This document shows, piece by piece, positions 1 to 64,000 of a stretch of DNA of 64,000 nucleotides. A model generated the notes under the pieces. That model did not search any database, was not told where the DNA came from, and was given only the letters and a program-made list of their open reading frames with translations. The translations under genes were made by a program, and so were the position numbers. Source of the stretch: an uncultured Gammaproteobacteria bacterium (GTDB lineage Bacteria; Patescibacteriota; Microgenomatia; UBA8517); assembly GCA_964617045.1 (NCBI GenBank), contig CAZTVZ010000003.1, positions 32,257 through 96,256 of the forward strand, in the 5' to 3' direction. Each line of letters begins with the position of its first letter. The first letter of the stretch is position 1.

Positions 1-142
1 AAATTTCGGTTAATTCTTGGGCGATACCTTCACCCAAAAACCAATCCCATGATTCTCGTTGAACCAAGGATAGGTCAAGTTTTGGCAGATTATCTTCCCT
101 TTTTCCAAAATTTATTCGTGGTTTTGAATGATTTTCAGTCAT
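1..142 (-). CDS. rpoB: DNA-directed RNA polymerase beta subunit, N-terminal fragment (gene continues beyond window start)
   Basis: Minus-strand translation from ATG at 140-142 reads MTENHSKPRINFGKREDNLPKLDLSLVQRESWDWFLGEG..., matching the conserved RpoB N-terminus (R-x-x-FGK ... P-x-L-x-x-Q-x-x-S-F). Only 47 codons lie in the window. Confidence 0.65.
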   Translation of the reverse strand, partial: MTENHSKPRINFGKREDNLPKLDLSLVQRESWDWFLGEGIAQELTEI

Positions 143-213
143 CTCGCGATTTAACACACAAAAACCCCTCTGATAGACGAGGAGGGAGCGTACCTTAAGT
201 ACGCCTAAGCAGG

Positions 214-241
214 ATTATATACAGATTACGCTCCATGTCAA
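214..241 (-). promoter_or_regulatory. sigma70-like promoter upstream of rpoB (TTGACA-16-TATAAT) followed by a palindromic 5'UTR hairpin (GCGTAC-TTAAG-GTACGC)
   Basis: On the minus strand the -35 TTGACA is at 236-241 and the -10 TATAAT at 214-219, with a 16-nt spacer. The perfect 6-bp palindrome sits between the promoter and the rpoB ATG. Confidence 0.5.
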
Positions 242-257
242 TATCTATTTTACGAAT

Positions 258-1247
258 TTATCGTAAATATCGATTGATGTTTGCCCCGTGTTCCTCAAGT
301 GTTTTGGCATAATGGATTTCTCCTTTCGGGTCATGCAAATAAAACCAATATTCTGTATTTTGAGCGTTCGCAACGGCTTTCAAAGAAGAAATTCCGGAGC
401 TTGCTATCGCCGAAGGAGGTAATCCAATATTTTTATAACTGTTAAAAGAAGATTTTATCTCCAAGTCTGCTTTAGTTACCGGCTCCCACCATTTACATCC
501 GGAATATTTATTTGCACACCTTAAAGTTCCTGCAGCGTATTGAACCGTGGCGTCAGCCTGTAGCGGCCAATCTGCTTTTAGTCGATTTAAAAGAATACCC
601 GCAACAATAGGTTTTTCGCCTTCACCTAAAGTTTCTCGTTCCAATATTGAAGCGAGTATTACCCCTTCTTCTTTGGTGAGATTGTTTGTTAAAAGACCTT
701 GCTCAATTTCATCAGAATATTTCGATTCGAATATTGACACCATTTTGTTGACAATAGTATTTGCTGTCGCCTCTTTAGGAAAAATGTACGTATCGGGGAA
801 TAGATATCCCTCTTTTCCTTTGGTTAAAGTCATAAATTCCTGGATAAAGGCATCTCTGTCTTCTTTCTCCAGCAAATCGGCAAATTTTTCAGCAACTTCT
901 TCTCTTCTTAGGCCTTCAGGAATAGTAACCCATCGTTCTTCGGGGCCACTCAATAGTTTTGCAACTGTTTTAAGAAGTGAATCGTTCGGGGACAACGTGT
1001 ATTCTCCCGCCTGTATTTTACCTGCAGCTCCGGTTAATTGAATATAAAACTTAAATGCCAAAGAACTTTTTACAAGACCTTTTTCTTCCAACATTGAAGC
1101 AATTTTTGAAGCCGAAGACCCTTTGGTAATCAAAAAGGGAACATTCTTTTCTTCGATATCAACAGGTCCTTTTACGTAATTCCACCACAACAATCCTCCA
1201 CATACAATAATTGCAACGAATAAAAGAGGGATAATAATTTTCTTCAT
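258..1247 (-). CDS. mltG: endolytic murein transglycosylase MltG (YceG-like)
   Basis: 329 aa with an N-terminal TM (IIIPLLFVAIIVCGGLLWW) followed by a YceG-like domain (GEYTLSPNDS, LFPDTYIFPKEAT, LASILERE). It lies in the conserved alaS-ruvX-mltG neighbourhood. Confidence 0.85.
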   Translation of the reverse strand: MKKIIIPLLFVAIIVCGGLLWWNYVKGPVDIEEKNVPFLITKGSSASKIASMLEEKGLVKSSLAFKFYIQLTGAAGKIQAGEYTLSPNDSLLKTVAKLLSGPEERWVTIPEGLRREEVAEKFADLLEKEDRDAFIQEFMTLTKGKEGYLFPDTYIFPKEATANTIVNKMVSIFESKYSDEIEQGLLTNNLTKEEGVILASILERETLGEGEKPIVAGILLNRLKADWPLQADATVQYAAGTLRCANKYSGCKWWEPVTKADLEIKSSFNSYKNIGLPPSAIASSGISSLKAVANAQNTEYWFYLHDPKGEIHYAKTLEEHGANINRYLR

Positions 1248-1256
1248 TAACTTAGC

Positions 1257-1451
1257 TCAAACTTCTTCAAGAAGAGCGCGTCGATATTTGTTGGAGTATT
1301 TAATATAAATACGCCCACAATCACAGGTAACTTTTTCTTTTCCTTCTTTATTTTTGGAAGACTTTCCCAAATGGAGATCTTTTCCGCACCCAACACATCT
1401 ACCCTGCGAAAGTAACCATGCCTGAATTGGTGCAATTACATTTTTAAACAT
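1257..1451 (-). CDS. small zinc-ribbon protein (hypothetical)
   Basis: 64 aa carrying CxxC and CxC pairs (CVGCGK ... CDCG). It sits between ruvX and mltG, where Firmicutes carry a small conserved ORF. The overlapping alternative-frame ORF 1247-1435 is less likely. Confidence 0.4.
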   Translation of the reverse strand: MFKNVIAPIQAWLLSQGRCVGCGKDLHLGKSSKNKEGKEKVTCDCGRIYIKYSNKYRRALLEEV

Positions 1452-1830
1452 TTGTATCTAAGTAGGATTGTAGCATAATTGTTGCAGCAAAAGCATCTTC
1501 CAAAGCTTTTCTTTTTTCCCGACCCATTCCAGCTTCGATTGATTTATCGATGGCTTCCTGAGTAGAAAGTGTCTCGTCCCAAAAATCGACTTCGATAGCT
1601 AATTTGTTCTTAAGAATTTTACCAAAAGCTTCTGAACTTTCGGCGGATTCCCCTTCTGAAACGCCAACGACAATTTTTTCAATACCTTCGTTCTTTACGA
1701 TAAAGGATATTTTTTCTATCGCATCGTTTTCTTCCTGATATCGAATTACTTTATATGGGTCCGCCAAAAAACCCTCAGAAATAGAAACTCCTATTTTACT
1801 GGTTCCATAATCAATTCCTAATATTTTCAT
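1444..1830 (-). CDS. ruvX: Holliday-junction resolvase-like / pre-16S rRNA nuclease RuvX (YqgF)
   Basis: MKILGIDYGTSKIGVSISEG... is the classic YqgF N-terminus. The six-frame ORF extends to 1908, but the conserved start is the internal Met at 1830. Confidence 0.85.
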   Translation of the reverse strand: MKILGIDYGTSKIGVSISEGFLADPYKVIRYQEENDAIEKISFIVKNEGIEKIVVGVSEGESAESSEAFGKILKNKLAIEVDFWDETLSTQEAIDKSIEAGMGREKRKALEDAFAATIMLQSYLDTNV

Positions 1831-1832
1831 CG

Positions 1833-2507
1833 TTATATTCCAGGAGGAACAATTCTTGCCTTTACGATTAATCTTTTTGGCCTTCTTGGATCCCCCGGTG
1901 GGACACATGTTACCAGAGACAAAAAAGAATCGCTACTGTCCTGCTCCAATATTTGGATATCCGTAGGATATACTTCAATAAAACTATCAACCTCATAAAT
2001 AAATTCCACACCATCATAAGAAACAAATATCTCGTCTCCTTTTTTCAAAGAAGGTACTGTTGAAAATATTGAGATGTAATCTTTTGGATTATAAAAAATT
2101 GGTAGAATAGAATGACCGAAAACAACAGCATTTCCCCTTTTCCCCGGCAAGGCTGTTCCGGGATATTGAATTAAATGCTTGGACAAGTCATCTCCCCCAA
2201 TAGCAACCGTTGCGTTTTCAATCTTCAATTTTGGAATACTCAAAGAATAGAAAGTAACATTGGAATTTTGAAAAGAACCGGGAGTTTCTCCTTCAAACCA
2301 GTTGCTTACTTTTGTAAAATCTTGAGGGTTAGATTCCGAAATAGCATTTTCTGTACTTTCGATTACGGGACTTAATAATTTTGAGTATTTGGGACTTACA
2401 CTCCCTTGATATTCGATAATCGGAGCTATTACAATCGTCAGTATCATTACCCCCGCAAACCCGGCAATTCCAGCAATTATTTTTAGCAGAAGCTTTTTTC
2501 GAGACAT
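1833..2507 (-). CDS. sortase (transpeptidase), membrane-anchored
   Basis: 224 aa with an N-terminal TM. Sortase catalytic motifs are present: VVFGHS (His), LSLVTCVPP (TLxTC Cys) and a downstream Arg (PRRPKRLIV). Confidence 0.8.
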   Translation of the reverse strand: MSRKKLLLKIIAGIAGFAGVMILTIVIAPIIEYQGSVSPKYSKLLSPVIESTENAISESNPQDFTKVSNWFEGETPGSFQNSNVTFYSLSIPKLKIENATVAIGGDDLSKHLIQYPGTALPGKRGNAVVFGHSILPIFYNPKDYISIFSTVPSLKKGDEIFVSYDGVEFIYEVDSFIEVYPTDIQILEQDSSDSFLSLVTCVPPGDPRRPKRLIVKARIVPPGI

Positions 2508-2519
2508 CTAACTAGTTAA

Positions 2520-4718
2520 TTATTTTTCGGCGGATAATTCAATATCAATGTTCTTTTCAACGTGGGGTAATCTTTGAATTTTGTCTGGGAACGAAACAGA
2601 AATTCGGATATTCGCGTTTCTGAATCCGGGAATAGTAGAAAAATACTCCGTCGCACTTTGTTTCGTTCTTCCTTTTATCTTTTTTGCCAATTCCTCAGTA
2701 TTTACATCAGGTAAAAGATTTGCCTCCAAAATTGTATCCATTACATATACACCTTCGTCTTCCGAATCAACTTCAAATTTGGCTCCAATTTGTTCGTCTT
2801 TTAGTACATACCCTGAAGGAACTCTTTCTTTCAAAAGCTCTTTTGCAAAATCAAAAAATGTTTTTTTGTCTATGGTTAAGGCAGATGCTTCTACATCCAT
2901 TGTAAGTTTCAATGTTGTTGCCTCATCTCCAACTTTTGCAGAGAAAGTGCTGTTTTTTACATCAACCATAACGCTTCCATCGGCAAGATATTTATCTGAG
3001 GGAAGCTTGTTTTGCAATTTGGTTTTGACTTTATCCGTTAATTCGGACAGCAACTCTTCTTCAAGCGCTTCTTGGTCTTCTTTCGATACAGCGCTAATTT
3101 CCCTACTACTTCCCCCAGTAAAAGCCGAGGTCGAAACCGCTTCCACGTCAGCCTTGGGATAATTACTTACCTTAAACTTTTCGTCCCCTGCTAAATTAAA
3201 CCCGTCTCCGATATCCGATGCAACGACCTCAGCAGTTGCGGATCCCGGTTCTGTTGTCGATACGGCTGCAACAATTGAAACCGCACTTACTATCGAATAT
3301 TTCAGACCTCCGCTTGAAGTGATTGCTGTTCCGGCCGCTAAATTAATATCGTTTTCTGTACCGTTAAGAATCTTTACTGTACCTTTAGCTCTTTCTCCAA
3401 CAAGTTTTGTCCCCGTTGTCGATTTTGTTCTCTCTCCCGTATCTTCTTCTGTAACCAGGTTGCCAGGAATAGTCTTATCCGAAACGCTAACTTTTGAAGA
3501 ATTTGTGTCAATGTCGATCTTAATATTGTCTTCCAATTTTTTCGAAGCAATAATCAGTGTGATGTCTGCTTTGGGAATAAACCACCAGGCTGCAAAAAGG
3601 CCAACAAGAAGTAAAACAAATACTGCTATTCCCGTAATAAATATGTTCTTTGTTGGAGTGAGTTCAACATTCGGAACCCTCACATTCAATTTCTTTGGAA
3701 AAATACCCAAAATTGAATCTTTAATGCTTTTCTTCGGTTCACCATATATCGGGGCTGGAGATTGAACGGTAGGTGGATTATTAACGACAGGGTTGGATAC
3801 CGTCTCCACAGAAGAGCTGACGGGGATATCCCTTTTTTCCGAAATATCTTCGTTTAAAGAAAAACCCAGATCTTCCGGATTAATTGTTTCTTGCGGTACT
3901 TCAACGTTTTCAATTTCTTTTGTTTCCTGTTGATAGTTTTCTATCTCTTCAGATTCCACTTTGGTTACACCACCCATTTCAGAAGCACCTGCCAATGCCG
4001 TTGCCAATACTTTATTTTCCGAGTCGATTATTTCTATCTTTGGTGTGTGTAAAAATTTAATCCGTTCTTCGGATTCCCATGACATTTTAAGCAAGGTTTG
4101 CCTGTCTTCTTCCAGCTCTCCTTCTTTCCCGTCATATAAAATGAATCTCGAAGGTAAATTTTCGGTCGTACCAAATCTGGCTAAACCTTCAACCACGTCA
4201 TCCGAAATTGAAACACTTCTCGCAACTAGTGCATTTCCAACAAGATTCCCCAACCTAAAAACCGAGACCTCAATATTTTCTTCCCCAACGCCAAGCACTA
4301 CAGCATTGAGAGGTGCACCTTCTTGCGATTTTGTTAAATGTGCAATTGCTTCCGGTAATACAACAAACCCTGTTGGTTCAAGGGACAATTCTGTACAAAT
4401 TCGTTTAATTGTTCCCAAATGTTCGGCTTTTATTTCCCCATCGCCCACCCATGAAGGCGGAACTCCAAATACCGTTTTGGATGGTTCCGGTATCTCATCG
4501 GGTAATTTTTGAATTGCAGCAGAAAGCACTGTATCAGCAGCCCCTACAATTTCTTCATTTTCTTTCCATGCTGCAGGAGGACTTACTGATACGACTTTTG
4601 CACTTGTTCCCTCAATAAACCATATGCCTGCCTGAACCCATCCCGGTTCAATGGTTAAAGCCCAGTAGTGTTCTGGGGACGAAGATTTATTTCCCTGTAA
4701 TATGCTTCCTATATCCAT
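2520..4718 (-). CDS. bitopic membrane protein: N-terminal actin-like (FtsA/PilM-type) cytoplasmic domain, one TM, large extracytoplasmic domain
   Basis: 732 aa. The N-terminus has phosphate-1-like (ALTIEPGWVQAGIWFIEG) and phosphate-2-like (NAVVLGVGEENIEVSVFRLG) motifs of the actin/FtsA/PilM fold. A TM lies at about residues 355-378 (IFITGIAVFVLLLVGLFAAWWFI), followed by a ~350-aa Ser/Thr/Val-rich ectodomain. It ends 12 nt upstream of the sortase gene. Confidence 0.45.
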   Translation of the reverse strand: MDIGSILQGNKSSSPEHYWALTIEPGWVQAGIWFIEGTSAKVVSVSPPAAWKENEEIVGAADTVLSAAIQKLPDEIPEPSKTVFGVPPSWVGDGEIKAEHLGTIKRICTELSLEPTGFVVLPEAIAHLTKSQEGAPLNAVVLGVGEENIEVSVFRLGNLVGNALVARSVSISDDVVEGLARFGTTENLPSRFILYDGKEGELEEDRQTLLKMSWESEERIKFLHTPKIEIIDSENKVLATALAGASEMGGVTKVESEEIENYQQETKEIENVEVPQETINPEDLGFSLNEDISEKRDIPVSSSVETVSNPVVNNPPTVQSPAPIYGEPKKSIKDSILGIFPKKLNVRVPNVELTPTKNIFITGIAVFVLLLVGLFAAWWFIPKADITLIIASKKLEDNIKIDIDTNSSKVSVSDKTIPGNLVTEEDTGERTKSTTGTKLVGERAKGTVKILNGTENDINLAAGTAITSSGGLKYSIVSAVSIVAAVSTTEPGSATAEVVASDIGDGFNLAGDEKFKVSNYPKADVEAVSTSAFTGGSSREISAVSKEDQEALEEELLSELTDKVKTKLQNKLPSDKYLADGSVMVDVKNSTFSAKVGDEATTLKLTMDVEASALTIDKKTFFDFAKELLKERVPSGYVLKDEQIGAKFEVDSEDEGVYVMDTILEANLLPDVNTEELAKKIKGRTKQSATEYFSTIPGFRNANIRISVSFPDKIQRLPHVEKNIDIELSAEK

Positions 4719-4725
4719 GAATAAT

Positions 4726-6555
4726 TTACTCGGGTCTGTTTGTTGCGTAAATTCGGATTACACCCGAGCCAACCTTTTCCTGTTTTATTATTCTAACATG
4801 ACCAATTTCTCCGGTGTTGTCGACATGAGGTCCACCACACACTTCTTTAGAAAACGGATCTGTGGGATTAACTGTATACACTTTTACTACTTCTCCGTAT
4901 TTTTCTGCAAAAAAATGCAGTGCTCCTTCTTTAACGGCATCGCTAATTTTTTTATTCTCGCAAGAGACCTCATACTTCTTGTCAATCACGAAATTTATTA
5001 TCTTTTCAATTTCTTTCACTTGTTCCTCAGACAATTTTTGAGTGTGAGAAAAATCAAACCTTAATCTTTCAGCGGTAATGTTTGAGCCTTTTTGGGATAC
5101 ATGATCTCCCAATACTTTTCTTAAAGCCGCATGCAATAAATGTGTCGCTGTATGTAATTTAACAACGTTTTCGGAGTTTTCAGCCAAACCACCCTTAAAC
5201 ATGCCGGCAGAAGCAGTTCGCGATAATTCCTTGTGTTTTTCAAATTCCTCTTCGAAAGACGCTTTGTCTCCATCGCTCAGTTCTTTTCCTTCCTTTTCCA
5301 AAATCTCCAATGTCAGCTCAAGAGGGAAGCCTTCGGTTTGATATAAGTCGAAAGCCATTTTCCCATCAATAACTTTGTCTTTGTTCAGAGCATTCTTGAG
5401 TTTAATTGTTCCCCTTGTAAGCGCATTTTCAAACTTATGAGCTTCTTCAGAAAGAATGTCTGCCACTGTTTTTTCGTCGACAATTTCTTTGACATAGGTT
5501 GAGCGTAAAGCTTTAACAATATCAAAAGCAAAATTTCCAAACACGACTGGCTTAAGGTTTTTCAGATAAAAAACGGCTCTTCTTATCAATCTCCTTAAAA
5601 CATAGCCCTGTAATTTATTGCTGGGATAAGTTCCTTCGGAAATAATCGCAACCGCTGCTCTCATATGATCCGCAATAATTCTGAAGTTTTTGTCTTTTGA
5701 TTCGTCTTCTCCGTAATTGACTTTCGTTAATCCTTCTATTTCCTTAATTACGGGATTGTATATATCGGTTTTAAAAACATCCGGACTCCCCTGCAAAACA
5801 GCTACCGTTCTCTCCAGTCCTCCGCCAAAATCGACATTTTTTTGAGGAAGAGGTGATAAACTCCCGTCACTGTTTTTCTGATACTCCATAAAAACCGAGT
5901 TTCCAATTTCCATAAATCTGCCGCAATCACAATTCGGATGGCATCCTTCGTGCACCGGACTGCCAAAGTCATAGAATATCTCCGAATCCGGTCCTCCAAT
6001 TTCTCCCGCAGGCATATTTTCGGGAACCCCGGATCTGCTCCACCAATTCTTTTTTGCTCCATAATAATGTATTTTTTCATCAGGCAGGCCCAGAGATTTC
6101 CATATTTCATACGATTCGATATCTTTGGGAACCAAATCGTCTCCTTCAAATACCGAAACATGAAGCTTATCTTTCGGTATACCCAATTCTTTGGTAAAAA
6201 AATCCCAAATCCAGGGCAGTTGTTGTTCTTTAAAATAATCTCCCAACGACCAATTACCCAACATTTCGAAAAAAGTTGTATGCCTGTTGTCTCCAACCTC
6301 TTCTATGTCTTGAAGTCTTAAAGAAGGTTGAGTATCGACAAGCCTTTTCCCCTTTGAATGAATCTCGCCTTTTAGATAAGGAATTAACTGTTGCATTCCA
6401 GAAGAGGTAAACAGTGTTGTTGGATCTCCTTCCAAAACCAGAGGGGAAGGTTCAATCTTTTCGTGTTCTTTCGACTGAAAATAATTAAGATACTTTTCGC
6501 GTACTTCACTTGCAAGCATGGCTAAATTATATCTTCTTGGAAGCGCACTATCCAC
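4726..6555 (-). CDS. alaS: alanine--tRNA ligase, short form lacking the C-terminal C-Ala domain
   Basis: LFTSSGMQQ is the AlaRS class II motif. The HTATHLLHAAL editing-domain HxxxH motif is present. The protein is 609 aa, against about 870 in typical bacteria. The likely true start is the Met at 6519 (MLASEVREKYLNYF). Confidence 0.9.
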   Translation of the reverse strand: MDSALPRRYNLAMLASEVREKYLNYFQSKEHEKIEPSPLVLEGDPTTLFTSSGMQQLIPYLKGEIHSKGKRLVDTQPSLRLQDIEEVGDNRHTTFFEMLGNWSLGDYFKEQQLPWIWDFFTKELGIPKDKLHVSVFEGDDLVPKDIESYEIWKSLGLPDEKIHYYGAKKNWWSRSGVPENMPAGEIGGPDSEIFYDFGSPVHEGCHPNCDCGRFMEIGNSVFMEYQKNSDGSLSPLPQKNVDFGGGLERTVAVLQGSPDVFKTDIYNPVIKEIEGLTKVNYGEDESKDKNFRIIADHMRAAVAIISEGTYPSNKLQGYVLRRLIRRAVFYLKNLKPVVFGNFAFDIVKALRSTYVKEIVDEKTVADILSEEAHKFENALTRGTIKLKNALNKDKVIDGKMAFDLYQTEGFPLELTLEILEKEGKELSDGDKASFEEEFEKHKELSRTASAGMFKGGLAENSENVVKLHTATHLLHAALRKVLGDHVSQKGSNITAERLRFDFSHTQKLSEEQVKEIEKIINFVIDKKYEVSCENKKISDAVKEGALHFFAEKYGEVVKVYTVNPTDPFSKEVCGGPHVDNTGEIGHVRIIKQEKVGSGVIRIYATNRPE

Positions 6556-6562
6556 AAGGAGG

Positions 6563-6805
6563 TTATATTTGGGTCTCTCCGTGAGATTCCAGTTTCTTGG
6601 TTTTTTTAAGAATTTCGATTATTCCTGTTAGTTTTTCCGGTCTAATTAATCCTCCGCCCAATATCGCATCCTCCAAAATACTATTCAACCTTTTTATGGC
6701 TTTTCTCAAATCAATAATAATAAGCATTACCTGAATTCCCACAATAACTAATAAAGAAGTTAGAGAGATAACCACTACTACAAGTAATTTTTGTACACCA
6801 TCCAT
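6563..6805 (-). CDS. small membrane protein (hypothetical)
   Basis: 80 aa with a single strongly hydrophobic segment (LLVVVVISLTSLLVIVGIQVMLIII). Confidence 0.35.
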   Translation of the reverse strand: MDGVQKLLVVVVISLTSLLVIVGIQVMLIIIDLRKAIKRLNSILEDAILGGGLIRPEKLTGIIEILKKTKKLESHGETQI

Positions 6806-7428
6806 TAAAGTTCAGGATTAATATTACGACGAATCACCGTCTCTTTACCAGCCCTTGATTTGGCAATTACTACAATTTCTTTTGTGTCCGAGACAATATT
6901 TATTTGAAGTGCAAAATTACCTTCTTCATCAACCAGCACGGGTTGATTGTTTACAATAACGGTTGCATCTTTTTCGGTTTTTCCTAGTACTGTCAATTTT
7001 CTTTCATAAACGGTTTGTCCTTCTGAGGGTTCGATAAGAGAAAGTTCTGGAGGGTTAATATACTTAGCATATTGAACTGATAAATATATAATTGTCGATA
7101 TTATTACCAACGCAATTCCTGTTATAAAAGTAATCTTGGGATTAATGGAGAATTTTTTCTCCACATCAGGTTTGGGATTAATGAATAATTTTTTTGGAGG
7201 ATAGTCTCTTCGTAAAAGCGCAAGTGCGGCGTTTTTATCACACCCTAAAAAATCCGCATAATTTTTTACAAAACCCGATACGACTGGAAATTCCGGCAGC
7301 TTATTCCACTCCTCTTTTTCAAGTGCTTCAATAAATTCTTTCTTTATTTTTATCGCACTTTCAATTCTGCCTAGGGAAAGATCCTTTGACATTCGGGCGG
7401 TTTTTAGAACATATCCGACAGTTTTCAT
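6805..7428 (-). CDS. RodZ-like cytoskeleton protein (HTH-XRE + TM + extracytoplasmic domain)
   Basis: The N-terminal HTH matches RodZ (GYVLKTARMSKDLSLGRIESAIKIKKEFIEALE ... VSGFVKNYADFLGCD). A single TM (ITFITGIALVIISTIIYL) is followed by a C-terminal beta-rich domain. Confidence 0.55.
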   Translation of the reverse strand: MKTVGYVLKTARMSKDLSLGRIESAIKIKKEFIEALEKEEWNKLPEFPVVSGFVKNYADFLGCDKNAALALLRRDYPPKKLFINPKPDVEKKFSINPKITFITGIALVIISTIIYLSVQYAKYINPPELSLIEPSEGQTVYERKLTVLGKTEKDATVIVNNQPVLVDEEGNFALQINIVSDTKEIVVIAKSRAGKETVIRRNINPEL

Positions 7429-7433
7429 TTAAA

Positions 7434-9554
7434 TTATTGTTGAGGTTCTTTTGGCTGTGAGGCAGAAGCTAAAAATTCCTCGGCGTTTTGAATCAGCACT
7501 TCTCTTGGCTTGGATCCTTCGGCAGGCCCGACTACTCCGGCGGCTTCAAGTTGGTCGATTACCCTTGCCGCTCTTGCATAACCGATTGACAATCTTCTTT
7601 GTAATAATGAAGCAGAAGCTCTGTCGTATTGACATACTTCTCTAACCGCATCCGTAAATAATGGATCAGCGTCCCCTTCCAGTCCAGCAATTGGTGCATG
7701 ACCAGACTTTGTCATGGCGGTTACTTCTTCCGAGTATTGAGGTTCAACTCCTTGGTTTCTTATATAGGAAACAAGCGAATTGGTTTCCTTGTCCGAAATA
7801 AACGCTCCCTGAATTCTCATTGGTTTAGCCTGCTCCGGAGGAAGGAATAACATGTCTCCCCTGCCCAATAATTTTTCCGCTCCCTGTGTATCCAAAATTA
7901 CCCTTGAATCAACTTGCGAAGATACTGCAAAAGCAATACGACAAGGAATATTCGCTTTGATAAGACCTGTAATAACATCGACCGATGGCCTTTGTGTTGC
8001 GAGAACCATATGTATACCCGTTGCACGAGCCATTTGGGCAATTCTGGTTATTGAATCTTCAACCTCAACCGGAGAAAAAAGCATAATATCAGCAAGTTCA
8101 TCGATGAAAAGAACAATGTATGGTAAAGCCTGGAAACCGGACAGTTCGTTGTAAGTATCTATATTCCTTGCTCCTGCTTGTGCAAATAATTTATATCTTC
8201 TATCCATTTCCGAAAGAATCCACCTAAGTGCCGAAACAACCTTTTCCGGTTCTACAATAACAGGGGTAAGAAGATGCGGAATATTATTATAATTGGTCAA
8301 TTCAACTCTCTTTGGATCAACCAAGATTAATTTGATTTCGGAAGGAGATGCTCTAAAAAGAAGCGATGAAAGGAAGGCGTTCACACAAACCGATTTACCC
8401 GAGCCTGTTTGTCCAGCAATTAAAACGTGAGGCATTTTCCCAATATCCGCAACGATTGGCTTACCTGAAACATCAAGCCCCAAAGAAACAGCGAGTTTGG
8501 ATCTGGTTGCGTGCATTGCTTCCGACTCCATCATTTTTCTTATCGGAACAAATTCCGGAGATTTATTGGGAAGTTCAATTCCCACCAAACTTCTTCCGGG
8601 AATAGGAGCCTCTATTCTTATCGTTCCTGTCGGAGCCGCAAGAGCAAGGGCAAGGTCTCTCTCCAAAGCGGTTATTTTTGAAAGCTTTGTCCCTAAACCT
8701 ACTTCCAATGCGTATTGGGTAACCGCAGGTCCCAAATTGACCTCGACAACTCTGGCCGTAATTCCAAACGATTCAAGCGTCTTTTCAATTATTGCCGCGT
8801 TGTCTCTAATATCTCCTCTGTCAGCCTTCCCAAGTTCGCTATTACTTAATAAGTCGAGATTCGGATATCTCCAAACTTTATCTTCACCCGGGACATTGGA
8901 AACCAATTTTTGTTCCAAAGGCTCTTTACTAACCGGTACTGTTTCCTTTTTGTTTGCAGGATTAACAATATTAAAAGATGGCGAACTTCCTCCCGACACC
9001 TTCATCGTTCCTTTTCCGAATCCTTTTGCAACAACTCCCTGAGTTTTATCCCCTACAATATATTTTTTGCCTTCTTTGAAAAGCATTATCAAAAATTGAA
9101 CAACTTGATCTACGGACGTGTTGAACATAATAACCAATCCAACAAGTGTTGTTCCCAATAAAACGATAAAAGCACCCGGGGCGGTTATTAAAGTTGCCGT
9201 TCCTCCCCATGCTTCACTACCGAGCACCCCACTTCTCCCTAAGGTTGCAATAGAAATAAAAAATAAAATGCTTCCTATGACAACGTTTGGTTGACCTAGG
9301 GGGTTTTTAACTTTGGAAACAAGAAGAGCACAAGTAAGAAAAATAAAAGGAAGAAAGAGTGTTGACCAAGCAAACATTCTCCAAAGAAAATCATTAATTT
9401 CGATTAGAATCGATCCTCTTCTGGAAAACGAAATCAAAACCAGGGCAGCAAGGGAAAAGAAAATTACCTGAACAATCGAATACGTTGTCCCCTTTTTTAA
9501 TTTGAGATTAAAAGCTCTCTTTGTTGTTTTTGCTCTTCTTAATTTTCTTCCCAT
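7434..9554 (-). CDS. ftsK: DNA translocase FtsK/SpoIIIE
   Basis: Shows N-terminal TM segments, the Walker A motif GQTGSGKSVCVN, the FtsK alpha/beta motor, and a C-terminal gamma winged-helix (LFTDAVREV...LLQRRLSIGYARAARVIDQLE). Confidence 0.9.
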   Translation of the reverse strand: MGRKLRRAKTTKRAFNLKLKKGTTYSIVQVIFFSLAALVLISFSRRGSILIEINDFLWRMFAWSTLFLPFIFLTCALLVSKVKNPLGQPNVVIGSILFFISIATLGRSGVLGSEAWGGTATLITAPGAFIVLLGTTLVGLVIMFNTSVDQVVQFLIMLFKEGKKYIVGDKTQGVVAKGFGKGTMKVSGGSSPSFNIVNPANKKETVPVSKEPLEQKLVSNVPGEDKVWRYPNLDLLSNSELGKADRGDIRDNAAIIEKTLESFGITARVVEVNLGPAVTQYALEVGLGTKLSKITALERDLALALAAPTGTIRIEAPIPGRSLVGIELPNKSPEFVPIRKMMESEAMHATRSKLAVSLGLDVSGKPIVADIGKMPHVLIAGQTGSGKSVCVNAFLSSLLFRASPSEIKLILVDPKRVELTNYNNIPHLLTPVIVEPEKVVSALRWILSEMDRRYKLFAQAGARNIDTYNELSGFQALPYIVLFIDELADIMLFSPVEVEDSITRIAQMARATGIHMVLATQRPSVDVITGLIKANIPCRIAFAVSSQVDSRVILDTQGAEKLLGRGDMLFLPPEQAKPMRIQGAFISDKETNSLVSYIRNQGVEPQYSEEVTAMTKSGHAPIAGLEGDADPLFTDAVREVCQYDRASASLLQRRLSIGYARAARVIDQLEAAGVVGPAEGSKPREVLIQNAEEFLASASQPKEPQQ

Positions 9555-9602
9555 ACTGAATATAATTATATCTAAGTGGTGAAGTAATACTAAAGAGGGA
9601 AA

Positions 9603-11273
9603 CTAAATTTCCACAACTACGGGAACAACCATCGGTCTTCTCCCCGTTTTTTCGTAAAAATACTTCTCCAAAAAGCTTACCGATTTGTCCTTGATAAATT
9701 TGCTGTCAAAGTTTTTACCAATATCCAAATGTTTTTTAAGCTCTATTGCTGTTGAATTAAGAAATGCTTTTTCTTTTTCTTCAAAAACAAACCCTCTCGA
9801 AATGATTTCGGGTACATCATATAGTTTCCTCTGAGTTCCGTCAAAAGGAAGCATGACAATTGCCACTCCATCTTTTGCAAGAACATGTCTATCTCGTAAC
9901 ACAACGTTTCCGACATCCCCAATTCCCAATCCATCAACCAACACATTCCTTGTCTGTACTTTACCCGATATTCTGGCATTTCCGTTTTTAAATTCCACAA
10001 CTTCTCCTGCACCTAACTCAAAAACATCTTTTGCCTGTGCACCCATGTTTTGAGCCATTAGACTATATGCCCGCATATGTCTTTTTGTTCCACCTATCGG
10101 AAGGTAATATTTTGGCCTTAGAAGACCAAAAAGTAGTTCTATATCTTTTTGAGAACCGTGTCCAGAAACATGCAAATCTTCTTGTGTATCGTAGTAATGT
10201 ACTTCAACATCTTCTTCGATAAATTTATCCACAATAAAATCGGTGTTTGTTTTTGATCCTGGCGGTGCGGGATCTGAAGAAAAGATAACAAGATCCGCAG
10301 ATTCGACTTTCAAGAATTTATGTTCTCCTATCGCCAATCTGTATAAGGCACTTCCGGGCTGCCCATAACTTCCGGAAATAATATAGACAATCTGATTTTT
10401 GTTTAATCTTCCGGCTTCTTTCGGAGAAGCAATAACATTATCGGGATACATGAGATATCCCAAGTCTCTTGCGATCTCGGCTTTTCTTTCGATTGATCTT
10501 CCCACAAAAATTACTTTTTTACCCAATCTGACACAAATATTGATGAGCTGCTGCATTCTGGAAATGTTTGAGGATATTGTTGTGAAGAATGTTCTTCCTC
10601 TTGCCTTTCTGATAATCTCCTCCAATCTGTTTTCAATTTCTTTTTCGCTTTCCGTATATCCGGGAGTTGTAGATCCTAGTGCATCCGAAGCAAGGGCAAG
10701 CACCCCTTCAGAAGCCAAAGAAACCATCCTTTTTACATCAAACGGTTTACCGTCCACGGGAGTCCAATCAAATTTGTAATCGGGAACATGGAAAATTTTT
10801 CCTTCAGGAGTATCTATTGCAAAACCAACTCCATCCGGAACAGAATGGGATACCCTAAAAGGGGTCACCCGAAAATTGCCCAGAGTCAAAACATCTCTTT
10901 CAGGATCAAATACATTTACTTTTGGAGGTTTCATTTCATAATCGACGAACTTGTCTTCAATAAAACCTGCAACCAGTTTTGTTGCATAAATGGGAAGATT
11001 TACATCTTTCAACAGGAAAGGAAGTGCACCTAAATGGTCTTCGTGTCCGTGTGATATCAATATTCCTTTTATTTTATTTGCGTTTTCTTTGATATATGTA
11101 AAATCCGGAATAACAAGATCAACCCCAAACATTTCCGGTTCGGGAAAACCTACTCCGCAATCGACAACGATCATATCATTACCGTATTCGTAGATATAAA
11201 AGTTTTCCGTTACGGCAGTCGTACCTGACAGTGCTACAAATTTTAAACCGTTATTGTTTCCTTGATTTTTCAT
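9603..11273 (-). CDS. rnj: ribonuclease J (metallo-beta-lactamase / beta-CASP RNase)
   Basis: The HGHEDHLGALP metallo-beta-lactamase motif lies near the N-terminus. The 556-aa length and domain order are typical of RNase J. Confidence 0.9.
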   Translation of the reverse strand: MKNQGNNNGLKFVALSGTTAVTENFYIYEYGNDMIVVDCGVGFPEPEMFGVDLVIPDFTYIKENANKIKGILISHGHEDHLGALPFLLKDVNLPIYATKLVAGFIEDKFVDYEMKPPKVNVFDPERDVLTLGNFRVTPFRVSHSVPDGVGFAIDTPEGKIFHVPDYKFDWTPVDGKPFDVKRMVSLASEGVLALASDALGSTTPGYTESEKEIENRLEEIIRKARGRTFFTTISSNISRMQQLINICVRLGKKVIFVGRSIERKAEIARDLGYLMYPDNVIASPKEAGRLNKNQIVYIISGSYGQPGSALYRLAIGEHKFLKVESADLVIFSSDPAPPGSKTNTDFIVDKFIEEDVEVHYYDTQEDLHVSGHGSQKDIELLFGLLRPKYYLPIGGTKRHMRAYSLMAQNMGAQAKDVFELGAGEVVEFKNGNARISGKVQTRNVLVDGLGIGDVGNVVLRDRHVLAKDGVAIVMLPFDGTQRKLYDVPEIISRGFVFEEKEKAFLNSTAIELKKHLDIGKNFDSKFIKDKSVSFLEKYFYEKTGRRPMVVPVVVEI

Positions 11274-11902
11274 ACCAGTGACATTTGTTCTATTGATTCT
11301 TTTTGTTCTTCTTTTTTTATTTCTTCCAATTTGGCTATTATCCCGGGAAGGCTTTGAAAATCTTCCTCCAACTGTCGTTTCACTTCGAGTCTCCTTAGCG
11401 CTGCGGCCGGATGATACATTGGAACGACAGCCAAATCTTTACCGTTCCAGTTTACTCTAAAAATTTTTCCATGAATAGCCGATATCTTGGCATTGGGAAT
11501 AAACTTCCCCATCGAAAACCTACCCAAAGTAACAACAATCTTTGGATTTACTATCTCAATAATTTTATCGACGTAAGGACGATAGGCTTCCAATTCTTCA
11601 GGTAGAGGGTCTCTATTATTCGGCGGTCTATGATTAACTACATTTGTAATAAATACATTTTCCCTTTCCAGTTTAATCGGTTGAAGCAATTTGTTTAATA
11701 GTGCTCCCGCATTGCCAATAAACGGTCTTGCTTTTTGATCCTCCCAGTAACCGGGACCTTCTCCTAAAAAGAGGATTTCTGCCTCCGGATTTCCCTCTCC
11801 AAAAACCAGATTTGTTGCTCCTTTTCTCAAAGGCAAACTTTTATCAAGATTCATTTCTTTTTTTAAATCACGAAGAGCTGTAATTTTTTCCTGTCTATCC
11901 AT
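11270..11902 (-). CDS. uracil-DNA glycosylase, family 4
   Basis: Shows the GEGPGYWEDQKARPFIGNAG (GE[AG]PG..E) motif and HPAAALR, both typical of family-4 UDG. Confidence 0.85.
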   Translation of the reverse strand: MDRQEKITALRDLKKEMNLDKSLPLRKGATNLVFGEGNPEAEILFLGEGPGYWEDQKARPFIGNAGALLNKLLQPIKLERENVFITNVVNHRPPNNRDPLPEELEAYRPYVDKIIEIVNPKIVVTLGRFSMGKFIPNAKISAIHGKIFRVNWNGKDLAVVPMYHPAAALRRLEVKRQLEEDFQSLPGIIAKLEEIKKEEQKESIEQMSLV

Positions 11903-12948
11903 TACTGAGGCAAAAATTCCTTAACATTAGCTTGTGTTAAGTGAATCGAACTAACCTTTCCTTCAACTATTCCTCGGGCAACTTTCCTTACTATACCTTC
12001 TATTGTTCTTTCTAGAGTTCTTATGCCCGCATCATAACCTAGCGGTCTTGCAATGTTTGCCCAAACATCAGGATCAATAACCAAGCTTCCCTGAGGTATT
12101 CCGGCTTCTTTTATTACTTTCGGTAAAATGTAATTCATACCAATATTAATTTTTTCCTGGTCAGAATATGATGGCATACTTATCGGCTCTATTCTGTCCA
12201 AAACTGCGGTAGAAATATTGGTGGTATTATTTGCGGTTGCAATAAACAACACCTCCGACAAATCAACCGGATAGTCTATATAGTGGTCAACATACTCGTG
12301 ATTTTGTTCCGGGTCAAGAAGCTCAACCAATACTCCCATTATTGATGCCCTACCTTGATCGGTTACTCTATCAATTTCATCAAGAAGAATAACCGGATTT
12401 TTACTCTGTGTTTGTTTCAAAGCTTTAACAATTTTTCCGGGTTCTGATTCCGGGTGCATTCTGGATTGTCCTCGCAGATCTAATGGATCACCCATACCTC
12501 CAAAGGGAATACGGGCAAACTTTCTACCCAATGCTTCGGCGATAGAACTGGCAATGGTTGTTTTACCAGTACCTACAAGCCCTACAAAACACAGTATTGG
12601 TGCTCTCATAATATCACCTTGTTCTCCTTTTTCTCTTTTTAATTTCATTACTGAAATATATTCAATTATTCTGTCTTTAATTTGATTTAGACCGTGATGA
12701 TTTTTATTCAACACACTGGTTGCATTTGCTATATCCAAATTATCTTCCGTCCTTCTTTCCCAAGGTAATATAGTAATCCAATCGATATATTTGCCGATCC
12801 TGTCGAATTCGGGCAAAAATGAGGGTGAAGCGGTAAGCTTAGCAAGCTGATCAAGTCTTATTAAAACATTCTCAGTAAGCTTTGGGGGTAAAGATGCTTT
12901 TTGCACCCTATCTTTTAATACCTGTATATCTTGGGCAGCTATATCCAT
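11902..12948 (-). CDS. Lon-like AAA+ ATPase module lacking LON-N and protease (S16) domains
   Basis: Carries the Lon-type Walker A motif ILCFVGLVGTGKTTIASSIAEALGRKFARIPFGG. The Walker B motif ILLDEIDR and a sensor/arginine-finger region are also present. The ORF ends after the alpha-helical lid (GIRTLERTIEGIVRK). No protease domain is present downstream. Confidence 0.7.
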   Translation of the reverse strand: MDIAAQDIQVLKDRVQKASLPPKLTENVLIRLDQLAKLTASPSFLPEFDRIGKYIDWITILPWERRTEDNLDIANATSVLNKNHHGLNQIKDRIIEYISVMKLKREKGEQGDIMRAPILCFVGLVGTGKTTIASSIAEALGRKFARIPFGGMGDPLDLRGQSRMHPESEPGKIVKALKQTQSKNPVILLDEIDRVTDQGRASIMGVLVELLDPEQNHEYVDHYIDYPVDLSEVLFIATANNTTNISTAVLDRIEPISMPSYSDQEKINIGMNYILPKVIKEAGIPQGSLVIDPDVWANIARPLGYDAGIRTLERTIEGIVRKVARGIVEGKVSSIHLTQANVKEFLPQ

Positions 12949-12965
12949 TACTTAATTCTACTATA

Positions 12966-15230
12966 TTAGAAGTTGCCTTTATCTCTGTCTTCTATCAACC
13001 TACTGGTTGGAAAATGAGGACCTGAAGGTCTATCTCCACTTCCGCGGCCAAAACTTCTTCTAGGTCCACGGCTATCGTATGATCTTCCTCTTCCACCTCT
13101 ATCGTAACTTCTTCTTTCTCCTCTATCGAAAGATTTTCTTTCTTCTCTTGGTTTATCTTTTGCGGGGTCCATGTTCATGGACAAATTAATTCTTCCCAAA
13201 CTATCCACTTCTCTTACTCTGACTTTGACAATGTCACCGATTTTTACCACTTCTTCCGGATTTTTTATAAACCCTTCGCCCATATCGGAAACATGAACCA
13301 TTCCGTCTTTTCCAGGAAGAATCTCTATAAATGCTCCAAAAGGCTGTATTCTTTTTACTTCGCCTTCGTATATCTCTCCCGGTTGGACCTCTTTAATCAT
13401 TCCTTCAACTGTTGCAACAGCTTTATCGACTGCTGCTTCATCAATTCCGGAAATGTTTACTCTTCCATCGTCCTCCACCTCGACTTGGGCACCGGAATCG
13501 GCAATAATTTTCTTAATCATCTTTCCACCCGGTCCGATTATTTCACCGATTTTCTCAACAGGAATCATTACTGTTTTAATCTTGGGTGCAAAAGCGGATA
13601 CTGTTTTTCTTGGTTCTGGCAATGTCTCCAACATATGCTTTAAGATATGGGCTCTTCCCTCTTTGGCTTGGTCAATAGCTTTTTCCAAAATTTCAGGAGT
13701 TAAATTAAGTGTCTTAACATCCAATTGAAGTGCTGTAATTCCTTTTTCCGTACCGGCAACTTTGAAATCCATATCTCCGTTGAAATCTTCAAGACCCATT
13801 ATGTCCGAAAGAATTGCAACTTCTTTTCCTTCGATAATAAGCCCCATTGCAATACCTGAAACCGGTGAGGTAAGAGGCACTCCTGCATCCATTAAAGACA
13901 AAGTCGAACCACAAACCGATGCCTGAGATGTCGAACCATTGGAACTTGTAACTTCAGACACAACCCTTATTGCATAAGGGAATTTATCAAGTGATGGGAT
14001 AACCGGTTCAATTGCTCTTTCTGCAAGGGCTCCGTGTCCGATTTCTCTTCTGGAAGGTTGTCCAACTCTTCCTGTTTCACCAGAAGCATATGGAGGCATT
14101 GAGTAGTGATGCATGTATCTCTTTTCTGCTTCTCCTTCTGCTGACTCTAAAAGTTGTCCCATTGAAGGGGCACCAAGAGTTACAACTGAAAGAACTTGAG
14201 TTTGACCTCTTTGGAAAAGTGCCGACCCGTGAACTCTGGGCAAAAGCCCTACTTCAGAATAAAGAGGCCTGATTTCTGTATGTTTTCTTCCATCGGGTCT
14301 TTTTCCTTTAAGGATCATTTCTCTGATGTAGTGTTTCTTTTGGTTGTCAATTATTTGAGGGATAAATACTTTCTCTTCAGGGGTAAAGCTTTCGGATACT
14401 GCTGCCACAAGCTCTTCGAATACTGCTGATCTTCCGCCTTCAACATGAAGCATTTCTTCTACCATATCTGCAATTTTTGGTGCTGCCAATTTTTCAACTG
14501 CACTTACGAGTTTGGCGTCAATTTTTGGTTCTACATATACTTCTTTTTCAACTCCGGTCTCTTTAGCAAAATCTTCAATGAATTTAATAATTGTGTCTGC
14601 TTCTTTCTTGGCGTGTTTAATTCCACCCAAAATATCTTTTTCTGAAACTTCTTTTGCTCCTGCTTCAATCATGATCACGGCATCTTTTGTGGATGAAACC
14701 ACAAGATCCATTTCGGAATCTATTCCGTCGGTTGTTGAAGGATTGGTAATATATTTGCCATCCTTTAGTCCAACCTTAACCGATGCGGATGGACCTTTCC
14801 AAGGTATTCCGGATACTGCGATTGCAGCTGAGCTGGCAATGGTTGCCAAGATAGAAGGATCATTTTCCATATCAACCGACATTACCATTACTACTAGTTG
14901 AACTTCTTTTTTGTAATCGTGTGGGAACAAGGGTCTTACGGACCTATCAATAAGCCTTGAGGTTAGAATTTCTTCATCTGTGGGCCTACCTTCTCTTTTA
15001 ACCCAACGTGAACCCTTGATTCTTCCTCCGGCATACAGCCTTTCTTGATAATCAACGGTTAGAGGAAAATATCCCAAGTCCATTTTAAGAGGAGCGGATA
15101 CAACGGTTGCCAGCACTACGGTTTCACCGTATGTAGCCAAAACGGAACCCGTTGCTTGTTGTGCAATTTTTCCCGTAGAGAGGGTTAATTTTCTACCTCC
15201 TAAATCAATAGTTTTTTCTACTTTGTTCAT
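12966..15230 (-). CDS. pnp: polynucleotide phosphorylase (PNPase) with Arg/Gly/Ser-rich C-terminal tail
   Basis: Shows two RNase PH domains plus KH and S1 domains. The N-terminus (MNKVEKTIDLGGRKLTLSTGKIAQQATGSV) is canonical. A ~50-aa C-terminal RGG/RSYD-repeat tail follows. Confidence 0.95.
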   Translation of the reverse strand: MNKVEKTIDLGGRKLTLSTGKIAQQATGSVLATYGETVVLATVVSAPLKMDLGYFPLTVDYQERLYAGGRIKGSRWVKREGRPTDEEILTSRLIDRSVRPLFPHDYKKEVQLVVMVMSVDMENDPSILATIASSAAIAVSGIPWKGPSASVKVGLKDGKYITNPSTTDGIDSEMDLVVSSTKDAVIMIEAGAKEVSEKDILGGIKHAKKEADTIIKFIEDFAKETGVEKEVYVEPKIDAKLVSAVEKLAAPKIADMVEEMLHVEGGRSAVFEELVAAVSESFTPEEKVFIPQIIDNQKKHYIREMILKGKRPDGRKHTEIRPLYSEVGLLPRVHGSALFQRGQTQVLSVVTLGAPSMGQLLESAEGEAEKRYMHHYSMPPYASGETGRVGQPSRREIGHGALAERAIEPVIPSLDKFPYAIRVVSEVTSSNGSTSQASVCGSTLSLMDAGVPLTSPVSGIAMGLIIEGKEVAILSDIMGLEDFNGDMDFKVAGTEKGITALQLDVKTLNLTPEILEKAIDQAKEGRAHILKHMLETLPEPRKTVSAFAPKIKTVMIPVEKIGEIIGPGGKMIKKIIADSGAQVEVEDDGRVNISGIDEAAVDKAVATVEGMIKEVQPGEIYEGEVKRIQPFGAFIEILPGKDGMVHVSDMGEGFIKNPEEVVKIGDIVKVRVREVDSLGRINLSMNMDPAKDKPREERKSFDRGERRSYDRGGRGRSYDSRGPRRSFGRGSGDRPSGPHFPTSRLIEDRDKGNF

Positions 15231-15262
15231 TTTTTAATTGTTAGTTACTTATGTGTGGTGTC

Positions 15263-15532
15263 TTACTTTTCCAATTTAAGTTCTTTTATCAAGTTCTTAT
15301 AGCGCTCTTCGTCGCGCTTTCGAAGATAAGTAAGTAACCTTCTTCTTTTGGCTACCATGGAAAGTAGTCCACGTCTTGAGTGTACATCTTTTCCGTGTGC
15401 TTTTAAATGTTCCGTAAGCTTTCCGATTTGAAGGGAAAGAAGTGCAATTTGCACTTCGGGACTTCCGGTGTCACCAGTTTCTCTGGCGAATTTCTTAATT
15501 ATATCTTGTTTTTCTTCAATTTTTAGTGACAT
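15263..15532 (-). CDS. rpsO: 30S ribosomal protein S15
   Basis: [33 protein letters not shown]...[18 protein letters not shown] matches S15. The six-frame ORF starts 5 codons earlier, at 15547. Confidence 0.9.
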
Positions 15533-15621
15533 AGTCGTGTCGAACAAAGTAGCCGAATTCCACGGTCAGCCTTGTAAGCATCAGAGTGAATAATACCATA
15601 CAACGAGGCTATATGCAAAGG

Positions 15622-16470
15622 TCAACTTACCGAGGTTCCTTTGTATATTTTTGGTTCCTTAAACCACTCTTGAGGAGCTGGTTCTTCTTTCTTTTCCGGC
15701 TCAACAGGAATATCTCCCGGTATTGATCCTTGAGGAAAAGATTCTCTTTTTGGTCTTTCCGGCATTCTTTGGCCACCCGCTCTCAAAAGCACTGCCATTG
15801 TTTGGAAGGTGTCCGCATTAACCTCAGGCGATTTCAAGTCGTGGCTTCCTTCCTCGATTCCCATTAGTAAATTTGTTGCAATTTCTTGATCAAGTTCCAA
15901 TCCGCCTTCCATAAGAAGCATTGCCATAAGCTCCGAGACTGTTGAGGCGGGCCTGGCGAAAGATAGAATTGGTTTTCCACTTTCCATGTTTAAGGCTCTG
16001 GTGCCAATGTGGATTATTTTTACTCCTTCCAGTTCGGGTGAAGACAATATCGGAAAATGGCTTTCATTGGCTCCTCCGATAAGTACAACCGTATCTGCGG
16101 ATATTCCGGAATAATCCATTAGAACCTGTTCCTTGTTGGGTGCCAACAAGCCGGTTTTAGGAATAATTGTAAGATTCAAGTCGCCACCAACAACATCATA
16201 TCTAACTTTTTCGATTTGTTCAGCGTCATATCCTTTGATAATAATGTTGAGGTTTTTATTTCCGACATCCGAAGTAATTTTTTGAACACCGATCAGTCTG
16301 CTAAATTCAACCAACATTGGATTGGGAGAATAGATCATAGACTCTTTATGTCCTTTTAAAGAAAGATAAAGTGCTGTTCCCGCTGCTACCTGATCAAAAT
16401 ACGGTTTCGTCGGAAGAATGACGAGTATACTTTTGGCAGATGATAAAAGAGATCCGAATGAATTTTCCAT
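15622..16470 (-). CDS. NrnA-like DHH-fold protein with degenerate catalytic motifs (DHHA1 domain absent)
   Basis: Collinear similarity to NrnA: motif I region ILPTKPYFDQVAAGTA, motif II region TVVLIGGANESHF, and ASTVSELMAMLLMEGG...IATNLLMGIEEGSHDL. DHH has become IHI, there is no GGGH, and a Pro-rich C-terminal tail is present. It occupies the conserved infB-rbfA-nrnA-truB-rpsO slot. Confidence 0.5.
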   Translation of the reverse strand: MENSFGSLLSSAKSILVILPTKPYFDQVAAGTALYLSLKGHKESMIYSPNPMLVEFSRLIGVQKITSDVGNKNLNIIIKGYDAEQIEKVRYDVVGGDLNLTIIPKTGLLAPNKEQVLMDYSGISADTVVLIGGANESHFPILSSPELEGVKIIHIGTRALNMESGKPILSFARPASTVSELMAMLLMEGGLELDQEIATNLLMGIEEGSHDLKSPEVNADTFQTMAVLLRAGGQRMPERPKRESFPQGSIPGDIPVEPEKKEEPAPQEWFKEPKIYKGTSVS

Positions 16471-16475
16471 TAATC

Positions 16476-17873
16476 TTACTTGGCGACCGATACTACCATA
16501 TCGCCAACCGCGAAATCAAGCTGGGGTTCGGTTAATATTCCAAACTCCTCACCTTGCCCTACTTCATTTACTTCATTCTTTTGTTTTTTCATTGAAATTA
16601 TTTTTGCTTTACCCAATTCTTTTTCTCCTCTTTTGATAATTATCTTTTCGGATTTCAATATTTTTCCGGATAACACCTTGCATCCTGCAACTTTTTTCCC
16701 ATCGAACGGAAACGAAGCAAGAATTTCTGCCGTTCCTTTTATCTCTACTTGCCCGCTTTTCAATATTTCCTCAAGTCGCTGGAACAGTTCGTAGATAATT
16801 GAAAATTGCTCGACTTTTACACCTTCCGTTTCGGACAATCTTATTACTTGCGGTGACACTTTTGATTCAAAGGTAAATATTCTGGGAACATTACTTGATT
16901 TGGCAAGTAAAACATCCGACTCGTTTACGTCTCCTACTCCCGATTCGACAACAACTACTTTTGCAGGAAGATTGGCCATTATCGCCTCTAAAGAACCTTG
17001 ATTTTTTGCTTTAAGTATCAAAGGATACTCATCTTTTTTCAATCGATAACTTATTTCTGCCTTCTTTATTCCCTCAGATATTCTGTTTTCTTTCTGTGAT
17101 TTGATTACAGCTCCAACTGGAGGGGTTTGTTCAAAACCTAATATCTGAACTGGTTCGCCAGGCATAACCGATTTAATTCCTTTTCCGTTTTCATCAAATA
17201 ACCCTTTTATTTTAATTTGAATATCTTCAGCAAAAATCGTATCGCCTATCTTTAAACTTCCCTCTCTTACAACTGCTGACACCAAAAGACCTCTTTTGTC
17301 TTTTTGCGTTTCAATAATTACGGCTTCCAATGAACCCTGGGGATCACCGGATATTTCCGTTACTTCTGATAACAATGTAATAGTTGCCAGGAGATCTTCA
17401 ATTCCTTCTCCTTTTTTGGCAGAAACAGGGATTAGAGGAGTTTCTCCACCACGACCTTCAAAATATATTCCGACATTTTCAAGTTGGCTCCTTACTCCTT
17501 CCATGTCTGCAGAAGGAAGGTCAATCTTGGTTATAGCAACAATCATCGGAATTCCTGCATCTTTAATAATCTCGATCGCCTCACTGGTTTGAGGTTTTAT
17601 ACCGTCTTCAGCTGCGACAACTAGTACTGCGATATCCGCAACTTGTGCCCCTCTTCCTCTCATCTTGGTAAAGGCAGCATGACCAGGAGTATCAATAAAC
17701 GTAATTTTCTTTCCGTCTTTAAGGGTTATCTGTGAAGCTCCTATGCTTTGAGTTATTCCACCGGCTTCTTTTGAGGCAACGTTGGTTTTTCTTATTGAAT
17801 CTAGAAGTGTTGTTTTTCCGTGATCAACATGACCCAGAATACATACAATTGGAGATCTCGATTCTTTTGCCAT
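16476..17873 (-). CDS. infB: translation initiation factor IF-2, short form (G domain + C-terminal domains only)
   Basis: IVCILGHVDHGKTTLLDSIRKT is the G1 motif, and DTPGH the G3 motif. The protein is 465 aa and has no N-terminal extension. Confidence 0.9.
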   Translation of the reverse strand: MAKESRSPIVCILGHVDHGKTTLLDSIRKTNVASKEAGGITQSIGASQITLKDGKKITFIDTPGHAAFTKMRGRGAQVADIAVLVVAAEDGIKPQTSEAIEIIKDAGIPMIVAITKIDLPSADMEGVRSQLENVGIYFEGRGGETPLIPVSAKKGEGIEDLLATITLLSEVTEISGDPQGSLEAVIIETQKDKRGLLVSAVVREGSLKIGDTIFAEDIQIKIKGLFDENGKGIKSVMPGEPVQILGFEQTPPVGAVIKSQKENRISEGIKKAEISYRLKKDEYPLILKAKNQGSLEAIMANLPAKVVVVESGVGDVNESDVLLAKSSNVPRIFTFESKVSPQVIRLSETEGVKVEQFSIIYELFQRLEEILKSGQVEIKGTAEILASFPFDGKKVAGCKVLSGKILKSEKIIIKRGEKELGKAKIISMKKQKNEVNEVGQGEEFGILTEPQLDFAVGDMVVSVAK

Positions 17874-17906
17874 AATATATTTTTGTTATTATTGCCGAAA
17901 TGCTTC

Positions 17907-19028
17907 TCATTCCTGGGTAGTATCGGAATTGTCTACCTCTTCGGTTTGAGGTGTTTCAACCGCTTCTTCGGTTTTTTCTTCTTCAATTATTTCTCGCTTA
18001 CCTTCTTCTTCGATCTTATCTTCCTTTTTCTCTCCCGTACCCTCAACTTCAATTCTCCATCCGGTAAGTTTGGCAGCAAGTCTTACGTTTTGTCCTTCTT
18101 TACCGATTGCCAACGATAATTGATCTTCCGGAGCTTTAACTACAGCGGTCATTTCTTTTTCGTTTAAGGATACTTCCAAGTTTTCTGCAGGTGAAAGTGA
18201 AGCTTTAATTAGTTCTCCAGTGTCTTCATTCCAAGGAATAATATCAACTCTTTCTCCACCCAATTCGTTGGTTACAGCTTGTACCCTCACGCCTTTTTGT
18301 CCAACACAAGAACCTACAGGATCAACGCCAGATTGGCTTGATTCAACGGCAATTTTGGTTCTTGTTCCTGCTTCTCTGGCAATCTCCTTAACTATCACGT
18401 TTCCAGATGCAATTTCAGGAACTTCTCTTGAGAATAATTTTTCTACAAATGCAGGATCAGCCCTTGAAAGGATTATTTCTTTGCCTTTAGGTGTATCTTC
18501 TATGCTTTTGAGAAGGAAGGACATTCTTTGATTAAGAACCAGTCTTTCTGTGGGAATTCTTTCCTCAGCTGGCATTAAAGCTTCAGTTCTTCCCAGATCT
18601 ACTCTGACATTCGGTCCATCAAATCTAAGAACCATTCCCGAAATCAGGTTTCCTACTCTACCCGAAAACTCATCCATTATGGCACCCTTTTCGGCTTCTC
18701 TTATTTTTTGATGAATAACCTGCTTTGCTGTTTGTGCGGCGATTCTTCCGAAACCTGGAGGGGTAACATCATTTCTTTCTTCCGGTTTTTCCAAAGGCCA
18801 AGCGAATACTCTTGCTTCACCATTGCCCGGATTTAATTCGACATCGTATTCGAATTCTTCTGTTTCCTCTCCCCTTTCTTTTGCATCTCTTCTATAGGCA
18901 GCAATGATTGCCTCCTTGATAGTATCGACAATAACATTAGGGTCTAGGCCTCTTTCAGAAGCTATAGCTTTCAATGCTTGGGAGAACTCAGTTCTTGGTT
19001 GTGTTTGCATGTTATTTCTTGGTATCAA
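17907..19028 (-). CDS. nusA: transcription termination/antitermination factor NusA
   Basis: Shows the NusA N-terminal domain (ALKAIASERGLDPNVIVDTIKEAI), S1 and two KH domains, and an acidic C-terminal tail. The likely start is the Met at residue 7. Confidence 0.9.
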   Translation of the reverse strand: MIPRNNMQTQPRTEFSQALKAIASERGLDPNVIVDTIKEAIIAAYRRDAKERGEETEEFEYDVELNPGNGEARVFAWPLEKPEERNDVTPPGFGRIAAQTAKQVIHQKIREAEKGAIMDEFSGRVGNLISGMVLRFDGPNVRVDLGRTEALMPAEERIPTERLVLNQRMSFLLKSIEDTPKGKEIILSRADPAFVEKLFSREVPEIASGNVIVKEIAREAGTRTKIAVESSQSGVDPVGSCVGQKGVRVQAVTNELGGERVDIIPWNEDTGELIKASLSPAENLEVSLNEKEMTAVVKAPEDQLSLAIGKEGQNVRLAAKLTGWRIEVEGTGEKKEDKIEEEGKREIIEEEKTEEAVETPQTEEVDNSDTTQE

Positions 19029-19072
19029 AAAAGGCGGGCATTCGTCCCACCAATATTCTCGATTCCGGTGTA

Positions 19073-19101
19073 ATTTTACCTCAGGAGGCTATTCAAGTCA
19101 A
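19073..19101 (-). promoter_or_regulatory. sigma70-like promoter for nusA-infB operon (TTGACT-17-TAAAAT)
   Basis: On the minus strand the -35 is at 19096-19101 and the -10 at 19073-19078. It lies in the dnaJ-nusA intergenic region. Confidence 0.45.
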
Positions 19102-19106
19102 ACATA

Positions 19107-19958
19107 TCAGAGGTTTACTTCTTTTAACTCTTCAACAATTTTTTTCTGCTCTCTCGAAAGCTTTTCGGGCATTTCAACCAATATTCTTACATATTCGTCT
19201 CCTTTTCCGCTTCCATGCAAATGTTTTATCCCTCTTCCTTTTAACCTTATCATTGTTCCGCTTTGCGTTCCGGGCCTGATTCTGATTTGAACATCTTTGT
19301 CCAAAGTGGGAACTTTAACGTCTCCTCCCAATAGTGCGAGAGAGATTGGAATTGACACCTTCACTACGATATCGCTTCCGTCACGATCAAAAATATCATG
19401 AGGTTTAACGTTGACTGACAACATAAAATCTCCGAAATTAATTCTTGTTCCTTCGTTTATTCCGGCTGGTATTTTTATTTTCCGTTTTTTGCCCTCAATT
19501 TCAATTTCCTTGGCAACACCTTCAACCGCCTCCATAAATTCAATAGTTATGGAATATCTGGGAATTTGTCTTTGCTGTCTAAAGGGATTCCCTCCACCGA
19601 AAAATTGTTCAAAAATATCAAAGGGGTCGCCAAAATCAAATCCACCCACATTGGGATTACCGGTACTACTATATGTATAAGTAAAGGGACCGTATCCTCC
19701 ACCCTGAAAAGGATTTCCTCCACCAGGAGAAAACGCAGAGTGTCCGAATTGGTCGTACGCTGATTTTTTCTGAGGATCGGACAACACTTGATATGCTTCG
19801 TTTATTTCTTTGAATTTTCTTTCGGCATTGTCCTTATCATCCTTGTGTCTGTCGGGATGCCATTCCAAAGCCTGTTTCCGATACGCTTTTTTAATTTCGT
19901 CGGCAGAGGCTCCTTTAGCGACACCCAATATGTCGTAATAATCAGATTTTGCAGTCAT
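19107..19958 (-). CDS. dnaJ: J-domain co-chaperone, DnaJ/CbpA-like (class B, no Zn-finger domain)
   Basis: J domain DYYDILGVAKGASADEIKKAYRKQALEWHPDRH, a G/F-rich region, and C-terminal substrate-binding domains are present. There is no CxxCxGxG repeat. It is the last gene of the hrcA-grpE-dnaK operon. Confidence 0.75.
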   Translation of the reverse strand: MTAKSDYYDILGVAKGASADEIKKAYRKQALEWHPDRHKDDKDNAERKFKEINEAYQVLSDPQKKSAYDQFGHSAFSPGGGNPFQGGGYGPFTYTYSSTGNPNVGGFDFGDPFDIFEQFFGGGNPFRQQRQIPRYSITIEFMEAVEGVAKEIEIEGKKRKIKIPAGINEGTRINFGDFMLSVNVKPHDIFDRDGSDIVVKVSIPISLALLGGDVKVPTLDKDVQIRIRPGTQSGTMIRLKGRGIKHLHGSGKGDEYVRILVEMPEKLSREQKKIVEELKEVNL

Positions 19959-19969
19959 TGAAGATTATC

Positions 19970-21862
19970 TTAGTTGACTACTTCTCCCTCTTCAACTTTT
20001 TCTTCTGAGGATTTCTCTTCCTTTTTCTCTTCTTCTCTGGAATCTTCACTCTTGGGTTCTTCTTTTTGATACATAGCCTGTCCTATTGTTTGCAATGTCT
20101 CGGATAATTCTTTCGATGCGTTGTCAATTTCTTCCTTTGTCGCATTGTCTTTCTTTAATACATCCTTTACTGCGTTAATTTTTTCTTCAACTTTTTTCTT
20201 TACATCTTCTGGAACTTTGTCTCCGGCATCTTTAAGTGATTTTTCTGCTGTTGCAACAAGAGAATCGGCCTGGTTCTTGGCTTGAACCATATCCGCCTTC
20301 TTCTGATCCTCTTCTTTGTGTTTTTCGGCTTCCTCCTGCATTCTTTTTACTTCATCATCAGAAAGCCCTACTGCTCCCGATATGGTGATATTTTGTGTTT
20401 TACCTGTTGCTTTGTCTTTTGCAGTTACTTTTAGTATTCCCGAAGCGTCCAAATCAAACGTTACTTCAACTTGAGGAACACCTCTGGGTGCCGGAGGAAT
20501 TCCATCTAGAATAAACCTGCCCAAAGATTTATTGTCTGCGCTCATTGGTCTTTCTCCTTGGGTAACGTGGATCTCAACTTGTGTTTGATTATCCGCAGCT
20601 GTCGAGAATATTTCGGTCTTGGATGTTGGAACCGTTGTGTTTCTGGGAATCATTGGCGTTGCAACTTGACCCATTGTTTCGATTCCCAAAGTTAAAGGCG
20701 TAACATCCAAAAGAAGAATATCTTTCACTTCTCCTCCCAATACTCCTGCTTGAATAGCAGCCCCTATTGCAACAACTTCATCCGGGTTTACGGATTTATT
20801 GGGTTCCTTGCCGAAAAATTTCTTTACAGCTTCAATTACTTTTGGCATTCTTGTCATCCCTCCAACAAGAATAACCTCATTAATGTCGGATGCTGACAGT
20901 TTGGAATCTTTAAGACAAGCTTCTACCGGTTTCATTGTTTTTTCGATCAAATCTTCAACCAAACTCTCAAGTTTTGCTCTTGTAAGTTTCATTGTTAAAT
21001 GCATCGGCTGTCCATCTTTTTGAGTAATGTAGGGCTGGTTTATCTCCACTTCCTCCGCAGCGGAAAGTTCAATCTTTGCTTTCTCGGCTGCGTCTCTTAC
21101 TCTTTGGAGTGCTTGTTTGTCTGCTTTTAAATCAACCGCGTTTTCTTTTTTGAATTCATCAACAATATAGTCAACAATTCTTTCGTCAAAATCGTCTCCC
21201 CCAAGATGGGTATCTCCATTGGTTGCTTTTACTTCAAAGACTCCATCTCCCAATTCAAGAATAGAAATATCAAAAGTTCCTCCACCCAAATCGTAAACAG
21301 CTATTTTTTCCGACTCTCTTTTATCAAGACCGTAAGCAAGTGCTGCGGCTGTTGGTTCATTAATAATTCTCTCGACCTTAAACCCGGCTATTTCACCAGC
21401 TTGTTTTGTCGCCTGTCGTTGACTGTCATCAAAATATGCAGGAACGGTGATTACTGCTGAATCAACTTTTTCTCCCAAATAATGCTCGGCGTCTTTTTTA
21501 AGTTTCATCAAAGTTCTTGCAGATATTTCTTGGGGGGAATATTCTTTTCCTTCAACTGATACTACAGCCATTCCTTTTTCACCGGATTTAATTTCGTAAG
21601 GAACCATTTTTTTGGTTCTTTCGACTTCGGAATCCGATTCTCTTCTTCCCATCATCCTTTTAACGGAATAGACGGTGTTCTTGGGATTGAGAATCATTTG
21701 TCTTTTTGCAACATCACCGACAAGGTTCTTAACCGGCTCAACAACGGATGGAGTAATATTTCTTCCGGTATCGGCGGCAGGAATAACTTTTGGTCTTCCG
21801 CCTTCCATTACTGCAACAACAGAATTGGTCGTTCCCAGATCTATTCCAACAATTTTAGTCAT
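19970..21862 (-). CDS. dnaK: molecular chaperone DnaK (Hsp70)
   Basis: Canonical Hsp70 motifs: [18 protein letters not shown], and an acidic EEVD-less C-terminal tail. Confidence 0.95.
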
Positions 21863-22304
21863 TTTTGTTTCCTTTCTTTGATACTTTTACTTGGGCGTAT
21901 CTTATTACGTACCCTTCCTTAAATTTCCAACCGGAAGATAATACATCAATTATTTTAGCTCTTCCATCTCCATCTTCAACCACTTCTGTGACTTCCATAA
22001 ATTCCGGATCAAAATCGTCACCCTTTTTAATTTCTATTTCCTCAATCCCCTCCGAAGACAATGCTTTTTTAAACTCTTCTATCGTCATCTCAATCCCTTT
22101 ATCTTTAAGGTGAAGCTGAGCATGCTTAAGAACATCTATTACGGGAAGTAGTTTTATTGCCAATTTAAGGTTTGCCTGCTTTTCGAAAAGTTCTCGCTCT
22201 CTTTCAACTCTTTTTCTCAAATTGTCATAATCGGCCAGAGCTCTTGAAAGCTGAGATTTAACAATATCTATTTCTGAATTTTTCTTTACTGTTATTTTTT
22301 TCAT
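21855..22304 (-). CDS. grpE: nucleotide exchange factor GrpE
   Basis: 149 aa with the [14 protein letters not shown] coiled-coil region and a C-terminal beta domain. It sits between hrcA and dnaK. Confidence 0.85.
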
Positions 22305-23032
22305 TATCTTGAGACCTCCTCTATCATATTTTTAAAATACCTAAGTACGGGAATAATCGTCGGATAGCTAAGCCTTACAGGCCCCATAACTGCAATTGCT
22401 CCATTTTTGCCTTTTGCATTAAAATGAGTTGTTACAACTCCCACCGGATTTAAGTCCGGCCAACCCAACTCTTCTCCAAAAAATACGTCTATTGGACTTC
22501 CAGACAAAGGTCTTTCAAAAAAAAGATTCTGCAATTTGTCTGCTTCTTCAATAAAGGAAAAAAGATTAGCACAAGTTTTCATATTTGCAAACTCCGGATT
22601 TGTAAAAACATTAGAATAACCTGAGTGAAATATTTTTCCCTCGTCTGTTGCTGCAACGGCAAGACTCTTGGTTCTTTCAGCCAATGCGTGAGTTGCCTCT
22701 TTTAGCAGTTCGTCAAGGTCGTCTCTGACGTCCCAAACCTCTTCTTTAGCCTTTACCTCATCCGCCAAACTCATCTCTTTTTCATCCATTAATTGGCTTA
22801 TATAGAATTTCATTGCATTGGGGGTAGGAACTCTTCCGGCTGATGTGTGGAGCTGTTTCAAATATCCAAGTTTGGTCAAAGTCACCATTTCGTTACGTAT
22901 GGTTGCGGGGGAAACACCAAGATTATATTTTTTATCCAAGTTTTCCGAACCAACTGCCTCGGCGGTCGATATATACTCGTCGATAAGAGCTTTCAAAATT
23001 TGTGTTTGTCTTGCTGTCAAACCTTCTTTCAT
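22304..23032 (-). CDS. hrcA: heat-inducible transcription repressor HrcA (short)
   Basis: LTARQTQILKALIDEYISTAEAVGSENL...GVSPATIRNEMVTLTKLGYLKQLHTSAGRVPT is the HrcA winged-helix N-terminus. The protein is 242 aa. Confidence 0.85.
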   Translation of the reverse strand: MKEGLTARQTQILKALIDEYISTAEAVGSENLDKKYNLGVSPATIRNEMVTLTKLGYLKQLHTSAGRVPTPNAMKFYISQLMDEKEMSLADEVKAKEEVWDVRDDLDELLKEATHALAERTKSLAVAATDEGKIFHSGYSNVFTNPEFANMKTCANLFSFIEEADKLQNLFFERPLSGSPIDVFFGEELGWPDLNPVGVVTTHFNAKGKNGAIAVMGPVRLSYPTIIPVLRYFKNMIEEVSR

Positions 23033-23038
23033 ATTTGA

Positions 23039-23088
23039 TTAGCACTAATTTAGCAAGAGTGATAGCACTTGTCAAGAGGGAGTGCTAT
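23039..23088 (-). promoter_or_regulatory. hrcA-operon promoter (TTGACA-17-TAAATT) flanked by two CIRCE-like inverted repeats
   Basis: On the minus strand the -35 is at 23070-23075, overlapping the murJ stop, and the -10 at 23047-23052. CIRCE-like element 1 is ATAGCACTC-N9-AAGTGCTAT (23062-23088). Element 2 is CTATCACTC-N9-TAGTGCTAA (23039-23065). Both are compared with the consensus TTAGCACTC-N9-GAGTGCTAA. The ATG lies about 14 nt after the -10. Confidence 0.65.
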
Positions 23089-24799
23089 CCGTTGGAGAAG
23101 GTGTCAGTGTTTCGGTTTCTCTTTCTGGAATTGCTCCGACTTTTTTCTTGGCAATTCTTTTTAATAAACTTGCGAAATATATTAGTTCTCTCGACTTGAG
23201 AAGCATCGAAATACCAACATAAATTACCCCCCCCACCAAAATAACCATTATCGTAAGTATCAACAAATTGACCGTATATCTTGTGTCAAGAACAAATTTC
23301 TCGAAAGGTATCTGATTGCTCGCATCAATCTTGTTCATAAAAGACAACTGCTTAATCCAGACCGATCGATCGAAAAACTTTAGAAAAAAATACATTGTAA
23401 AACCGGATACTAACGAAGCAAAGAAAGATTTAGCAAAAGGAATAAATGTTCTTATCCCCTCTCCGTCTCCAATTTTCTTTTCCAAAAGAACAAACAATGT
23501 AATGGTTTGCAGAGAAGCGGCAAAAGAAAACGCCGCAGCCAATGCCCATACGGGTAATCCAAAATATTTAATCAAAATTAAATCCAAAATAATATTGATA
23601 GAAAGGGTAATCAGAGATACCGCAACGGGAGTCCTTGTATCGTGAAGGGCATAAAAACTTCTCGCTAAAACAGAGTTCGCGGCTTGGAAAAATACCCCAA
23701 AAGCAAAAGCAGACACAACCATTCCCGTTTGAACGGTCGATTCCCAACTGAAAATATCGGTGCCGAAAATAAGTCTTACAATCGGAATTCTTAAAACAAT
23801 GAGGACCGTAGCGATCGGCATTATTAAGAACGCTATTTGATACAGTGCACCAAAAAGCGTTCTTTTAAATTGGGTTCTGTCATCCGACTGCCTGGCCAAC
23901 GTAGGAAGAGCAGCTTTTGCGATCGATGTTCCAAATAAACCCACCGGAAGAAGTTGCACTGTATTCCCAAACGTAAAGAATGTATAAGAAGCAGTCGAAA
24001 TAATCGATGCTAAAGAGAGCTCGACCGATTTGGCAATCTGCAAAAATGACACCTCGATTATTCTGGGGAGTGCAAGCTTGCCGATCTTTTTAACATCTTC
24101 CGTAATTCTAATAATCGGTTTTATTCTGAATCCAAGTTTAATCGCGAGGGGAAGTTGAACGGCAAAATGGCAAAATGCTCCGAAGGCAACACCGATTGTC
24201 GGACCCATCAGTCCCATTGTCGGTGATAATACAACTGTTCCTAGTATTATCCCCAGGTTGTAAAAAAGTGGGGCTATAGCCGGAACAATAAATCTTCTTG
24301 AAGATTCCAAAACCGCGGTAAGAACATAACTTATTACAAAAAATCCTTGTGCGGCAAACAATATTCTGGTTAAAGATACTATTGTGTCACGGTCTGCTCC
24401 GGTAAAGCCTGGGGCAAGAATTCCATACAAATGTCCGGAGAAAAACGCGATTACCAACGCCATGACCACAAAAATAATCAATCCGATATTGGCAATTGTT
24501 CCCGCGATTTCCCAAGCATCTTTAGATCCTTTTTTTAAAGATTTGGTAAAAACAGGGATAAAAGCAGAAGCAAAAGTACCGAATACCAAAACCTCAAAAA
24601 TTAAATCGGGTAATCTAAAGGCTGCGAAAAAGAGAGATAGCTCGTTTGGTTCGAAAAAGTGCGCCAGAGCTCTTTGTCTGACAAGTCCAAGCACCCTTGA
24701 GGCAATCGTCATAAACATAATGATCGTTGCCGCGGAAAGGACAGAGCTTTGAGGGGAAGAAAATATCTTTTTCCCTTTGTTGATAATGTCGTTCACCAT
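23072..24799 (-). CDS. murJ: lipid II flippase MurJ (MviN)
   Basis: 575 aa and polytopic. The N-terminal sequence SAATIIMFMTIASRVLGLVRQRALAHFF...AFRLPDLIFEVLVFG is the MurJ signature. Confidence 0.85.
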   Translation of the reverse strand: MVNDIINKGKKIFSSPQSSVLSAATIIMFMTIASRVLGLVRQRALAHFFEPNELSLFFAAFRLPDLIFEVLVFGTFASAFIPVFTKSLKKGSKDAWEIAGTIANIGLIIFVVMALVIAFFSGHLYGILAPGFTGADRDTIVSLTRILFAAQGFFVISYVLTAVLESSRRFIVPAIAPLFYNLGIILGTVVLSPTMGLMGPTIGVAFGAFCHFAVQLPLAIKLGFRIKPIIRITEDVKKIGKLALPRIIEVSFLQIAKSVELSLASIISTASYTFFTFGNTVQLLPVGLFGTSIAKAALPTLARQSDDRTQFKRTLFGALYQIAFLIMPIATVLIVLRIPIVRLIFGTDIFSWESTVQTGMVVSAFAFGVFFQAANSVLARSFYALHDTRTPVAVSLITLSINIILDLILIKYFGLPVWALAAAFSFAASLQTITLFVLLEKKIGDGEGIRTFIPFAKSFFASLVSGFTMYFFLKFFDRSVWIKQLSFMNKIDASNQIPFEKFVLDTRYTVNLLILTIMVILVGGVIYVGISMLLKSRELIYFASLLKRIAKKKVGAIPERETETLTPSPTDSTPS

Positions 24800-24800
24800 C

Positions 24801-24829
24801 TTGAGTTTTTAGCCTCATTAGATTATACT
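24801..24829 (+). promoter_or_regulatory. sigma70-like promoter for rpsT (TTGAGT-17-TATACT), leaderless arrangement
   Basis: The -35 is at 24801-24806 and the -10 at 24824-24829. The rpsT ATG lies at 24836, only 6 nt after the -10. Confidence 0.45.
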
Positions 24830-24835
24830 CTCGTC

Positions 24836-25126
24836 ATGCCTGTAACGAAAACAGCCAAAAGAGCCCTTCGTGGTTCCAAACAAAAATTGTCAATCAACAC
24901 TTCCATAAGAGCATCGCTGGAAGCGGCTATTCGTATCGCCAAAAAATCAAAAACCGCAGAAAAAGTAAGAGCGGCAGTAAAACTTGCAGACAGAGCAGCC
25001 AAGAAAAACACAATTCACAAAAATAAAGCATCGAGAATAAAAAGCATGCTTTCGAAATTGGCTCCGACAACAAAATCGGCAGAAAAAAAGACAGTCGCAA
25101 AGAAAACAACCAAGGCTAAAAAATAA
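24836..25126 (+). CDS. rpsT: 30S ribosomal protein S20
   Basis: MPVTKTAKRALRGSKQKLSINTSIRASLEAAIRIAKKS... is Lys/Ala-rich and about 96 aa. The six-frame ORF begins 29 codons upstream, inside murJ. Confidence 0.85.
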   Translation: MPVTKTAKRALRGSKQKLSINTSIRASLEAAIRIAKKSKTAEKVRAAVKLADRAAKKNTIHKNKASRIKSMLSKLAPTTKSAEKKTVAKKTTKAKK

Positions 25127-25188
25127 ACTTCTTCAAGCCATTTTCATATGATATAGTGGGTTTAGACGCCTAGAGCGTTTATGTTGCT

Positions 25189-25752
25189 ATGGCTGCCCAA
25201 AAAGGCTCAAAACTGATAAATCTTCTACCGCAAGAGGAATTTGCCAATTCCACAATTGGTCGTGTGTTTACGTGGGCAATGAGTACCTTCAGAATTATCG
25301 TTATTGGTATGGAGATGGTCGTCATGGTTGCTTTTCTTTCTCGTTTCTGGTTGGATGCCAGAAATGTTGATTTAAACGACATAATCAAACAAAGATCGGC
25401 TGTGATTGCCGCCCAATCCGATTTTGAAAAAGAATTTAGAGATCTTCAAAAAAGAGTTAAGGTTTTTTCCGGAATAACCGGTGTGGAAAAACTTCCTTCC
25501 GAACAAATTACAATTATTACTTCTTATATACCAAACGATGTCCGACTTGAGGCAATTAACCAGTCGGGTGAAAATTTTCAAATCAGAGGAAATTCTTTTA
25601 ACGAAATATCTATAAGCCAATTTATTGTTAACCTTGAAAAAAGCGGAAATTATGACAAGGTTCAGGTTTCAACACTCGATTCGGATCAAGAAGAGGGCGG
25701 ACTGTTTACATTTACTTTGAGTTTATCCCCCAAGAAAGGAGCATCTAAATAA
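25189..25752 (+). CDS. pilN: PilN-like type IV pilus assembly protein
   Basis: The conserved N-terminal INLLP motif (KLINLLPQEEF) is followed by a single TM and a periplasmic-type domain. Length is 187 aa. Confidence 0.6.
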   Translation: MAAQKGSKLINLLPQEEFANSTIGRVFTWAMSTFRIIVIGMEMVVMVAFLSRFWLDARNVDLNDIIKQRSAVIAAQSDFEKEFRDLQKRVKVFSGITGVEKLPSEQITIITSYIPNDVRLEAINQSGENFQIRGNSFNEISISQFIVNLEKSGNYDKVQVSTLDSDQEEGGLFTFTLSLSPKKGASK

Positions 25753-26406
25753 ATGGCACTCGGCTGGAGAAAAGATTACCTAAGATATCGTGAGCAATTT
25801 CTTAACGTTGTAAAACTTTACCAAAAAAGACAGGACTTAAGAATCTATCTTGAAGTAATTTTGTCTTTACTGACAATTATCTTTTTTGCTTTCTTTGCCT
25901 TAAGACCAACCATTCTGACAATATCTCAACTCTACAAAGACATTCAGGCAAAGGAGGAAGTTGTGCAAAAACTGGAAGAAAAAATAAACAATCTCGAATT
26001 GGCACAAGAATTGGTTGCCGAAAAACAAACAGTAATCGAAATTGCCCGACTGTCTGTTCCTGGCGAACCAACACCGGAAAGTTTTGCCAGACAAATTGAA
26101 GGACTATCACAAACAACAGGTATTACTCTATCGGGAATCTCGGTTGGAGAAGTAACAATACTCGGTGAAGCAAGAAAAACCGCTCAGGATAAAGATTTAA
26201 AACCTCTGCCCGAAGGCTCAATGGGAATGCCATTTACGATCAGTATATCGGGAGAATACGGAAATCTGTTTAATTTCCTCAGAAATTTGGAAAACCTGAG
26301 AAGGCCTGCTTCTATTGATAATATTTCCATTTCATCAACGATAAACGATGAGGGTATTGTAAAAATAACAATGATCGTATCGGGAAGGGTACCTTTTCTC
26401 AAATGA
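25753..26406 (+). CDS. pilO: PilO-like type IV pilus assembly protein
   Basis: Starts 1 nt after pilN. It has an N-terminal TM, a coiled-coil (QAKEEVVQKLEEKINNLELAQELVAEKQ), and a C-terminal ferredoxin-like region. Length is 217 aa. Confidence 0.5.
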   Translation: MALGWRKDYLRYREQFLNVVKLYQKRQDLRIYLEVILSLLTIIFFAFFALRPTILTISQLYKDIQAKEEVVQKLEEKINNLELAQELVAEKQTVIEIARLSVPGEPTPESFARQIEGLSQTTGITLSGISVGEVTILGEARKTAQDKDLKPLPEGSMGMPFTISISGEYGNLFNFLRNLENLRRPASIDNISISSTINDEGIVKITMIVSGRVPFLK

Positions 26407-26744
26407 AAAAATTTAAACCGCCAAGCTTTATCACAATATTAATTCTTACTGCAATTACCGTTGTCTTCTGGATATTTTTTGGTGTCGTAAGAATATTTAC
26501 AAAAGCCGATGAGGAAACTGTACCTGCAGCAATTCTTGCACCGCTATCCCCAACACTTGACAAGGATGTTCTGGATAAACTTCCTTCAAGGGTATATTTT
26601 GATGATAGTCAGATTTCAACAAATGTTGTTAGTTCACCCACACCGACGCCTTCAATCCAAATTCCCACTCCGACAGAAATTCTCGAAGCAACAGAGTCTG
26701 CAACACCAACGGCAACAGAAGGAGCAGTTATAGATGAAGAATAA
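26403..26744 (+). CDS. small bitopic membrane protein with acidic Thr/Pro-rich ectodomain (hypothetical)
   Basis: 113 aa. A TM (FITILILTAITVVFWIFFGVV) is followed by PTPTPSIQIPTPTE. It overlaps pilO by 4 nt and the next gene by 11 nt. Confidence 0.4.
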   Translation: MKKFKPPSFITILILTAITVVFWIFFGVVRIFTKADEETVPAAILAPLSPTLDKDVLDKLPSRVYFDDSQISTNVVSSPTPTPSIQIPTPTEILEATESATPTATEGAVIDEE

Positions 26745-28092
26745 GATTCCAACATTGATTGGTTTAGTAGTTCTTATATTTGGTTTAGCCGCCGGTGTTT
26801 TCCTTGTGCAAAACACAACAATTTTCAGATTGGGAGCTTCAGGAGAAAATGCACCTGAAAATGTAAGAATAACCAATATCTCGGATGTATCATTTACAGT
26901 CAGTTGGACAACATCAAAAGAAACCACGGGATTTATCAAATACGGAGAATCCGACAACTTGGGTAAAACCAAAAATGACGAACTTTCCGAAAAAGGATAT
27001 ACACATTACGCGACGATAAGCGGAGTAAAATCCGAATCTAATTACTATTTCAAAATAAATTCGGAGGGAGTCGATTATGACAACAATGGTGTTCCTTGGG
27101 AATTGACTACTGGACCCAATATACCCACAAACACCAGCCAAACGACCATCTCCGGAACGATACTCGAACAAACAGGTAATCCATCAAAAAATGCAATTGT
27201 ATACGTGACCATTGCAGGAAGCTCCCCTCTCTCGTCAACAACGTCTCAAAACGGATCATGGGTAATTCCGCTAAATTTTGCCAGAACACAGGACTTGTCT
27301 GCGTTTATCTTGATACAAGAATCTTCATCATTACTTGAAATATCCGTTAATGCTGGACCGAAAGGAATTGCTTCCGCACAAATATTTCCTCAATCGGCGA
27401 AACCGGTTCCTGCAATTACTCTTGGAACAACAAACGATTTTAGAAGCAACCCCCCGAGCTCTGTCGACGGAATACCTCAAGCTAACTTAACTATTCCAGA
27501 AATAACAGAGAAGAAATCCGGTTTTAATGTTGATGCCACAGTGGCGTCAAACGATAATAAAACGGTTACTTTAGAAAGCGTTGCAGACGGAGAAAAAATT
27601 TCAAGTGAAAAGCCCGAATTTTTCGGAAGTGGACCTTCTGGTACAACTATTACCATTACTGTTGAAAGCGATCCTCAAAGCGGTGAGGTAAAAGTCAACA
27701 ATTCCGGTGATTGGAATTGGACACCACCGGCAGGATTAGAACCCGGAACTCACACCGTTACAATTACATGGCGTGATGCTGCGGGGATATTAAGAAAACT
27801 TACAAGATCTTTTGTTGTTGAGGCATCAGAAAATCCATCTTTTACCGCGACCCCTTCTGCAACAACAACGGTAACACCAACTGCAACAAAAACACCTACA
27901 CCATCTTTAACACCAACTTCTTCGCCAACACCAACAGCATCTGTTTCAGCAACAAAAACACCTACACCATCTGCAGCACCTACAACACCCGAATCGGGCA
28001 GCTTGACCCCAACAATAATTCTATTTATGATGGGTATAGCGATCATTTTGTTCGCAACTGTTGCTTGGAAGAAATCTGAAATAAATGCCTGA
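26734..28092 (+). CDS. cell-surface protein: N-terminal TM anchor, FN3-like + Ig-like domains, Thr/Pro-rich linker, C-terminal sorting-signal-like TM tail
   Basis: Shows an FN3/purple-acid-phosphatase-N-like motif (VSFTVSWTT...TGFIKYGES...HYATISGVKSESNYYFKI). A long Thr/Pro linker (TATPSATTTVTPTATKTPTPSLTPTSSPTPTASVSATKTPTPS) is followed by TPESGSLTPTIILFMMGIAIILFATVAWKKSEINA. Confidence 0.6.
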   Translation: MKNKIPTLIGLVVLIFGLAAGVFLVQNTTIFRLGASGENAPENVRITNISDVSFTVSWTTSKETTGFIKYGESDNLGKTKNDELSEKGYTHYATISGVKSESNYYFKINSEGVDYDNNGVPWELTTGPNIPTNTSQTTISGTILEQTGNPSKNAIVYVTIAGSSPLSSTTSQNGSWVIPLNFARTQDLSAFILIQESSSLLEISVNAGPKGIASAQIFPQSAKPVPAITLGTTNDFRSNPPSSVDGIPQANLTIPEITEKKSGFNVDATVASNDNKTVTLESVADGEKISSEKPEFFGSGPSGTTITITVESDPQSGEVKVNNSGDWNWTPPAGLEPGTHTVTITWRDAAGILRKLTRSFVVEASENPSFTATPSATTTVTPTATKTPTPSLTPTSSPTPTASVSATKTPTPSAAPTTPESGSLTPTIILFMMGIAIILFATVAWKKSEINA

Positions 28093-29590
28093 CCAAAATC
28101 AAACTGACCCAAATGCTAATCCCATAGAACCTGTTTCCCCTCAGGCTCCCCCCCTACCAATGCCAGAAGAAATTCCCCCAATTACACCGGTTGTTGAAGA
28201 AGCAACACCGAATACCGAACCCATAAAAGAGAATGCCCTGTCCGAAGAAAATGTCCAACCGGCTTTTATGGCAACAGATTCTCCCCCTCCCCCTCCAATC
28301 CTTGAAACTGAAAACCCGACAAGAGAAGAAGTTGAAGGAAAAAGGGAAGATGATAATATGCCTGTTCCTGAAAAACCGAAAAAGAAATCTAAAGGTTTGG
28401 TTATTGGGCTTGTTGCAACTCTTCTTTTGATTGCAGGCTTGGGAGCAGGTGTTGTTTTGGTCAGACAACAACAGGACGTCAGGGAAAAAGCAGTCAGTTG
28501 TGGAGGAGCAGGTGCAACATGCCGCTTAAACGGCGATTGTTGTTCCGGAAAATGTAATTTAACCGGATATTCCGGAACTTGTGCAGCCCCAACAGGAACT
28601 CAAACACAATGTGTAAGCTCTGGAGGTGCCTGCACTTCAACTTCCCAATGTTGTGGAAATTTAAGCTGTAAGGGTGGAAAGTGTTTAACCGAAGAAGCAA
28701 GCACTCCCACTAAAACACCTACTGCAGCCGCGTGTATTGCCATAGGTCAAAGGTGTGCATCGGGAGAAACATGTTGTAATAACGGGAAATGTATTGACAA
28801 CAAGTGTTCACTATCTGGAACCAGTACACCGACTGCTCAACCCAACTGTTCCAAGGAGGGAGAGTTCTGTGGAATTGGAAGTGCAAACACAGGTCCGGTA
28901 AATTGTTGTAGCGGATTAAAATGTGACAATGGATATTCCATAGTCCACGCTACAGGATCAACCGGAAAATGTATAAAGGATGCTCCAAGCTGTGTACCTT
29001 TAGGGAAAAGGTGTGCATCAGGAGAAACATGTTGTAATAACGGGGTATGTTCCAATAATGTATGTGTCGCAACCACCCCTCCTCCGACCACAACCTTGTG
29101 TCCCAAATCATGTGTTGCGTCACCTAAATCAAATTGTAAACCCGGCACTTTCTATCCCAACGAAAGTACAAGCTTGGCTTATGGAGATTGTGGAGGAACA
29201 GGATTCAATGAATATTGTTGCGATCCTATTGACGGGGCACCAACAAAAATTCCGACATCAACAACAACTTCTACTCCCAAACCACCATCGGGTGATTACT
29301 GCCAATGTTTAAATGTTGTCGCATATGACACAAACTGGAACCTGCTAACAACAGATGCGTTGAAAAATCTTAAAGCTGGAGACAAAATAAGGTTCACGGT
29401 AAAAGGGCGGGCTTCAAGCGGAAAGTTCGATAAAGCAAAGTTTAAGATAAATGGACAGGAAACTGCCGAAATGACAACAAAGAAGCCAAACACCGAAGAG
29501 TTCTATTACGAATATACAATTCCTGCAAATGTATATTCATTTAAGATTGACGCCAAAATACATCATGATCAGAAAGGATGGTCAAACTAA
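28085..29590 (+). CDS. membrane-anchored secreted protein with five tandem 6-Cys knottin/hevein-like modules
   Basis: A Pro-rich N-terminal tail precedes a TM (LVIGLVATLLLIAGLGAGVVLV). Five modules follow, each C-x6-C-x5(11)-CC-x3-4-C-x4-15-C (for example CGGAGATCRLNGDCCSGKC...C and CIAIGQRCASGETCCNNGKCIDNKC). A C-terminal ~110-aa beta-rich domain ends the protein. There is no C-terminal TM. Confidence 0.6.
   Translation: MPDQNQTDPNANPIEPVSPQAPPLPMPEEIPPITPVVEEATPNTEPIKENALSEENVQPAFMATDSPPPPPILETENPTREEVEGKREDDNMPVPEKPKKKSKGLVIGLVATLLLIAGLGAGVVLVRQQQDVREKAVSCGGAGATCRLNGDCCSGKCNLTGYSGTCAAPTGTQTQCVSSGGACTSTSQCCGNLSCKGGKCLTEEASTPTKTPTAAACIAIGQRCASGETCCNNGKCIDNKCSLSGTSTPTAQPNCSKEGEFCGIGSANTGPVNCCSGLKCDNGYSIVHATGSTGKCIKDAPSCVPLGKRCASGETCCNNGVCSNNVCVATTPPPTTTLCPKSCVASPKSNCKPGTFYPNESTSLAYGDCGGTGFNEYCCDPIDGAPTKIPTSTTTSTPKPPSGDYCQCLNVVAYDTNWNLLTTDALKNLKAGDKIRFTVKGRASSGKFDKAKFKINGQETAEMTTKKPNTEEFYYEYTIPANVYSFKIDAKIHHDQKGWSN
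28750..29044 (+). repeat. internal 36-nt near-identical duplication (28750-28785 and 29009-29044) inside the Cys-module gene
   Basis: aggtgtgcatcgggagaaacatgttgtaataacggg differs from aggtgtgcatcaggagaaacatgttgtaataacggg at a single position. Both encode RCASGETCCNNG in modules 3 and 5. Confidence 0.8.
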
Positions 29591-29592
29591 TT

Positions 29593-30144
29593 ATGAAAAA
29601 TAAAGCCGTATCAATAATAATTTTGGTAATAACTTTACTTTTGGCGGGAGTTGCGATATTCACCGCTGTCAGATTGTACCAACTTAGACAAGAGTCTGTG
29701 GCTCCAACTGCACCAGAAAGTGAACCTGCTGCTGCTGCACCCGAATCATGTAGCTCGCTCTCCTTTACGATTGGTGAACCAACCGGAACACCGACAAACA
29801 CAATTACAACTACGCCAATTGTTAAAGATTGTGCACAGTCGTGTGCAGCCAGTAGTGAATGTAAATCCGGACTTATTTGTTCCAACGGATCATGCAGAAA
29901 TCCTTCTTGTACATCCGAAACAGATTGTGTCTGTCCAACAGCAACAACCACAACAACTTCAACACCTACCGCGACATCGACTGTAACCTCAACAGTAACG
30001 ACAACTGCAACTTCGACATCGACTGTAACCTCAACAATTACGCCAACGGCAACTCTACCAGATGCAGGCATTCCTGCTCCGACAGTATTCGGAATTAGTT
30101 TCGGTGTCCTACTCCTTATTATTGCCGTTGCTCTCGCGCTTTAA
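29593..30144 (+). CDS. small Cys-rich surface protein with Thr-rich linker and LPDAG + C-terminal TM sorting-signal-like tail
   Basis: Has a signal-anchor (MKNKAVSIIILVITLLLAGVAIFTAV) and an 8-Cys module (CAQSCAASSECKSGLICSNGSCRNPSCTSETDCVC). A poly-Thr linker is followed by TLPDAGIPAPTVFGISFGVLLLIIAVALAL. An alternative start at 29578 is possible. Confidence 0.5.
   Translation: MKNKAVSIIILVITLLLAGVAIFTAVRLYQLRQESVAPTAPESEPAAAAPESCSSLSFTIGEPTGTPTNTITTTPIVKDCAQSCAASSECKSGLICSNGSCRNPSCTSETDCVCPTATTTTTSTPTATSTVTSTVTTTATSTSTVTSTITPTATLPDAGIPAPTVFGISFGVLLLIIAVALAL
29930..30060 (+). repeat. low-complexity Thr/Ser codon repeat (linker-coding), including a direct 21-nt repeat acatcgactgtaacctcaaca x2
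   Basis: ACN/TCN-rich. Similar linker-coding tracts occur at about 27850-27990 and about 30740-30900. Confidence 0.7.
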
Positions 30145-30192
30145 TTGTTGATAAAATTTTTTCATAGGGCAAAATGTATTAAGGCTTAATCT

Positions 30193-30981
30193 ATGTTCGA
30201 TCAAAACCAACAAAATCAAATTCCTTTCACCCCACCACCGGTCCCTCAGGGAGAACCGGTTCCTCCACAACCAATGGACATGCCACCCATGCCTCAAATG
30301 GGTATCGCAACTCCTCCTCCCGGAGAAAAGAAAGCCGCCAGCGGAAAAATAATTGCAACCGTGTTTGCAATTTTCATCCTTGTCGGTGGACTTGCGGCAG
30401 GATTGATTCTTGTAAGAAGAAATCAAGACTTAAGAGAGCAAGCAGAAACAACCTGTGTTGAAGAATGCCCGGGTGTCGATTCCGGTGGAAGAAGCGTTTT
30501 AAGAAACTGTACACCGCCAGAAGCCGACGGCACTTCTGACGATCAAATCTGTAACTTGGCTGGCAGAACAGGACAGTGTGGAGGACAACAATATTGTTGT
30601 CCGGCAGCAGGAGGGGTTTGGACAACAAATATGACAGCGTGTACGCCCAAGGAATCTGTGTGCAACGATTCCATAGACAATGACAATGATGGATTAACCG
30701 ATTGTACCGACTCTGATTGTTCGACTTCGACATATTGCCAAGCAACACCTACCGAAACACCTTCCATTACATCGACGCCGTCGGCAACAACAACGATAAG
30801 CCCAACTTCAACCGCAACTTCGACGGCAACAATAACAGCAACAAAAACACCGACTTTGACATCAACTGCAACAGCAACTGTCAGCCCACCCATTCCAGAT
30901 TCAGGTCTTCCACTTCCAACCGTGATAGCATTTGGTTTTGGGGCACTACTTGTAATAATCTCCTTGGTACTTGTCCTTTAA
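30193..30981 (+). CDS. Cys-rich surface protein: Pro-rich N-tail, TM, hevein/knottin-like and TSP3-like Ca-binding Cys motifs, Thr linker, IPDSG + C-terminal TM tail
   Basis: The N-terminus is PFTPPPVPQGEPVPPQPMDMPPMPQ, with a TM (IIATVFAIFILVGGLAAGLILV). It contains CNLAGRTGQCGGQQYCC (C-x8-C-x5-CC) and CNDSIDNDNDGLTDCTDSDC (DxDxDGxxDxxD). It ends PPIPDSGLPLPTVIAFGFGALLVIISLVLVL. Confidence 0.5.
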   Translation: MFDQNQQNQIPFTPPPVPQGEPVPPQPMDMPPMPQMGIATPPPGEKKAASGKIIATVFAIFILVGGLAAGLILVRRNQDLREQAETTCVEECPGVDSGGRSVLRNCTPPEADGTSDDQICNLAGRTGQCGGQQYCCPAAGGVWTTNMTACTPKESVCNDSIDNDNDGLTDCTDSDCSTSTYCQATPTETPSITSTPSATTTISPTSTATSTATITATKTPTLTSTATATVSPPIPDSGLPLPTVIAFGFGALLVIISLVLVL

Positions 30982-31008
30982 ACCTCGTCAAATTATGATT
31001 TCTGTAAT

Positions 31009-33042
31009 ATGGATTATCTGAGCATTTTATATTGGTGGATATTTTTATTTTTACTGGGGCTTATAAACTACCCTTTTTCGTTCATTCTTCTGAGGAAAAA
31101 CTCCGATCGCGGTTACGGATTATCCAAAATTATATCTCTTCTTCTGATTAGCTACATCCTTCTTTTGGGTTCTTCGCTCAAGTTGTTTCCTTTTACGATA
31201 TATTCTTCCCTTTCCGCGTTGCTTCTTCTTGTTTTTGTTAACACACTAATCTTTCTAAAAAATAAAAGGGAAATTATTCGTGACACAAAACTAACTATTC
31301 GATTAATTATCTTTCAGGAAATATTATTTTCCTCCGCATTACTCTTTTGGTCTTTTATTAAAATGCACAACCCTGACATTCGAAGCTTGGAAAAATTTAT
31401 GGATTACGGGTTTATAAACTCGATCTTAAAAAGCCCTTGGCAACCTGCTCAGGACATGTGGTTTGCCGGAGGAAAAATAAATTATTATTATTTCGGACAT
31501 TTCTATACTGCAGTTGCCACAAGATTGTCTTTTCTGCCCAGCTCAATTACTTACAACCTCATGCTGTCCACAATTTTAGGGTTTTTAGTTAACGGAGCCT
31601 ATTCTCTGGTGCACACGATTTTTTCATCTCTCCCTAAAGGGATCAACAAAAAAGCGGTTTCTGCAGGGATAATTTCATTTCTGCTTGTATCTTTCGCGGG
31701 AAATTTCCATACGCCGATATATGCCTTTCAAAAAGGAATCGATAAATATTGGTATCCGGATGCGACAAGATTCATCGGTTATAATCCCGACACCAACGAC
31801 AAAACAATACATGAATTTCCCCTCTACTCTTTCGTCGTGTCTGATCTGCATGCCCACTTATTGGGAATTCCAATCGTAATTCTTTATTTGAGTTTCCTGT
31901 TCATGATTTTCGGCTCTTCCGAAAATATAACATTTCGAAAACGCATCCCGTTCTTGCTGTTCCCAGGATTTTTATTCGGGCTTATGTTTATGACCAACAC
32001 CTGGGATTTTGCCTCATATATGCTAATCACCGGAGTTTGCCTCGTTATGTCACGGATATCTCTATTTAAAGATATTGGCAATATTTCTCAAGCCGTCTAT
32101 GACATTTCTTTAAACATTATTATTCTTCTTGTTATTGGCTTGATTACTGCGCTTCCGTTTATCCTTAATTTCGAATCAATTGCGGAGGGTGTGCAATTTG
32201 TAACTTCACGCTCCCCGGTTTGGCAATTGTTAATCTTATGGGGACTTCCGATACTACTTCTTGTTTTCTTTTCGGCTTTTATTATCGCAAAAAAGAAAGC
32301 CGAAAAATCAGATCTCTTTATTTTGGGACTATTGGTATCCTCTATTCTTCTCATTATCATCCCTGAAATCATATACGTAAAAGACATTTATATTGCATCT
32401 CATTACAGGGCCAATACTATGTTTAAAATTACCTATCAAGCATTTGTAATAGGTTATCTTTCGAGTGGATATGTTGCATTAAGAATAATCACTGGAATAA
32501 AAAATATTCCGTTTCGTATATTGTCCACAACGGTTTTTACTTTGCTATTTTCTGCAATGCTGACGTATCCGTTTTTTGCAGTAAATTCATATTTCGACAA
32601 ACTGGAAAACAAAACTGGCTTAAATGGAGAAACTTGGATTAAAAACACCTATCCCTCAACATATCGTGCTATTGAATATTTAAGGAATACCGTTTCCGAA
32701 CAAAAAATAATTACTGAAGCATCTGGAAACAGCTATACGGACTACAACGTAATTTCCAGCTATACTGGCCTTCCAACAATACAAGGGTGGTTTGTCCACG
32801 AGTGGTTATGGAGAGGAAGTGCAGAATTGCCCTCAGAAAGAGTCTCTGATCTGGAGATTCTATACACATCGAAAAATATTAACGAAGTAAAAAAGATAAT
32901 AGAAAAATATAAAGTTAACTACTTAATATACGGTTTTTTTGAAAAAGAAAAATATCCCAACAACAACGAACTATTAATAGACAGTCTCGGAGAAATAGTA
33001 TTTACCGATGGTGATACTACTATTTATTCAGTTGATTATTAA
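31009..33042 (+). CDS. DUF2298 / 'YYY'-domain polytopic membrane protein (GT-C-type putative glycosyltransferase)
   Basis: 677 aa with more than 12 predicted TMs. The signature Tyr triplet GGKINYYYFGHFYTAV is present. A C-terminal soluble domain follows. Confidence 0.65.
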   Translation: MDYLSILYWWIFLFLLGLINYPFSFILLRKNSDRGYGLSKIISLLLISYILLLGSSLKLFPFTIYSSLSALLLLVFVNTLIFLKNKREIIRDTKLTIRLIIFQEILFSSALLFWSFIKMHNPDIRSLEKFMDYGFINSILKSPWQPAQDMWFAGGKINYYYFGHFYTAVATRLSFLPSSITYNLMLSTILGFLVNGAYSLVHTIFSSLPKGINKKAVSAGIISFLLVSFAGNFHTPIYAFQKGIDKYWYPDATRFIGYNPDTNDKTIHEFPLYSFVVSDLHAHLLGIPIVILYLSFLFMIFGSSENITFRKRIPFLLFPGFLFGLMFMTNTWDFASYMLITGVCLVMSRISLFKDIGNISQAVYDISLNIIILLVIGLITALPFILNFESIAEGVQFVTSRSPVWQLLILWGLPILLLVFFSAFIIAKKKAEKSDLFILGLLVSSILLIIIPEIIYVKDIYIASHYRANTMFKITYQAFVIGYLSSGYVALRIITGIKNIPFRILSTTVFTLLFSAMLTYPFFAVNSYFDKLENKTGLNGETWIKNTYPSTYRAIEYLRNTVSEQKIITEASGNSYTDYNVISSYTGLPTIQGWFVHEWLWRGSAELPSERVSDLEILYTSKNINEVKKIIEKYKVNYLIYGFFEKEKYPNNNELLIDSLGEIVFTDGDTTIYSVDY

Positions 33043-34045
33043 CCCACGATCTTAAATCTTCCCAAGATCCGGAAGCAGGTATAAAAACATATTGATGATC
33101 ATACTTAGAACTAATAGGAGGATTAAAAAGATATTCTTCCGGAATATTATGTTGTCTAATATCATTTCTTGCGTTAACAACAAGTTTTCCTAACACCCCC
33201 AGTGAACCAAATTTGAGATCTGTTTCAATATATTTTTCTGCCACCCTCCATGATTCATACAATTTCACCGGATTTAAAAGAATTTGGTAAGTAAGCATTT
33301 TGTCTTTGATCGAATTTATTACTTTTTGTTGTCTTGCCGAACGAGCCAAGTCAGTTCCTTCATCCCCCTGTGCGTTTCTTGATCTCACAAATTTCAGAGC
33401 AGTATCGCCATTCATTTTCTGGATTCCTTTTTCAAAAACAATCGTTTCGTATCTGCATTTCAATTCTTTGTCGCCGTCACAAAGATCATTCTCTTTACCC
33501 TTGATGGGATACTTCGGATCTGTAAATGCATTTTCCACATCAACATCTATTCCGCCGATCACATCAACTATTTCCGTAAATCCGTCGAAATCAATAACAA
33601 TCCCGTAGTTTATCTTTTCTTGTAACAATTCAGAGGCAATATCTTTTGCAAAGGATAATCCTGTTGTTTCATCTTTTTGCTTTCCCCAATAATAGGCACT
33701 GTTTATTTTCGCTCTAATGGATGGGATCCAAACATCCCTGGGAATAGAAATTGTATCAATCTTGGATTTTTCGGAAGAAATACTTACAAGCATTATGGAA
33801 TCGGTCAAGTCAGATCCATCGTGTCCTGCTCCTGATTTTCCGAGAACCAACAAGTTAACCCTTCCTTCCTGGTTTTCGATTTTTGTCAAATCGGTATTAA
33901 CATAATCCATAGCCAGGGAGAAAAACTTTCCAAAATCCATTTTTGCTAAGAAGAAGTAAAGAAACATAAAGAGTGATATGACAAATAACAAAAACAGCCC
34001 GATTCTTATAGCTTTTCGTGAAGGTATTTTAGATTCTTTTTCCAT
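33020..34045 (-). CDS. LytR-CpsA-Psr (LCP) family cell-wall glycopolymer ligase
   Basis: After an N-terminal TM comes the LCP core VNLLVLGKSGAGHDGSDLTDSIMLVSIS...IPRD. The C-terminal region is extended. It converges on the YYY gene and overlaps it. Confidence 0.85.
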   Translation of the reverse strand: MEKESKIPSRKAIRIGLFLLFVISLFMFLYFFLAKMDFGKFFSLAMDYVNTDLTKIENQEGRVNLLVLGKSGAGHDGSDLTDSIMLVSISSEKSKIDTISIPRDVWIPSIRAKINSAYYWGKQKDETTGLSFAKDIASELLQEKINYGIVIDFDGFTEIVDVIGGIDVDVENAFTDPKYPIKGKENDLCDGDKELKCRYETIVFEKGIQKMNGDTALKFVRSRNAQGDEGTDLARSARQQKVINSIKDKMLTYQILLNPVKLYESWRVAEKYIETDLKFGSLGVLGKLVVNARNDIRQHNIPEEYLFNPPISSKYDHQYVFIPASGSWEDLRSWVNNQLNK

Positions 34046-34090
34046 GCTAGAATTATTCTTCGATAGAGATATATTTTATTCTAGCAGGTA

Positions 34091-35929
34091 ATGACTAACA
34101 AGCTCCTAACAGATTTAAACAAAGAACAAAACGAGGCTGTCTCCTATTTAGGAACTCCCCTCCTTGTTTTGGCCGGTGCCGGAAGCGGTAAAACAAGGGT
34201 ACTTACTTACAGGGTTGCTTATCTTATTTCAGAGGGAGTTGCCAAATCCGAAAACATTCTTCTTCTTACTTTTACCAACAAGGCTGCAGGCGAGATGAAA
34301 GAAAGATGCGTAGATCTTATTGGAGAGGTTCCTTTCTTTGCTGGGACCTTCCATTCATTTTGTGCCAAGGTGTTAAGACAGGACGGAAGTGTAATAGGAA
34401 TTCCAAAGGGCTTTTTGATTTATGACACCCAAGACCAAAAGGACGCAATCAAAGATATACTCGAAAAGTTTAATCTCTCTTCTGACTCTTATAACCCAAA
34501 CGGTATTTTGTCTGCAATAAGCGATGCCAAGAATCAAATGTTGACACCTCTTCAATATGCAGAATACGCCCAGGGTGAATGGCAGGAACAAATATTCAAA
34601 ATCTGGCTGGAGTACGATAAATACCTAAAAGAAGTCGGGGCACTTGATTTTGACGACCTTATTATGAAAACGATGGAACTCTTCAAATACTACCCCGAAA
34701 TTCTTAAAAGATGGCAGGAAAAAATTAAATTTACTTTCGTTGACGAATGGCAAGATACAAATAAAGTTCAATACAATTTAATCAAACTAATTGTCGGTGA
34801 CAGGGGCAGTCTCACAGTAGTCGGTGATGCTTCACAATCGATTTACAGCTGGAGAGGGGCAGATTATCGCAATATCACCTATCTAATGAAAGACTATCCG
34901 AAAATTAAAATCGTCAACCTGGAACAAAACTACAGATCGACACAAAACATCTTAACTGCCGCAAACGCGGTAATTTCCAAAAACACTTCTCATCCGATTC
35001 TAAAGTTGTGGACCAGTAATGCCGTTGGAGAAAGGCTAAAACTCTATACCGCAAGAAACGGAATGGATGAGGCAGAATACGTTGTTAACGAAATAAAAGG
35101 TTTAAATATGTGGGGATATTCGCTCAAAGACATTGCGGTGCTATACAGAACAAATGCCCAATCCCGTGTTCTGGAAGAAGCCCTTCTCCACTCCGGAATA
35201 CCTTATATCCTTGTTGGGGGTACAAGATTCTATGAAAGAAAAGAAATTAAAGACGTTCTCTGTTACCTAAGACTGATTGCCAATCCACGAGATTCCGTTT
35301 CCAAAAAAAGATCTCTTAAACTAGGTAAAAGGAGATTGGAAAGATTTGAGGAATATAAAAAAGAGCTTGTTGATCCGGCTTCATACGCAACTTTGGATTT
35401 AATGGATGGTGTTCTTGCCAAAACAAAGTACTTGGATTTGTTTGAAAAAGAAACCGAAGAAAACTTGGCAAGACTGGAAAACATTAAAGAATTAAGATCG
35501 GTTGCGTCTCAATTTCCGGACATAAACGATTTTTTGGAAAATGTAGCCTTGGTTGAAGCCGAACAGGAAGCCACGATTAAAAACCAGGACAAGTCGGAAA
35601 AAGTTACCTTAATGACACTTCACTCCGCAAAGGGTCTTGAGTTCCCCGTTGTGTTTATCGTTGGTATGGAAGAGGGCATCTTTCCCCATTCTCGCTCCCT
35701 TAACGACAAATCTCAACTTGAAGAAGAACGAAGGTTGGCTTACGTCGGAATTACGAGAGCCAAAGAACTTTTATATCTTTCCTATGCCGCAAGGAGGTTA
35801 TTTTTCGGAGAACAACTCAGCAATCCACCCTCCAGATTTATCATTGAGATACCCGAGAATTTACTCCAGGGGGTCGGAACAAGTAGAATATTAGATAGTT
35901 ACAAAGACGACATAGACTTGGATATATGA
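34091..35929 (+). CDS. ATP-dependent DNA helicase, UvrD/PcrA family (short)
   Basis: Shows LLVLAGAGSGKTRVLTYRVAYLI (motif I), DEWQDTN (II), GDASQSIYSWRGA (III), LEQNYRST (IV), and HSAKGLEFPVVF/YVGITRAK (V/VI). Confidence 0.9.
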   Translation: MTNKLLTDLNKEQNEAVSYLGTPLLVLAGAGSGKTRVLTYRVAYLISEGVAKSENILLLTFTNKAAGEMKERCVDLIGEVPFFAGTFHSFCAKVLRQDGSVIGIPKGFLIYDTQDQKDAIKDILEKFNLSSDSYNPNGILSAISDAKNQMLTPLQYAEYAQGEWQEQIFKIWLEYDKYLKEVGALDFDDLIMKTMELFKYYPEILKRWQEKIKFTFVDEWQDTNKVQYNLIKLIVGDRGSLTVVGDASQSIYSWRGADYRNITYLMKDYPKIKIVNLEQNYRSTQNILTAANAVISKNTSHPILKLWTSNAVGERLKLYTARNGMDEAEYVVNEIKGLNMWGYSLKDIAVLYRTNAQSRVLEEALLHSGIPYILVGGTRFYERKEIKDVLCYLRLIANPRDSVSKKRSLKLGKRRLERFEEYKKELVDPASYATLDLMDGVLAKTKYLDLFEKETEENLARLENIKELRSVASQFPDINDFLENVALVEAEQEATIKNQDKSEKVTLMTLHSAKGLEFPVVFIVGMEEGIFPHSRSLNDKSQLEEERRLAYVGITRAKELLYLSYAARRLFFGEQLSNPPSRFIIEIPENLLQGVGTSRILDSYKDDIDLDI

Positions 35930-36927
35930 TCAGACTGGCAAACGAAAACGATAAAGGTGATTTCAATAAAGTATCTACCCATCCCCTGCAATCATGGGAG
36001 TGGGGAAACTTTCGAAGCAAATGGGGAAATAAAATTGTTAGACTCGTTGAAGAGAAAAACGGAAAAATAACAAAGGCGCTCCAGATAATTTTCTCAGTCA
36101 TTCCGCATACCACTTACACCGTAGGAACTGTTATTAAGGGGCCTGAATTGTCGCAGGAATTAATCGACAAGGTAAAGTCTATAGCCCGAGAATATAATGC
36201 AATATTTATAAAATTTGAACCCAACTTAAAGAAAAACGATAAACAAATAGAAATTTACAAGAAAAATTCTTTCGTTAAAGGTAAAAGGCTGTTTACTCCA
36301 ACTACTTTCGAAATAGATCTTACAAAATCCGAAGATGAACTATTGAAAGGTTTTTCCCAAAAAACCAGATATAACATTCGGTTGGCACAACGTTACGGGG
36401 TAATAGTAAAAGAAGACTCTTCGCAAAAAGCTTTTAACAAATATCTCGAACTTACAAAAGAGACAGTTTCCAGGCAAGGATTCTATGCACATACGCAGAA
36501 ATATCACAAGCTCATGTGGGAAGAACTAAACTCCGGTAAAAACAAAATTGCCCATTTACTAACAGCCAATTACAAAGGGGAGATTATCACCACGTGGATT
36601 CTTTTTGCTTGGAACAATTGTCTATATTATCCTTACGGAGCTTCAACAGAAAAATTCAAAAACGTAATGGCCAACAACTTAATGATGTGGGAGGCAATTA
36701 AGTATGGTAAAAAATTACATTTGAAAACGTTTGATCTTTGGGGAAGAGAAGAGGGAAAGGGTTTTACCAAGTTTAAAGAAGGATATAATCCGCAGGTTGT
36801 TGAGTTCTCCGGATCATGGGATATGCCGACATCTAATCTGTATAATTTTTACAACATCCTCGATGGGCTAAGATGGATCGTCTTAAAACTCAGGTCCAGA
36901 GTGTTGAAGATAAAACCATCTTTTTAA
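35926..36927 (+). CDS. FemAB-family peptidoglycan interpeptide-bridge aminoacyltransferase (FemX-like)
   Basis: 333 aa. QKTRYNIRLAQRYGV is the FemAB signature region. The length and secondary-structure pattern are consistent with tRNA-dependent lipid II aminoacyltransferases. Confidence 0.65.
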   Translation: MIRLANENDKGDFNKVSTHPLQSWEWGNFRSKWGNKIVRLVEEKNGKITKALQIIFSVIPHTTYTVGTVIKGPELSQELIDKVKSIAREYNAIFIKFEPNLKKNDKQIEIYKKNSFVKGKRLFTPTTFEIDLTKSEDELLKGFSQKTRYNIRLAQRYGVIVKEDSSQKAFNKYLELTKETVSRQGFYAHTQKYHKLMWEELNSGKNKIAHLLTANYKGEIITTWILFAWNNCLYYPYGASTEKFKNVMANNLMMWEAIKYGKKLHLKTFDLWGREEGKGFTKFKEGYNPQVVEFSGSWDMPTSNLYNFYNILDGLRWIVLKLRSRVLKIKPSF

Positions 36928-39827
36928 GACATTTCTCTGCAAAATAAACTGAATTCGCAATTTCGACAGAATATATGTCCCGAGCATTTGAAATCCGATT
37001 TTTCAATTTCTTCTCTAACTCTGAATATTTCTTCTTCTGCCTGAATAAGTTGTTCCTTTGTTCTCATCGTAGATAATTTTTCTTGTTCATCCAGAAAATA
37101 CAATGATAGTTTAACTTTCTCCGGAGACACACCAAATGGTTTTTCGGTAATTTTGGATGCAGCGAGAGCATAAAATGAAAGCTGCAAATTATTATCAACT
37201 TCTTTTTGAGTGGGAATATTGGCACCCGTTTTGTAGTCAACAATTTCTATCGAACCGTCCGGAAGAATGTCCACCCTGTCAATTTTTCCACCTATTCTTA
37301 TACTTCTCCCCTTTCTGTCTCTTGGCAACAAAGGGATATTGAACATTTGTTCCATTGCGACCGGTTTGATTTTTGGATTAAAACCTGACTTTAAATATCC
37401 ACTCAAATACATACACCCTTTCATATAAAATTTTTCTCCGTGAGCTTTGTTGAGATACCCTTCGTTAATCCAGTTTTCTTTAAAAATATTATGAAGTAAT
37501 TCTTCGGTCGGCTTTTCCCCAATCAAAGTTTTTTCGTAAAATGCTTTCATTGTTAAGTGAATTGATGTTCCAAAACTTTGACTCGCTGTCTGGGGTGTTG
37601 GAAGACCATAAATATATTTCAACTTATAATGAAGCGGGCATATATTAAATGTTTCAATCTGGGAATATGACAAGTAATCAATTTTTAATTTCCTGGGTTC
37701 TTCTTCAACTTCACTTTCTGATTTCTTGTAATCTAGAAAACTTAATTGTGTAACAGAACCTTCATAATCTTTAATCTCTGCTTCGTCGCCCAAAGCTTCA
37801 AAGATAAAAGGAGACAATTTCTTTTCTCTTTTCCCTTCTCCATAGTAGTCTGCTGCGGTAAAAAACAATTTGTCTTTTGCCCTGGTCATACCCACATAAA
37901 AAAGCCTTCTTTCTTCCTGGATATGATAATCGCCTATTGGCAATATTTCTTTTATCATTCTTTCCGGAATGGGAATTTGCTCCGATCTTTGGCGAGAAGG
38001 AAAACGTTCGCCAACTAAATTGACCAAAAATACAACCGGGAATTCGAGACCTTTGGATGAATGAACAGTTAGTATATTTACGGCATTTACTTCGGTCCAA
38101 TCCGTATCAGCCGCCAGAGGTGACTCGCCCATCTCCGAAGATAACTCTAAATAATCGACCACAACGGGAACGGTGGAATCTTCATGATCTACTTCATAGC
38201 TTTTCAACTTATTAAAAAATTTGGAAATATTAGTGGCAATTTTCTCTGCGGCAGGGGTATCCGGAGACATCAATTTTTGCAGTAAACCAGTGTCTTCCAA
38301 ATAATCATAGAGAATTTGTCCCGCACTTTCTTTTTTTACTTCATATAGATGTTTTTTTATTATCCCGACAATCTTGGTTATCTTTTCTTTCGTGTCGGAT
38401 GAAACGTATATTTCATCTACTTTTTCGCAAGCTTCAAAAAGAGAAAGGTTTTTCCTTTTTGCATAATTCCCCAATGCGGCAATATCTCTGGGCAATATGT
38501 CGAAATAATCATTCCCAATAACCCTATATAGGGCAACTGAGTCTTCAAAATTATTTATTACTTTTAAATAGGATATTAAATCTATTATTTCCGATTGTTT
38601 GTAAAGTTTTCCGGGTCCTAAAAACTGAACCGGGATACCCTTCCTGTTTAACGCCCGGATAAATGGTTCTGCGTGGTCGTTTGCTCGAACAAGTATGGCA
38701 AAATCTTTGTATTGGTATCCCTCGTCGGATAGTTCCTTTATTTTCGTTGCAACCATTTCCGCTTCGTTTTCGACCCTCTTGGCATGCAGAAAAATTACTC
38801 TTTCTCCATCTTTTGATATCTGCGATATCAATTTTTTATTAATTTTTTCAACCGCTTCCAATCGATCCGGATTATTATTTTGAATGAGTTTATAGCTCTT
38901 ATTCAATATTTCCTGTGTGCTACGATAGTTCTTGGTTAATACAACAATTTTGGCTTTAGGAAAATGTTTCCGAAATTCAATAATATTTGAGACAGCTGCT
39001 CCTCTAAATCTATAAATCGACTGATCGTCATCTCCACAAACAGTAATGTTTTTGTCATCCCCGGCAAGAAGTATCGCTAGTTCATTTTGTGCATAGTTTG
39101 TATCCTGAAATTCGTCAATCAATATATATCTGAATTTTTTCTGATACTCCTTTAGTACATTTTTTCTTTTTTTGAAAAGCTGTAAAGTCTTGACGATTAG
39201 ATCTCCAAAGTCCATAAATCCGTTTTCGATTTTTATTTGGTCGTATGCTTTATAAGCTTCGGCCAATTCTTTGAATTTTTTGTAATCTTCTTTTTCTAGT
39301 TTCTCTTTGTTTTTATTTACCCATTCTAGATACTCTTCCGGACTAATATCTTCGTCTTGAAGTCTGGAAAAATGTTGCAACATCCCTTCAATAAATTTGT
39401 TGGGGTTTCCAAGAGGTCTAAAATAATCCAGTTTTAGTTTGAAAAGGTTATCTCTCAACAGTTGTGTTGCGGTTGCTTCTGAAAGAAGTGTGTATTTGGG
39501 GCTTATCCCAATCTGCAGTGCTTCTTGCCTGAGAATTCTGTCGCAAAAGGAGTGAAATGTTGATATCCACATTTGGGTGTATCCATACGGCATTGCAGTA
39601 TCCACTCTCTCTTCCATTTCTCTCGATGCTTTTTCAGTAAAGGTAAGTGCAAGCACTTCACAAGGTTTTGCGTATTTACCAAGAATTAAATATTTGATTC
39701 TTTCAGTGATAACGGTTGTCTTCCCCGTTCCCGCACCGGCAATAATCAATAAGGGTCCGTTTTTATGCTTAATGGCTTCTTCCTGTTCTTTGTTTAATCT
39801 TTTTCCTTCAACTATTTTTTTGATCAT
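36924..39827 (-). CDS. UvrD-like helicase fused to C-terminal Fe-S (Cas4/AddB-type) PD-(D/E)xK nuclease
   Basis: A full set of SF1A motifs is present: IIAGAGTGKTT, IDEFQDTN, GDDDQSIYRFRGA, NYRST, HSSKGLEFPVVF and YVGMTRAK. The C-terminal nuclease has ICPLHY, then D...EIVDYKTG, LQLSFYALAA, and C-x5-C-x2-C-x5-C at the extreme C-terminus. Confidence 0.8.
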   Translation of the reverse strand: MIKKIVEGKRLNKEQEEAIKHKNGPLLIIAGAGTGKTTVITERIKYLILGKYAKPCEVLALTFTEKASREMEERVDTAMPYGYTQMWISTFHSFCDRILRQEALQIGISPKYTLLSEATATQLLRDNLFKLKLDYFRPLGNPNKFIEGMLQHFSRLQDEDISPEEYLEWVNKNKEKLEKEDYKKFKELAEAYKAYDQIKIENGFMDFGDLIVKTLQLFKKRKNVLKEYQKKFRYILIDEFQDTNYAQNELAILLAGDDKNITVCGDDDQSIYRFRGAAVSNIIEFRKHFPKAKIVVLTKNYRSTQEILNKSYKLIQNNNPDRLEAVEKINKKLISQISKDGERVIFLHAKRVENEAEMVATKIKELSDEGYQYKDFAILVRANDHAEPFIRALNRKGIPVQFLGPGKLYKQSEIIDLISYLKVINNFEDSVALYRVIGNDYFDILPRDIAALGNYAKRKNLSLFEACEKVDEIYVSSDTKEKITKIVGIIKKHLYEVKKESAGQILYDYLEDTGLLQKLMSPDTPAAEKIATNISKFFNKLKSYEVDHEDSTVPVVVDYLELSSEMGESPLAADTDWTEVNAVNILTVHSSKGLEFPVVFLVNLVGERFPSRQRSEQIPIPERMIKEILPIGDYHIQEERRLFYVGMTRAKDKLFFTAADYYGEGKREKKLSPFIFEALGDEAEIKDYEGSVTQLSFLDYKKSESEVEEEPRKLKIDYLSYSQIETFNICPLHYKLKYIYGLPTPQTASQSFGTSIHLTMKAFYEKTLIGEKPTEELLHNIFKENWINEGYLNKAHGEKFYMKGCMYLSGYLKSGFNPKIKPVAMEQMFNIPLLPRDRKGRSIRIGGKIDRVDILPDGSIEIVDYKTGANIPTQKEVDNNLQLSFYALAASKITEKPFGVSPEKVKLSLYFLDEQEKLSTMRTKEQLIQAEEEIFRVREEIEKSDFKCSGHIFCRNCEFSLFCREMS

Positions 39828-40843
39828 CAGAAGTCCTCATTCTTGGATATCTTCTTTACGCCATCACCCAAATTTTGGGTTGAAGCAATTTTTTGTCCCA
39901 ATTGGGAAAAAGTACTGAATACATTTCCCATCATGTTATAAGCATTATTTAAATGTTTTTGTAAAACACCCAAGTTGTCACCGACTTTTTCGTAATCTTT
40001 GTGAATTGCCCTTAGTGCAGACAGTATTTCTCTTGCCTGTGCTTCTATCTTCTGGCCTTCAAAACTCATTAAAATGGCTCTTATGTATGCATAAAAAGTC
40101 GTGGGAGAAACAGGGAGTACTCTTTTAGAACTTGCGTATTCAAATAGTTCCTGATTGTTAGCAACTTCGTAATATACAGCTTCCGAAGGGATATACATCA
40201 GAGCATAATCAATAGTTCCTTCCTCGGTTAAAATATATTTTTTGGAAATAGCATCAATATGTGATTTAACATCTCTTACAAATTCTTTTTCGTAAACTTT
40301 TTTCTCCGCACCGGTTCCGTCACCACTCATTTTTCGAAAATTTTCCAAAGGGAACTTGGAATCTATCGGGATAATTCCGGCCTGGGTTTTGATTGCTGCG
40401 TCAACCTTCTCTCCCGATTTGAAAGTGTACTGTAAATTGAAGGAGCTTTTAGGAAGCATCTGACCCAAAAGTTCTTTGAGAACTTGTTCTCCGATATTTC
40501 CTCTTAATTTTGGGCTGCTTAAAAATTCTTGTAATTCTTTCATCCCTCGTCCTATCTCACTCATTTCACCGATATTTCTTTGCACGGAAGAGATTACTTT
40601 TGCGGCATTATCAAGTCGTTCATTCAGAGATCTTGTCGATTCGTTTAACGATCTGCTGATATTTTTATTTTGCTCATCAAGCCTTGTATTTGTTGTTCTT
40701 AAGTATTCCAGAAGTTCCTCTGAGGGCTTTTGAGAATCTTTTATCTCGGATAGTTTTTTATTAATAAGAAGGCCAACTATTACGACAACTGCAAGTATAA
40801 TAACAAGTATTAGGGTTGGGTCCATTGCAAGACATAATAACAC
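39827..40843 (-). CDS. rmuC: DNA recombination protein RmuC
   Basis: An N-terminal TM and coiled-coil are followed by the RmuC core (KLRGNIGEQVLKELL, then the nuclease-like C-terminus). Confidence 0.7.
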   Translation of the reverse strand: MLLCLAMDPTLILVIILAVVVIVGLLINKKLSEIKDSQKPSEELLEYLRTTNTRLDEQNKNISRSLNESTRSLNERLDNAAKVISSVQRNIGEMSEIGRGMKELQEFLSSPKLRGNIGEQVLKELLGQMLPKSSFNLQYTFKSGEKVDAAIKTQAGIIPIDSKFPLENFRKMSGDGTGAEKKVYEKEFVRDVKSHIDAISKKYILTEEGTIDYALMYIPSEAVYYEVANNQELFEYASSKRVLPVSPTTFYAYIRAILMSFEGQKIEAQAREILSALRAIHKDYEKVGDNLGVLQKHLNNAYNMMGNVFSTFSQLGQKIASTQNLGDGVKKISKNEDF

Positions 40844-40864
40844 TAACCTAAACTAAATAAAACG

Positions 40865-41203
40865 ATGAAGAATTCGCTAAGAAAAAAAGAAATTATTAAA
40901 AGAAAAAACTTTTTTCCAACCTTAATCGTAACAATCCTTGTGTGGTTGTCTTTAGGTTTCCTGATATATTTTGTCGAACCTGATTTTATGTTTGCTATTC
41001 CCCTATTTTTTATCCTGGTATTCTTTGCTTTATTGTTTACTTTTTCAACAATTCTTGTAAACAGTCGACAAGGTTTAATTGTCAGCTTAACTTTGACAAC
41101 ATTTTTAATTCTTCGATATTTTGGAGTGGGAAACATTATTAACTTTCTTCTCCTGATGGGGCTAGCAATTACACTGGAATTATTTATTCAAAAAAGAAAA
41201 TAG
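40865..41203 (+). CDS. small polytopic membrane protein (hypothetical)
   Basis: 112 aa with 3 hydrophobic helices. Confidence 0.35.
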   Translation: MKNSLRKKEIIKRKNFFPTLIVTILVWLSLGFLIYFVEPDFMFAIPLFFILVFFALLFTFSTILVNSRQGLIVSLTLTTFLILRYFGVGNIINFLLLMGLAITLELFIQKRK

Positions 41204-41208
41204 TTTAC

Positions 41209-41236
41209 TTGACTCATTCTCCAATCTTGATATACT
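41209..41236 (+). promoter_or_regulatory. sigma70-like promoter (TTGACT-16-TATACT) upstream of yerC-like/metG
   Basis: The -35 is at 41209-41214 and the -10 at 41231-41236. The downstream ATG is at 41254. Confidence 0.45.
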
Positions 41237-41253
41237 GCCCTTACATTTTTAAA

Positions 41254-41616
41254 ATGCGTATTTCCGAACAAAAAATCAATAAAATATTAAGAAACCAAAT
41301 TATTCGTACTCTTGCTCAAACCCTTGCTGACTTCAACAAAACCGATCAAATGGAAGTATTCCTCAAAGATTTTTTTAACGACAGTGAATTGGAAACATTT
41401 GCCAAAAGACTCGCCGTTGCATATTGGCTAAGAAAAAAGAGAAGTTATGTGAATATCAAGGAAAATTTGAAAGTATCTTCCGCAACAATTGCATCAATTC
41501 AAGATACGCTGGAAAGACCCGGAATGAAATTGGCCATAAAGGACATGGAGGCAGAGGAATGGGCGAACGTATGGAGCGAAAAAATAAAGGGCTTTATCAA
41601 TCACAAAAACGCATAA
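41254..41616 (+). CDS. TrpR/YerC-YecD-like small DNA-binding protein
   Basis: About 120 aa, all-helical, with an HTH around LKVSSATIASIQDTLERPG. The six-frame ORF starts at 41209, but the Met at 41254 follows the promoter. Confidence 0.45.
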   Translation: MRISEQKINKILRNQIIRTLAQTLADFNKTDQMEVFLKDFFNDSELETFAKRLAVAYWLRKKRSYVNIKENLKVSSATIASIQDTLERPGMKLAIKDMEAEEWANVWSEKIKGFINHKNA

Positions 41617-41670
41617 AGCAATAATCCCCTTGTAGTAGCTTCGAACCTGATTTCGCGATAAAATACGCTT

Positions 41671-43062
41671 ATGGGAAACAAATTTTTTGTCACAACAGCA
41701 ATCGACTACACTAACGATGTAATCCATATTGGACACGCTTATCAAAAAATAATTGCCGACATATTTGCCAGATATCATCGACAAAAAGGCGAGGATGTCT
41801 TTTTTTTGACAGGAACGGACGAACACGGAGGAACAAGTGAACAGGCCGCAAAAAAAGAGGGCATAACCCCAAGTGAATATGTAAACAGGATATCCGAGAA
41901 AGACAGGCTTGAACTTGATTCTTTAAATATTTCATACGACCGATTTATAAGGACAACGGATTTAGACCATAAAGAGCTGGTCAAAGAGTTTTATGAAAAA
42001 GTCAAATCCCAAGGAGATATATACAAAGGAGAATATGAAGGATTCTACTGTACAGGTTGCGAATCAGCAAAAAGAAATAACGAAATAGTAGACGGCAAGT
42101 GCCCTCTTCATCCAACAAAAGATTTGGAAACAATTAAAGAAGAAAACTATTTTTTCAAATGGTCAAAATACAAAGATTTTTTGATAGATCTGATTCAAAA
42201 CAATCCCGAATTTGTACAACCTGAATCCCAAAGAAAAAATATGTTGGGATTTTTAAAAGAAGGTCTGGAAGATATTGCAATATCAAGACCAACATCAAAA
42301 GTCTCTTGGGGAATTCCGGTTCCCGATGACCCCGACCAAGTTATCTATGTTTGGTTTGATGCACTAATAAACTATATTACCGGAGCTCCCGAATGTTGGC
42401 CTGCAGATATTCATATTTTGGGAAAAGATAACGTCAGGTGGCATGCTCTTCTGTGGCCGGCAATGCTTAAATCAGCAGGCTTTGAATTGCCAAAAACAAT
42501 TTATGGGCACGGTTTTATTACACTCAATGGAGAAAAGATCAGTAAAAGCAGGGGTAATGTTATTAGACCATCTGAACTTACCGAAAAATATGGAGTAGAT
42601 TCCGTAAGATATTACTTCGCAAAATTTGGGCCTTGGCTTGAAGATACCGATCTTTCAATTTCGAAATTGGAAGAAGCATACAATTCCGACCTTGCAAACG
42701 GATTAGGGAACTTGGTGGCAAGAGTAGCCAAACTCTGCGAAAAAAGCGGATTAAAATTTGAAACAATAGAGGAATGTTTTTATCCGGAATTGGAAAAACA
42801 TTTAGATAATCTTTCACCCCAACTTGCTTTGGAATATATTTGGAATACAAAAATTCAAGAAGCCAACAAATATGTTGACGAAAAGCAACCCTGGGCATTA
42901 AGCGGAGATCAATTAAAAGAAGTGCTCGAAAACCTAGTCAATGCAGTCAGACAAATTGCTTTTAACATTAAACCCTATTTACCCGAAACATCTGATAAAA
43001 TAAGCGAGCAGTTTAATCGGGGCAGGATCTCCGCAGAAGACCCGCTCTTCCCAAGAATTTAA
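41671..43062 (+). CDS. metG: methionine--tRNA ligase, minimal form
   Basis: Shows VIHIGHAY (HIGH), GTDEHG, a Zn knuckle (CTGC...CPLH), and KISKSRGN (KMSKS). At 463 aa it has no C-terminal tRNA-binding extension. Confidence 0.9.
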   Translation: MGNKFFVTTAIDYTNDVIHIGHAYQKIIADIFARYHRQKGEDVFFLTGTDEHGGTSEQAAKKEGITPSEYVNRISEKDRLELDSLNISYDRFIRTTDLDHKELVKEFYEKVKSQGDIYKGEYEGFYCTGCESAKRNNEIVDGKCPLHPTKDLETIKEENYFFKWSKYKDFLIDLIQNNPEFVQPESQRKNMLGFLKEGLEDIAISRPTSKVSWGIPVPDDPDQVIYVWFDALINYITGAPECWPADIHILGKDNVRWHALLWPAMLKSAGFELPKTIYGHGFITLNGEKISKSRGNVIRPSELTEKYGVDSVRYYFAKFGPWLEDTDLSISKLEEAYNSDLANGLGNLVARVAKLCEKSGLKFETIEECFYPELEKHLDNLSPQLALEYIWNTKIQEANKYVDEKQPWALSGDQLKEVLENLVNAVRQIAFNIKPYLPETSDKISEQFNRGRISAEDPLFPRI

Positions 43063-44553
43063 ATGAAAAATTTTATCGTTAAACATGACAGGTTTTTTCA
43101 AAGATTGCTGGAAATTCTTCCCGGCTTTTTTTCTTGGAATGTAATACTTTTCCCTTACTGGGGTATTTTCGTAATACCGGACGTTGTCGCCTACTTCGTT
43201 CTTCTCTATAACATTTACTGGTTTTATCAGTCGGTCCAAATAGCAGGATCGGCAATTATTTCCCATCTTAGGATTCAGGCTTCAATGAATTACGATTGGA
43301 TAGGAGATTTAAAAAATTTTCCAGATTACAAGAAGGTTCACCATGTAGTAATTATTCCAACCTACAAAGAGCCTCTGCACATCTTGCAAAGAACTCTTAA
43401 TTCACTTGCCGGACAGACACTGTCAACAAAACAGATTACTGCAGTTCTGGCAATGGAAAAGAAAGAACCGGAAGAGGACAGACTTGCAAAAGTAAAGGTT
43501 TTGAAAAAAGAGTTCGGTAAAGTCTTTGCAAACCTAATTATTACGGTACACGAATTACAGGTCGGAGAAGTTGTTGGTAAAGCATCAAACGAAAGATACG
43601 CTGCTATTGAAGTAAAAAAACAACTAGTCGACAAGGAGGGTATGAATATCGACTACATGACGGTTACATCCTGTGATGCAGACCACAAATACCATCCTCA
43701 ACATTTTGCAGTACTTACCTATCGATTCCTTGATAATCCAAACAGATATAAATTCTTCTGGCAACCGGCAGTCATGTTTTACAACAATATCTGGGAGCTT
43801 CCGGCGATAACAAGAGTTCCCAATACTTTTGGTTCTATATGGAACTTATCTCAACTTCCTCGAAAAGACAGATTGATAAATGCTCAGAACTATTCTTTGT
43901 CGTTCAAGCTTCTTGATAGAGTTGGATATTGGGATGCAAGCATTATCCCTGAAGACTGGAACATATTTTTCAAAGCTTTTTATAAAGCAGGAGGAGGAAT
44001 AGAAGTCGAACCGATTTATCTTCCCTTGCATGCAGACGCAGCTCAATCAACATCTTTCTGGAAAACAGTTAAGAATCAGTATGAACAATTTAAACGATGG
44101 GCTTGGGGCGTATCCGACGATCCCTGGATAATCAAAAATTATTTGTCCACACCCGAAATTCCATTTTGGGATAAAACAATGAGACTTCTTACAGCACTGT
44201 GGGCACATTTCTTGTGGCCTGTAAACTGGTTCATCATCACCTTGGGTATTACAATTCCCACCCTCCTTAATCCTGCATTTGGAAGAACAACATTGGGCTA
44301 TACGGTTCCCAAGTTGTCATCCTTTATCCTAACCGTAGCTTTAGCTTTCCTTGTTGTCACTCTGATAATCGACTATATCTACAAGCCGAAAAGACCGCAG
44401 GGATTCCCTTTGTGGAGAGCGATTCTTGTGCCTTTTGAATTTGTATTGATGCCCATCGCCGGATTTTTCTTTTCGGCTCTTCCCGGTCTTGATGCTCACA
44501 CAAGACTTATGCTTGGAAAATACATTGAATACAAAGTTACTGAAAAAGTATAA
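43063..44553 (+). CDS. processive family-2 glycosyltransferase (membrane-embedded, cellulose/hyaluronan-synthase-like)
   Basis: Shows VVIIPTYKEP, SCDADH (a DxD-like motif) and QYEQFKRWAWG (QxxRW). There are N-terminal TMs and a C-terminal TM bundle. Confidence 0.75.
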   Translation: MKNFIVKHDRFFQRLLEILPGFFSWNVILFPYWGIFVIPDVVAYFVLLYNIYWFYQSVQIAGSAIISHLRIQASMNYDWIGDLKNFPDYKKVHHVVIIPTYKEPLHILQRTLNSLAGQTLSTKQITAVLAMEKKEPEEDRLAKVKVLKKEFGKVFANLIITVHELQVGEVVGKASNERYAAIEVKKQLVDKEGMNIDYMTVTSCDADHKYHPQHFAVLTYRFLDNPNRYKFFWQPAVMFYNNIWELPAITRVPNTFGSIWNLSQLPRKDRLINAQNYSLSFKLLDRVGYWDASIIPEDWNIFFKAFYKAGGGIEVEPIYLPLHADAAQSTSFWKTVKNQYEQFKRWAWGVSDDPWIIKNYLSTPEIPFWDKTMRLLTALWAHFLWPVNWFIITLGITIPTLLNPAFGRTTLGYTVPKLSSFILTVALAFLVVTLIIDYIYKPKRPQGFPLWRAILVPFEFVLMPIAGFFFSALPGLDAHTRLMLGKYIEYKVTEKV

Positions 44554-44596
44554 TTTATATTTTCCTCACAACTAAGTTATACTAATTAAGAATCCC

Positions 44597-46099
44597 ATGA
44601 ATAAACTTCGGGAACACTTGAATTTAATAATTGGAAAAACACAAATACCAAAGTGGTTGGCCATACTGCTTGGAATAATAATTGTTCTTAGAATCCCCTC
44701 TCTTTTTGAACCTTTTTACTATGGTGACGAAACAATATATCTGACTTTGGGAAACGGAATAAAAAAAGGGCTAGTCCTCTATCAACAAATATATGACAAC
44801 AAACCTCCCCTTCTTTATCTGACTGCGGCAATCGCAGGGAATGTTTTTTGGTTTAAAGCAATCCTTCTTCTTTGGAATATGATTACGGTAACTATCTTCT
44901 GGCATTTATCTAAGTTATTCTTTTCGGGTAAAGAAAAAATTATAAAAATAGCAACAATAATTTTCGGCGTTCTAACATCCATACCTATGTTTGAAGGAAA
45001 TATTGCCAATGCCGAATTATTCATGATTGGTCCAATTATTTTAGCCATATTTCTTCTTTTTAAAGAAAAATCTTCCTGGATTAACAAATTAATTGCGGGT
45101 GTTCTTTTTGCAATTGCAGCACTTTATAAAATGCCCGCAGCATTTGATTTACCTGCAATCATTGTCTTTTGGCTTATCACGAACGGTTTTACAAAGGAAG
45201 GTATTAAAAAATCCTTAAAGGACACCTTACTACTGCTGATTGGGTTTGCTATTCCGCTGATCGGTTCCTTTATTTATTTCTTCTTCAAAGGTGCAGTTTT
45301 GGATTATTTGTTTGCTGCCTATTTGCAAAACTTCGGTTATTTATCCAGCTGGAGAGAGGGTTCACAAGGCGGATCACTTCTTAATAATCTTCCTCTTATT
45401 ATTAGAGGTTCAATTGTTATTGCTGGAATCTTAGTTTTGTATATTAAAAGAAAAATTTTATCCAAAGAATTTCTGTTTATTTGTATTTGGCTGCTATTCG
45501 GACTTTTTGCCGTTGCTCTTTCCGAAAGACCATATCCGCATTACTTAATTCAAGTTGTTCCGGAAATATCTCTCCTTTTGGGAATCCTTATTGCCGATAA
45601 AACAATAAAACAAAGTCTTGTTGTTATTCCCTTACTCTTAGCGTTTTCCGTACCGGTAATCTACAAGTTCTGGTATTATCCCTCAACTTCCTACTATGCC
45701 AAGTTTATTAAATTTTCTTTAGGAATAAAAAACAGAGCCGAATACTTTTCTTCATTTGGGAAATATGTTAATCATAATTACGAGCTAGCCGATTTTATTG
45801 GAAATGCCACAGCCCCTGACGAAAAGATATTTGTTTGGGGTCCAGAAAGTCCAAACATCTATTCTCTCTCCAGAAGACTTCCGCCATCGAAATACGTTGC
45901 CGATTATCACTTTTTCGATTATGCCGACATGAAGAAAGAAGCAGACATCATAATCAATGCAAAGCCTTCATTTATTATCGTTCTTTCCAACTCCAGACCC
46001 TATCCAGAACTTACTTCCCAAATAAAGAAACATTATTATCAAATATCCGACACTAACGGTTCGGAAATATGGAGAATAAGAAGAATACCTCTAAAATAA
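44597..46099 (+). CDS. GT-C family glycosyltransferase (PMT/ArnT-like, GT39/GT83-type)
   Basis: 500 aa and polytopic. The first-loop motif FEPFYYGDETIYL is a DE motif. A C-terminal soluble domain is present. Confidence 0.6.
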   Translation: MNKLREHLNLIIGKTQIPKWLAILLGIIIVLRIPSLFEPFYYGDETIYLTLGNGIKKGLVLYQQIYDNKPPLLYLTAAIAGNVFWFKAILLLWNMITVTIFWHLSKLFFSGKEKIIKIATIIFGVLTSIPMFEGNIANAELFMIGPIILAIFLLFKEKSSWINKLIAGVLFAIAALYKMPAAFDLPAIIVFWLITNGFTKEGIKKSLKDTLLLLIGFAIPLIGSFIYFFFKGAVLDYLFAAYLQNFGYLSSWREGSQGGSLLNNLPLIIRGSIVIAGILVLYIKRKILSKEFLFICIWLLFGLFAVALSERPYPHYLIQVVPEISLLLGILIADKTIKQSLVVIPLLLAFSVPVIYKFWYYPSTSYYAKFIKFSLGIKNRAEYFSSFGKYVNHNYELADFIGNATAPDEKIFVWGPESPNIYSLSRRLPPSKYVADYHFFDYADMKKEADIIINAKPSFIIVLSNSRPYPELTSQIKKHYYQISDTNGSEIWRIRRIPLK

Positions 46100-46136
46100 T
46101 TGTCAGTCGAACTCACTTAGAGTAAAATTACGCAAG

Positions 46137-46496
46137 ATGAAGTTTCCTTCTAAACAATTTATTGATACAAAAAAGCTACCCTTTTTGACTTACATCTATG
46201 CCGCATCGATTATTAATATTTTAATTATCGGAACTACTTTTCTCATCCAGAATTTACTTCCTCCAGAAATACCTCTCTATTACGGACTAGCCGAAGGGCA
46301 AGAACAAATAGCTAAATCCATATTTCTGTTTGTTCCCAATTCGATTTCTCTGTTGATATTAATAATAAATTCCGCAATAGCCTCTTATATTAAACAGGAT
46401 TATTATAAAAAAATACTAATTGTCGCGGGATTAATATCAACCTTTTTCGCATCAATCACAGTATTTAAAATAGTGTTTTTGGTCGGAAGTTTCTAA
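46137..46496 (+). CDS. small polytopic membrane protein (hypothetical; possible accessory subunit of the glycosylation cluster)
   Basis: 119 aa with 3-4 TMs. Confidence 0.35.
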   Translation: MKFPSKQFIDTKKLPFLTYIYAASIINILIIGTTFLIQNLLPPEIPLYYGLAEGQEQIAKSIFLFVPNSISLLILIINSAIASYIKQDYYKKILIVAGLISTFFASITVFKIVFLVGSF

Positions 46497-46498
46497 AC

Positions 46499-47575
46499 AT
46501 GGACAACTTTAAAATATTATCTTTCTGGCCGGGTATTGTTGGTGCTGCTATCTCTTTCGCACTTACCCCTATTGCAATAAAAATTGCGAACAAGTTCGGC
46601 TTGATTGACGATCCAAATAAAAACAAGCATGAAAAAGTGATCCATACTTATCCAATTCCAAGAGGAGGAGGAATGGCCATTTTTGCTTCAATTTTAATTG
46701 CTTCCATCATCTTCCTTCCCTTAGATAAACACATGCAGGGGATTCTTCTTGGAGCAACAATTATTGCAATCATGGGTTTTCTGGATGATAAATACAATTT
46801 GAACCCTTATCTGCGTTTGGGATTGGGAGCGTTGGCCGCATTAATGCCAATCGCTTCCGGAATCGGAATAGCTTTTCTTTCAAATCCATTAGGCGGAATA
46901 ATCGATCTTTCTCAACCCCAACTGACATTTAATCTATTGGGTGAAACAAGAAGCCTTTGGTTACTGTCAGATTTGTTTGCCTTACTCTGGATTGTATTTA
47001 TGATGAACATGCTCAACATGGGGGCCAAAGGTATAGATGGACAGCTGACTGGGGTTGTTGTTGTTGCAGCCGCAACAATTGCCGCTCTTTCCATGAAATT
47101 TTCGGCAGACATCACTCAATGGCCCGTAATAATTCTCGCTTCCATTATGTCGGGTGCATATTTGGGGTTTTTACCTTGGCACGTATACCCTCAAAAAATA
47201 ATGCCCAGTTATGGTGGTGCCACGCTTGCCGGGTATCTTCTGGCGGTTCTTTCTATTCTATCCACCACCAAAGTAGGCACTCTTATCATTGTCCTGGGGG
47301 TTCCCCTTGTGGACACGGGTTATGTAATAGTCAGGAGAATATTATCAGGCAAATCCCCTGTTTGGGGAGACAGAGGCCATTTGCATCATAAATTGTTGGA
47401 TATTGGTTGGAGCAAGCCTATGGTTGCAATATTTTATTGGACCATTACATTAATCCTTGGAGTGATTGCTTTATATTTGAATACCCCAAATAAGTTATAT
47501 ACAATTGTCGGAGTAGCAATATTTGTAGGAGGATTAATTTTGTGGCTAACTTACCATCCCAAATCATCAAAATAA
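46499..47575 (+). CDS. polyprenol-phosphate N-acetylhexosamine-1-phosphate transferase (GT4, WecA/TagO-like)
   Basis: Shows GLIDDPNKNKHEKVIHTYPIPRGGGMAI, the DDKYNL and NMxNxxDGxDGQ regions, and a C-terminal GHLHHKLL. Confidence 0.8.
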   Translation: MDNFKILSFWPGIVGAAISFALTPIAIKIANKFGLIDDPNKNKHEKVIHTYPIPRGGGMAIFASILIASIIFLPLDKHMQGILLGATIIAIMGFLDDKYNLNPYLRLGLGALAALMPIASGIGIAFLSNPLGGIIDLSQPQLTFNLLGETRSLWLLSDLFALLWIVFMMNMLNMGAKGIDGQLTGVVVVAAATIAALSMKFSADITQWPVIILASIMSGAYLGFLPWHVYPQKIMPSYGGATLAGYLLAVLSILSTTKVGTLIIVLGVPLVDTGYVIVRRILSGKSPVWGDRGHLHHKLLDIGWSKPMVAIFYWTITLILGVIALYLNTPNKLYTIVGVAIFVGGLILWLTYHPKSSK

Positions 47576-48477
47576 CAAGACCTCTTCACTGGATAAAAAA
47601 TTTGTCGCTATTTGCGGCAATTCTATTTACGGGTGAATTGTATAACCCGATTCTTTTTTGGAAAGTATTTTGGGCTTTTATAGCCTTCAACTTTGCAACA
47701 TCCGCAACATATGTTTTTAATGACATACTGGATGTAAAGGTTGATAGACTTCATCCGATTAAAAAGAACAGACCAATCGCTTCAGGAAAAATGTCTATTC
47801 CCGTTGCAATCGCACTATCTCTCGGATTATCTTTGGCTTCTCTTTATCTTGCTGTTAATTTAAATTCCTTATTCTTTTTTATGGTTCTTTCTTATCTTGC
47901 AATTCAAATCCTATACAGCTTGGGTCTTAAAAAAGTACCTATCGTAGATATTCTTATCATTGCTTTCGGCTTTATTATGAGAGTATATTCAGGAGCTTTC
48001 GTTATTGATGCCCATCTTTCCGTTTGGTTTTTGCTGTGTGTAATTTCCGTAGCTCTGTTTTTGGCTTCAGGAAAAAGAAGAGCTGAACTTAATATTATTC
48101 AAAAAACAACAGTTGTCACAAGAGAAAGTTTAACAAAATACGACACCGAGCTTCTGAATTCTTTCGTCACGATGTTTGGAAGTGCAGCATGGTTGTCCTG
48201 GTCTCTTTTTTCATTTTTTGAATCACCAACAGCATCAACTCCCCTTTGGCTGTTGCTTTCGGAAATTTCGAAAACAACAACAATAAATAAATTAATGATG
48301 ATTACTATTCCAATTGTTATTTTTGGAATAATGAGATATCAAAGCCTTATCTTTAGAGGAAAAAGCGAAGCACCCGAAAAAGTACTCCTTACGGACAAAT
48401 CTCTTGTTATTTCTGTTCTCCTATGGCTTGGTTTGGTTATCTTCGTTCTATATGGCGGCATTGCCGCAGATTTTTAA
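47542..48477 (+). CDS. UbiA-family prenyltransferase, decaprenyl-phosphate 5-phosphoribosyltransferase-like
   Basis: The N-terminus is RPLHWIKNLSLFAAI. FNDILDVKVDRLHPIKKNRPIASG is the NDxxDxxxD motif. It overlaps the GT4 gene by 34 nt. Confidence 0.75.
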   Translation: MANLPSQIIKITRPLHWIKNLSLFAAILFTGELYNPILFWKVFWAFIAFNFATSATYVFNDILDVKVDRLHPIKKNRPIASGKMSIPVAIALSLGLSLASLYLAVNLNSLFFFMVLSYLAIQILYSLGLKKVPIVDILIIAFGFIMRVYSGAFVIDAHLSVWFLLCVISVALFLASGKRRAELNIIQKTTVVTRESLTKYDTELLNSFVTMFGSAAWLSWSLFSFFESPTASTPLWLLLSEISKTTTINKLMMITIPIVIFGIMRYQSLIFRGKSEAPEKVLLTDKSLVISVLLWLGLVIFVLYGGIAADF

Positions 48478-49394
48478 TTCGTTTCCGAGGTAATCGAAGG
48501 GGTAGGAGAAATCAATACGTCTTCAATGATTCTACTATAAAGATTTGATACCCAACCTTCTTTCCCATCCATGTATTCAATTCTATACCAACCCGTTCCC
48601 GAATCTGTTTCCAAATATCGGAATCTTTCTCCAGGTTTTGCTTCTGCCAATAATTCTCCCGAAGCGGATGGCGTAGCCCTTATTCTCAGATATCCTGTTG
48701 GTGTTTCTTGTATCTCGACAACCGTAACTTTTACTTCCTCTGTAACCGTAGGTGTGGGAGTAGCAAGAACATCTCCGGTTGGAGCAAGTTTAATAACAGC
48801 GGTCAATTTATACCCCTCAATCAAGTTAATTTCCATTACTCTTTCCGTATATCCAGGAGAGAACACTTTCAGTTCATGCTTACCGGGTCCAAAAAGAGTA
48901 CTTTTGTGGGGGGAAAAACCTACCGACTTTCCGTCTACAAATACGGGCACGTTGTTGGGTCTTGAGATAACTGCTAGGCTTGTTTCTTTTCCCGGCGCTT
49001 TTTCAAATGAAATAATTGCTCCTTCAGAGGATTCTTCTGTTTCACCAAACTTGTATTCAATTATTGTTTGGATTTTCGAGCTCAGTCGAACCCTTGTTTC
49101 ATACGGAACAAGAAGTTTATCAGTCGTTTGTGGCACTAACTTAACAATCAAATCTCCACTTTTCAATTCAGCCTTATATGGTGTTTGCCCAACCATTTCA
49201 CCATTTATATATACAGTCGAAATAGGTTCGGAATTAACACTGATTCCGGCATTGGGTTTTCTGGCGGATGAACCCATTATATAAAGGCCGATTGAAGAAA
49301 GAATCAAAAAGGTGCCTATACCAATAAGGATGGGTTTAAGTTTATTCATCAGCAGGGGAAGTTTATCATGGCCATATTTACCTAGGCAAGGCAA
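48474..49394 (-). CDS. membrane-anchored PEGA-domain + SH3b-domain protein
   Basis: Has two PEGA-like units (VYINGEMVGQTPY, VFVDGKSVGFSP). The C-terminal domain GYLRIRATPSASGELLAEAKPGERFRYL...GWYRIEY is a bacterial SH3. The likely start is the Met at residue 16. Confidence 0.55.
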   Translation of the reverse strand: MPCLGKYGHDKLPLLMNKLKPILIGIGTFLILSSIGLYIMGSSARKPNAGISVNSEPISTVYINGEMVGQTPYKAELKSGDLIVKLVPQTTDKLLVPYETRVRLSSKIQTIIEYKFGETEESSEGAIISFEKAPGKETSLAVISRPNNVPVFVDGKSVGFSPHKSTLFGPGKHELKVFSPGYTERVMEINLIEGYKLTAVIKLAPTGDVLATPTPTVTEEVKVTVVEIQETPTGYLRIRATPSASGELLAEAKPGERFRYLETDSGTGWYRIEYMDGKEGWVSNLYSRIIEDVLISPTPSITSETN

Positions 49395-49446
49395 CCTCTT
49401 TTGAAGATTAGGTTCAAATGATTTAAAATAAGCCTTACCAAGTTGT

Positions 49447-49518
49447 GGCCTGGTGGTGAAGTGGAAACACGGCTGTCTGCAAAACAGCTATGCGCGGGTT
49501 CGATTCCCGCCCAGGCCT
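49447..49518 (+). tRNA. tRNA-Cys (anticodon GCA)
   Basis: The sequence is GGCCTGGTGGTGAAGTGGAAACACGGCTGTCTGCAAAACAGCTATGCGCGGGTTCGATTCCCGCCCAGGCCT. The acceptor stem is a 7-bp GGCCTGG/CCAGGCC pair. The anticodon stem-loop is GCTGT-CTGCAAA-ACAGC and the T arm GCGGG-TTCGATT-CCCGC. CCA is not encoded. Confidence 0.85.
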
Positions 49519-50389
49519 CACAGATTTAACCTTTTTTTAAGCTCCAATCCGTATTCTTTGCTTTTCAAGGCAAATTGCATTATTGCTTCCAGGTATCCAA
49601 TTTTACTCCCCGTGTCATAATACTTGGCGTTGGATAATTCCAAAGCATAGCACTTCCCTTTGCCTGCCATTAGCATTCTGTCAATTGCATCCAGATAGCA
49701 AGGCTCTCTTCCTTCAACCTCTTTTATGGCCTTGGCAAAAAAGGGTTTAGCTTCCGGTGTAATCAAAAATCCAGACACTGTTGCGAGCTCACTCGGAGCC
49801 TTGCCCGGACCGGGTTTCTCAATAACGCTCTCGACATCCATTACATGCCCTGACACCATCTTGCCCTTAGCATATCCGTACTTGAGAGTATCTTCTTCTT
49901 TGCTGGTTCTGATTGCACCTAGAACGACGCCTCTATATTTGTCGTAAGCCTTGATTAATTGCTTAGCCCTGGAAGGTGAGGCTACAACGAAATCATCTCC
50001 CCAGAAGACCAAAAAAGGCTCGTTTCCAATATACTTGAGGCTGTTGTGGATAGGGACAGCATTACCGCTTTTACCTTTCTGTTTTATAAACCGAAAAGAG
50101 GCCAATTTCTCAATCTTTTTAAGGCTGTCCGCAATATCGGATTTCCCAGAATCTCTCAGAAGCTTGTCAAGCCTGGGGTTAGGCTTAAAATAGTTCTCCA
50201 GCACTTTTTTGTCTCCCTTTGTAACAATTATTATTTCTTCTATTCCTGCGTCAACCAATTCCTCGACAACAATCTGAATAATAGGCTTGTCTAAAACCGG
50301 GAGCATTTCTTTGGGTATTGTTTTTGTGATAGGAAGAAATCTGGTGCCAAAACCGGCTGCAGGGATAACTGCTTTTTTGACTTTCATTA
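49518..50389 (-). CDS. galU: UTP--glucose-1-phosphate uridylyltransferase (GalU)
   Basis: MKVKKAVIPAAGFGTRFLPITKTIPKEMLPVLDKPIIQ is the canonical GalU N-terminus. The six-frame ORF extends to 50630, but the conserved start is 50389, 9 nt after a TAAAAT -10 element. Confidence 0.9.
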
Positions 50390-50394
50390 GGCAC

Positions 50395-50423
50395 ATTTTA
50401 GCCTGAAAAGAGTCGTTTGCCAA
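50395..50423 (-). promoter_or_regulatory. sigma70-like promoter for galU (TTGGCA-17-TAAAAT), leaderless arrangement
   Basis: On the minus strand the -35 is at 50418-50423 and the -10 at 50395-50400. The ATG lies 6-9 nt downstream. Confidence 0.45.
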
Positions 50424-50435
50424 GACCCTCCAAAC

Positions 50436-50465
50436 TTGACTTTTCGGGTTTTTGTAGGGTATAAT
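50436..50465 (+). promoter_or_regulatory. sigma70-like promoter (TTGACT-18-TATAAT), divergent from the galU promoter
   Basis: The -35 is at 50436-50441 and the -10 at 50460-50465. Confidence 0.45.
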
Positions 50466-50471
50466 CGGCCA

Positions 50472-50612
50472 CTCGCTAAAAAGCGAGTTTTTTGTGCTTA
50501 GCCTTAAACTAGGCTCAAAAGTATAGGCCTTGCCCAAGCTTAAAACTTGGGCATTGTTTTTCTTTGGATTTCCATTGAAAAGCCCCCCTTGCGGGCTGCC
50601 GAGGCAAGGGAT
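50472..50612 (+). ncRNA. structured leader RNA upstream of the M23 peptidase gene (four successive hairpins, two with U-tracts)
   Basis: Four stem-loops are visible by eye. The first is CTCGCT-AAAA-AGCGAG followed by TTTTTTG (50472-50494). The second is AGCCT-TAAACT-AGGCT (about 50499-50514). The third is GCCCAAG-CTTAAAA-CTTGGGC followed by ATTGTTTTT (about 50532-50561). The fourth is CCTTGC-GGGCTGCCGAG-GCAAGG (50587-50609), directly before the ATG at 50614. Confidence 0.4.
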
Positions 50613-50613
50613 T

Positions 50614-51279
50614 ATGACTAAATTCAACATAAATCTGCCTAAATATCGCCTTCAAATCAATTTGATCAAGAGGCGAGCTTCCAATGAAGACAAACCTTTA
50701 CTTCCCGATCTTGATGAGATCAAAAATACGAAATCCGGAAGCAAGGTTTCTCGTTATTTCAGGCACATCTTTGAGCACAAAAACATTAAAAAAGTGCTTG
50801 GGGCAAACTTGGCTGTAGCCTTAATTGCCACATCTTTTGTACCTGGGAAAATTGACGTCGAGGCAAGTTCCGAAGCCTTTGTTATTGCCGAATCAAACGG
50901 ACCTTTCACCACAGAAAAGGTTGTACAGTATCCTGTGGAAAAAATCTCTATTACCCAAGGATTTAAAGTATTCCATCCCGGAATCGATCTTGACGGAATA
51001 ACCGGAGATCCGATCAAACCCATCAAAAAGGGTGTTGTTGAGGCTATAAGCAGATCTAAATATGCCTACGGAAACGCCATTATTATTAATCACGGAGGAA
51101 ATGTTACATCTTTATATGCTCATTTGAGCAAAATTTTGGTTGCCGAAGGTGACGAGGTCAATACCAACACAATTATTGGTGAAATGGGTGCCACTGGTAG
51201 ATCCTTTGGAGACCATTTGCACTTGGAAATCAGAGATAACGGCATTCCTGTTAATCCACTGTTGATTTTGCCTCGTTAA
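50614..51279 (+). CDS. M23 family metallopeptidase (LytM-domain peptidoglycan endopeptidase), membrane-anchored
   Basis: Shows HPGIDL, GNAIIINHGGNVTSLYAHL and GDHLHLEI (the HxxxD/HxH zinc motifs), with a TM at residues 60-77. The six-frame ORF starts at 50530, but that region is taken up by leader hairpins. Confidence 0.8.
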   Translation: MTKFNINLPKYRLQINLIKRRASNEDKPLLPDLDEIKNTKSGSKVSRYFRHIFEHKNIKKVLGANLAVALIATSFVPGKIDVEASSEAFVIAESNGPFTTEKVVQYPVEKISITQGFKVFHPGIDLDGITGDPIKPIKKGVVEAISRSKYAYGNAIIINHGGNVTSLYAHLSKILVAEGDEVNTNTIIGEMGATGRSFGDHLHLEIRDNGIPVNPLLILPR

Positions 51280-51281
51280 GA

Positions 51282-51299
51282 AACCTGTTAACCCAGGTT
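51282..51299. terminator. hairpin AACCTG-TTAACC-CAGGTT between convergent M23-peptidase and groEL genes (possible bidirectional terminator)
   Basis: A 6-bp perfect stem. There is no strong U-tract on either side. Confidence 0.25.
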
Positions 51300-51303
51300 A
51301 AGC

Positions 51304-52905
51304 TTACTGTTCGGGAAGTGTTTCTTTCTTCTCTTGGGGTATTTCGGTAACTAAGCCCTCAGTCGTTAAAACCATCATTGCTACGCTTGCGGCATTTTGA
51401 AGTGCTGATCTGGTTACTTTTAGTGGGTCCAAAATTCCGAACTTTGTCATTGAACCAAAATCGCCAGTTAAAGCATTATATCCATAATCCAAATCTTTGC
51501 TTTCCTCAATCTTTCTCAAAACATATCCATCATCTTCCCCTGCGTTTTTTGCCAACCATCTGATAGGTTGCTCAAGAGAGTATCTGACAATTTCAATCCC
51601 AATCTTTTCGTCTTCGTTCTCGGCCTTAACTTTTTCCAAAGCTTTCTTTGCCCTAAGAAGAGCCACTCCTCCGCCGGGAAGTATACCCTCTTCTATAGCT
51701 GCCTGCGTTGCCCCTACAGCATCTTTTACTCTTTCTTTTTTCTCGTTTAATTCAACTTCCGTTGCCGCTCCGACATTAATTTGTGCTACACCTCCTGTAA
51801 GTTTTGCCAATCTCTCCTGCAATTTTTCCCTATCGAAATCCGATTTTATTTCCTTAATCTGCGACTTAATTGCTGCAATTCTGGCATTTATTAAGTTCTT
51901 CTTTCCCATTCCCCCTACAATCCTTGCCCTCTCTTTATCGGCCCATACTTTATCGGCTCTTCCAAGTTCTTCGACCTCAACATCCTCAAATGTTTTACCC
52001 GCATCTTTGCTGACAATAACCCCTCCGGTTAGTATGGCTACATCCTCCAAAATTCCTCTTCTGGTGTCTCCAAACCCCGGAGCTTTTATCGCAAGAACAT
52101 TCAAAGTTCCTCTGAGTTTATTAACCACCAGGGTAGCAAGCGCTTCACCCTCAATTTCCTCTGCTATAATTACCAAGTTTTTACCTACTTTTACAAATTT
52201 CTCCAAAAAAGGAAGTATTTCACTGATGGCTGTTATGTTTTTATCGGTTATTAATATATAAGGATTGTCAATTTCCGCCTCCATTTTGTCAGGATTGGTA
52301 ACGAAATATGGAGAAAAATATCCTTTATCGAATTCCATTCCTTCTTTGTATTCGATATCGATCGTTAGTCCTTTTCCGTCTTCAACGGTAACAACCCTGT
52401 CTTCTTTTCCTAAAGCTTCTGCGATCTTTGCTCCTATCTCGGAATCACCCGCAGAAACAGTGGCAACCTGTGTTATTTCTTCTCTGTTCTTAATGGGTTT
52501 TCCGATTCTTTTAAGTTCTTCCACAACCGCAGAAACAGCTTTTTCCATTCCTTTTTTCAATATCATTGGATTTGCTCCAGCAGTAACATTTTTCATTCCC
52601 ATTTCGGTCATTTCTCTGGCCAAAAGAGTGGCCGTTGTCGTTCCGTCACCGGCATTGTCATTGGTTTTGCTGGCAGCTTCCTTAACAATTTGTGCCCCCA
52701 TGTTTTCAAAAGGGTCGGGGAGTTCAATTTCTTTTGCAACAGAAACTCCATCATGTACTATTGTTGGAGCTCCCCATTTTCTATCCAAAGCAATATTTCT
52801 TCCTTTAGGTCCAAGGGTTGTTACAACTGCTTTGGCAACAACCTGAATACCATTTAAGAGAGCTTGCCTTGCATCTTCCGAAAATTTAAGCTGTTTTGGT
52901 GTCAT
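51304..52905 (-). CDS. groL: chaperonin GroEL (Hsp60)
   Basis: MTPKQLKFSEDARQALLNGIQVVAKAVVTTLGPKGRNIALDRKWGAPTIVHDGVSVAKEIEL. The protein is 533 aa. Confidence 0.95.
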   Translation of the reverse strand: MTPKQLKFSEDARQALLNGIQVVAKAVVTTLGPKGRNIALDRKWGAPTIVHDGVSVAKEIELPDPFENMGAQIVKEAASKTNDNAGDGTTTATLLAREMTEMGMKNVTAGANPMILKKGMEKAVSAVVEELKRIGKPIKNREEITQVATVSAGDSEIGAKIAEALGKEDRVVTVEDGKGLTIDIEYKEGMEFDKGYFSPYFVTNPDKMEAEIDNPYILITDKNITAISEILPFLEKFVKVGKNLVIIAEEIEGEALATLVVNKLRGTLNVLAIKAPGFGDTRRGILEDVAILTGGVIVSKDAGKTFEDVEVEELGRADKVWADKERARIVGGMGKKNLINARIAAIKSQIKEIKSDFDREKLQERLAKLTGGVAQINVGAATEVELNEKKERVKDAVGATQAAIEEGILPGGGVALLRAKKALEKVKAENEDEKIGIEIVRYSLEQPIRWLAKNAGEDDGYVLRKIEESKDLDYGYNALTGDFGSMTKFGILDPLKVTRSALQNAASVAMMVLTTEGLVTEIPQEKKETLPEQ

Positions 52906-53210
52906 TTTATTACTCCTAATATTTCCTCAAACTTTGCAAAAAGATATTCTTTTCCTTCAAACTTGATCTTATTTCCGCTCCATTCTTTGTAAAAGACCTT
53001 ATCACCTTTTTTTACGGGAGATTTGTTTTCGTTCCCGTCTTCTCTTGAAGAATCTCCAACTTCAATAACAAGTCCCATTGTGGGTTTTTCTTTTGCATTG
53101 TCGGGGAGATATATTCCTGATGAGGTTTTTGTTTGCGCTTCAAGAGGTTCCAAAAGCACATATCCCGGAGTGGGAATAATATTTATTTTATTTTCTTTTT
53201 TGCTTTTCAT
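52902..53210 (-). CDS. groS: co-chaperonin GroES (Hsp10)
   Basis: INIIPTPGYVLLEPLEAQTKTSSGIYLPD...GDKVFYKEWSGNKIKFEGKEYLFAKFEEILGVI. It overlaps the groEL start by 4 nt. Confidence 0.9.
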   Translation of the reverse strand: MKSKKENKINIIPTPGYVLLEPLEAQTKTSSGIYLPDNAKEKPTMGLVIEVGDSSREDGNENKSPVKKGDKVFYKEWSGNKIKFEGKEYLFAKFEEILGVIK

Positions 53211-53214
53211 CTGG

Positions 53215-53268
53215 TTAGCAAATTAGCTTAGTGAGTGCTATTTTAGCCAGGGTTTTTTCAATTGTCAA
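53215..53268 (-). promoter_or_regulatory. groESL promoter (TTGACA-17-TAAAAT) with a CIRCE-like operator immediately downstream
   Basis: On the minus strand the -35 is at 53263-53268 and the -10 at 53240-53245. The CIRCE-like ATAGCACTC-N9-ATTTGCTAA lies at 53215-53241 and ends 4 nt before the groES ATG. Confidence 0.6.
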
Positions 53269-53285
53269 TAGTTTTAATTAAGAAG

Positions 53286-54140
53286 TTATAACTTAAATCC
53301 TTTTCCCCTAAGCTGACGCAATATTTCCGGCCATAAATCTGTGGGGTGAAATATTGCCCTGTCTTCCCTGACAATTTCTTTGGTAATTTTATCTTTCATA
53401 TATTTATGCTGCAGATTAAAAAGCATTTTTTCTATTCTCCCCGCCTGTACCCTTATCGCTGTGTTTTCTCTTTTGTTAATGGAAATCGAACTGGGCCAAT
53501 AATCTTTTACCCAAATGTTTTCTGACAAAAACCTTTCATATACATTCCTTCTGTTAAGTAGTGGTTTGACCTGTATTATTTCGTGGGCAGAAAAAATATT
53601 TCTTTCTTTCTCCGGCCAAACCAGACTAGATTCATCCAACCACATGTTCATGCAAAGCCTGTCTTTCTGGTCCACAATTCCGTGTCTTCTCATTTTAAAT
53701 CCACTTGCTGTTAATAAAAGGAAAGACAAAAGACGGGAAGTCCACAGTCTTCCACTTTTAACGATAATCATCAAATCAATATCTCCTTCTTCTTTTGCAT
53801 TACCCATTGCTACAGATCCGGTTAAAAAGACCCCTGTAATCCAAGGAATAAGAGATAGTATTCGGACAGATTTCTTCGCAATTAATTGTTTTTTCTCGGA
53901 TAATCTTTTCCTTAAAGCTCTTTTAAGAAGAAGTCCTTCCTGGCCATTAATAAAATAGAATCCTTTTTGATAACCGATGTCCTTCGGTAAATGGTATGGT
54001 TTAATCAGTTTTGGAGAAACCTCCCATTTGATTAACTCCCCGGAACTTAACGGATATTCGAAAATGTTGTGATAGACGATAGAAGCAAGCGTTGTTGGAG
54101 AAACAATATCTCCAATTTTACTGACCTGTTGCAAAACCAT
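53286..54140 (-). CDS. nucleotidyltransferase-domain protein (Pol-beta-like NT fold; hypothetical)
   Basis: GSVAMGNAKEEGDIDLMIIV is a minimal NTase motif (GS...D.D). The start is uncertain. The six-frame ORF extends to 54182 and overlaps the next gene. Confidence 0.45.
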   Translation of the reverse strand: MVLQQVSKIGDIVSPTTLASIVYHNIFEYPLSSGELIKWEVSPKLIKPYHLPKDIGYQKGFYFINGQEGLLLKRALRKRLSEKKQLIAKKSVRILSLIPWITGVFLTGSVAMGNAKEEGDIDLMIIVKSGRLWTSRLLSFLLLTASGFKMRRHGIVDQKDRLCMNMWLDESSLVWPEKERNIFSAHEIIQVKPLLNRRNVYERFLSENIWVKDYWPSSISINKRENTAIRVQAGRIEKMLFNLQHKYMKDKITKEIVREDRAIFHPTDLWPEILRQLRGKGFKL

Positions 54141-55530
54141 ATTGAGATAATACCTGTTTGACTCCCTGGGCAACAGTCTCAAGTGCTTTGTTTGTTGGAT
54201 TATTGGTATTAACAGAATTTATTGCATCTTCGAAATATTTCGAGATTAAACTGTTTATTCCCGTGTTCCCATCAAAAGTCCTGGATACCAAATACCAGCT
54301 CTGTGCATCAACCGCTGTTTCAACAATGCCACCAAGCACAGGGTCATTTTTCAACATTTCTTGCATGTCTCTTCTTGGATATGCCTCACCAAATTGTCTG
54401 GTTTTTGCTGCACTTAGATACATTTTTTCCATTGTTTCTTTTTGTGAAAGAAACTTAACAAACTTCCAGGCTTCTTCTTTGTTTTTACTTCTACTCCAGA
54501 CTCCCTCAGCCCAATAAGTTGCATAACCCGTGTCGGGTTCCGTTGGGGACTGTTTTGCAATTTGAGGAATTTTTACTACTCTGAATTTTAAACTAGGATT
54601 TTGTTCTCGTATTTCAAACGCTCTCCACGAGGGTCCAATATACATTGCCACCTTCCCTGCAGCAAAAGCAACAGTTGAGGGAGGCATCGCGGAATCCCAC
54701 ACTCCATCCGTTTTAGAAAAAACGGTGAAGTAATTCAAAGCATCTTCTGCGAGTTTTCCTGTTGGATTATTCAAATTAACCCCGTTTTGAATCATCAAAA
54801 GCGCGATTATTTCCTGCCAATGATCTACATTTTCGGTTCTTCCCATTGCTATCCCTGACCTTACAATGAGATCTTGGTCATCTTTTTGGGTTAGTTCAAC
54901 TGCCAAGGCCCTCAGATCATCCCATGTTGCAGGAGGATTTTTCCCTTCCTGAGAAAAAATATCTTCGTTAATATATAAACCCAAACCGTCATACATCAAA
55001 GGAACTCCCACGATTCCACTGTTGCCGGTCAAATCGGATGTTGCGATCGGATAATAATTTGTTGCAAATTCCGAAGCCGACATAACGGAAGCAGGCATAG
55101 TATCCAATTCTCCCCTAAACATAGGCACCCAAGAGTTGTGGAATCTAAAGATATCCGGGCCCGTTCCTTTGGCAAAAGAGTTTGTTAGTCTCTCGCGGTA
55201 GTCCTGATGAGACTGTTTTACATAATTTATTTTAATTTTCGGATTTTCATTTTCATATTCGGCAATAATTGGAGCAACAATGGATTGATCTTCCCATAAA
55301 CCCCACCAAGTTATTGTTGTTTCCGAACCGGGGACTCCCTTTCCCAGCAAAAATATTCCCGCGATTATCACTCCAAGAGCGGCAAGAACGGCAATTAGAA
55401 TAATTACAAACTTGGAATTATTTTTCTTGGGTGGAGGTGGAGTGTTAATACCCACACTTGACTGAACAGTGACCGGACTCGGTATTTGTTGTTGCACAAT
55501 CGGTGGATTTTGAGGTGCTTGATTTTCCAT
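54118..55530 (-). CDS. extracellular solute-binding protein (ABC sugar-transporter SBP family 1), TM-anchored, orphan
   Basis: A Pro/Gln-rich N-terminal tail precedes a TM (FVIILIAVLAALGVIIAGIFLL). An SBP-1 fold follows (TWWGLWEDQ..., GPDIFRFHNSWVP). No permease or ATPase gene is nearby. Confidence 0.65.
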   Translation of the reverse strand: MENQAPQNPPIVQQQIPSPVTVQSSVGINTPPPPKKNNSKFVIILIAVLAALGVIIAGIFLLGKGVPGSETTITWWGLWEDQSIVAPIIAEYENENPKIKINYVKQSHQDYRERLTNSFAKGTGPDIFRFHNSWVPMFRGELDTMPASVMSASEFATNYYPIATSDLTGNSGIVGVPLMYDGLGLYINEDIFSQEGKNPPATWDDLRALAVELTQKDDQDLIVRSGIAMGRTENVDHWQEIIALLMIQNGVNLNNPTGKLAEDALNYFTVFSKTDGVWDSAMPPSTVAFAAGKVAMYIGPSWRAFEIREQNPSLKFRVVKIPQIAKQSPTEPDTGYATYWAEGVWSRSKNKEEAWKFVKFLSQKETMEKMYLSAAKTRQFGEAYPRRDMQEMLKNDPVLGGIVETAVDAQSWYLVSRTFDGNTGINSLISKYFEDAINSVNTNNPTNKALETVAQGVKQVLSQYGFATGQ

Positions 55531-55587
55531 AATGTTGATAGAGATTTAGCTCAATTCTACAATATAAATGTTATCATACAGACATAC

Positions 55588-57351
55588 ATGTTTAAACTTA
55601 AAAAACCGAAAATTAAGCTTAAAGGAATTTTTAAAAAAATGCTTCCCTATTTGACGATAATTACATTATTCATCGCAACCCTCTCGGGATACTTTTTATA
55701 CTATTCCGGGAAAATATACCCCAACATATTTGTAGCAGGAATTTCCGTTGGAGGACTCTCCCCTCAAGAAGCGATAGAAAAGCTTGGATACTCGATTAAA
55801 CCTTTGGACAAAGTAGTACTTGTTCATGAAGAAACAGTTACAGATATCCCCCTGAAAGAAATTGATACCGAATATGATTTTCCGGAAACGATAAGGGCGG
55901 CATATGAATATACCAGGACAGGAAATTTTATTTATGACATTGGAACAAGAATAAATATTCTACAAAATAAACCTAATCTGGGCTTAAGAGTATCGGTTAA
56001 CGAGGAAAAGCTACAAAAAATAATTGATGATTTTTCAGAGAAGATTGGAAGCGAACCGATATACCCAATTGCTACTGTTGAAAATAAGTCAGTGGTAATT
56101 GTTCAAGGAAAAGACGGAACAATTGTTGACAAGGAGAAAGCGCGTCTGGAAATAGGCCAAAATATAACGTATCTGTCCAACTCTCCAATAAATATCGAGA
56201 CAAGGCTCATTAGTACCAAGCTTAATGAAGAAGAAGAACAGTCTCTCAGATCAAGAGCAGAAAAACTAATAAACAAAGCCATCAATTTAAAATTCGAGTA
56301 TTCGAATTATTCCATCAAGGGGAATCTCCTTCTTTCATTCCTTGACGCAAGAAAAATACACGATCAGGAAAAAATAATTGCATATATTGAAGAGGTATCT
56401 TCGGGGATAGACAGGGATCCTCAAGAACCTGTTTTTGTTTTTGAAGAAGGACGAGTAAAGGATTTTGCCGCCAGCAGAGATGGTGTGTCCGTTAAAAAAG
56501 AATCCCTTTTTGACTTAATTATTGGAAATATTACCTTACTGGAAACAGGAGAAGATTCTTCCGTTGAAGTTGAAATACCTGTCAAAAGAACATCTCCAAA
56601 AGTTGGAACGGACAGTGTTAACAATCTTGGAATTAATGAGCTAATTGGAAGAGGAACTTCAAAATATGTTGGGTCTATTCCCAACAGGGTTCACAATATA
56701 AACCTGGCAACTTCCAGATTTAAGGGGATTCTTATTGCTCCCGGAGAAACTTTTTCCTTTAACGAAAAACTGGGAGATGTTTCCGAAATGACAGGATACA
56801 AACAGGCATATGTGATAAAAGAAGGAAAAACAGTGCTTGGAGACGGAGGTGGAGTTTGCCAAGTATCTTCAACTTTGTTCAGGGCAATACTCGATGCAGG
56901 CCTTCCGGTTGTTGAAAGACAAGCACATGCCTACAGGGTTGGTTATTATGAACAAGGTTCTGCACCGGGTTTTGACGCTACCGTTTATTCTCCACATCCC
57001 GATTTGAAGTTTCAAAACGATACTCCTGGTCACATTTTGATACAACCAATAATCGATTTGAAAAACTATTCTTTAATATTTGAAATTTATGGAACAGATG
57101 ACGGAAGAATATCGGAAATAGGCAAGCCGGTAATAACAAACCAGTCGGCTCCAGCAGAAGACTTATATATTGACGACCCCACGCTCCCTGCCGGAACAGT
57201 AAAACAGATTGAACATAAGGCTTGGGGCGCAAAAGTTACTTTTACCTATAAGGTCACAAGAAACGGAGAAAAGCTAATAGACAGAACTTTCATATCCAAT
57301 TATCGACCCTGGCAGGCGGTATATCTCAGAGGGACCGGACCTGCAATTTAA
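55588..57351 (+). CDS. VanW-family protein (cell-wall associated)
   Basis: The VanW core is YKQAYVIKEGKTVLGDGGGVCQVSSTLFRAILDAGLPVVERQAHAYRVGYY, with an N-terminal TM. The six-frame ORF starts at 55486, but the likely start is 55588 (MFKLKKPKIK). Confidence 0.75.
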   Translation: MFKLKKPKIKLKGIFKKMLPYLTIITLFIATLSGYFLYYSGKIYPNIFVAGISVGGLSPQEAIEKLGYSIKPLDKVVLVHEETVTDIPLKEIDTEYDFPETIRAAYEYTRTGNFIYDIGTRINILQNKPNLGLRVSVNEEKLQKIIDDFSEKIGSEPIYPIATVENKSVVIVQGKDGTIVDKEKARLEIGQNITYLSNSPINIETRLISTKLNEEEEQSLRSRAEKLINKAINLKFEYSNYSIKGNLLLSFLDARKIHDQEKIIAYIEEVSSGIDRDPQEPVFVFEEGRVKDFAASRDGVSVKKESLFDLIIGNITLLETGEDSSVEVEIPVKRTSPKVGTDSVNNLGINELIGRGTSKYVGSIPNRVHNINLATSRFKGILIAPGETFSFNEKLGDVSEMTGYKQAYVIKEGKTVLGDGGGVCQVSSTLFRAILDAGLPVVERQAHAYRVGYYEQGSAPGFDATVYSPHPDLKFQNDTPGHILIQPIIDLKNYSLIFEIYGTDDGRISEIGKPVITNQSAPAEDLYIDDPTLPAGTVKQIEHKAWGAKVTFTYKVTRNGEKLIDRTFISNYRPWQAVYLRGTGPAI

Positions 57352-57366
57352 GATATAATTCGCTTT

Positions 57367-58380
57367 ATGAAAATACTCGCAATAGAAACCAGTTGTGATG
57401 AAACATCCGTCGCTATTGTTGAAAACGGAAGAAAGATTCTTGCAAATATCGTTGCCAGCTCTGCTGATATGCATGCCAAAACAGGAGGCATTATTCCCGA
57501 ACAGGCAGCAAGACAGCAAGTTGTCAGCATCATACCTGTCCTTTCGGAAGCACTAAAATCGGCAGGTCTTGACCATAATCAAATAGACAAAATTGCTGTT
57601 ACCACAGGTCCAGGATTAATTGGGAGTCTTCTTGTGGGTATCGAAACTGCCAGAACTCTTTCTCTAATCTGGAATAAACCGATCATCCCCGTAAACCATT
57701 TAATAGCGCACCTTTACGCAAATTGGCTGATGGAAGGAGAGGAACCACAGTTCCCTGCAGTTGCGATGGTTGTATCAGGAGGTCACACAGACATCATTAT
57801 GATGAATTACCATAATGACATCGAGTGGATCGGTGGAACAAGAGACGATGCTGCGGGAGAAGCGTTCGACAAAACGGCAAGATTGCTGGGACTTCCCTAT
57901 CCAGGAGGACCGGCAATAGGGAAATCTGCCCAAGAATATATTGATAATAACCCCAATGACAAATTGAACTATTTTCCCCGCCCATTGCTGGGAGACAATA
58001 ACTATGACTTAAGTTTTTCAGGATTAAAAACAGCCGTTTTAAGAGAATCAGAGAAAAAAATAATGGATAATAGGAAGTTGGCAGCAGAAGTTCAGGAAGC
58101 AATAATTGATGTTCTTGTCGGAAAAACAATTAAAGCTGTTGAAGAATACAAACCTAAAAGTTTGTTGTTGGCAGGAGGAGTATCAGCCAACGGAAGACTT
58201 GCCGACAGGTTTAGAAAAGAAACCGAAAATATTAAATCCACCAATTTCTTCATTCCTCCTCCTAAGCTTTGTACGGACAATGCCGCATATATTGCATCCT
58301 GTGCTTTTTACAATCAAAGAGAAACAGATCCTTTCGAAATAGACGCAACCGCCGACCTGAGTATAACCGGGCAAGTTTAA
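57367..58380 (+). CDS. tsaD: tRNA N6-adenosine threonylcarbamoyltransferase TsaD (Kae1/YgjD)
   Basis: MKILAIETSCDETSVAIVENGRKILANIVASS...VSGGHT...GGVSANGRL. Confidence 0.9.
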   Translation: MKILAIETSCDETSVAIVENGRKILANIVASSADMHAKTGGIIPEQAARQQVVSIIPVLSEALKSAGLDHNQIDKIAVTTGPGLIGSLLVGIETARTLSLIWNKPIIPVNHLIAHLYANWLMEGEEPQFPAVAMVVSGGHTDIIMMNYHNDIEWIGGTRDDAAGEAFDKTARLLGLPYPGGPAIGKSAQEYIDNNPNDKLNYFPRPLLGDNNYDLSFSGLKTAVLRESEKKIMDNRKLAAEVQEAIIDVLVGKTIKAVEEYKPKSLLLAGGVSANGRLADRFRKETENIKSTNFFIPPPKLCTDNAAYIASCAFYNQRETDPFEIDATADLSITGQV

Positions 58381-58410
58381 TTAAGCTCGATTGTTAGATA
58401 TAATCAAGCC

Positions 58411-60480
58411 ATGGAGAAATTTTACGATCATATAAAATTTGAAAAAGATATTTATACCCTTTGGGAAAAAAGCGGAGCGTTAACACCAGAAATCGAAAAG
58501 GGTAAAAGGCCATACACAATAATAATGCCTCCCCCCAACGCCAACGACAATCTTCACATCGGCCATGCAAGATTTATAACTATCGAGGATACTCTCGCAA
58601 GATATTTTAGATTAAAAGGGTTTCCAACTCTCTGGCTTCCCGGCGCAGACCATGCCGGAATTGAAACACAATTTGTTTTTGAGAAAAAACTTAAGAAGGA
58701 AGGCAAGTCTAGGTTTGATTTCGGAAGAGAGGAATTATATCGAATGATTTGGAAATATGTTTTCGAAAACAAGGACAACATGGAAGGGCAGCTAAAAGCA
58801 TTGGGGGCATCCTGTGATTGGACAAGAAACAGATTTACTTTAGATCCAGATATAGTAAATATTGTGTACGATACCTTTTATAAACTCCATAAAGATGGCC
58901 TTATATACCGTGGAGAAAGAATCGTAAATTATTGTCCCAGATGCGGAACGGCATTCTCACAACTTGAAGTTGAATCAGAAGAAAGAACTGACAACTTGTA
59001 TTATTTAGACTACGGTTCAGTCAAAATAGCAACAAGCAGACCTGAAACAATTTTTGCTGACGTGGCAATTGCTGTTAATCCCGAGGACTCAAAATATAAA
59101 ACACTGGTTGGTTCAAGTGCGACTATTCCCCTAATCGGTCGCCAAATACCAATCATCGCGGATAAAATGGTTGAAAAAGAATTTGGTACCGGAGCTTTAA
59201 AAATTACTCCAGGTCATGACCAGGCTGATTTTGAAATAGGACAAAGACATAACCTTCCAATCATTTCTCTTATTGATGAAACAGGAAGAATGATTAACAC
59301 TCCCGAAAAATACATCGGAATGAAGGTGGAAAAAGCCAGAGAAGAAATTGTTCAAGATTTGGAAAAAGCTGGAGTGTTGGTCAAAATCGAACCATTAAAA
59401 CACGTCGTCGGCGTGTGTTACAGAGACAGGGGGATACTGGAACCCATGATTTCCAAACAATGGTTTATTAAAGTCGAGCCTCTTGCAAAAAGAGCTTTAA
59501 AAGCAATTGCTGACAAAGAAGTAAGGTTTGCCAGCAAAAGATACGAAAAAATTGCAAAACATTGGTTAAACAATCTTCGGGATTGGAACATCAGTAGACA
59601 AATCGTTTGGGGAATAAGAATACCTGCATATAGGTGCGAAAAATGTATGGAATGGATAATTACCAAAGGAGAAAAACCAAACAAATGCGGTTGTGGAGGA
59701 ACCGAATTTATTCAAGATGCTGACACGTTTGATACATGGTTCTCTTCGGGACAGTGGCCATTTGCCACGTTAAAATCGTGGAGCGAAAAAGATTTTGAGT
59801 ATTTTTACCCCACAAGCGTAATGGAAACTGGATATGACATTCTCCCCTTCTGGGTACTTAGGATGTTAATGTTGGGACTTTACGTTACAGGAAAAGTTCC
59901 TTTTGAAAACATTCTTCTTCACGGACTTGTTCGAGACAAAGAAGGCCAAAAAATCAGCAAATCTAAAGGTAATGTGATTGACCCTCAAGACATGGCAAAT
60001 AAATACGGCGCAGATGCCGTAAGAATGAGTCTGGTTTGGGGAACTCTTATAGAAAACGATATTGCATTATCCGAAGACAATATAAGAGGTCAAAGAAATT
60101 TCGCTAATAAAATATGGAATATTTCCCGATTTGTGTTTATGAATGAGCGGGGTAAAAAAACAATTCAAAATGAGGACGATAAATGGATATTATCGGAATT
60201 TAAAAAAACAGCCAGGAAAGTATCGTCATTAATTGAAAAATATCGACTAAACGAAGCAGCCGAACTTCTCTACGATTTTACATGGAAAAAATTGGCCGAC
60301 CAATATTTGGAAAAGATTAAAGACAGAAAGGAAGAGGCCCAATACACATTGGAAAAAGTGCTGGAAAGTACTTTAATAATTCTTCATCCTTTTATGCCTT
60401 TCGTTACCGAGGCAATATGGCAACAAGGAAAAGAAAGATTCAGTTCTCCCCAGCTTATAACCGCCAAGTGGCCGAAATAA
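58411..60480 (+). CDS. valS: valine--tRNA ligase, short form
   Basis: Shows PPPNANDNLHIGHA (HIGH), PGADHAGIETQ and KISKSKGN (KMSKS). At 689 aa it lacks the usual C-terminal coiled-coil. Confidence 0.85.
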   Translation: MEKFYDHIKFEKDIYTLWEKSGALTPEIEKGKRPYTIIMPPPNANDNLHIGHARFITIEDTLARYFRLKGFPTLWLPGADHAGIETQFVFEKKLKKEGKSRFDFGREELYRMIWKYVFENKDNMEGQLKALGASCDWTRNRFTLDPDIVNIVYDTFYKLHKDGLIYRGERIVNYCPRCGTAFSQLEVESEERTDNLYYLDYGSVKIATSRPETIFADVAIAVNPEDSKYKTLVGSSATIPLIGRQIPIIADKMVEKEFGTGALKITPGHDQADFEIGQRHNLPIISLIDETGRMINTPEKYIGMKVEKAREEIVQDLEKAGVLVKIEPLKHVVGVCYRDRGILEPMISKQWFIKVEPLAKRALKAIADKEVRFASKRYEKIAKHWLNNLRDWNISRQIVWGIRIPAYRCEKCMEWIITKGEKPNKCGCGGTEFIQDADTFDTWFSSGQWPFATLKSWSEKDFEYFYPTSVMETGYDILPFWVLRMLMLGLYVTGKVPFENILLHGLVRDKEGQKISKSKGNVIDPQDMANKYGADAVRMSLVWGTLIENDIALSEDNIRGQRNFANKIWNISRFVFMNERGKKTIQNEDDKWILSEFKKTARKVSSLIEKYRLNEAAELLYDFTWKKLADQYLEKIKDRKEEAQYTLEKVLESTLIILHPFMPFVTEAIWQQGKERFSSPQLITAKWPK

Positions 60481-60529
60481 TTGGCTTGATAAACCAAGAG
60501 GCTTAATTCATAATCTTATTAGATTTCTT

Positions 60530-60910
60530 ATGCCCAAAAAATCTAAGAATAAAAAAGTCAGTAAAAAAATATCCTTTAGAAAAGAGATCGTCTATTTATG
60601 CTCTTGTTGTGCAGTAATCCTAATTGCACTTCTCACAACAGCAAACATGAATCAGTTTGTAAAAACAAACAATGTCTTGGGAGCAAACAACAAAATAATT
60701 GACGAGACACCGCAAATGCTTCAAAACCAAAAGGAATATTGGTTATCATTTTTGGATGAACATCCCGGATATTTGGACGGGTGGATTGAACTAACTCGCA
60801 TAAGTCTTGAACAAGGGGATACGGTCCAAGCAAGAATATATTTCGACAAAGCCAATGAAATATCTCCCAACTCCAGTAAAATAATGCCTTATAAAGAAGT
60901 GTTTAAATAA
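60530..60910 (+). CDS. small membrane-anchored protein with one TPR-like repeat (hypothetical)
   Basis: A basic N-terminus precedes a TM (IVYLCSCCAVILIALLTTA), followed by YLDGWIELTRISLEQGDTVQARIYFDKANEISP. Confidence 0.3.
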   Translation: MPKKSKNKKVSKKISFRKEIVYLCSCCAVILIALLTTANMNQFVKTNNVLGANNKIIDETPQMLQNQKEYWLSFLDEHPGYLDGWIELTRISLEQGDTVQARIYFDKANEISPNSSKIMPYKEVFK

Positions 60911-60912
60911 TA

Positions 60913-61587
60913 TTATTCTTGAGGTGTTTCTTCAGAGGCTGTTTCGGATACTTCTCCCTCTTTTTTCTCACCTTCTGCTTCAGTTTCTTCACCTTCAGCA
61001 GGAATTGGTGCTTCTTCTTCTTTTTGAGGTGGTTCTACTTTTGCAAGAACAGCTTCAACATCTGTTAAAATTGTAACTTTTGAGGAATCGTAAGAAAGAT
61101 CTTTTACAAATATCGTTTGTTCGACTTCGGCCATATTAGAAATATCTACAACAAATTTTTCCGGAAGGTCTGCAGGCAATGCTTCCACTTCTACTTCGTC
61201 AAAATACAATACAACTGTTCCAATACCCTGCTGTTCGGCCGGGGATTCTCCTGATATTTCAACAGGTACGTTTGCTGAAATCTTCTCTGTCAAATCAACA
61301 GCTCTAAAATCAACATGCATGGGCTCATCGGAAAGCGGATCGCTTTGAAGATTAGATATTAGAACAACTTTGTTTGTTTCTTTTCCGTTTTCTATGGAAA
61401 GATCAATAAGTCCTGTTTCTCCTACCTTTTCGAATATACTTTTAAAAGAATCTAAAGGAAGTTCAATCGCAATTGAATCCATATTCTTTCCGAAAACATT
61501 TCCCGGAAGAATTCCTTGTTTTCGAAGGTTTTTGACTTTCCTTCCTGCAACTGTCCTTGCTTTAGCTGTAAGTTTTACTTTATCCAT
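60913..61587 (-). CDS. rplY: 50S ribosomal protein L25 / general stress protein Ctc, with acidic C-terminal tail
   Basis: KLTAKARTVAGRKVKNLRKQGILPGNVFGK... matches L25/Ctc. The C-terminus is Glu-rich. Confidence 0.85.
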   Translation of the reverse strand: MDKVKLTAKARTVAGRKVKNLRKQGILPGNVFGKNMDSIAIELPLDSFKSIFEKVGETGLIDLSIENGKETNKVVLISNLQSDPLSDEPMHVDFRAVDLTEKISANVPVEISGESPAEQQGIGTVVLYFDEVEVEALPADLPEKFVVDISNMAEVEQTIFVKDLSYDSSKVTILTDVEAVLAKVEPPQKEEEAPIPAEGEETEAEGEKKEGEVSETASEETPQE

Positions 61588-61589
61588 TT

Positions 61590-63977
61590 TTACCAGCCGA
61601 GTCTGACAAAAAGATCTCGTGCTAGGTTCGTATTATATACGTAGAACCCACTTCGGGTCAAGGCAAATGAAGGCCAGGTGTTTACTTTCAGTCCATAAGG
61701 AGGCGAATATGTAAGATTTATTGTATCCTCATCGGTTCCAGACTGCTTGCGTACATATAAACGATATTCCCCTTGCGATGTGAAATCGAGCACTGAAGGC
61801 AATCTCCAGGATACAACTACTGTTTTTTTCTGTGAAGGGAGAACTTCCAGCAAAAGTCCAAGCTCCTCTCTTTCGGACATTTCATCAATTTGTACATCAA
61901 GGGGCATTCGCGTTTCACCACTAAGCTGGTATGCTTCCACGGACACAGCATCTTTGGGGACAATTATTCTTAAGAAATTCTTATATACACCCGTTAATCC
62001 CATTCCTTGACCAGCATTATTCTTGTATACGATCGATAGTTTTTTATCAATAAAACCTTGGTCAAATTTTGTGTCCAGCCCCACACTTCTTTCAACAAAA
62101 TAGTTAGATTTATTTACACCCAAGTTTGCGTCTACAAGTCCAAAAAAATCTGCCTGACAATTTCCTGTGCATTTTGGAATATACACCTCACCGGAATATC
62201 CCTGAGAAGATATTACTTTCTGCACTTCCCTGTCATGAACAAACAGCTGAATATGCTTTTCTCCAAGAAGAGATAAAAGGGTTTCGCCAAGCGGGTAAAT
62301 ATTTTTTCCTTCCAAAGATGTAATTTCGGTTATTAGTTGTTGTGTAAGTGCACTTAAAAAATTTGCCTTTTTGTACGATCCGGGGAAAAAGTTGTTTTCA
62401 ACTTCGAGTTGGGTTTTTTCGTACAAGTTGTCGTAATTTATCTGGGTATTAAAATCCGTCAGAGTAACTGGCCCCGTTATCTTAACCAACTCTTTTGCCA
62501 CAGCAAGGTCTATCGATATTACTCCGTCTACTTTGACATCTATCTCTTTTTCCAAAAACCATTCTATCCTTTTTGCGGAAGTCGGGAAATCGGGATCCCA
62601 ATTCGAATCCCTCAGATACCAGTTGGCCTCTCCCAAGACCTCTCTAATTGGCTTTGGCGGCTCCACGTGGCCTTTTAATTGTCCGTCTGCGGCATATACA
62701 TCTTGTACATCAATATTGGTCATTCTACCCTTCTCAAAATGAACAATCGCAAACGAGCCGATAAACCCCCCTGTTGGTCTTAACTCCATATTATTTTGAA
62801 AAACAATCAGATACTTCTTCTGTTCCCTGTCTCCCAACAATTCCGGCATTCTGTCCACCACCGTCTTACCAGAAAGCAACCCTTCTTTTACGGAGTCTAT
62901 ATCAACGCTTTCAATGTATCTTTTAAACAAATCGACCTTAAATACTTTAGATGCTTTTATTTCCCCTTCCAAAAATGAAATTCGTCTATACAGATCATCA
63001 AGTCCAAGTGAAAGTTCCGAGGTGTAAGGTTTTATGTCGTATGGTGAATCTCCAAACACTTTATCAAAAAGATCTGTTGCATTTTGAAAAACAACGTGCA
63101 TTTCCGAACCAATTTCAGATCCAGAGAATACAGCTGAAGAAATATCATAGGAGGGAGAATAGACAAATCCCAAAAGAGGAATTGCAGATAACGGTTGGGA
63201 AATGTTTTTACCGGACAAAGCAATACTTCGGCTTACCTTAAATGAATTATTTGCTGATTCAAAATGTTGATCTTTAATATTCGTTACACCGGACTTGAAA
63301 GCAATAAGTGAAATTCCAGCAATCAAATATGGGAATATAAATATCAATGTTACAGGCAATAACACTTTTAGATATTTTCTAAAACCACCTTGCCATGCAA
63401 CCTTTGGTTTATTGATTCGGGGAAAATCGATGTTCGGGAATGCCCACTCTCTTTTCTTAATAGGCATTTGTACTTTTGGCTTTACTTCTACAGGGCCTTC
63501 AATTGTTGGTGTATTAATTATTTCTTTTTGTTTATTTTCAAAAGAAGGAGGATGAGCAGCAAACCAGCCGAATGTTTCATTTAATGCACCATCAATAATT
63601 TTTTGTGTTTTTAGTACAACCTCGTTTTGATTTTCTTGAACCTTTTTCCCGTCTTTTAAGACAAATACTCTGTTTGGGAACTTTTGTAATAATAACTTAT
63701 GAATATCCAAGGCGCTCAATTTTTCAGAATATATGGAAATGTTTTCTGCAGGTGGACCAAAAGAAAACATTATCTTAACAATTTCTTTCGAAAGGTCAGG
63801 AATAAATGTTGGATAATAATTTTCGTTGGTATTAATACTTATGGTTTTTGTTGTGAGAATGTCTTTGATAATGGAAGAAAGGCCTTCTCTAAAATCCATT
63901 CTGGGTCCCAACAAATCACCATAATAAATGTTTAAAGAGGAAGTCCCTTTATTATTAGTGTTTTTAATAGGCAACAA
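61590..63977 (-). CDS. large membrane-anchored DUF4012-like protein (cell-envelope associated; hypothetical)
   Basis: A TM lies at about residue 200 (YLKVLLPVTLIFIFPYLIAGISLIAF). The conserved core is ELRPTGGFIGSFAIVHFEKGRMTNIDVQDVYAADGQL. The true start may be internal. The six-frame ORF gives 795 aa and begins 23 nt before the window end. Confidence 0.45.
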   Translation of the reverse strand: MLPIKNTNNKGTSSLNIYYGDLLGPRMDFREGLSSIIKDILTTKTISINTNENYYPTFIPDLSKEIVKIMFSFGPPAENISIYSEKLSALDIHKLLLQKFPNRVFVLKDGKKVQENQNEVVLKTQKIIDGALNETFGWFAAHPPSFENKQKEIINTPTIEGPVEVKPKVQMPIKKREWAFPNIDFPRINKPKVAWQGGFRKYLKVLLPVTLIFIFPYLIAGISLIAFKSGVTNIKDQHFESANNSFKVSRSIALSGKNISQPLSAIPLLGFVYSPSYDISSAVFSGSEIGSEMHVVFQNATDLFDKVFGDSPYDIKPYTSELSLGLDDLYRRISFLEGEIKASKVFKVDLFKRYIESVDIDSVKEGLLSGKTVVDRMPELLGDREQKKYLIVFQNNMELRPTGGFIGSFAIVHFEKGRMTNIDVQDVYAADGQLKGHVEPPKPIREVLGEANWYLRDSNWDPDFPTSAKRIEWFLEKEIDVKVDGVISIDLAVAKELVKITGPVTLTDFNTQINYDNLYEKTQLEVENNFFPGSYKKANFLSALTQQLITEITSLEGKNIYPLGETLLSLLGEKHIQLFVHDREVQKVISSQGYSGEVYIPKCTGNCQADFFGLVDANLGVNKSNYFVERSVGLDTKFDQGFIDKKLSIVYKNNAGQGMGLTGVYKNFLRIIVPKDAVSVEAYQLSGETRMPLDVQIDEMSEREELGLLLEVLPSQKKTVVVSWRLPSVLDFTSQGEYRLYVRKQSGTDEDTINLTYSPPYGLKVNTWPSFALTRSGFYVYNTNLARDLFVRLGW

Positions 63978-64000
63978 GGTAATAGTTTTTGAGTTATTAA

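Follow-up and report, generated by a model that had tools for sequence, protein, structure and literature searches.

We suggest that the DUF2298/YYY protein (YYY) encoded at 31009..33042 is quite probably a GT-C glycosyltransferase that works at the outer face of the membrane and moves a polyprenyl-phosphate-linked sugar to an acceptor in the cell envelope, its gene being the last of a glycosylation module. The gene lies in a genome of Candidatus Woesebacteria (CPR), and "the window" denotes the whole analysed stretch of 64,000 nucleotides. A donor pathway for a lipid-linked sugar is genomically linked to YYY. As to the acceptor, the Thr/Pro stalks of nearby surface proteins and a peptidoglycan-linked glycopolymer have roughly even odds.

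The YYY gene and its family

31009..33042, + strand: YYY/DUF2298 gene (677 aa, ATG start, 14 predicted TM helices, N-terminus and C-terminal domain outside)

Profile searches with PF10060 (DUF2298; 344 bits versus a curated cut-off of 27.8, E 1.8e-102) and TIGR03662 (chlor_Arch_YYY; 477 bits versus 300, E 1.2e-142) place YYY in this family, both profiles scoring far above cut-off over most of the protein. The initial annotation, which had named these two profiles, described a 677-aa polytopic DUF2298/YYY protein with an INYYYFGH motif, and the ORF, both scores and the motif (residues 157–164, nt 31477–31500) agree with it. It also called the Tyr triplet near-invariant. This is correct for the first two tyrosines: N158, Y159, Y160, G163 and H164 are invariant among 42 Microgenomates homologues, but the third Tyr is mostly Trp there, including in most Woesebacteria. 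Over CPR, Firmicutes and haloarchaea together, invariance within the motif is limited to Y159, Y160 and G163. The gene carries the YYYxG motif of the TIGRFAM description of TIGR03662.

The family comprises 6,249 representatives (50% identity, E ≤ 1e-3) distributed over CPR bacteria, Firmicutes, Chloroflexi and haloarchaea; all of the 120 haloarchaeal relatives listed are named DUF2298/YYY. Full-text literature searches found no functional study of DUF2298/YYY, in line with the earlier statement that no function had been demonstrated. Judged by its sequence, the gene appears to be a typical member of a large family without published function.

Predicted fold and remote homology

The AlphaFold2 model of YYY (pLDDT 85.6, pTM 0.90) was compared with the PDB by Foldseek, and all 19 matches at E ≤ 1e-3 were GT-C enzymes. 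The top matches were AftA (E 6e-8, TMq 0.49), DPY19, STT3/AglB and ArnT, with ALG12, ALG3, EmbB and Pmt1/2 further down; TM-scores to solved GT-Cs were moderate (0.4–0.5). Profile alignment by hhalign linked YYY to its paralogue M550 (probability 100%, E 6e-47) and M550 in turn to PMT_2-type GT-Cs (probability 95.6%, E 1e-8). A direct hhalign comparison of YYY with the neighbouring PMT_2-type family was not significant (1.3% probability), and PDB sequence searches with YYY, as single sequence and as profile, returned only chance matches to LHC proteins and triosephosphate isomerase. Hence, GT-C membership rests on the predicted fold and on two-step homology. The PMT_2 profile (PF13231) gave no match to YYY in the Pfam search, and YYY is not a PMT_2/ArnT-like family member. 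Nor does it fall into GT66 (STT3/AglB/PglB), with no STT3 match in Pfam and no OST chain found by PDB sequence search. Overall, YYY is predicted to have a GT-C fold, its polytopic membrane domain resembling solved GT-C enzymes. The grouping with GT-Cs made initially is thus borne out by the 19 structural matches and the M550 bridge, and the structure prediction suggested there returned the fold; the conserved acids are predicted to lie in outer-face loops.

Topology and conserved residues

Topology was assigned by the positive-inside rule over the 42 homologues. The short odd-numbered loops are rich in K/R; across the membrane from them lie the long conserved loops and the C-terminal domain. 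The following parts of YYY are distinguished:

residues 1–98, 31009..31302, + strand: three N-terminal TM helices, not in M550 (YYY–M550 hhalign, AlphaFold2 helices)
residues 120–177, 31366..31539, + strand: first long outer-face loop, with two short helices (model, topology, conservation)
residues 231–281, 31699..31851, + strand: second long outer-face loop (model, topology, conservation)
residues 455–473, 32371..32427, + strand: outer-face loop and start of TM13 (topology, conservation)
residues 528–677, 32590..33039, + strand: C-terminal extracytoplasmic alpha/beta domain (models, Foldseek)

Because the alignment with M550 starts at YYY residue 96, TM1–3 are probably an addition to the GT-C core. 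The loop at 120–177, in which E128-K-F-x-D132, P146, D149, W151 and Y159-Y160-x-x-G163 are invariant, is in the model a candidate catalytic loop, equivalent to EL1 of GT-Cs. It comes after TM4, and follows the first core TM only if TM1–3 are counted as an addition. The near-invariant D33, which lies after TM1, was considered as the canonical GT-C catalytic Asp and rejected: its loop is predicted to be cytoplasmic, and M550 is without TM1–3. The canonical "Asp after TM1" must therefore be looked for in the loop that follows TM4.

The second long loop is highly conserved (YWYPDATRFIGYNP..DKTIHEFP..DLHAH), with R254, I267, E269, P271, D279, H281 and H283 invariant in or near it. Since pLDDT is low at residues 250–267 despite strong conservation, we read it as probably a mobile substrate-gating loop. 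In the region 455–473, D459 is conserved (at least 90%) and R467, N469, T470, F472 and K473 are invariant; these are candidate phosphate-binding residues, and just upstream, at the end of TM12, stands the invariant E453. Charged and His residues invariant across the three lineages (E128, D132, D149, R254, E269, D279, H281, H283, E453, R467 and K473) are all in or at the edge of outer loops.

The C-terminal domain has an invariant G593-W594, which in CPR is part of GWFVHEWLWRG. In the search with the whole chain it matched 3vu0 (E 0.03, TMt 0.52); the domain alone matched 3vu0 (E 1.2e-3), 3vgp (1.5e-3) and DPY19 (6e-3), from a mediocre model (pLDDT 69.5, the conserved segment disordered). The matches are suggestive of a resemblance to the C-terminal globular domains of short AglB and of DPY19.

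Gene surroundings in the window

1833..2507, − strand: sortase gene (PF04203, E 1.3e-21)
25189..26406, + strand: PilN-like and PilO-like genes, head of the co-directional string that leads to YYY (profile search)
26403..30981, + strand: five co-directional Thr/Pro-linker surface-protein genes (ORFs and linker criterion), as follows
26403-26744, + strand: linker protein orf113
26734-28092, + strand: linker protein S452, with fn3, Big and CarboxypepD_reg domains
28085-29590, + strand: linker protein S501
29578-30144, + strand: linker protein S188
30193-30981, + strand: linker protein S262
33020..34045, − strand: LCP (LytR-CpsA-Psr) glycopolymer-to-peptidoglycan ligase gene (profile searches)
43063..48477, + strand: displaced glycosylation cassette, as follows
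43063-44553, + strand: GT2
44597-46099, + strand: PMT_2-like GT-C with DE motif
46137-46496, + strand: small membrane protein
46499-47575, + strand: WecA/MraY-like GT4
47542-48477, + strand: UbiA-type polyprenyl-phosphate phosphoribosyltransferase (NCBIfam)

Thr/Pro/Ser-rich segments of 14–60 residues are present in all five linker proteins. Of the 55 ORF-level genes of the window, these 5 alone satisfy the linker criterion, and they are contiguous, for which a hand calculation gives a chance of about 1e-5 (51 runs among C(55,5) choices). Three of the proteins have at their C-terminus a sortase-type signal and, after it, a TM helix (TPESG in S452, LPDAG in S188, IPDSG in S262). By their sequences the linker proteins appear to be sortase substrates (LPxAG plus TM) with wall-spanning stalks, and the window's sortase is likely the processing enzyme for their LPxAG-type tails. 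The 732-aa protein adjoining the sortase gene has neither an LPxAG tail nor a linker. A 176-aa ORF at 29541-30071 (− strand) was rejected as a gene, being an antisense shadow of the Thr-codon repeats.

The linker genes overlap or are at most 48 nt apart, and 27 nt separate the last of them from YYY, which fits one transcription unit. Promoter and terminator scans over 24.6–34.3 kb gave no excess of sites over shuffled sequence and are therefore uninformative on operon boundaries. YYY had been described as ending an operon whose products all carry linkers; this stands for the five upstream genes with their small gaps, but not for the head of the string, where the PilN-like and PilO-like proteins have no linkers. 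The PilN/PilO genes are syntenic in 36–39 of 80 related loci.

On the other side, the LCP gene is convergent with YYY, with a 3' end overlap of 23 nt, and MurJ and FemAB are encoded in the same block. The GT-C of the displaced cassette has a DE motif, YYGDETIY, after its first TM; it falls below the Pfam PMT_2 threshold (22.5 versus 26.1 bits) and aligns with the PMT_2-type family by hhalign (92% probability, E 5.7e-7). The UbiA protein scores 214 bits against the NCBIfam equivalog for decaprenyl-phosphate phosphoribosyltransferase (cut-off 207). A second GT-C with a DE motif and downstream machinery for a lipid-linked donor, both described initially, are found here, with GT2, the WecA/MraY-like GT4 and UbiA adjoining the GT-C. 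PAP2 and M550 are absent from the window.

Neighbourhoods in relatives

We compared 80 related Microgenomates loci, 59 of them with at least 8 kb upstream and 77 scored at position −1 of YYY. Position −1 is taken by PAP2 in 33 of the 80 and by M550 in 13; PMT_2-like GT-Cs were recognised in 46 loci, UbiA in 30 and an FAD oxidoreductase of the Amino_oxidase family in 16. These genes (UbiA, PMT_2-like GT-Cs, PAP2, M550 and FAD oxidoreductase) make up a cassette with up to four GT-C-like proteins and no recognised flippase. The cassette is present in 57 of the 59 loci with sufficient upstream sequence. Linker genes lie within 10 kb upstream of YYY in 46/59, and in 45/59, that is, in 45/45 loci holding both, the cassette stands between linker genes and YYY, always nearer to YYY than the linker genes are. 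Linker genes occur at −3 to −7 of YYY in 14–33% of loci and at downstream positions in 0–5%. At −1 a linker gene is found in only 1 of 77 relatives, and the window's arrangement recurs in a single locus. Of 12 loci with broken synteny, 11 keep YYY together with the cassette and 4 keep it together with linker genes. An LCP gene was detected in 26/80 related loci, mostly immediately downstream and convergent, and is absent from most Shapirobacteria-type loci retaining YYY.

The unrelated helicase gene PcrA is kept in 70/80 loci, and the whole block keeps its gene order. Because order is conserved even for PcrA, the neighbourhood evidence cannot be fully separated from general synteny, and proximity alone says little on function. 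The lie of YYY "directly after" linker genes loses some of its force as a functional argument, adjacency occurring in 1/77 loci with the cassette intervening in 45/45. Co-occurrence itself is no peculiarity of the window, since linker proteins are a conserved feature of the region in Microgenomates.

In the Firmicutes and haloarchaea sampled, the neighbours of YYY are M550, GtrA/GT2, Wzx or polysaccharide genes, not Thr/Pro proteins. In Lachnospiraceae M550 and YYY form an overlapping gene pair, and M660-YYY comes after an Amidase_3 cell-wall hydrolase gene. The Pseudobutyrivibrio gene lies inside a surface-polysaccharide locus with O-antigen-ligase-family, GT2, epimerase and aminotransferase genes. 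Neither that locus nor the surroundings of the sampled Lachnospiraceae YYY genes yielded any linker ORF. M550 does not always accompany YYY: it is missing in the window, in haloarchaea and in Pseudobutyrivibrio. Amino_oxidase-type genes recur near haloarchaeal YYY but show no similarity to the CPR protein by tblastn, and the FAD oxidoreductase was rejected as a cross-domain partner.

Proposed function and its alternatives

From these observations we infer the enzymatic activity of YYY, its type of donor and its membership of the module. YYY would take a sugar from a polyprenyl-phosphate-linked donor at the outer face of the cytoplasmic membrane and then pass it to an acceptor in the envelope. 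For Microgenomates the most likely donor is a polyprenyl-phospho-pentofuranose, which the linked UbiA-type phosphoribosyltransferase would make and PAP2 would dephosphorylate. The putative module consists of UbiA, two PMT_2-like GT-Cs, PAP2 and/or M550, the FAD oxidoreductase and, last, YYY; in most relatives its other genes stand between the sortase-anchored Thr/Pro-stalk genes and YYY. In the window genome it has probably been lost or moved 10–15 kb downstream, which would have brought YYY next to the linker genes.

Two acceptors compete. YYY may build or decorate a wall glycopolymer, as an arabinan-type polymerising or branching GT-C or as a side-chain transferase after polymerisation, with LCP attaching the polymer to peptidoglycan; we regard this as plausible, if less than probable. 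The best whole-chain structural match, the mycobacterial arabinofuranosyltransferase AftA, points this way, albeit just marginally above the matches to GT-Cs with peptide acceptors, and the set of UbiA, PAP2 and several GT-Cs has its parallel in the decaprenyl-phospho-ribose/arabinose pathway and in the three-component systems for pentofuranose (PMC11127046). The surroundings agree: the overlapping LCP gene, with its counterparts in the 26 relatives, MurJ and FemAB in the block, the Pseudobutyrivibrio polysaccharide genes and the Lachnospiraceae hydrolase. Yet Microgenomates have no known wall polysaccharide, most Shapirobacteria-type loci do without LCP, and the C-terminal domain is like that of OST/DPY19 and unlike the carbohydrate-binding modules of Emb, AftD and GT136. 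That same domain is an argument for the acceptor proposed in the initial annotation, the linkers: at probability ≥0.96 it matches only AglB and DPY19, which are peptide-acting GT-Cs. YYY would then be a protein O-glycosyltransferase that, after export, modifies Thr (and Ser) of the co-encoded sortase-anchored Thr/Pro stalks from a lipid-linked sugar. The same-strand order of linker genes, then cassette plus YYY, in 45/59 loci and the upstream enrichment of linker genes are consistent with it. So is the presence of LPxAG-type signals in 59 of 90 linker proteins, by which the stalks would be exposed in the wall within reach of an outer-face enzyme. Precedents exist in the S. mutans cnm-pgf cluster (PMC5856776) and in P. 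aeruginosa pilin, which is O-arabinosylated via a DPPRS orthologue according to work cited in PMC11127046. Of that proposal the GT-C fold, the linked donor pathway and the regional co-occurrence hold; conserved adjacency does not, nor does an association in the loci sampled outside CPR, in Lachnospiraceae and Pseudobutyrivibrio. At synteny breaks YYY goes with the cassette rather than with linker genes, the domain match is borderline (E about 1e-3, from the model of mediocre pLDDT), and glycosylation of the linkers is itself hypothetical. Moreover, a Thr O-glycosyltransferase could be sought at least as well among the PMT_2-like GT-Cs of the cassette. We regard linker modification by YYY as likewise plausible, if less than probable.

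Neither acceptor would apply if YYY were non-catalytic: a scaffold, a flippase, a carrier-lipid recycling factor, or an inactive partner of M550 or the PMT_2-like GT-Cs. YYY and M550 are a conserved paralogous pair, such pairs can include a non-catalytic member, and the flippase role is unfilled in the CPR cassette. However, it is M550, not YYY, that is without the invariant EKFxD helix (gap at YYY residues 122–133 in their alignment); YYY keeps dense invariant acidic, basic and His residues in its outer loops over three lineages, and it occurs without M550. A non-catalytic role is thus very unlikely, and an outer-face glycosyltransferase is the reading that we retain.

A broader proposal goes further and is, in our view, unlikely: DUF2298/YYY proteins would be the missing O-glycosyltransferases for Thr-rich stalks adjoining C-terminal sorting signals (sortase LPxAG/LPXTG in CPR and Firmicutes, PGF-CTERM/archaeosortase in haloarchaea). 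The AglB/DPY19-like C-terminal domain would hold the peptide, and lipid-linked donors would be lineage-specific (polyprenyl-P-pentofuranose in CPR, dolichyl-P-hexose in haloarchaea). If true, it would explain the scattered distribution of the family over Archaea, Chloroflexi, Firmicutes and CPR.

The analysis assigns DUF2298/YYY to the GT-C superfamily and to a putative module, together with a polyprenyl-phosphoribose synthase, PAP2, the PMT_2-like GT-Cs and M550 as conserved paralogue. An orphan DUF2298 thereby becomes a testable enzyme hypothesis. In Microgenomates the cell surface mediates an episymbiotic lifestyle, and the module points to an unexplored glycosylated envelope there. With a wall polymer as acceptor, an arabinogalactan-like, pentofuranose-containing glycopolymer would exist outside Actinobacteria. 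With Thr/Pro stalks as acceptor, this would be a new protein O-glycosylation system that might answer the archaeal O-glycosylation question; the broader proposal would identify the archaeal enzyme, still listed as unknown in a 2018 review (PMC6098224).

Comparison with known systems

Gtr three-component glucosylation (GtrA flippase, GtrB GT2, GtrC-type GT-C) and Haloferax volcanii AglD/AglR/AglS offer a layout in which haloarchaeal YYY, adjoining GT2 plus GtrA, GtrA or a Wzx-type (AglR-like) flippase, would take the GT-C position; this holds for only 3/6 sampled haloarchaeal loci. AglS of H. volcanii is a Dol-P-Man mannosyltransferase; it was considered as a possible DUF2298 member, which would have given the family a known function. 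The name AglS is absent among the 120 haloarchaeal YYY relatives listed, and the literature searched gave no domain assignment for AglS.

Pentofuranose addition outside the cytoplasm has an established route, made up of a UbiA-like synthase, a phosphatase, a flippase and a GT-C (PMC11127046). Close known systems are the mycobacterial DPPR/DPA pathway (Rv3806c UbiA, Rv3807c phosphatase, AftA/Emb GT-Cs) and the three-component system of Citrobacter youngae (polyprenyl phosphoribose synthase, flippase and the GT136 GT-C; Kelly et al. 2024, PMC11127046). Like these, the CPR cassette encodes together a UbiA-type phosphoribosyltransferase, a separate membrane phosphatase (PAP2) and transferases of GT-C fold; the YYY active site is likewise predicted on the outer face, with AftA as best structural match. 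In contrast, no similarity of sequence to GT136, AftA or Emb is detectable in YYY, which has three further TM helices at its N-terminus and carries an AglB/DPY19-like C-terminal domain in place of a carbohydrate-binding module. The CPR cassette, with its up to four GT-C-like proteins, has no recognised MATE- or SMR-type flippase or DprE1/E2-type epimerases; an Amino_oxidase-family FAD protein is found instead, at 16 loci.

In S. mutans cnm-pgfS-pgfM1-pgfE-pgfM2, a Thr-rich LPXTG substrate is co-transcribed with a GT2 and two PMT-like polytopic proteins, and the targets of Pgf (PgfS GT2, the PMT-like paralogues PgfM1/PgfM2 and the epimerase PgfE) are the Thr-rich LPXTG adhesins Cnm and WapA (PMC5856776). 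Shared features are genes for Thr-rich sortase-anchored proteins followed by same-strand glycosylation genes, two paralogous polytopic membrane proteins with extracellular domains, and a proposed stepwise extracytoplasmic glycosylation. PgfM1/PgfM2 are set apart from YYY by their description as PMT-family-like, not DUF2298 (PMC5856776), the Pgf donor comes from UDP-hexose via GT2, not from PRPP via UbiA, and Pgf function is genetically supported whereas the role of YYY is predicted.

From OSTs (STT3/AglB/PglB, GT66) and DPY19 (GT98), YYY differs in having no sequence similarity to them, in its 14 rather than 13 TM helices and in its N-terminus, predicted to lie outside. In their strict form, the WWDYG, DK/MI and DXD motifs are missing from YYY; by eye, its TIHE resembles TIXE and its HEWLW resembles WWDYG. 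What YYY would share with these enzymes is the GT-C fold, a conserved but flexible outer loop, and a C-terminal extracytoplasmic globular domain that is closest to those of AglB-S1, AglB-S2 and DPY19.

Family and fold of YYY

YYY, a membrane protein of the DUF2298/chlor_Arch_YYY family, is encoded in the window as follows:

31009-33042, + strand: YYY, 677-aa ORF

Profile searches place it far over the cut-offs of both PF10060 (DUF2298, E 1.8e-102) and TIGR03662 (chlor_Arch_YYY, E 1.2e-142), which confirms the family assigned in the initial annotation from its INYYYFGH Tyr-triplet (residues 157-164). Within this motif, only Y159, Y160 and G163 are invariant across lineages. YYY is typical of this family, which is uncharacterised and very large (6,249 representatives at E<=1e-3); no published function for DUF2298/YYY was found in the literature, and the names of haloarchaeal relatives were likewise uninformative.

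An AlphaFold2 model built from an alignment of 42 homologues is confident (pLDDT 85.6, pTM 0.90). Foldseek comparison of this model with the PDB returned only GT-C enzymes at E<=1e-3 (AftA, the top whole-chain match, DPY19, STT3, AglB and ArnT), followed by ALG12, ALG3, EmbB and Pmt1/2; unrelated transporters appeared only at E>0.07 and probability <0.15. Sequence-based PDB searches found no homologue of YYY. At the level of sequence, we found a bridge in the YYY paralogue M550: hhalign places YYY 96-676 on M550 30-540 (100% probability, E 6e-47), and profile alignment links M550 to neighbouring PMT_2-type GT-Cs (95.6%, E 1e-8). The earlier GT-C assignment of YYY thus holds.

M550, which is polytopic, about 550-670 aa long and without a Pfam match, lacks two elements of YYY, namely TM1-3 and the EKFxD helix. 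In CPR as well as in Lachnospiraceae its gene immediately precedes YYY, often with an overlap; hence, the gene pair is conserved across phyla.

M550 genes and M550 homologue genes at related YYY loci
L001, 7067-8731: M550
L013, 8355-9989: M550
L020, 8356-10002: M550
L083, 5553-7568: M550 homologue
L084, 7014-9020: M550 homologue
L085, 7035-9011: M550 homologue

Topology and conserved residues

By positive-inside statistics over the alignment, YYY has 14 predicted TM helices. Its odd-numbered loops, which are short and rich in K/R, are predicted to face the cytoplasm, and every long conserved loop, together with the C-terminal domain, is predicted on the outer face. Residues invariant in all three lineages compared (CPR, Lachnospiraceae, haloarchaea) cluster in outer loops.

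Invariant residues of YYY
Loop 120-177: E128-K-F-x-D132, P146, D149, W151, Y159-Y160-x-x-G163
Loop 231-281: R254, I267, E269, P271, D279-x-H281-x-H283
Around loop 455-468: E453, R467, N469, T470, F472, K473

Two short helices in such a loop are the GT-C EL1 signature. YYY has two in the loop after TM4, the helix at which the M550 alignment begins, and from this alignment and the model we read loop 120-177 as the candidate catalytic loop and regard TM1-3 as added at the N-terminus. D33, a near-invariant residue that follows TM1, is predicted on the cytoplasmic side and is therefore unlikely to be the catalytic base.

Linker proteins and glycosylation genes of the window

Thr/Pro/Ser-rich segments occur in 5 of the 55 window genes, all co-directional and immediately ahead of YYY (26403-30981), encoding the linker proteins orf113, S452, S501, S188 and S262. 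Spacing is tight (overlaps or gaps <=48 nt, 27 nt before YYY), consistent with the proposed operon; a promoter and terminator scan around these genes and YYY was uninformative. The second GT-C and lipid-linked-donor genes proposed downstream are also present: GT2, a PMT_2-like GT-C with a DE motif, a WecA-like GT4 and a UbiA protein lie at 43-48.5 kb. The UbiA protein exceeds the NCBIfam equivalog threshold for decaprenyl-phosphate phosphoribosyltransferase. Neither PAP2 nor M550 was found in the window. The window is rich in envelope genes, namely MurJ, FemAB, YceG, a VanW/PG_binding_4/G5 protein, a DUF4012 protein and a PEGA+SH3 protein with short TP segments (jointly 23072-24799(-), 35926-36927(+), 258-1247(-), 55486-57351(+), 61590-63977(-), 48474-49394(-)).

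The C-termini of S452, S188 and S262 carry TPESG, LPDAG and IPDSG, respectively, ahead of a hydrophobic (TM) helix, and the window encodes a sortase:

1833-2507, - strand: sortase gene

Across 80 related loci, [LIVTM]Px[ASTV]G with a C-terminal TM helix was found in 59 of 90 linker proteins versus 8 of 1082 other ORFs, LPxAG being the commonest form in linker proteins of relatives. The Thr/Pro stretch directly precedes this sorting signal, which identifies the linkers, as judged from sequence, as wall-spanning stalks of sortase-anchored proteins. These stalks are a plausible, putative O-glycosylation target.

An N-terminal TM segment of similar motif (roughly GLxAGxxLVxxxQxxRxxA) is common to S452, S501, S188 and S262 and may act as an export or anchoring signal specific to the lineage; long, probably cytoplasmic Pro-rich leaders precede it in S501 and S262. 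Cys-rich repeat modules (C..G..CC...C) occur in S501 (28085-29590) and S262 (30193-30981), the latter matching NCBIfam NF033662 'acidic double-disulfide repeat' under cut-off (E 2.5e-9). A 176-aa Val/Ala-rich ORF at 29541-30071(-), antisense to S188 and the end of S501, is a shadow of Thr-codon repeats, not a gene. Adjoining the sortase gene, 2520-4718(-) encodes a 732-aa protein that matches no Pfam family. A single TM helix near residue 365 separates its cytoplasmic N-terminal part from a large extracellular part, and neither a sortase signal nor a Thr/Pro linker is present.

Gene order in relatives

The best homologues are named Candidatus Woesebacteria, and the window is assigned to a genome of that group (Microgenomates, CPR). 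We compared 80 syntenic loci of Woese-, Shapiro-, Blackburn- and Chisholmbacteria. The conserved order is MurJ, PilN, PilO, (orf113), S452, other linker proteins, a cassette of glycosylation genes, YYY, (LCP, convergent), PcrA, FemAB.

Cassette genes in the 80 loci
UbiA phosphoribosyltransferase: 30 loci
PMT_2-like GT-Cs, one to three: 46 loci
PAP2: 34 loci, at position -1 in 33
M550: 18-19 loci, at position -1 in 13
Amino_oxidase-family FAD protein: 16 loci

Linker ORFs reach 14-33% at positions -3 to -7 versus 0-5% downstream of YYY, and occupy position -1 at only 1 of 77 loci. Among 59 loci with >=8 kb upstream of YYY, cassette and linker genes occur together at 45, always with the cassette nearer YYY; 12 have the cassette only, one (L004) is window-like and one has neither. 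Where upstream synteny is broken (12 loci), the cassette is kept in 11 and linker genes in 4. The glycosylation cassette is therefore the primary partner of YYY, and the YYY-linker juxtaposition in the window results from cassette loss or relocation.

Microgenomates-type YYY (38-50% identity) also occurs in records titled Bathyarchaeia, Methanoperedens, Clostridia and Gammaproteobacteria (L017, L043, L051, L060, L080 and ~35 'uncultured Gammaproteobacteria' loci). Most also carry the Microgenomates block YYY, PcrA, FemAB (absent in L060 and L080), and their titles look mis-binned or mislabelled.

YYY outside CPR and its donor

On a Pseudobutyrivibrio xylanivorans plasmid, YYY (31% identity) lies within a surface-polysaccharide locus with an O-antigen-ligase-family gene, GT2s, epimerases and an aminotransferase. 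In Blautia-type Lachnospiraceae the gene upstream, which YYY overlaps, encodes a 660-aa protein clearly homologous to M550 (E 1e-72 to 1e-78) and is preceded by SpoIIGA, SigE and Amidase_3; no linker ORFs were found at these loci. Haloarchaeal neighbours are GT2+GtrA (Halanaeroarchaeum), GtrA (Halorhabdus) and a Wzx-type flippase (Halobacterium), with no relevant neighbours in three further genera. These contexts point to a donor that would be a lipid-phosphate-sugar, flipped to the outer face. Such a donor, a flippase and a transferase form a classic three-component logic. Recent work extends it to pentofuranoses produced by UbiA-like synthases (PMC11127046).

Haloarchaeal YYY (L086, L087, L089, L091) has a fixed place beside DUF7098 and the rpL44e-rpS27e-eIF2alpha cluster, with the slot just upstream varying among the flippase, GT2+GtrA and GtrA. 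Amino_oxidase-type FAD genes recur within ~5 kb, echoing the CPR cassette oxidoreductase, to which tblastn detected no similarity. In the appendix gene table for Chloroflexi bacterium 44-23, a DUF2298 gene adjoins PMT2/PA14 and PMT2 genes (PMC8756737); pairing of YYY with PMT_2-type GT-Cs may extend to Chloroflexi.

Protein or glycan acceptor

The initial annotation proposed that YYY O-glycosylates the Thr/Pro linkers encoded beside it. Its GT-C fold and donor logic are supported; the linker-specific acceptor is possible but rather doubtful, since the adjacency that is its main basis is not conserved. In favor of a protein acceptor, only two kinds of structure match the YYY C-terminal domain at probability >=0.96, in the full model and when modelled alone: the C-terminal globular domains of DPY19 and of short AglB oligosaccharyltransferases, all enzymes that act on peptides. 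These matches have borderline E values (about 1e-3), and the model of the domain alone is of mediocre quality. Real precedents are the S. mutans cnm-pgf operon (PMC5856776) and P. aeruginosa pilin arabinosylation (as cited in PMC11127046).

Action on a wall glycopolymer can be put forward tentatively as about equally likely, or marginally likelier: AftA is the best whole-chain match, a cassette with several GT-Cs resembles arabinan assembly, the window LCP gene is convergent with YYY and overlaps it, and Firmicute YYY contexts are polysaccharide or wall loci. That YYY is non-catalytic seems improbable.

Comparison with known systems

The YYY system is a variant of a known pattern, in which a lipid-phosphate-sugar donor pathway serves an outer-face GT-C. 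The transferase family is distinct from each of GT136, AftA/Emb, PMT and OST. It has three additional helices at the N-terminus, its C-terminal domain resembles those of OST and DPY19, and it is accompanied by a conserved paralogue.

Follow-up and report, generated by a model that had tools for sequence, protein, structure and literature searches.

A class-wide envelope-glycan locus of Microgenomatia with a predicted polyprenyl-phosphate phosphoribosyltransferase

Main finding

An inspection of a 64-kb stretch of DNA (the window, at its full length) from a Woesebacterium (CPR/Patescibacteria, class Microgenomatia) revealed an envelope-glycan locus that is conserved across the class. One of its genes encodes a protein of the UbiA superfamily which, judged from its sequence, is very probably a polyprenyl-phosphate 5-phosphoribosyltransferase (PPPRS), an enzyme that attaches ribose phosphate to a carrier lipid of the membrane. 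A similar pathway is known in mycobacteria and in certain Gram-negative bacteria. The explanation we favor, with a probability of roughly 0.55, is that the lipid-phosphate-linked pentose made by PPPRS would be consumed by glycosyltransferases of the GT-C fold on an extracytoplasmic acceptor. In Microgenomatia the PPPRS gene has two obligatory partners, a gene for a divergent PNPT (MraY/WecA-family) membrane protein and a gene for a small membrane protein.

Organization of the locus

Five genes on the plus strand encode a GT2 glycosyltransferase of the synthase type (HAS/BcsA-like; 43063-44553, 496 aa), a GT-C fold glycosyltransferase (44597-46099, 500 aa), a small protein with three transmembrane (TM) helices (46137-46496, 119 aa), the PNPT-like protein (46499-47575, 358 aa) and the Rv3806c-like PPPRS (47542-48477, 311 aa). 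A recheck of the coordinates returned the same co-directional order as a sequence-only reading of this DNA, together with the 34-nt overlap it had reported between the last two genes. We take the five ORFs as real genes because each protein has hundreds of conserved homologues. The metG stop codon is followed directly by the start of the GT2 gene with no spacer, and 2 nt separate the small 3-TM gene from the PNPT-like gene. The latter is translationally coupled to the PPPRS gene, which starts at a GTG codon preceded, at 8-9 nt, by the Shine-Dalgarno sequence AGGAGG.

The PPPRS gene converges, with an overlap of 4 nt, on a minus-strand gene (48474-49394) for a 306-aa membrane-anchored surface protein with PEGA (E = 1.8e-15) and SH3_3 (E = 2.3e-12) domains. 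The galU gene had been placed immediately after the UbiA-family gene with only a tRNA between them, which is incorrect, as the PEGA/SH3 gene intervenes before tRNA-Cys (49447-49519) and the galU-like gene (49518-50630, minus strand). The galU-like gene scores 226 bits, below the GalU profile cutoff of 326.8, and its adjacency is rare, being found in the window and only two of about 80 related loci.

A gene for an LCP-family glycopolymer-to-peptidoglycan ligase (33020-34045, minus strand; PF03816, E = 1.9e-31; TIGR00350, 94.3 bits with a cutoff of 62.3) lies 9 kb upstream of the cluster, outside the conserved block. From its sequence it points to a host that attaches a lipid-linked glycopolymer to the wall; its tie to the five-gene cluster we only infer. 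The window also holds genes for MurJ, FemAB, a sortase and the pilus assembly protein PilN.

The UbiA-family protein resembles Rv3806c

PPPRS matches the Pfam UbiA family (PF01040) with E = 2.5e-24 and carries the NDxxDxxxD motif as NDILDVKVD at residue 60. Its score of 214 bits passes the cutoff (207) of NF008978, the NCBIfam model for decaprenyl-phosphate phosphoribosyltransferase. The protein falls short of the cutoffs of the sister models NF008977 (200 bits, cutoff 234) and NF008976 (165.6 bits, cutoff 474). Models of the PPPRS type are its four best NCBIfam matches, with 166-214 bits, and those of other UbiA families reach at most 65 bits. The protein is 34.5% identical to Rv3806c of M. 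tuberculosis over 281 aligned positions and matches the Rv3806c structure (PDB 8j8j) with E = 1.5e-37 (query 2-299, chain 11-295), the next-best UbiA structure being 4od4 at E = 0.007.

The ligands of Mg2+, pyrophosphate and phosphoribose in Rv3806c are R22, K28, Y70, N73, D77, K87, R90, Q135, Y138, K143 and Y157 (PMC10994848). Their counterparts in PPPRS are, in the same order, R13, K19, Y57, N60, D64, K74, R77, Q122, Y125, K130 and F144. Ten of the eleven are thus identical, and Phe at the position of Y157 is also found in some mycobacteria (PMC10994848). Seven of these positions are invariant across 40 diverse homologues. The NCBIfam model, the structure match and the ligand residues together place the protein nearest to DPPR synthase, as the sequence-only reading had proposed, rather than to quinone, haem or chlorophyll prenyltransferases. 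An ordinary prenyltransferase of quinone, haem O, chlorophyll or archaeal-type lipid synthesis, as Pfam UbiA membership and the name '4-hydroxybenzoate polyprenyltransferase' given to homologues in several JGI records would allow, is scarcely credible, given that the NCBIfam models of such enzymes are among the low-scoring ones, that the solved 4-hydroxybenzoate octaprenyltransferase matches at E = 0.007 only, and that the phosphoribose-binding residues, which other UbiA enzymes do not keep (PMC10994848), are all present.

The two partner proteins

The PNPT-like protein matches Glycos_transf_4 (PF00953) with E = 1.6e-20 and 74.1 bits against a threshold of 27. In common with WecA, TagO and MraY it has about 10-11 TM helices, the DD motif and the NxxNxxxGxDG motif, and its SPxxxDRxH(L/I)HH loop resembles that of E. 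coli WecA. Its DD residues, D96 and D97, do not vary among 79 orthologues. However, it falls under every curated cutoff for that family, with 96.6 bits for the WecA model TIGR02380 (cutoff 326) and 55 bits for the MraY model TIGR00445 (cutoff 192), is 24% identical to E. coli WecA, and contains a SADITQW motif specific to its own subfamily.

Two substitutions set it further apart. Lys177 takes the place of the first Asp in the WecA motif NMVDGIDG, and Tyr238 stands at the position of D265 in A. aeolicus MraY and of the Asp in WecA VFMGD, an assignment on which a profile alignment to 4j72 and a MAFFT alignment to E. coli WecA agree. D265 of MraY is a Mg2+-coordinating residue (PMC4790310). Orthologues have Tyr (62 of 79) or Phe (17 of 79) at this position, and none has Asp. 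As the Mg2+-binding Asp is missing, the activity of the protein is uncertain and WecA-type priming is not assured, and its earlier designation as a WecA/TagO-like GlcNAc-1-P transferase is not supported.

The 119-aa protein has three predicted TM helices and a conserved loop after TM1, LPPxxP(L/W)xYxL(P/A)xG(E/Q)xQ(L/I). It matched no Pfam or NCBIfam model, and we regard its gene as novel. Almost every Microgenomatia locus has a homologue ahead of the PNPT-like gene, in one of two sequence variants.

The GT2 and GT-C enzymes

The GT2 protein matches Glyco_trans_2_3 (E = 2.8e-10) and has the synthase-like build that had been recognized before, a GT-A domain with DxD, (T)ED and QxxRW motifs flanked by TM helices. 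The QxxRW motif reads QFKRW at residue 342, with DAD at 205, and D205xD207, E297-D298 and Q342xxR345W346 are invariant. Two N-terminal TM helices before the GT-A domain are common to this protein and hyaluronan synthase, BcsA/CesA and chitin synthase, and interface helices and C-terminal TM helices are present as in synthase-type GT2 enzymes. It differs in having no significant sequence match to the solved synthases and in an apparent Glu at the first nucleotide-binding Asp. The structure model is of moderate confidence (pLDDT 70), with a low-confidence TM part. These features indicate a hyaluronan/cellulose-synthase-like membrane glycosyltransferase, which may be processive.

The 500-aa protein gave a match to PMT_2 (GT39/GT83-like; E = 1.5e-4) of 22.5 bits, below the gathering score of 26.1, and matched no PDB sequence at E <= 1. 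It is a GT-C of confident fold, as had been suggested, with about 11-12 TM helices followed by a C-terminal alpha/beta domain and with acidic residues in the extracytoplasmic loop that follows TM1. The FYYGDE motif is found there at residue 40, and E38-P39-Y42-G43-D44-E45, directly after TM1, are invariant; the catalytic loop is intact. The fold is nearest to PIG-M/ALG3 rather than ArnT, and its similarity to PIG-M, ALG3 and ALG6 is at least as high as that to Pmt4. Enzymes of the GT-C class use polyprenyl-phosphate-linked sugars outside the membrane, and PIG-M, ALG3 and ALG6 act on glycan or lipid acceptors.

Conservation across Microgenomatia

The PNPT-like gene lies directly upstream of the PPPRS gene in all 82 Microgenomatia loci compared, usually with an overlap of 13-64 nt, and the pair is immediately preceded, almost without exception, by the small TM gene. 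Two loci, L057 and L066, keep the pair in different surroundings and have no GT2 gene. Almost every related locus has the PEGA/SH3 gene downstream of the PPPRS gene; this holds even for the rearranged L066, in which a type B GT-C gene also accompanies the small TM, PNPT-like and PPPRS genes. The slot between the GT2 and small TM genes is variable. Mostly it is filled by one or two GT-Cs, a UDP-xylose synthase or another GT2, and in a few loci by small unrelated ORFs; the second GT-C of relatives passes the PMT_2 cutoff.

Distant PPPRS homologues from metagenomes and unrelated lineages have as neighbors PMT/PMT_2 GT-Cs, EamA/SMR-like 4-TM proteins and a DprE1-like oxidase, and neither the PNPT-like nor the 3-TM gene was found in the 80 loci around them. 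The proposal that the GT-C consumes the PPPRS product stands as far as the protein is a true GT-C and PPPRS genes elsewhere lie beside GT-Cs, but the cluster GT-C is not an obligate partner, as Collier- and Daviesbacteria-type loci have no GT-C of the window type in the cluster.

Proposed pathway and alternatives

PPPRS would transfer ribose-5-phosphate from PRPP to polyprenyl phosphate at the cytoplasmic face, and a phosphatase would then remove the 5-phosphate. The lipid-linked ribofuranose, or an epimer formed by an enzyme encoded elsewhere, would be flipped, a step for which the small 3-TM protein is the sole local candidate. The pentofuranose, be it ribose, arabinose or xylose, might then be moved to an extracytoplasmic acceptor by GT-Cs, whether the local one, the second PMT_2-like one of relatives or others in the genome. 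The most likely acceptor would be a wall-associated polysaccharide from the neighboring synthase-like GT2, or a surface protein, while the PNPT-like and small TM proteins may prime a lipid-PP-linked acceptor or handle the carrier lipid or product. Pfam scans of about 45 ORFs in the 64-kb window found no HAD or PAP2 phosphatase, no DprE1/DprE2 or SDR epimerase and no flippase of the MATE/GtrA/EamA type, in line with the sequence-only reading as to phosphatase and DprE1/DprE2. No PRPP synthetase was seen in the window, and PPPRS, without an extra domain at 311 aa, has no fused phosphatase.

Members of the class share the order of genes over the whole region from RmuC, TrpR and metG to PEGA, M23 and GroEL. 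Such an order by itself therefore says little for a single pathway, and the adjacency of the GT2 and GT-C genes to PPPRS may be partly inherited gene order. The polyprenyl-phosphate-pentose glycan proposed before is supported in part, through the identities of PPPRS, GT-C and GT2 and the GT-Cs beside PPPRS genes elsewhere. It is conceivable, if unlikely, that no single pathway exists and that only the small TM, PNPT-like and PPPRS proteins cooperate, the GT2 making an unrelated exopolysaccharide and the GT-C using another lipid-linked sugar. The five genes would then be neighbors because these small, densely packed genomes keep one gene order throughout the class, in which metG, TrpR, RmuC and GroEL are as syntenic as the glycan genes. 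The abutting metG and GT2 genes and the absence of the GT-C in some lineages and of the GT2 in L057 and L066 are consistent with this, and a promoter/terminator scan, with 37 promoter-like sites where 28.9 +/- 6.6 were expected, was uninformative. Against it stand the GT-C that still travels with the group in L066, the glycan genes that mostly fill the variable slot, and the GT-Cs typically found beside PPPRS genes elsewhere.

A more specific version of the favored explanation is an arabinogalactan-like wall polymer, in which the PNPT-like protein would prime polyprenyl-PP-HexNAc, the GT2 build a backbone on this primer or next to it, the GT-C add pentofuranose from the PPPRS product outside the membrane and the LCP enzyme ligate the polymer to peptidoglycan. 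The gene set parallels the logic of the M. tuberculosis arabinogalactan locus, with WecA, a GT2 polymerase, a small TM protein, UbiA, GT-C enzymes and Lcp1 (PMC11127046). The LCP ligase, MurJ, FemAB and sortase genes in the window, as well as the DD, GxDG and WecA-like loop of the PNPT-like protein, agree with this version. We nevertheless consider it rather doubtful, since all 79 PNPT-like orthologues have Tyr or Phe at the MraY D265 position, Lys takes the place of the first Asp of NMVDGIDG, and the WecA score is far below its cutoff. In addition, a GT2 of the membrane-embedded synthase type normally needs no lipid-PP primer, and the LCP gene lies 9 kb off, outside the conserved block.

Protein O-glycosylation, in which one or more GT-Cs would use the lipid donor to attach pentofuranose to a surface protein, appears improbable. 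Candidate targets would be type IV pilin, sortase substrates and the PEGA/SH3 protein, a constant convergent neighbor, and PilN and sortase genes lie in the window. TfpW, which places D-arabinofuranose on Pseudomonas aeruginosa pilin, offers a precedent (PMC11127046), the GT-C has weak PMT_2 similarity, and the second GT-C in relatives scores above the PMT_2 cutoff. However, the GT-C fold is as near to PIG-M/ALG3/ALG6 as to Pmt4, or nearer, and the neighboring synthase-like GT2 points to a polysaccharide.

Comparison with known systems

The mycobacterial DPR/DPA route comprises the UbiA enzyme Rv3806c, Rv3807c, DprE1/DprE2, Rv3789 and the consumers AftA/B/D and EmbA/B/C. The Microgenomatia locus is similar in its full-length Rv3806c homologue with conserved ligand residues, in the predicted consumption of the product by GT-C enzymes, and in a PNPT-family gene, a GT2 and an LCP ligase within the same envelope logic. 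It differs in that the window has no Rv3807c-type PAP2 phosphatase, no DprE1/DprE2 and no GtrA-like Rv3789.

The locus also resembles the 'three-component' pentofuranosylation systems such as ORF15-ORF14-ORF12 of Citrobacter youngae O1/O2 (Kelly et al., PNAS 2024, PMC11127046), where PRPP is turned into the polyprenyl-P-ribofuranose donor by a UbiA-type PPPRS with NDxxDxxxD, the GT-C encoded nearby has its acidic catalytic residue beside TM1, and epimerases are optional accessories. The GT-C, flippase-like and DprE1-like neighbors of PPPRS genes in unrelated lineages agree with this logic (PMC11127046). In contrast, the PPPRS described here has neither a fused HAD phosphoribose-phosphatase domain nor a MATE flippase with it, is coupled to two further genes, one for a divergent PNPT-like protein and one for a novel 3-TM protein, and is found among CPR housekeeping genes instead of an O-antigen cluster. 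The GT136 enzymes of those systems are described as ArnT-like, whereas the local GT-C fold is nearest to PIG-M/ALG3, a comparison made with GT136 by description only. On the explanation we favor, the locus would represent a version, particular to this lineage, of both the mycobacterial DPR/DPA route and the three-component systems, unusual in the two partner genes, PNPT-like and 3-TM, that accompany PPPRS always or nearly always.

Gene organization of the locus

The locus comprises five co-directional genes on the plus strand, and the ORF listing bears out the coordinates of the sequence-only reading. In order, they encode a membrane GT2 (43063-44553 (+), 496 aa; Glyco_trans_2_3, 2.8e-10 in the Pfam/NCBIfam scan), a GT-C (44597-46099 (+), 500 aa; PMT_2, 1.5e-4, sub-threshold), a small TM protein matching nothing in Pfam or NCBIfam (46137-46496 (+), 119 aa), a divergent MraY/WecA-family protein referred to here as PNPT-like (46499-47575 (+), 358 aa; Glycos_transf_4, 1.6e-20), and a UbiA-family protein (47542-48477 (+), 311 aa; UbiA, 2.5e-24), the candidate polyprenyl-phosphate 5-phosphoribosyltransferase (PPPRS). 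The last two genes overlap by 34 nt, as had been read, and AGGAGG lies upstream of the GTG start of the PPPRS gene at the usual spacing. The motifs quoted from the bare sequence were found as well. The GT2 has DAD (residue 205) and QFKRW (residue 342), the GT-C has FYYGDE (residue 40), and the UbiA-family protein has NDILDVKVD (residue 60).

The galU gene had been placed immediately after the UbiA gene with only a tRNA-Cys between them, but a gene for a 306-aa PEGA+SH3 membrane protein (48474-49394 (-)) intervenes before the tRNA-Cys (49447-49519 (+)). The galU-like gene itself lies on the minus strand, with a score under the GalU cutoff. It adjoins the cluster in only three loci (the window and relatives' loci L023 and L044) and was therefore rejected as a cluster member. 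Its stop codon (ORF 49518-50630 (-)) overlaps the tRNA-Cys by 2 nt on opposite strands, and the N-terminus of the 370-aa call is probably over-extended because the nucleotidyltransferase domain begins at about residue 84.

A promoter and terminator scan gave no clear operon boundaries except for a GC-rich hairpin, GCGGCATTGCCGC, followed by a T-run at 48455-48477 (+), right where the PPPRS gene ends. Such a structure would fit a transcription unit ending at this point, where the PPPRS and PEGA/SH3 genes overlap convergently by 4 nt.

The rest of the window holds housekeeping genes and Gram-positive-type envelope genes (MurJ, FemAB, sortase, LCP ligase, DUF2298/YYY membrane protein), and the names that near-identical homologues carry assign it to Candidatus Woesebacteria (CPR, Microgenomates). 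The gene for the DUF2298/Chlor_Arch_YYY protein (31009-33042 (+), 677 aa; TIGR03662, 477 bits) converges on that of the LCP glycopolymer-to-peptidoglycan ligase (33020-34045 (-)) with a 23-nt overlap. The DUF2298 protein is a possible additional GT-C-like enzyme, and together the two genes may form a second module for envelope glycans. About 20 kb upstream of the cluster, a PilN-like gene and the small ORFs next to it (25189-26744 (+)) may belong to an operon for type IV pilus assembly, with its relevance limited to a possible glycosylation target. Among about 45 ORFs spread over the window, Pfam scans detected neither a HAD or PAP2 phosphatase nor a DprE1/DprE2-like protein, and PRPP synthetase was likewise not detected. 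Within these 64 kb, the statement that no phosphatase or DprE1/E2-like epimerase is present is therefore correct.

The UbiA-family protein is a probable phosphoribosyltransferase

The top four NCBIfam models on the UbiA-family protein are all of the PPPRS type (214, 200, 166 and 158 bits), and the first passes its curated cutoff of 207. Models for quinone, haem, chlorophyll and archaeal-lipid prenyltransferases reach at most 65 bits. The sole strong PDB match is Rv3806c, the PPPRS of M. tuberculosis (8j8j; E = 1.5e-37), which aligns end to end with 34.5% identity, and the next UbiA structure follows at E = 0.007.

The cryo-EM study of Rv3806c named the residues that hold Mg2+, the pyrophosphate, ribose and 5-phosphate of PRPP, and the lipid phosphate, and the phosphoribose-binding sites are not conserved across the wider UbiA superfamily (PMC10994848). 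In the HMMER alignment all 11 of these ligand positions are kept (R13, K19, Y57, N60, D64, K74, R77, Q122, Y125, K130 and F144), and seven of the 11 are invariant among 40 homologues of 31-68% identity. F144 occupies the position of Rv3806c Tyr157, where Phe is found in mycobacteria too (PMC10994848). The family is large, with 1,608 clusters at 50% identity (E ≤ 1e-30), and some Woesebacteria orthologues are already named 'decaprenyl-phosphate phosphoribosyltransferase' at NCBI.

The assignment of 47542-48477 as a DPPR-synthase-type enzyme is thus upheld by family models, structure match and ligand residues alike. Clustering with the quinone or haem enzymes, the outcome that would have spoken for another function, is not the case, since these same three lines of evidence favour PPPRS. 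Judged from its sequence, the protein probably has PPPRS activity.

The PNPT-like protein lacks a Mg2+-binding aspartate

The preceding gene had been called a WecA/TagO-like GlcNAc-1-P transferase. Its product belongs to the MraY/WecA family by Pfam and has a WecA-like SPVWGDRGHLHH loop, but it cannot be counted as a canonical WecA: its scores of 96.6 bits (WecA cutoff, 326) and 55 bits (MraY cutoff, 192) fall short, and a Mg2+-binding Asp is replaced. In an alignment of 79 distinct orthologues, D96-D97 and D291 are invariant, N170 is present in 77 and N173 in 78, D272 is kept in at least 90%, and the (V/I)DGQ motif contains D180.

D265 in the FMGDVGS motif of A. aeolicus MraY is the Mg2+-coordinating Asp of the family (PMC4790310). 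The corresponding position of the PNPT-like protein is Tyr in 62 of the 79 orthologues and Phe in the other 17, within the motif PQKIMP(G/S)(Y/F). The replacement is seen in two independent alignments, one of the profile with four MraY structures and one made directly with E. coli K-12 WecA, in which VFMGD aligns with IMPSY. The first Asp of the WecA motif NMVDGIDG is also replaced, by Lys177. Both of these aspartates are required for WecA activity.

Identity across the class is 42-74%, and selection clearly acts on the PNPT-like protein; from the residues it has kept and lost, a standard UDP-HexNAc phosphotransfer is not assured.

The GT-C, the GT2 and the small TM protein

By sequence, the GT-C lies outside the described families: PMT_2 is sub-threshold and the PDB search gave no match at E ≤ 1. 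An AlphaFold2 model built with 39 homologues is confident (pLDDT 89.6). In the loop directly after TM1, which is the site of the GT-C catalytic acids (PMC11127046), E38, P39, Y42, G43, D44 and E45 are invariant, so the catalytic loop is kept. With the modelled fold, the GT-C very probably uses a polyprenyl-phosphate-linked sugar outside the membrane.

For the GT2, D205, D207, E297, D298, Q342, R345 and W346 are invariant, and conservation is exceptionally high, with 74-80% identity to the query among the 120 best homologue clusters listed. These residues support the earlier assignment as a synthase-like membrane GT2.

The small TM protein has three predicted TM helices, and its homologues have in common only the loop after TM1, LPPxxP(L/W)xYxL(P/A)xG(E/Q)xQ(L/I). 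A GtrA/SMR flippase and a PAP2 phosphatase were rejected as candidates, as there is no family match, only three TM helices and no His. Pfam did not detect a resemblance to DUF1648 either.

A conserved module in Microgenomatia

Relatives were sampled as three contigs with close homologues and 80 species-level genomes (queried with a seven-sequence UbiA alignment), followed by ORF calling and phmmer/HMM searches. Identity was 58-74% in the sampled Woesebacteria and 43-50% in the sampled Shapiro-, Beckwith-, Davies-, Gottesman-, Collierbacteria and other Microgenomates. The PNPT-like gene is directly upstream of the PPPRS gene in all 82 loci having upstream DNA, usually with an overlap, estimated at 13-64 nt. 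The small TM gene is nearly always immediately ahead of the PNPT-like gene, a PEGA/SH3 gene nearly always lies downstream of PPPRS on the opposite strand, and the GT2 is usually upstream. The window-type GT-C is found in most Woese-, Shapiro- and Beckwithbacteria and is missing from the cluster in Collier-/Daviesbacteria-type loci (L055, L060, L061, L065, L067-L069, L072, L074, L075). A second GT-C, PMT_2/EpsG-like with a W(G/R)DE loop (type B), is present in about 35 loci.

Adjacency alone is weak evidence here, because the whole RmuC-TrpR-metG ... M23-GroEL stretch is syntenic across the class. Better arguments for linkage come from rearranged loci and from a variable slot that holds mostly glycan genes. 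In L057 the PNPT-like/PPPRS pair stands in a wholly different context without GT2 or GT-C, and L066 lacks a GT2 and keeps the small TM gene, the PNPT-like/PPPRS pair and the PEGA gene together with a type-B GT-C.

About 15 Woesebacteria loci carry an SDR gene between GT2 and GT-C (minus strand; L007, L018, L019, L024, L027-L030, L034, L038, L039, L047, L048, L079), which is absent from the window. We rejected it as an ORF13-like lipid-pentose epimerase because it matches human UXS1 (E = 1e-101), and it is a UDP-glucuronate decarboxylase (UDP-xylose synthase). A UDP-xylose synthase gene inside the cluster hints that xylose may also be used by the locus in some species.

LAGLIDADG-type homing-endonuclease-like ORFs with faint or weak Pfam matches (L002:1793-2908, L002:12144-12887, L003:12143-12808) sit at differing points of the otherwise syntenic region in relatives. 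Many of the relatives' records (L006, L010, L012, L016-L018, L021-L025 and others) are titled 'uncultured Gammaproteobacteria/Pseudomonadales bacterium'. These titles look like placeholder or wrong taxonomy, since the genes are arranged as in Microgenomatia and the protein identities (43-70%) likewise match that class.

More distant homologues, 36-40% identical to the window PPPRS, were examined in 80 metagenome loci (583 kb). The UbiA profile HMM matched all 80, and those for the PNPT-like protein, the small TM protein, the GT2 and the window-type GT-C matched none; the comparison thus shows that PPPRS is coupled to a PNPT-like protein specifically in the Microgenomatia clade. Neighbours of the distant PPPRS include PMT/PMT_2 GT-Cs, EamA/SMR-like 4-TM proteins and, in L139, a DprE1-like FAD oxidase (FAD_binding_4 + ALO), which agrees with the published picture. 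DUF362 proteins also recur near them, immediately downstream of PPPRS in three non-Microgenomatia loci (L087:6761-7816, L116:8988-10064, L148:8849-9976), with 361-aa ORFs placed likewise in L130 and L133. We know of no explanation for this association.

Discussion

The closest known systems are the mycobacterial decaprenyl-phospho-ribose/arabinose (DPR/DPA) pathway and the 'three-component systems' of Kelly et al. (PMC11127046). In the latter, the PPPRS is fused to a HAD phosphatase in Citrobacter, while Mycobacterium and Pseudomonas have the phosphatase as a separate enzyme; a MATE or SMR-like flippase and a GT-C (GT136) complete the system, and optional epimerases (SDR, or DprE1/E2) set the addition of ribo-, xylo- or arabinofuranose (PMC11127046). 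The Microgenomatia locus has a PPPRS and a GT-C in common with these systems. In contrast, it has no recognised phosphatase, flippase or epimerase in the 64-kb window, and it adds two lineage-specific, tightly coupled genes. Searches of the literature pairing PPPRS with CPR, Patescibacteria, Microgenomates or Woesebacteria turned up nothing on the subject, and no reference to CPR was found in PMC11127046.

The sequence-only reading describes a real observation, and its central interpretation stands up well. The locus represents a lineage-specific version of an already known type of system, not a categorically new one, and part of it is already covered by automatic annotation. We give the integrated model of the locus a probability of roughly 0.55. 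That the sugar taken by the GT-C is the product of the PPPRS has slightly less than an even chance, and a role of the GT2 in supplying the acceptor polymer is a tentative proposal. Priming of a lipid-PP-HexNAc acceptor by the PNPT-like protein, for attachment to the wall through LCP, is somewhat doubtful.

A bolder and rather improbable reading takes the small 3-TM protein, the PNPT-like protein without its Mg2+-binding Asp and the PPPRS as a previously undescribed, Microgenomatia-specific membrane machine for a PPPRS-derived wall polymer. The degenerate MraY/WecA-fold protein would have given up making lipid-PP-sugar. It would instead process, hand over or flip the polyprenyl-P-ribose(-5-P) from the translationally coupled PPPRS, substituting for the missing phosphatase or flippase, and the product would be an essential ribofuranose- or even ribose-phosphate-containing wall polymer of episymbiotic bacteria. 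If, on the other hand, the integrated model is not true, the locus is a set of ordinary neighbouring glycosyltransferase genes.

The locus merits follow-up for its class-wide conservation in a CPR lineage, for the invariant module of small TM protein, PNPT-like protein and PPPRS, and for the loss of the Mg2+-binding Asp. A PNPT-like protein without this residue and always coupled to PPPRS is a clean case for the functions of a degenerate MraY/WecA fold. CPR/Patescibacteria account for a large part of the diversity of bacteria and live attached to host cells, and to our knowledge almost nothing is known of their surface chemistry. If the integrated model is true, lipid-linked pentofuranose chemistry, long considered typical of mycobacteria, would be present in the whole class Microgenomatia. 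The envelope of these bacteria would then become open to concrete tests, as a PPPRS assay with PRPP and farnesyl-P exists, and the model would point to a conserved glycan on the cell surface with a possible part in attachment to the host.

Follow-up and report, generated by a model that had tools for sequence, protein, structure and literature searches.

A promoter-proximal hairpin and U-run conserved upstream of an M23 peptidase gene in Microgenomates-type bacteria: a candidate sensor-less attenuator

Protective 5' stem-loops, such as those of Escherichia coli ompA and of Bacillus subtilis model mRNAs, must sit near the 5' end of the RNA and begin within about 4 nt of it. In the PR'-tR' unit of lambda, a strong constitutive promoter is followed by a close terminator, and a short RNA is made unless RNA polymerase is modified at the promoter by the Q antiterminator.

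In B. subtilis, NusA promotes termination within the nusA 5' leader and thereby controls its own gene (PMC12288461). The HMP-PP/thiS riboswitch is reported to be a very small terminator-embedded aptamer (PMC6478431). Here we analyse the leader of an M23 peptidase gene. We give about even chances to the reading that this leader is a sensor-less attenuator, in which two intrinsic terminators, HP1 and HP3, stand in tandem and a further helix, HP5, covers the ribosome-binding site.

Promoters and hairpins between galU and the M23 peptidase gene

The locus lies in a 64,000-nucleotide stretch of DNA, the whole of which was analysed and is called here the window. The window has a GC content of 38.9% and comes from a low-GC bacterium of the Microgenomates/Woesebacteria type; in homolog searches its nearest named relatives were Daviesbacteria, Woesebacteria and Microgenomates metagenome-assembled genomes (MAGs). 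The 226 nt that separate galU from the M23 gene are non-coding. The locus is composed as follows.

49447–49519, plus strand: tRNA-Cys(GCA) gene (Rfam tRNA match of 65.8 bits; ARAGORN was run on the window and 21 related loci)
49521–50387, minus strand: galU-like nucleotidyltransferase gene, from the list of open reading frames (ORFs), with its ATG at 50387–50385 (Pfam NTP_transferase, E = 4e-28)
50395–50423, minus strand: galU promoter, TTGGCA-17-TAAAAT (-35 at 50423–50418, -10 at 50400–50395; 10 of 12 consensus positions)
50436–50465, plus strand: M23 promoter, TTGACT-18-TATAAT (-35 at 50436–50441, -10 at 50460–50465; 11 of 12 consensus positions)
50471–50493, plus strand: HP1, ACTCGCT-AAAA-AGCGAGT, a hairpin at 50471–50488 with 7 bp (4 GC) and a 4-nt loop, and a T6 run at 50488–50493 (-9.1 kcal/mol; two terminator scans)
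50500–50515, plus strand: HP2, AGCCT-TAAACT-AGGCT, 5 bp, without a T-run (-6.4 kcal/mol)
50531–50562, plus strand: HP3, TGCCCAAG-CTTAAAA-CTTGGGCA, a hairpin at 50531–50553 with 8 bp (5 GC) and a 7-nt loop, and the tail TTGTTTTTC (-12.6 kcal/mol; two terminator scans)
50556–50583, plus strand: HP4, GTTTTTC..TGG-ATTT-CCA..GAAAAGC (-10.2 kcal/mol, z = -4.45)
50586–50610, plus strand: HP5, CCCTTGC...GCAAGGG, a start-proximal helix that ends 3 nt before the ATG (-13.3 kcal/mol)
50614–51279, plus strand: gene for an M23 peptidase of 221 aa that has a membrane anchor at its N terminus (Pfam Peptidase_M23, E = 1e-28)

A promoter scan placed both promoters at the positions quoted by the first-pass annotation of this DNA, on the minus strand for galU and on the plus strand for M23. 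They had been described there as divergent leaderless promoters. The description holds for galU: its -10 hexamer ends only 7 nt from the ATG, so that the galU mRNA is predicted to be leaderless, and the spacing is the same in a relative whose M23 protein is 83% identical (the 83% relative) and at several other window genes. It does not hold for M23, whose leader measures about 142 nt from the predicted transcript start to the ATG at 50614. The M23 -10 hexamer is directly followed by a GC-rich discriminator, CGGCC (50466–50470), which suggests that this promoter is possibly growth-rate sensitive. An N-terminal extension of the M23 protein from a TTG at 50530 was rejected, as homologs of 220–227 aa align from residue 1.

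At many window genes a -10 hexamer lies 6–8 nt before the ATG, and many genes therefore look leaderless. An SD-like motif precedes 12 of the 54 window ORFs, against a background of 15%, and clear GGAGG sites, 7–11 nt from the ATG, were found at a few operon-internal genes. Convergent window genes abut or overlap, which leaves no space for terminators between them.

HP1, HP3 and HP5 are present exactly as quoted in the first-pass annotation. The leader is also structured, as stated there, but the count of four hairpins has to be raised to five, HP2 and HP4 being the extra two. Each of the five also folds alone. When a stretch of 160 nt holding the 142-nt leader was folded, its minimum free energy (MFE) was -63.6 kcal/mol, compared with -42.6 +/- 4.3 kcal/mol for dinucleotide shuffles (z = -4.9; none of the 200 shuffles was as good). 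The letter that follows the T6 run of HP1 is a G, the 5' arm of HP4 overlaps the T-tail of HP3, and in HP5 the 5' arm is rich in pyrimidines, while the 3' arm with which it pairs is G-rich and SD-like. The 83% relative retains HP4, whose inner stem is larger there, and a hairpin at the position of HP2 is kept, with an altered sequence, in that relative and in many other orthologs.

Two other candidates were discarded. A GGCC/GGCC helix that closes HP1 and HP2 in the predicted fold is uncompensated in the relative and lies upstream of the likely transcript start. A leader peptide, encoded by a 10-codon GTG ORF after HP1, shrinks on inspection to 4 codons in the 83% relative.

HP1 and HP3 both have the features of intrinsic terminators, namely a G+C-rich stem of at least 5 bp, a short loop and an adjoining U-run. 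Both lie between the predicted M23 transcript start and the ATG at 50614, which is the position of an attenuator. The first-pass annotation had offered an attenuator as one of its alternatives, and this alternative fits the data.

Terminator-like sites were then counted by a strict hairpin-plus-T-run scan of the whole 64 kb on both strands, which gave 26 sites, 21 of them inside ORFs. The 142-nt leader holds two strong plus-strand sites, where about 0.02 are expected at the window rate. Strong intergenic sites on the sense strand number four in the 64 kb, each with a near-consensus promoter before it and a start codon after it. HP1 and HP3 account for two of them; the other two are listed here.

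19051–19033, minus strand: terminator-like site 22 nt before the nusA ATG (Pfam NusA_N and KH_5)
184–165, minus strand: terminator-like site before the ORF at 142, which runs off the window

At both of these sites the promoter occupies the space that separates the hairpin from the stop codon of the preceding gene. The nusA-leader site starts at about +15 and is hence not 5'-terminal. The ORF at 142 may resemble RpoB N-termini; no match to it was found in PDB, in NCBIfam, in a word-index protein search or by BLASTP against an E. coli RpoB N-terminus. Of the intergenic sites of this kind in related loci (about 265 kb), almost all were M23-leader hairpins; a few ordinary terminators were also observed at gene 3' ends.

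The hairpin and U-run common to orthologous leaders

Orthologous loci were collected in three ways. A galU search of GTDB genomes gave a single locus with an adjacent M23 gene (L001), an M23 search of metagenomes gave 64 loci with 47–70% protein identity, and exact-protein look-ups of closer homologs added one distinct leader, that of the 83% relative. The M23 promoter is conserved among them, the same plan being present in 35 of 35 orthologous upstream regions: a TTGAC or TTGCT -35, a spacer of 17–18 nt and a TAnnnT -10. The -35 has the form (A)AACTTGAC(T/A) or TTGCTT, the spacer is partly conserved, and the stretch that follows the -10 is short, often GC-rich and commonly TGCG.

In every ortholog HP1 lies 4–11 nt after the -10 and is followed by 5–8 T. 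The consensus of its stem is (A)UCYCGC/GCGRGA(U). A covariance model composed of the -10, HP1 and the tail (R1) had one match in the 64-kb window (E = 5e-6; next best, E = 0.7) and detected no second copy of HP1 there; HP1 is therefore not a repeated or genome-wide element. In 55 sources, with M23 proteins approximately 47–100% identical to that of the window, R1 had exactly one match each, always just upstream of M23 and on the same strand. The sources that gave no match were mostly cut at the 5' side, and two of them (L127 and L130) start inside the leader.

Covariation in relatives was the check that the first-pass annotation had set for a structured leader, and it was observed for HP1 and, as described below, for HP5. 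In an alignment of 39 distinct HP1 sequences, 94% of the cells are paired and both sides have changed in five of the seven pairs. None of 500 shuffles reached the same covariation score, and pairing fell to 17–54% when the 3' partners were slid. The U-G intermediates pair only in the plus-strand RNA, which makes HP1 an RNA feature of the M23 transcript. The stem sequence is more conserved than structure alone demands, and the loops vary freely (4–9 nt, about 30 nt in L139), with no conserved unpaired nucleotides. Each of the 39 distinct copies has a T-run of 5–8, including copies in leaders whose AUG lies over 100 nt further on. Judged from these alignments, selection acts on the hairpin as well as on the U-run.

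With a transcript start placed 7 nt after the -10, which is a prediction from the -10 itself, HP1 would begin at approximately +1 to +5. HP1 could in that case be a 5'-terminal stabilising stem-loop acting against 5'-end-dependent RNases, the other hairpins tuning stability or translation, with little or no termination. The tight spacing of 4–11 nt between the -10 and HP1 in every ortholog is an argument against an attenuator, since it suits a stabilising stem-loop and a terminator needs none. In addition, the shortest leaders (L115 and L125) consist of HP1 and its U-run followed by the ATG, and these could represent a 5' hairpin and a U-rich ribosome landing site. A stabiliser, however, has no need of the 5–8 T that are kept in 39 of 39 copies, and the persistence of the U-run more than 100 nt from the AUG favours a terminator over a purely stabilising hairpin. 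Second hairpins with T-runs also recur among the orthologs, and the site in the nusA leader, at about +15, is not at the 5' end of its RNA. On balance we consider it unlikely that stabilisation accounts for HP1.

The position of the tRNA gene points to another role. In most relatives the M23 promoter is immediately preceded by a co-oriented tRNA-Cys(GCA) gene, and in L084 some 43 nt, without another terminator, separate the 3' end of the tRNA from HP1. HP1 could be the terminator or insulator of the upstream tRNA-Cys unit, with the M23 promoter squeezed between the tRNA gene and this terminator, and a relic without a role of its own in the window; the nusA and 165–184 sites likewise nest a promoter between a stop codon and a hairpin. 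However, in the window, L145, L001, L087/L088/L099 and probably L121, galU is located on the opposite strand between the tRNA gene and the M23 promoter. The five galU-type lineages have no co-directional transcription to stop, and yet HP1 and its U-run are intact in them, with stabilities of -7 to -13.7 kcal/mol and lineage-specific compensatory changes. Where galU lies between, it is the M23 promoter, and not the tRNA gene, that HP1 accompanies. Ending the tRNA transcript is therefore not its sole role, and the reading of HP1 as a tRNA terminator that is a mere relic in the window is, in our opinion, decidedly unlikely. HP1 may nevertheless also end the tRNA-Cys transcript where the tRNA gene adjoins.

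The remainder of the leader and the search for a sensor

Ortholog leaders, taken as the stretch between the -10 hexamer and the ATG, range from 31 to 202 nt and contain one to six simple hairpins. Those that follow HP1 number from none to five and have no sequence in common between lineages. In the shortest form (L115, L125 and L090) the ATG comes almost directly after HP1 and its U-run. In a common short form, HP1 is followed by a second hairpin, also with T-runs, and then by an unstructured ...CTGCCCAAT-ATG. The long forms, with three to six hairpins, include the window, the 83% relative, L085, L091, L092, L135 and L123. Of 36 distinct ortholog leaders, 16 or more contain a second hairpin with a T-run, and all 33 of 33 distinct ortholog leaders are more structured than their own shuffles (median z = -4.75). 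An all-against-all blastn-short comparison revealed no conserved core between HP1 and the last hairpin; the matches were within clades or between palindromic hairpins of 12–16 nt.

This variability bears on the idea, also put forward in the first-pass annotation, that the region is a small RNA gene, in which the promoter, HP1, HP2 and HP3 would form an independent unit ending at a terminator. A strong promoter with terminator-like hairpins behind it, near +24 and near +90, is what such a gene would look like, but the orthologous versions would range from about 25 to about 90 nt and their sequences are unrelated. Moreover, in L115 and L125 the U-run of HP1 abuts the M23 ATG, the element invariably precedes M23 directly and in the same orientation, and it matches no Rfam sRNA family. 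A separate small RNA gene is extremely improbable.

In long forms the last helix ends 0–6 nt before the ATG. Its 5' arm contains CCCC, CCUC or UCCC and its 3' arm GGGG, GAGG or AGGG, and the stems are perfect, with 6–9 bp and -9 to -16 kcal/mol. HP5 covaries: in 18 long-form leaders 88% of the cells are paired and both sides have changed in six of six pairs, counts that are biased upward because the 18 sequences were chosen and trimmed by predicted folds. The comparison of the window with the 83% relative gives a clean compensatory change, from G-C to A-T. A sequestered purine-rich SD would be expected about 5–10 nt from the AUG. The G-rich arm lies 3–6 nt from the ATG, compared with 7–11 nt at the clear GGAGG sites of this genome; given this spacing and the low use of SD sequences, it may not be an SD.

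The first-pass annotation had suggested, among its readings, a riboswitch, possibly of a new class, had named c-di-AMP/ydaO-type elements as an example of such control, and had recommended an Rfam scan of the leader. The scan gave a best E of about 1, with nothing above noise. With Rfam 15, only tRNA was detected in the whole window at gathering thresholds; in 50350–50680, searched up to E = 10, the best matches had E values of 0.9–7 and scores far below their gathering thresholds. Only tRNAs reached the gathering score in 20 orthologous loci, and the ydaO/c-di-AMP model had no match in the leader or in these 20 loci. By inspection, no conserved alternative (antiterminator) pairing was found. 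A long-range pairing of the HP3 5' arm with the HP5 3' arm, which appeared as a candidate in the window, was lost on inspection of the 83% relative. A conserved aptamer, with a fixed multi-helix architecture and conserved unpaired nucleotides, is absent from these leaders.

A riboswitch, or a switch controlled by a protein or an RNA, could also reside in HP1 itself, in the form of a terminator-embedded aptamer or of a target for a dedicated antiterminator factor. Wall-hydrolase genes are known riboswitch targets, and very small aptamers embedded in terminators exist, such as, reportedly, the HMP-PP/thiS riboswitch (PMC6478431). The HP1 stem, UCYCGC/GCGRGA, is conserved beyond structural need, and the promoter spacer is partly conserved. 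Yet neither the leader nor the 20 loci have an Rfam match other than tRNA, the HP1 loops are free in sequence and length with no conserved unpaired nucleotides, the number of hairpins varies from one to six, the central regions are unalignable across lineages, and the candidate HP3-HP5 pairing is absent from the 83% relative. Among the transcribed parts only one, a simple hairpin beginning near +1, is universal, and upstream of it a sensor would have no space. A switch of any of these kinds is very unlikely, and the candidacy of the leader as a riboswitch should be downgraded.

The attenuator that we propose would work as follows. A strong, conserved sigma-70-type promoter would drive transcription into a leader of independent simple hairpins that act as brakes, with no ligand sensor. 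HP1 would fold within the first ~25 nt of the RNA and form an intrinsic terminator with its U-run, and HP3 would be the second terminator, so that most polymerases would stop early and only read-through transcripts would reach M23. In the read-through mRNA, HP5 would pair the G-rich, SD-like tract located 3 nt from the AUG with the pyrimidine-rich arm, and would keep translation of a potentially lytic wall hydrolase low. By analogy with the nusA precedent, the level of read-through would presumably follow the general condition of the transcription machinery (NusA/NusG, supply of NTPs, rate of elongation) and would not be set by a metabolite-binding aptamer. In relatives in which tRNA-Cys lies 40–50 nt upstream, HP1 would also terminate the tRNA transcript.

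A damped output would be sensible for an M23 hydrolase that is membrane-anchored and possibly lytic. Regulated read-through, as opposed to constitutive damping, is unsupported, because a terminator at +1 to +5 would leave a sensor no space and inspection revealed no antiterminator pairing that is conserved. It is doubtful, and we think improbable, that HP1 with its U-run and the second terminator constitute a dedicated sensor-less attenuator that makes synthesis of a division-type wall hydrolase follow the condition of the transcription machinery (NusA/NusG, pools of NTPs, rate of elongation), or that is opened by a hypothetical antiterminator loaded at the conserved promoter or at the UCYCGC stem. 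If such a dedicated attenuator did exist, it would be a Microgenomates-specific regulatory element amid mostly leaderless mRNAs and rare terminator punctuation.

Comparison with described leader systems

To our knowledge, almost nothing is known of gene regulation in CPR/Patescibacteria, which cannot be grown alone. The element described here covaries before one wall-hydrolase ortholog across a whole clade. It is a clean cis-element that could join Rfam: a terminator hairpin close to the 5' end follows a promoter, and in some orthologs a helix covers the ribosome-binding site. If read-through were regulated, an autolytic enzyme would be tied to growth without classical regulators. The distribution of terminator-like sites hints that in these reduced genomes, where leaderless genes prevail, intrinsic terminators serve chiefly as regulatory brakes, placed in a small number of leaders, which in the window would be those of M23, nusA and one more gene.

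A described CPR or M23 leader motif was not found in the literature, and the M23 leader is best compared with other systems part by part. Stem-loops of the ompA hp1 type resemble HP1 in that the hairpin is a few nucleotides from the predicted 5' end; unlike them, HP1 always comes with a U-run of 5–8, unneeded by a stabiliser. As in lambda PR'-tR'/Q, a strong promoter has a terminator close behind it; this likeness is an analogy only, and no Q-like factor or binding site was identified for the M23 leader. Platforms of the ydaO/c-di-AMP type likewise precede peptidoglycan hydrolase genes, within the 5' leader, and combine a terminator hairpin with an SD-sequestering helix, a role that HP5 may also have. 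The M23 leader differs from them in having no aptamer, Rfam match or conserved alternative pairing, and in its variable number of hairpins.

HP5 pairs an AUG-adjacent G-rich tract with a CCUC-like arm and covaries, as do SD-sequestering helices and RNA thermometers. Stems of the HP5 type are, however, too stable for RNA thermometers (perfect, -9 to -16 kcal/mol), and the host genome, in contrast to those of SD-sequestering systems, is largely leaderless or SD-poor.

The B. subtilis nusA leader likewise has an intrinsic terminator between promoter and start codon, with no aptamer and with read-through controlled via general factors (PMC12288461). The nusA gene of the window itself resembles that of B. 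subtilis, with a terminator-like site 22 nt before its start. Unlike B. subtilis nusA, the M23 leader controls a wall peptidase, with no evident autoregulatory loop; it has two terminator-like hairpins, the first from about +1, and its dependence on NusA is only putative. In conclusion, the M23 leader is an undescribed cis-element of one clade and one gene, built from known parts.

Translation starts and gene ends in the window

Many genes of the window look leaderless or nearly so, because a TAnAAT hexamer, readable as a promoter -10 element, lies 6-10 nt upstream of the ATG. Examples from a survey of the whole window are:

ATGs with a nearby TAnAAT: 9554, 41671, 46137, 50387, 57367 and 58411

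Shine-Dalgarno (SD)-like motifs precede only 12 of the 54 ORFs, against a background of 15%, and clear GGAGG sites are found mostly in front of operon-internal genes.

Convergent gene pairs either overlap or are separated by at most 24 nt:

33020-33042, 36924-36927, 48474-48477, 51280-51303 and 60911-60912, junctions of convergent genes

No terminator-like hairpin was found between the paired genes at these five junctions, and the 3' end of the M23 peptidase gene, which is opposed to groEL, has no terminator.

Surroundings of the M23 leader in orthologous loci

The order tRNA-Cys(GCA) then M23 peptidase is kept throughout the clade, in the window and in the orthologous Microgenomates loci (L081-L142).

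49447-49519, tRNA-Cys(GCA) of the window, with counterparts in L081-L142

In some loci galU lies between the two in opposite orientation, and in others the two are direct neighbours; in the latter, the M23 promoter occupies the 40-50 nt that separate the tRNA from HP1, the first terminator-like hairpin of the leader. The leaders of several lineages (L083, L086, L091, L092 and L120) share a small palindrome that forms a hairpin, RGGCUA-(2-3 nt)-UAGCCY, and the second hairpin of the window leader (50500-50515) is a flipped form of it, AGCCU...AGGCU.

Other leaders of the window

Three further leaders were noted, all on the minus strand:

137-241, minus, leader upstream of the ORF at 142, with promoter and two hairpins (sequence features)
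53215-53245, minus, CIRCE-like sequence overlapping the groES leader (likeness to the CIRCE consensus)
19033-19101, minus, nusA leader, with promoter, hairpin and T-run read in the sequence

The first has its promoter (TTGACA-16-TATAAT) beyond the stop codon (258) of a YceG/MltG-like gene, followed by a 5'-proximal hairpin and then a terminator-like one, CTCCTC-gtctatca-GAGGGG + TTTTTG. The ATG at 142 starts an ORF, MTENHSKPRINFGKRED..., which continues beyond the window edge. Its N-terminus may be RpoB-like; this likeness was not confirmed in PDB, NCBIfam, a word-index protein search or BLASTP against an E. coli RpoB N-terminus.

The CIRCE-like groES sequence is aTAGCACTC-N9-atttGCTAA, immediately 3' of the -10, with a degenerate second half-site. 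In locus L092 (12-33, minus), a sequence with the same TAAAAT-AGCACTC start contains a 9-bp hairpin with T5 upstream of an ATG.

Resemblance to known regulatory systems

The nusA promoter, TTGACT-17-TAAAAT, begins directly 3' of the stop codon (19107) of a DnaJ-like gene; downstream of it are the hairpin GGTGGG-acgaatg-CCCGCC and TTTTTTG, and the nusA ATG (19010) is 22 nt further on. In B. subtilis, the leader terminator through which NusA autoregulates its gene has this same layout. At the M23 promoter, the 4-6 nt past the -10 are frequently GC-rich in the orthologs (L081-L142), commonly TGCG; the window counterpart is CGGCC (50466-50470), in a genome of 39% GC. This stretch is similar to the discriminator of promoters under stringent control.
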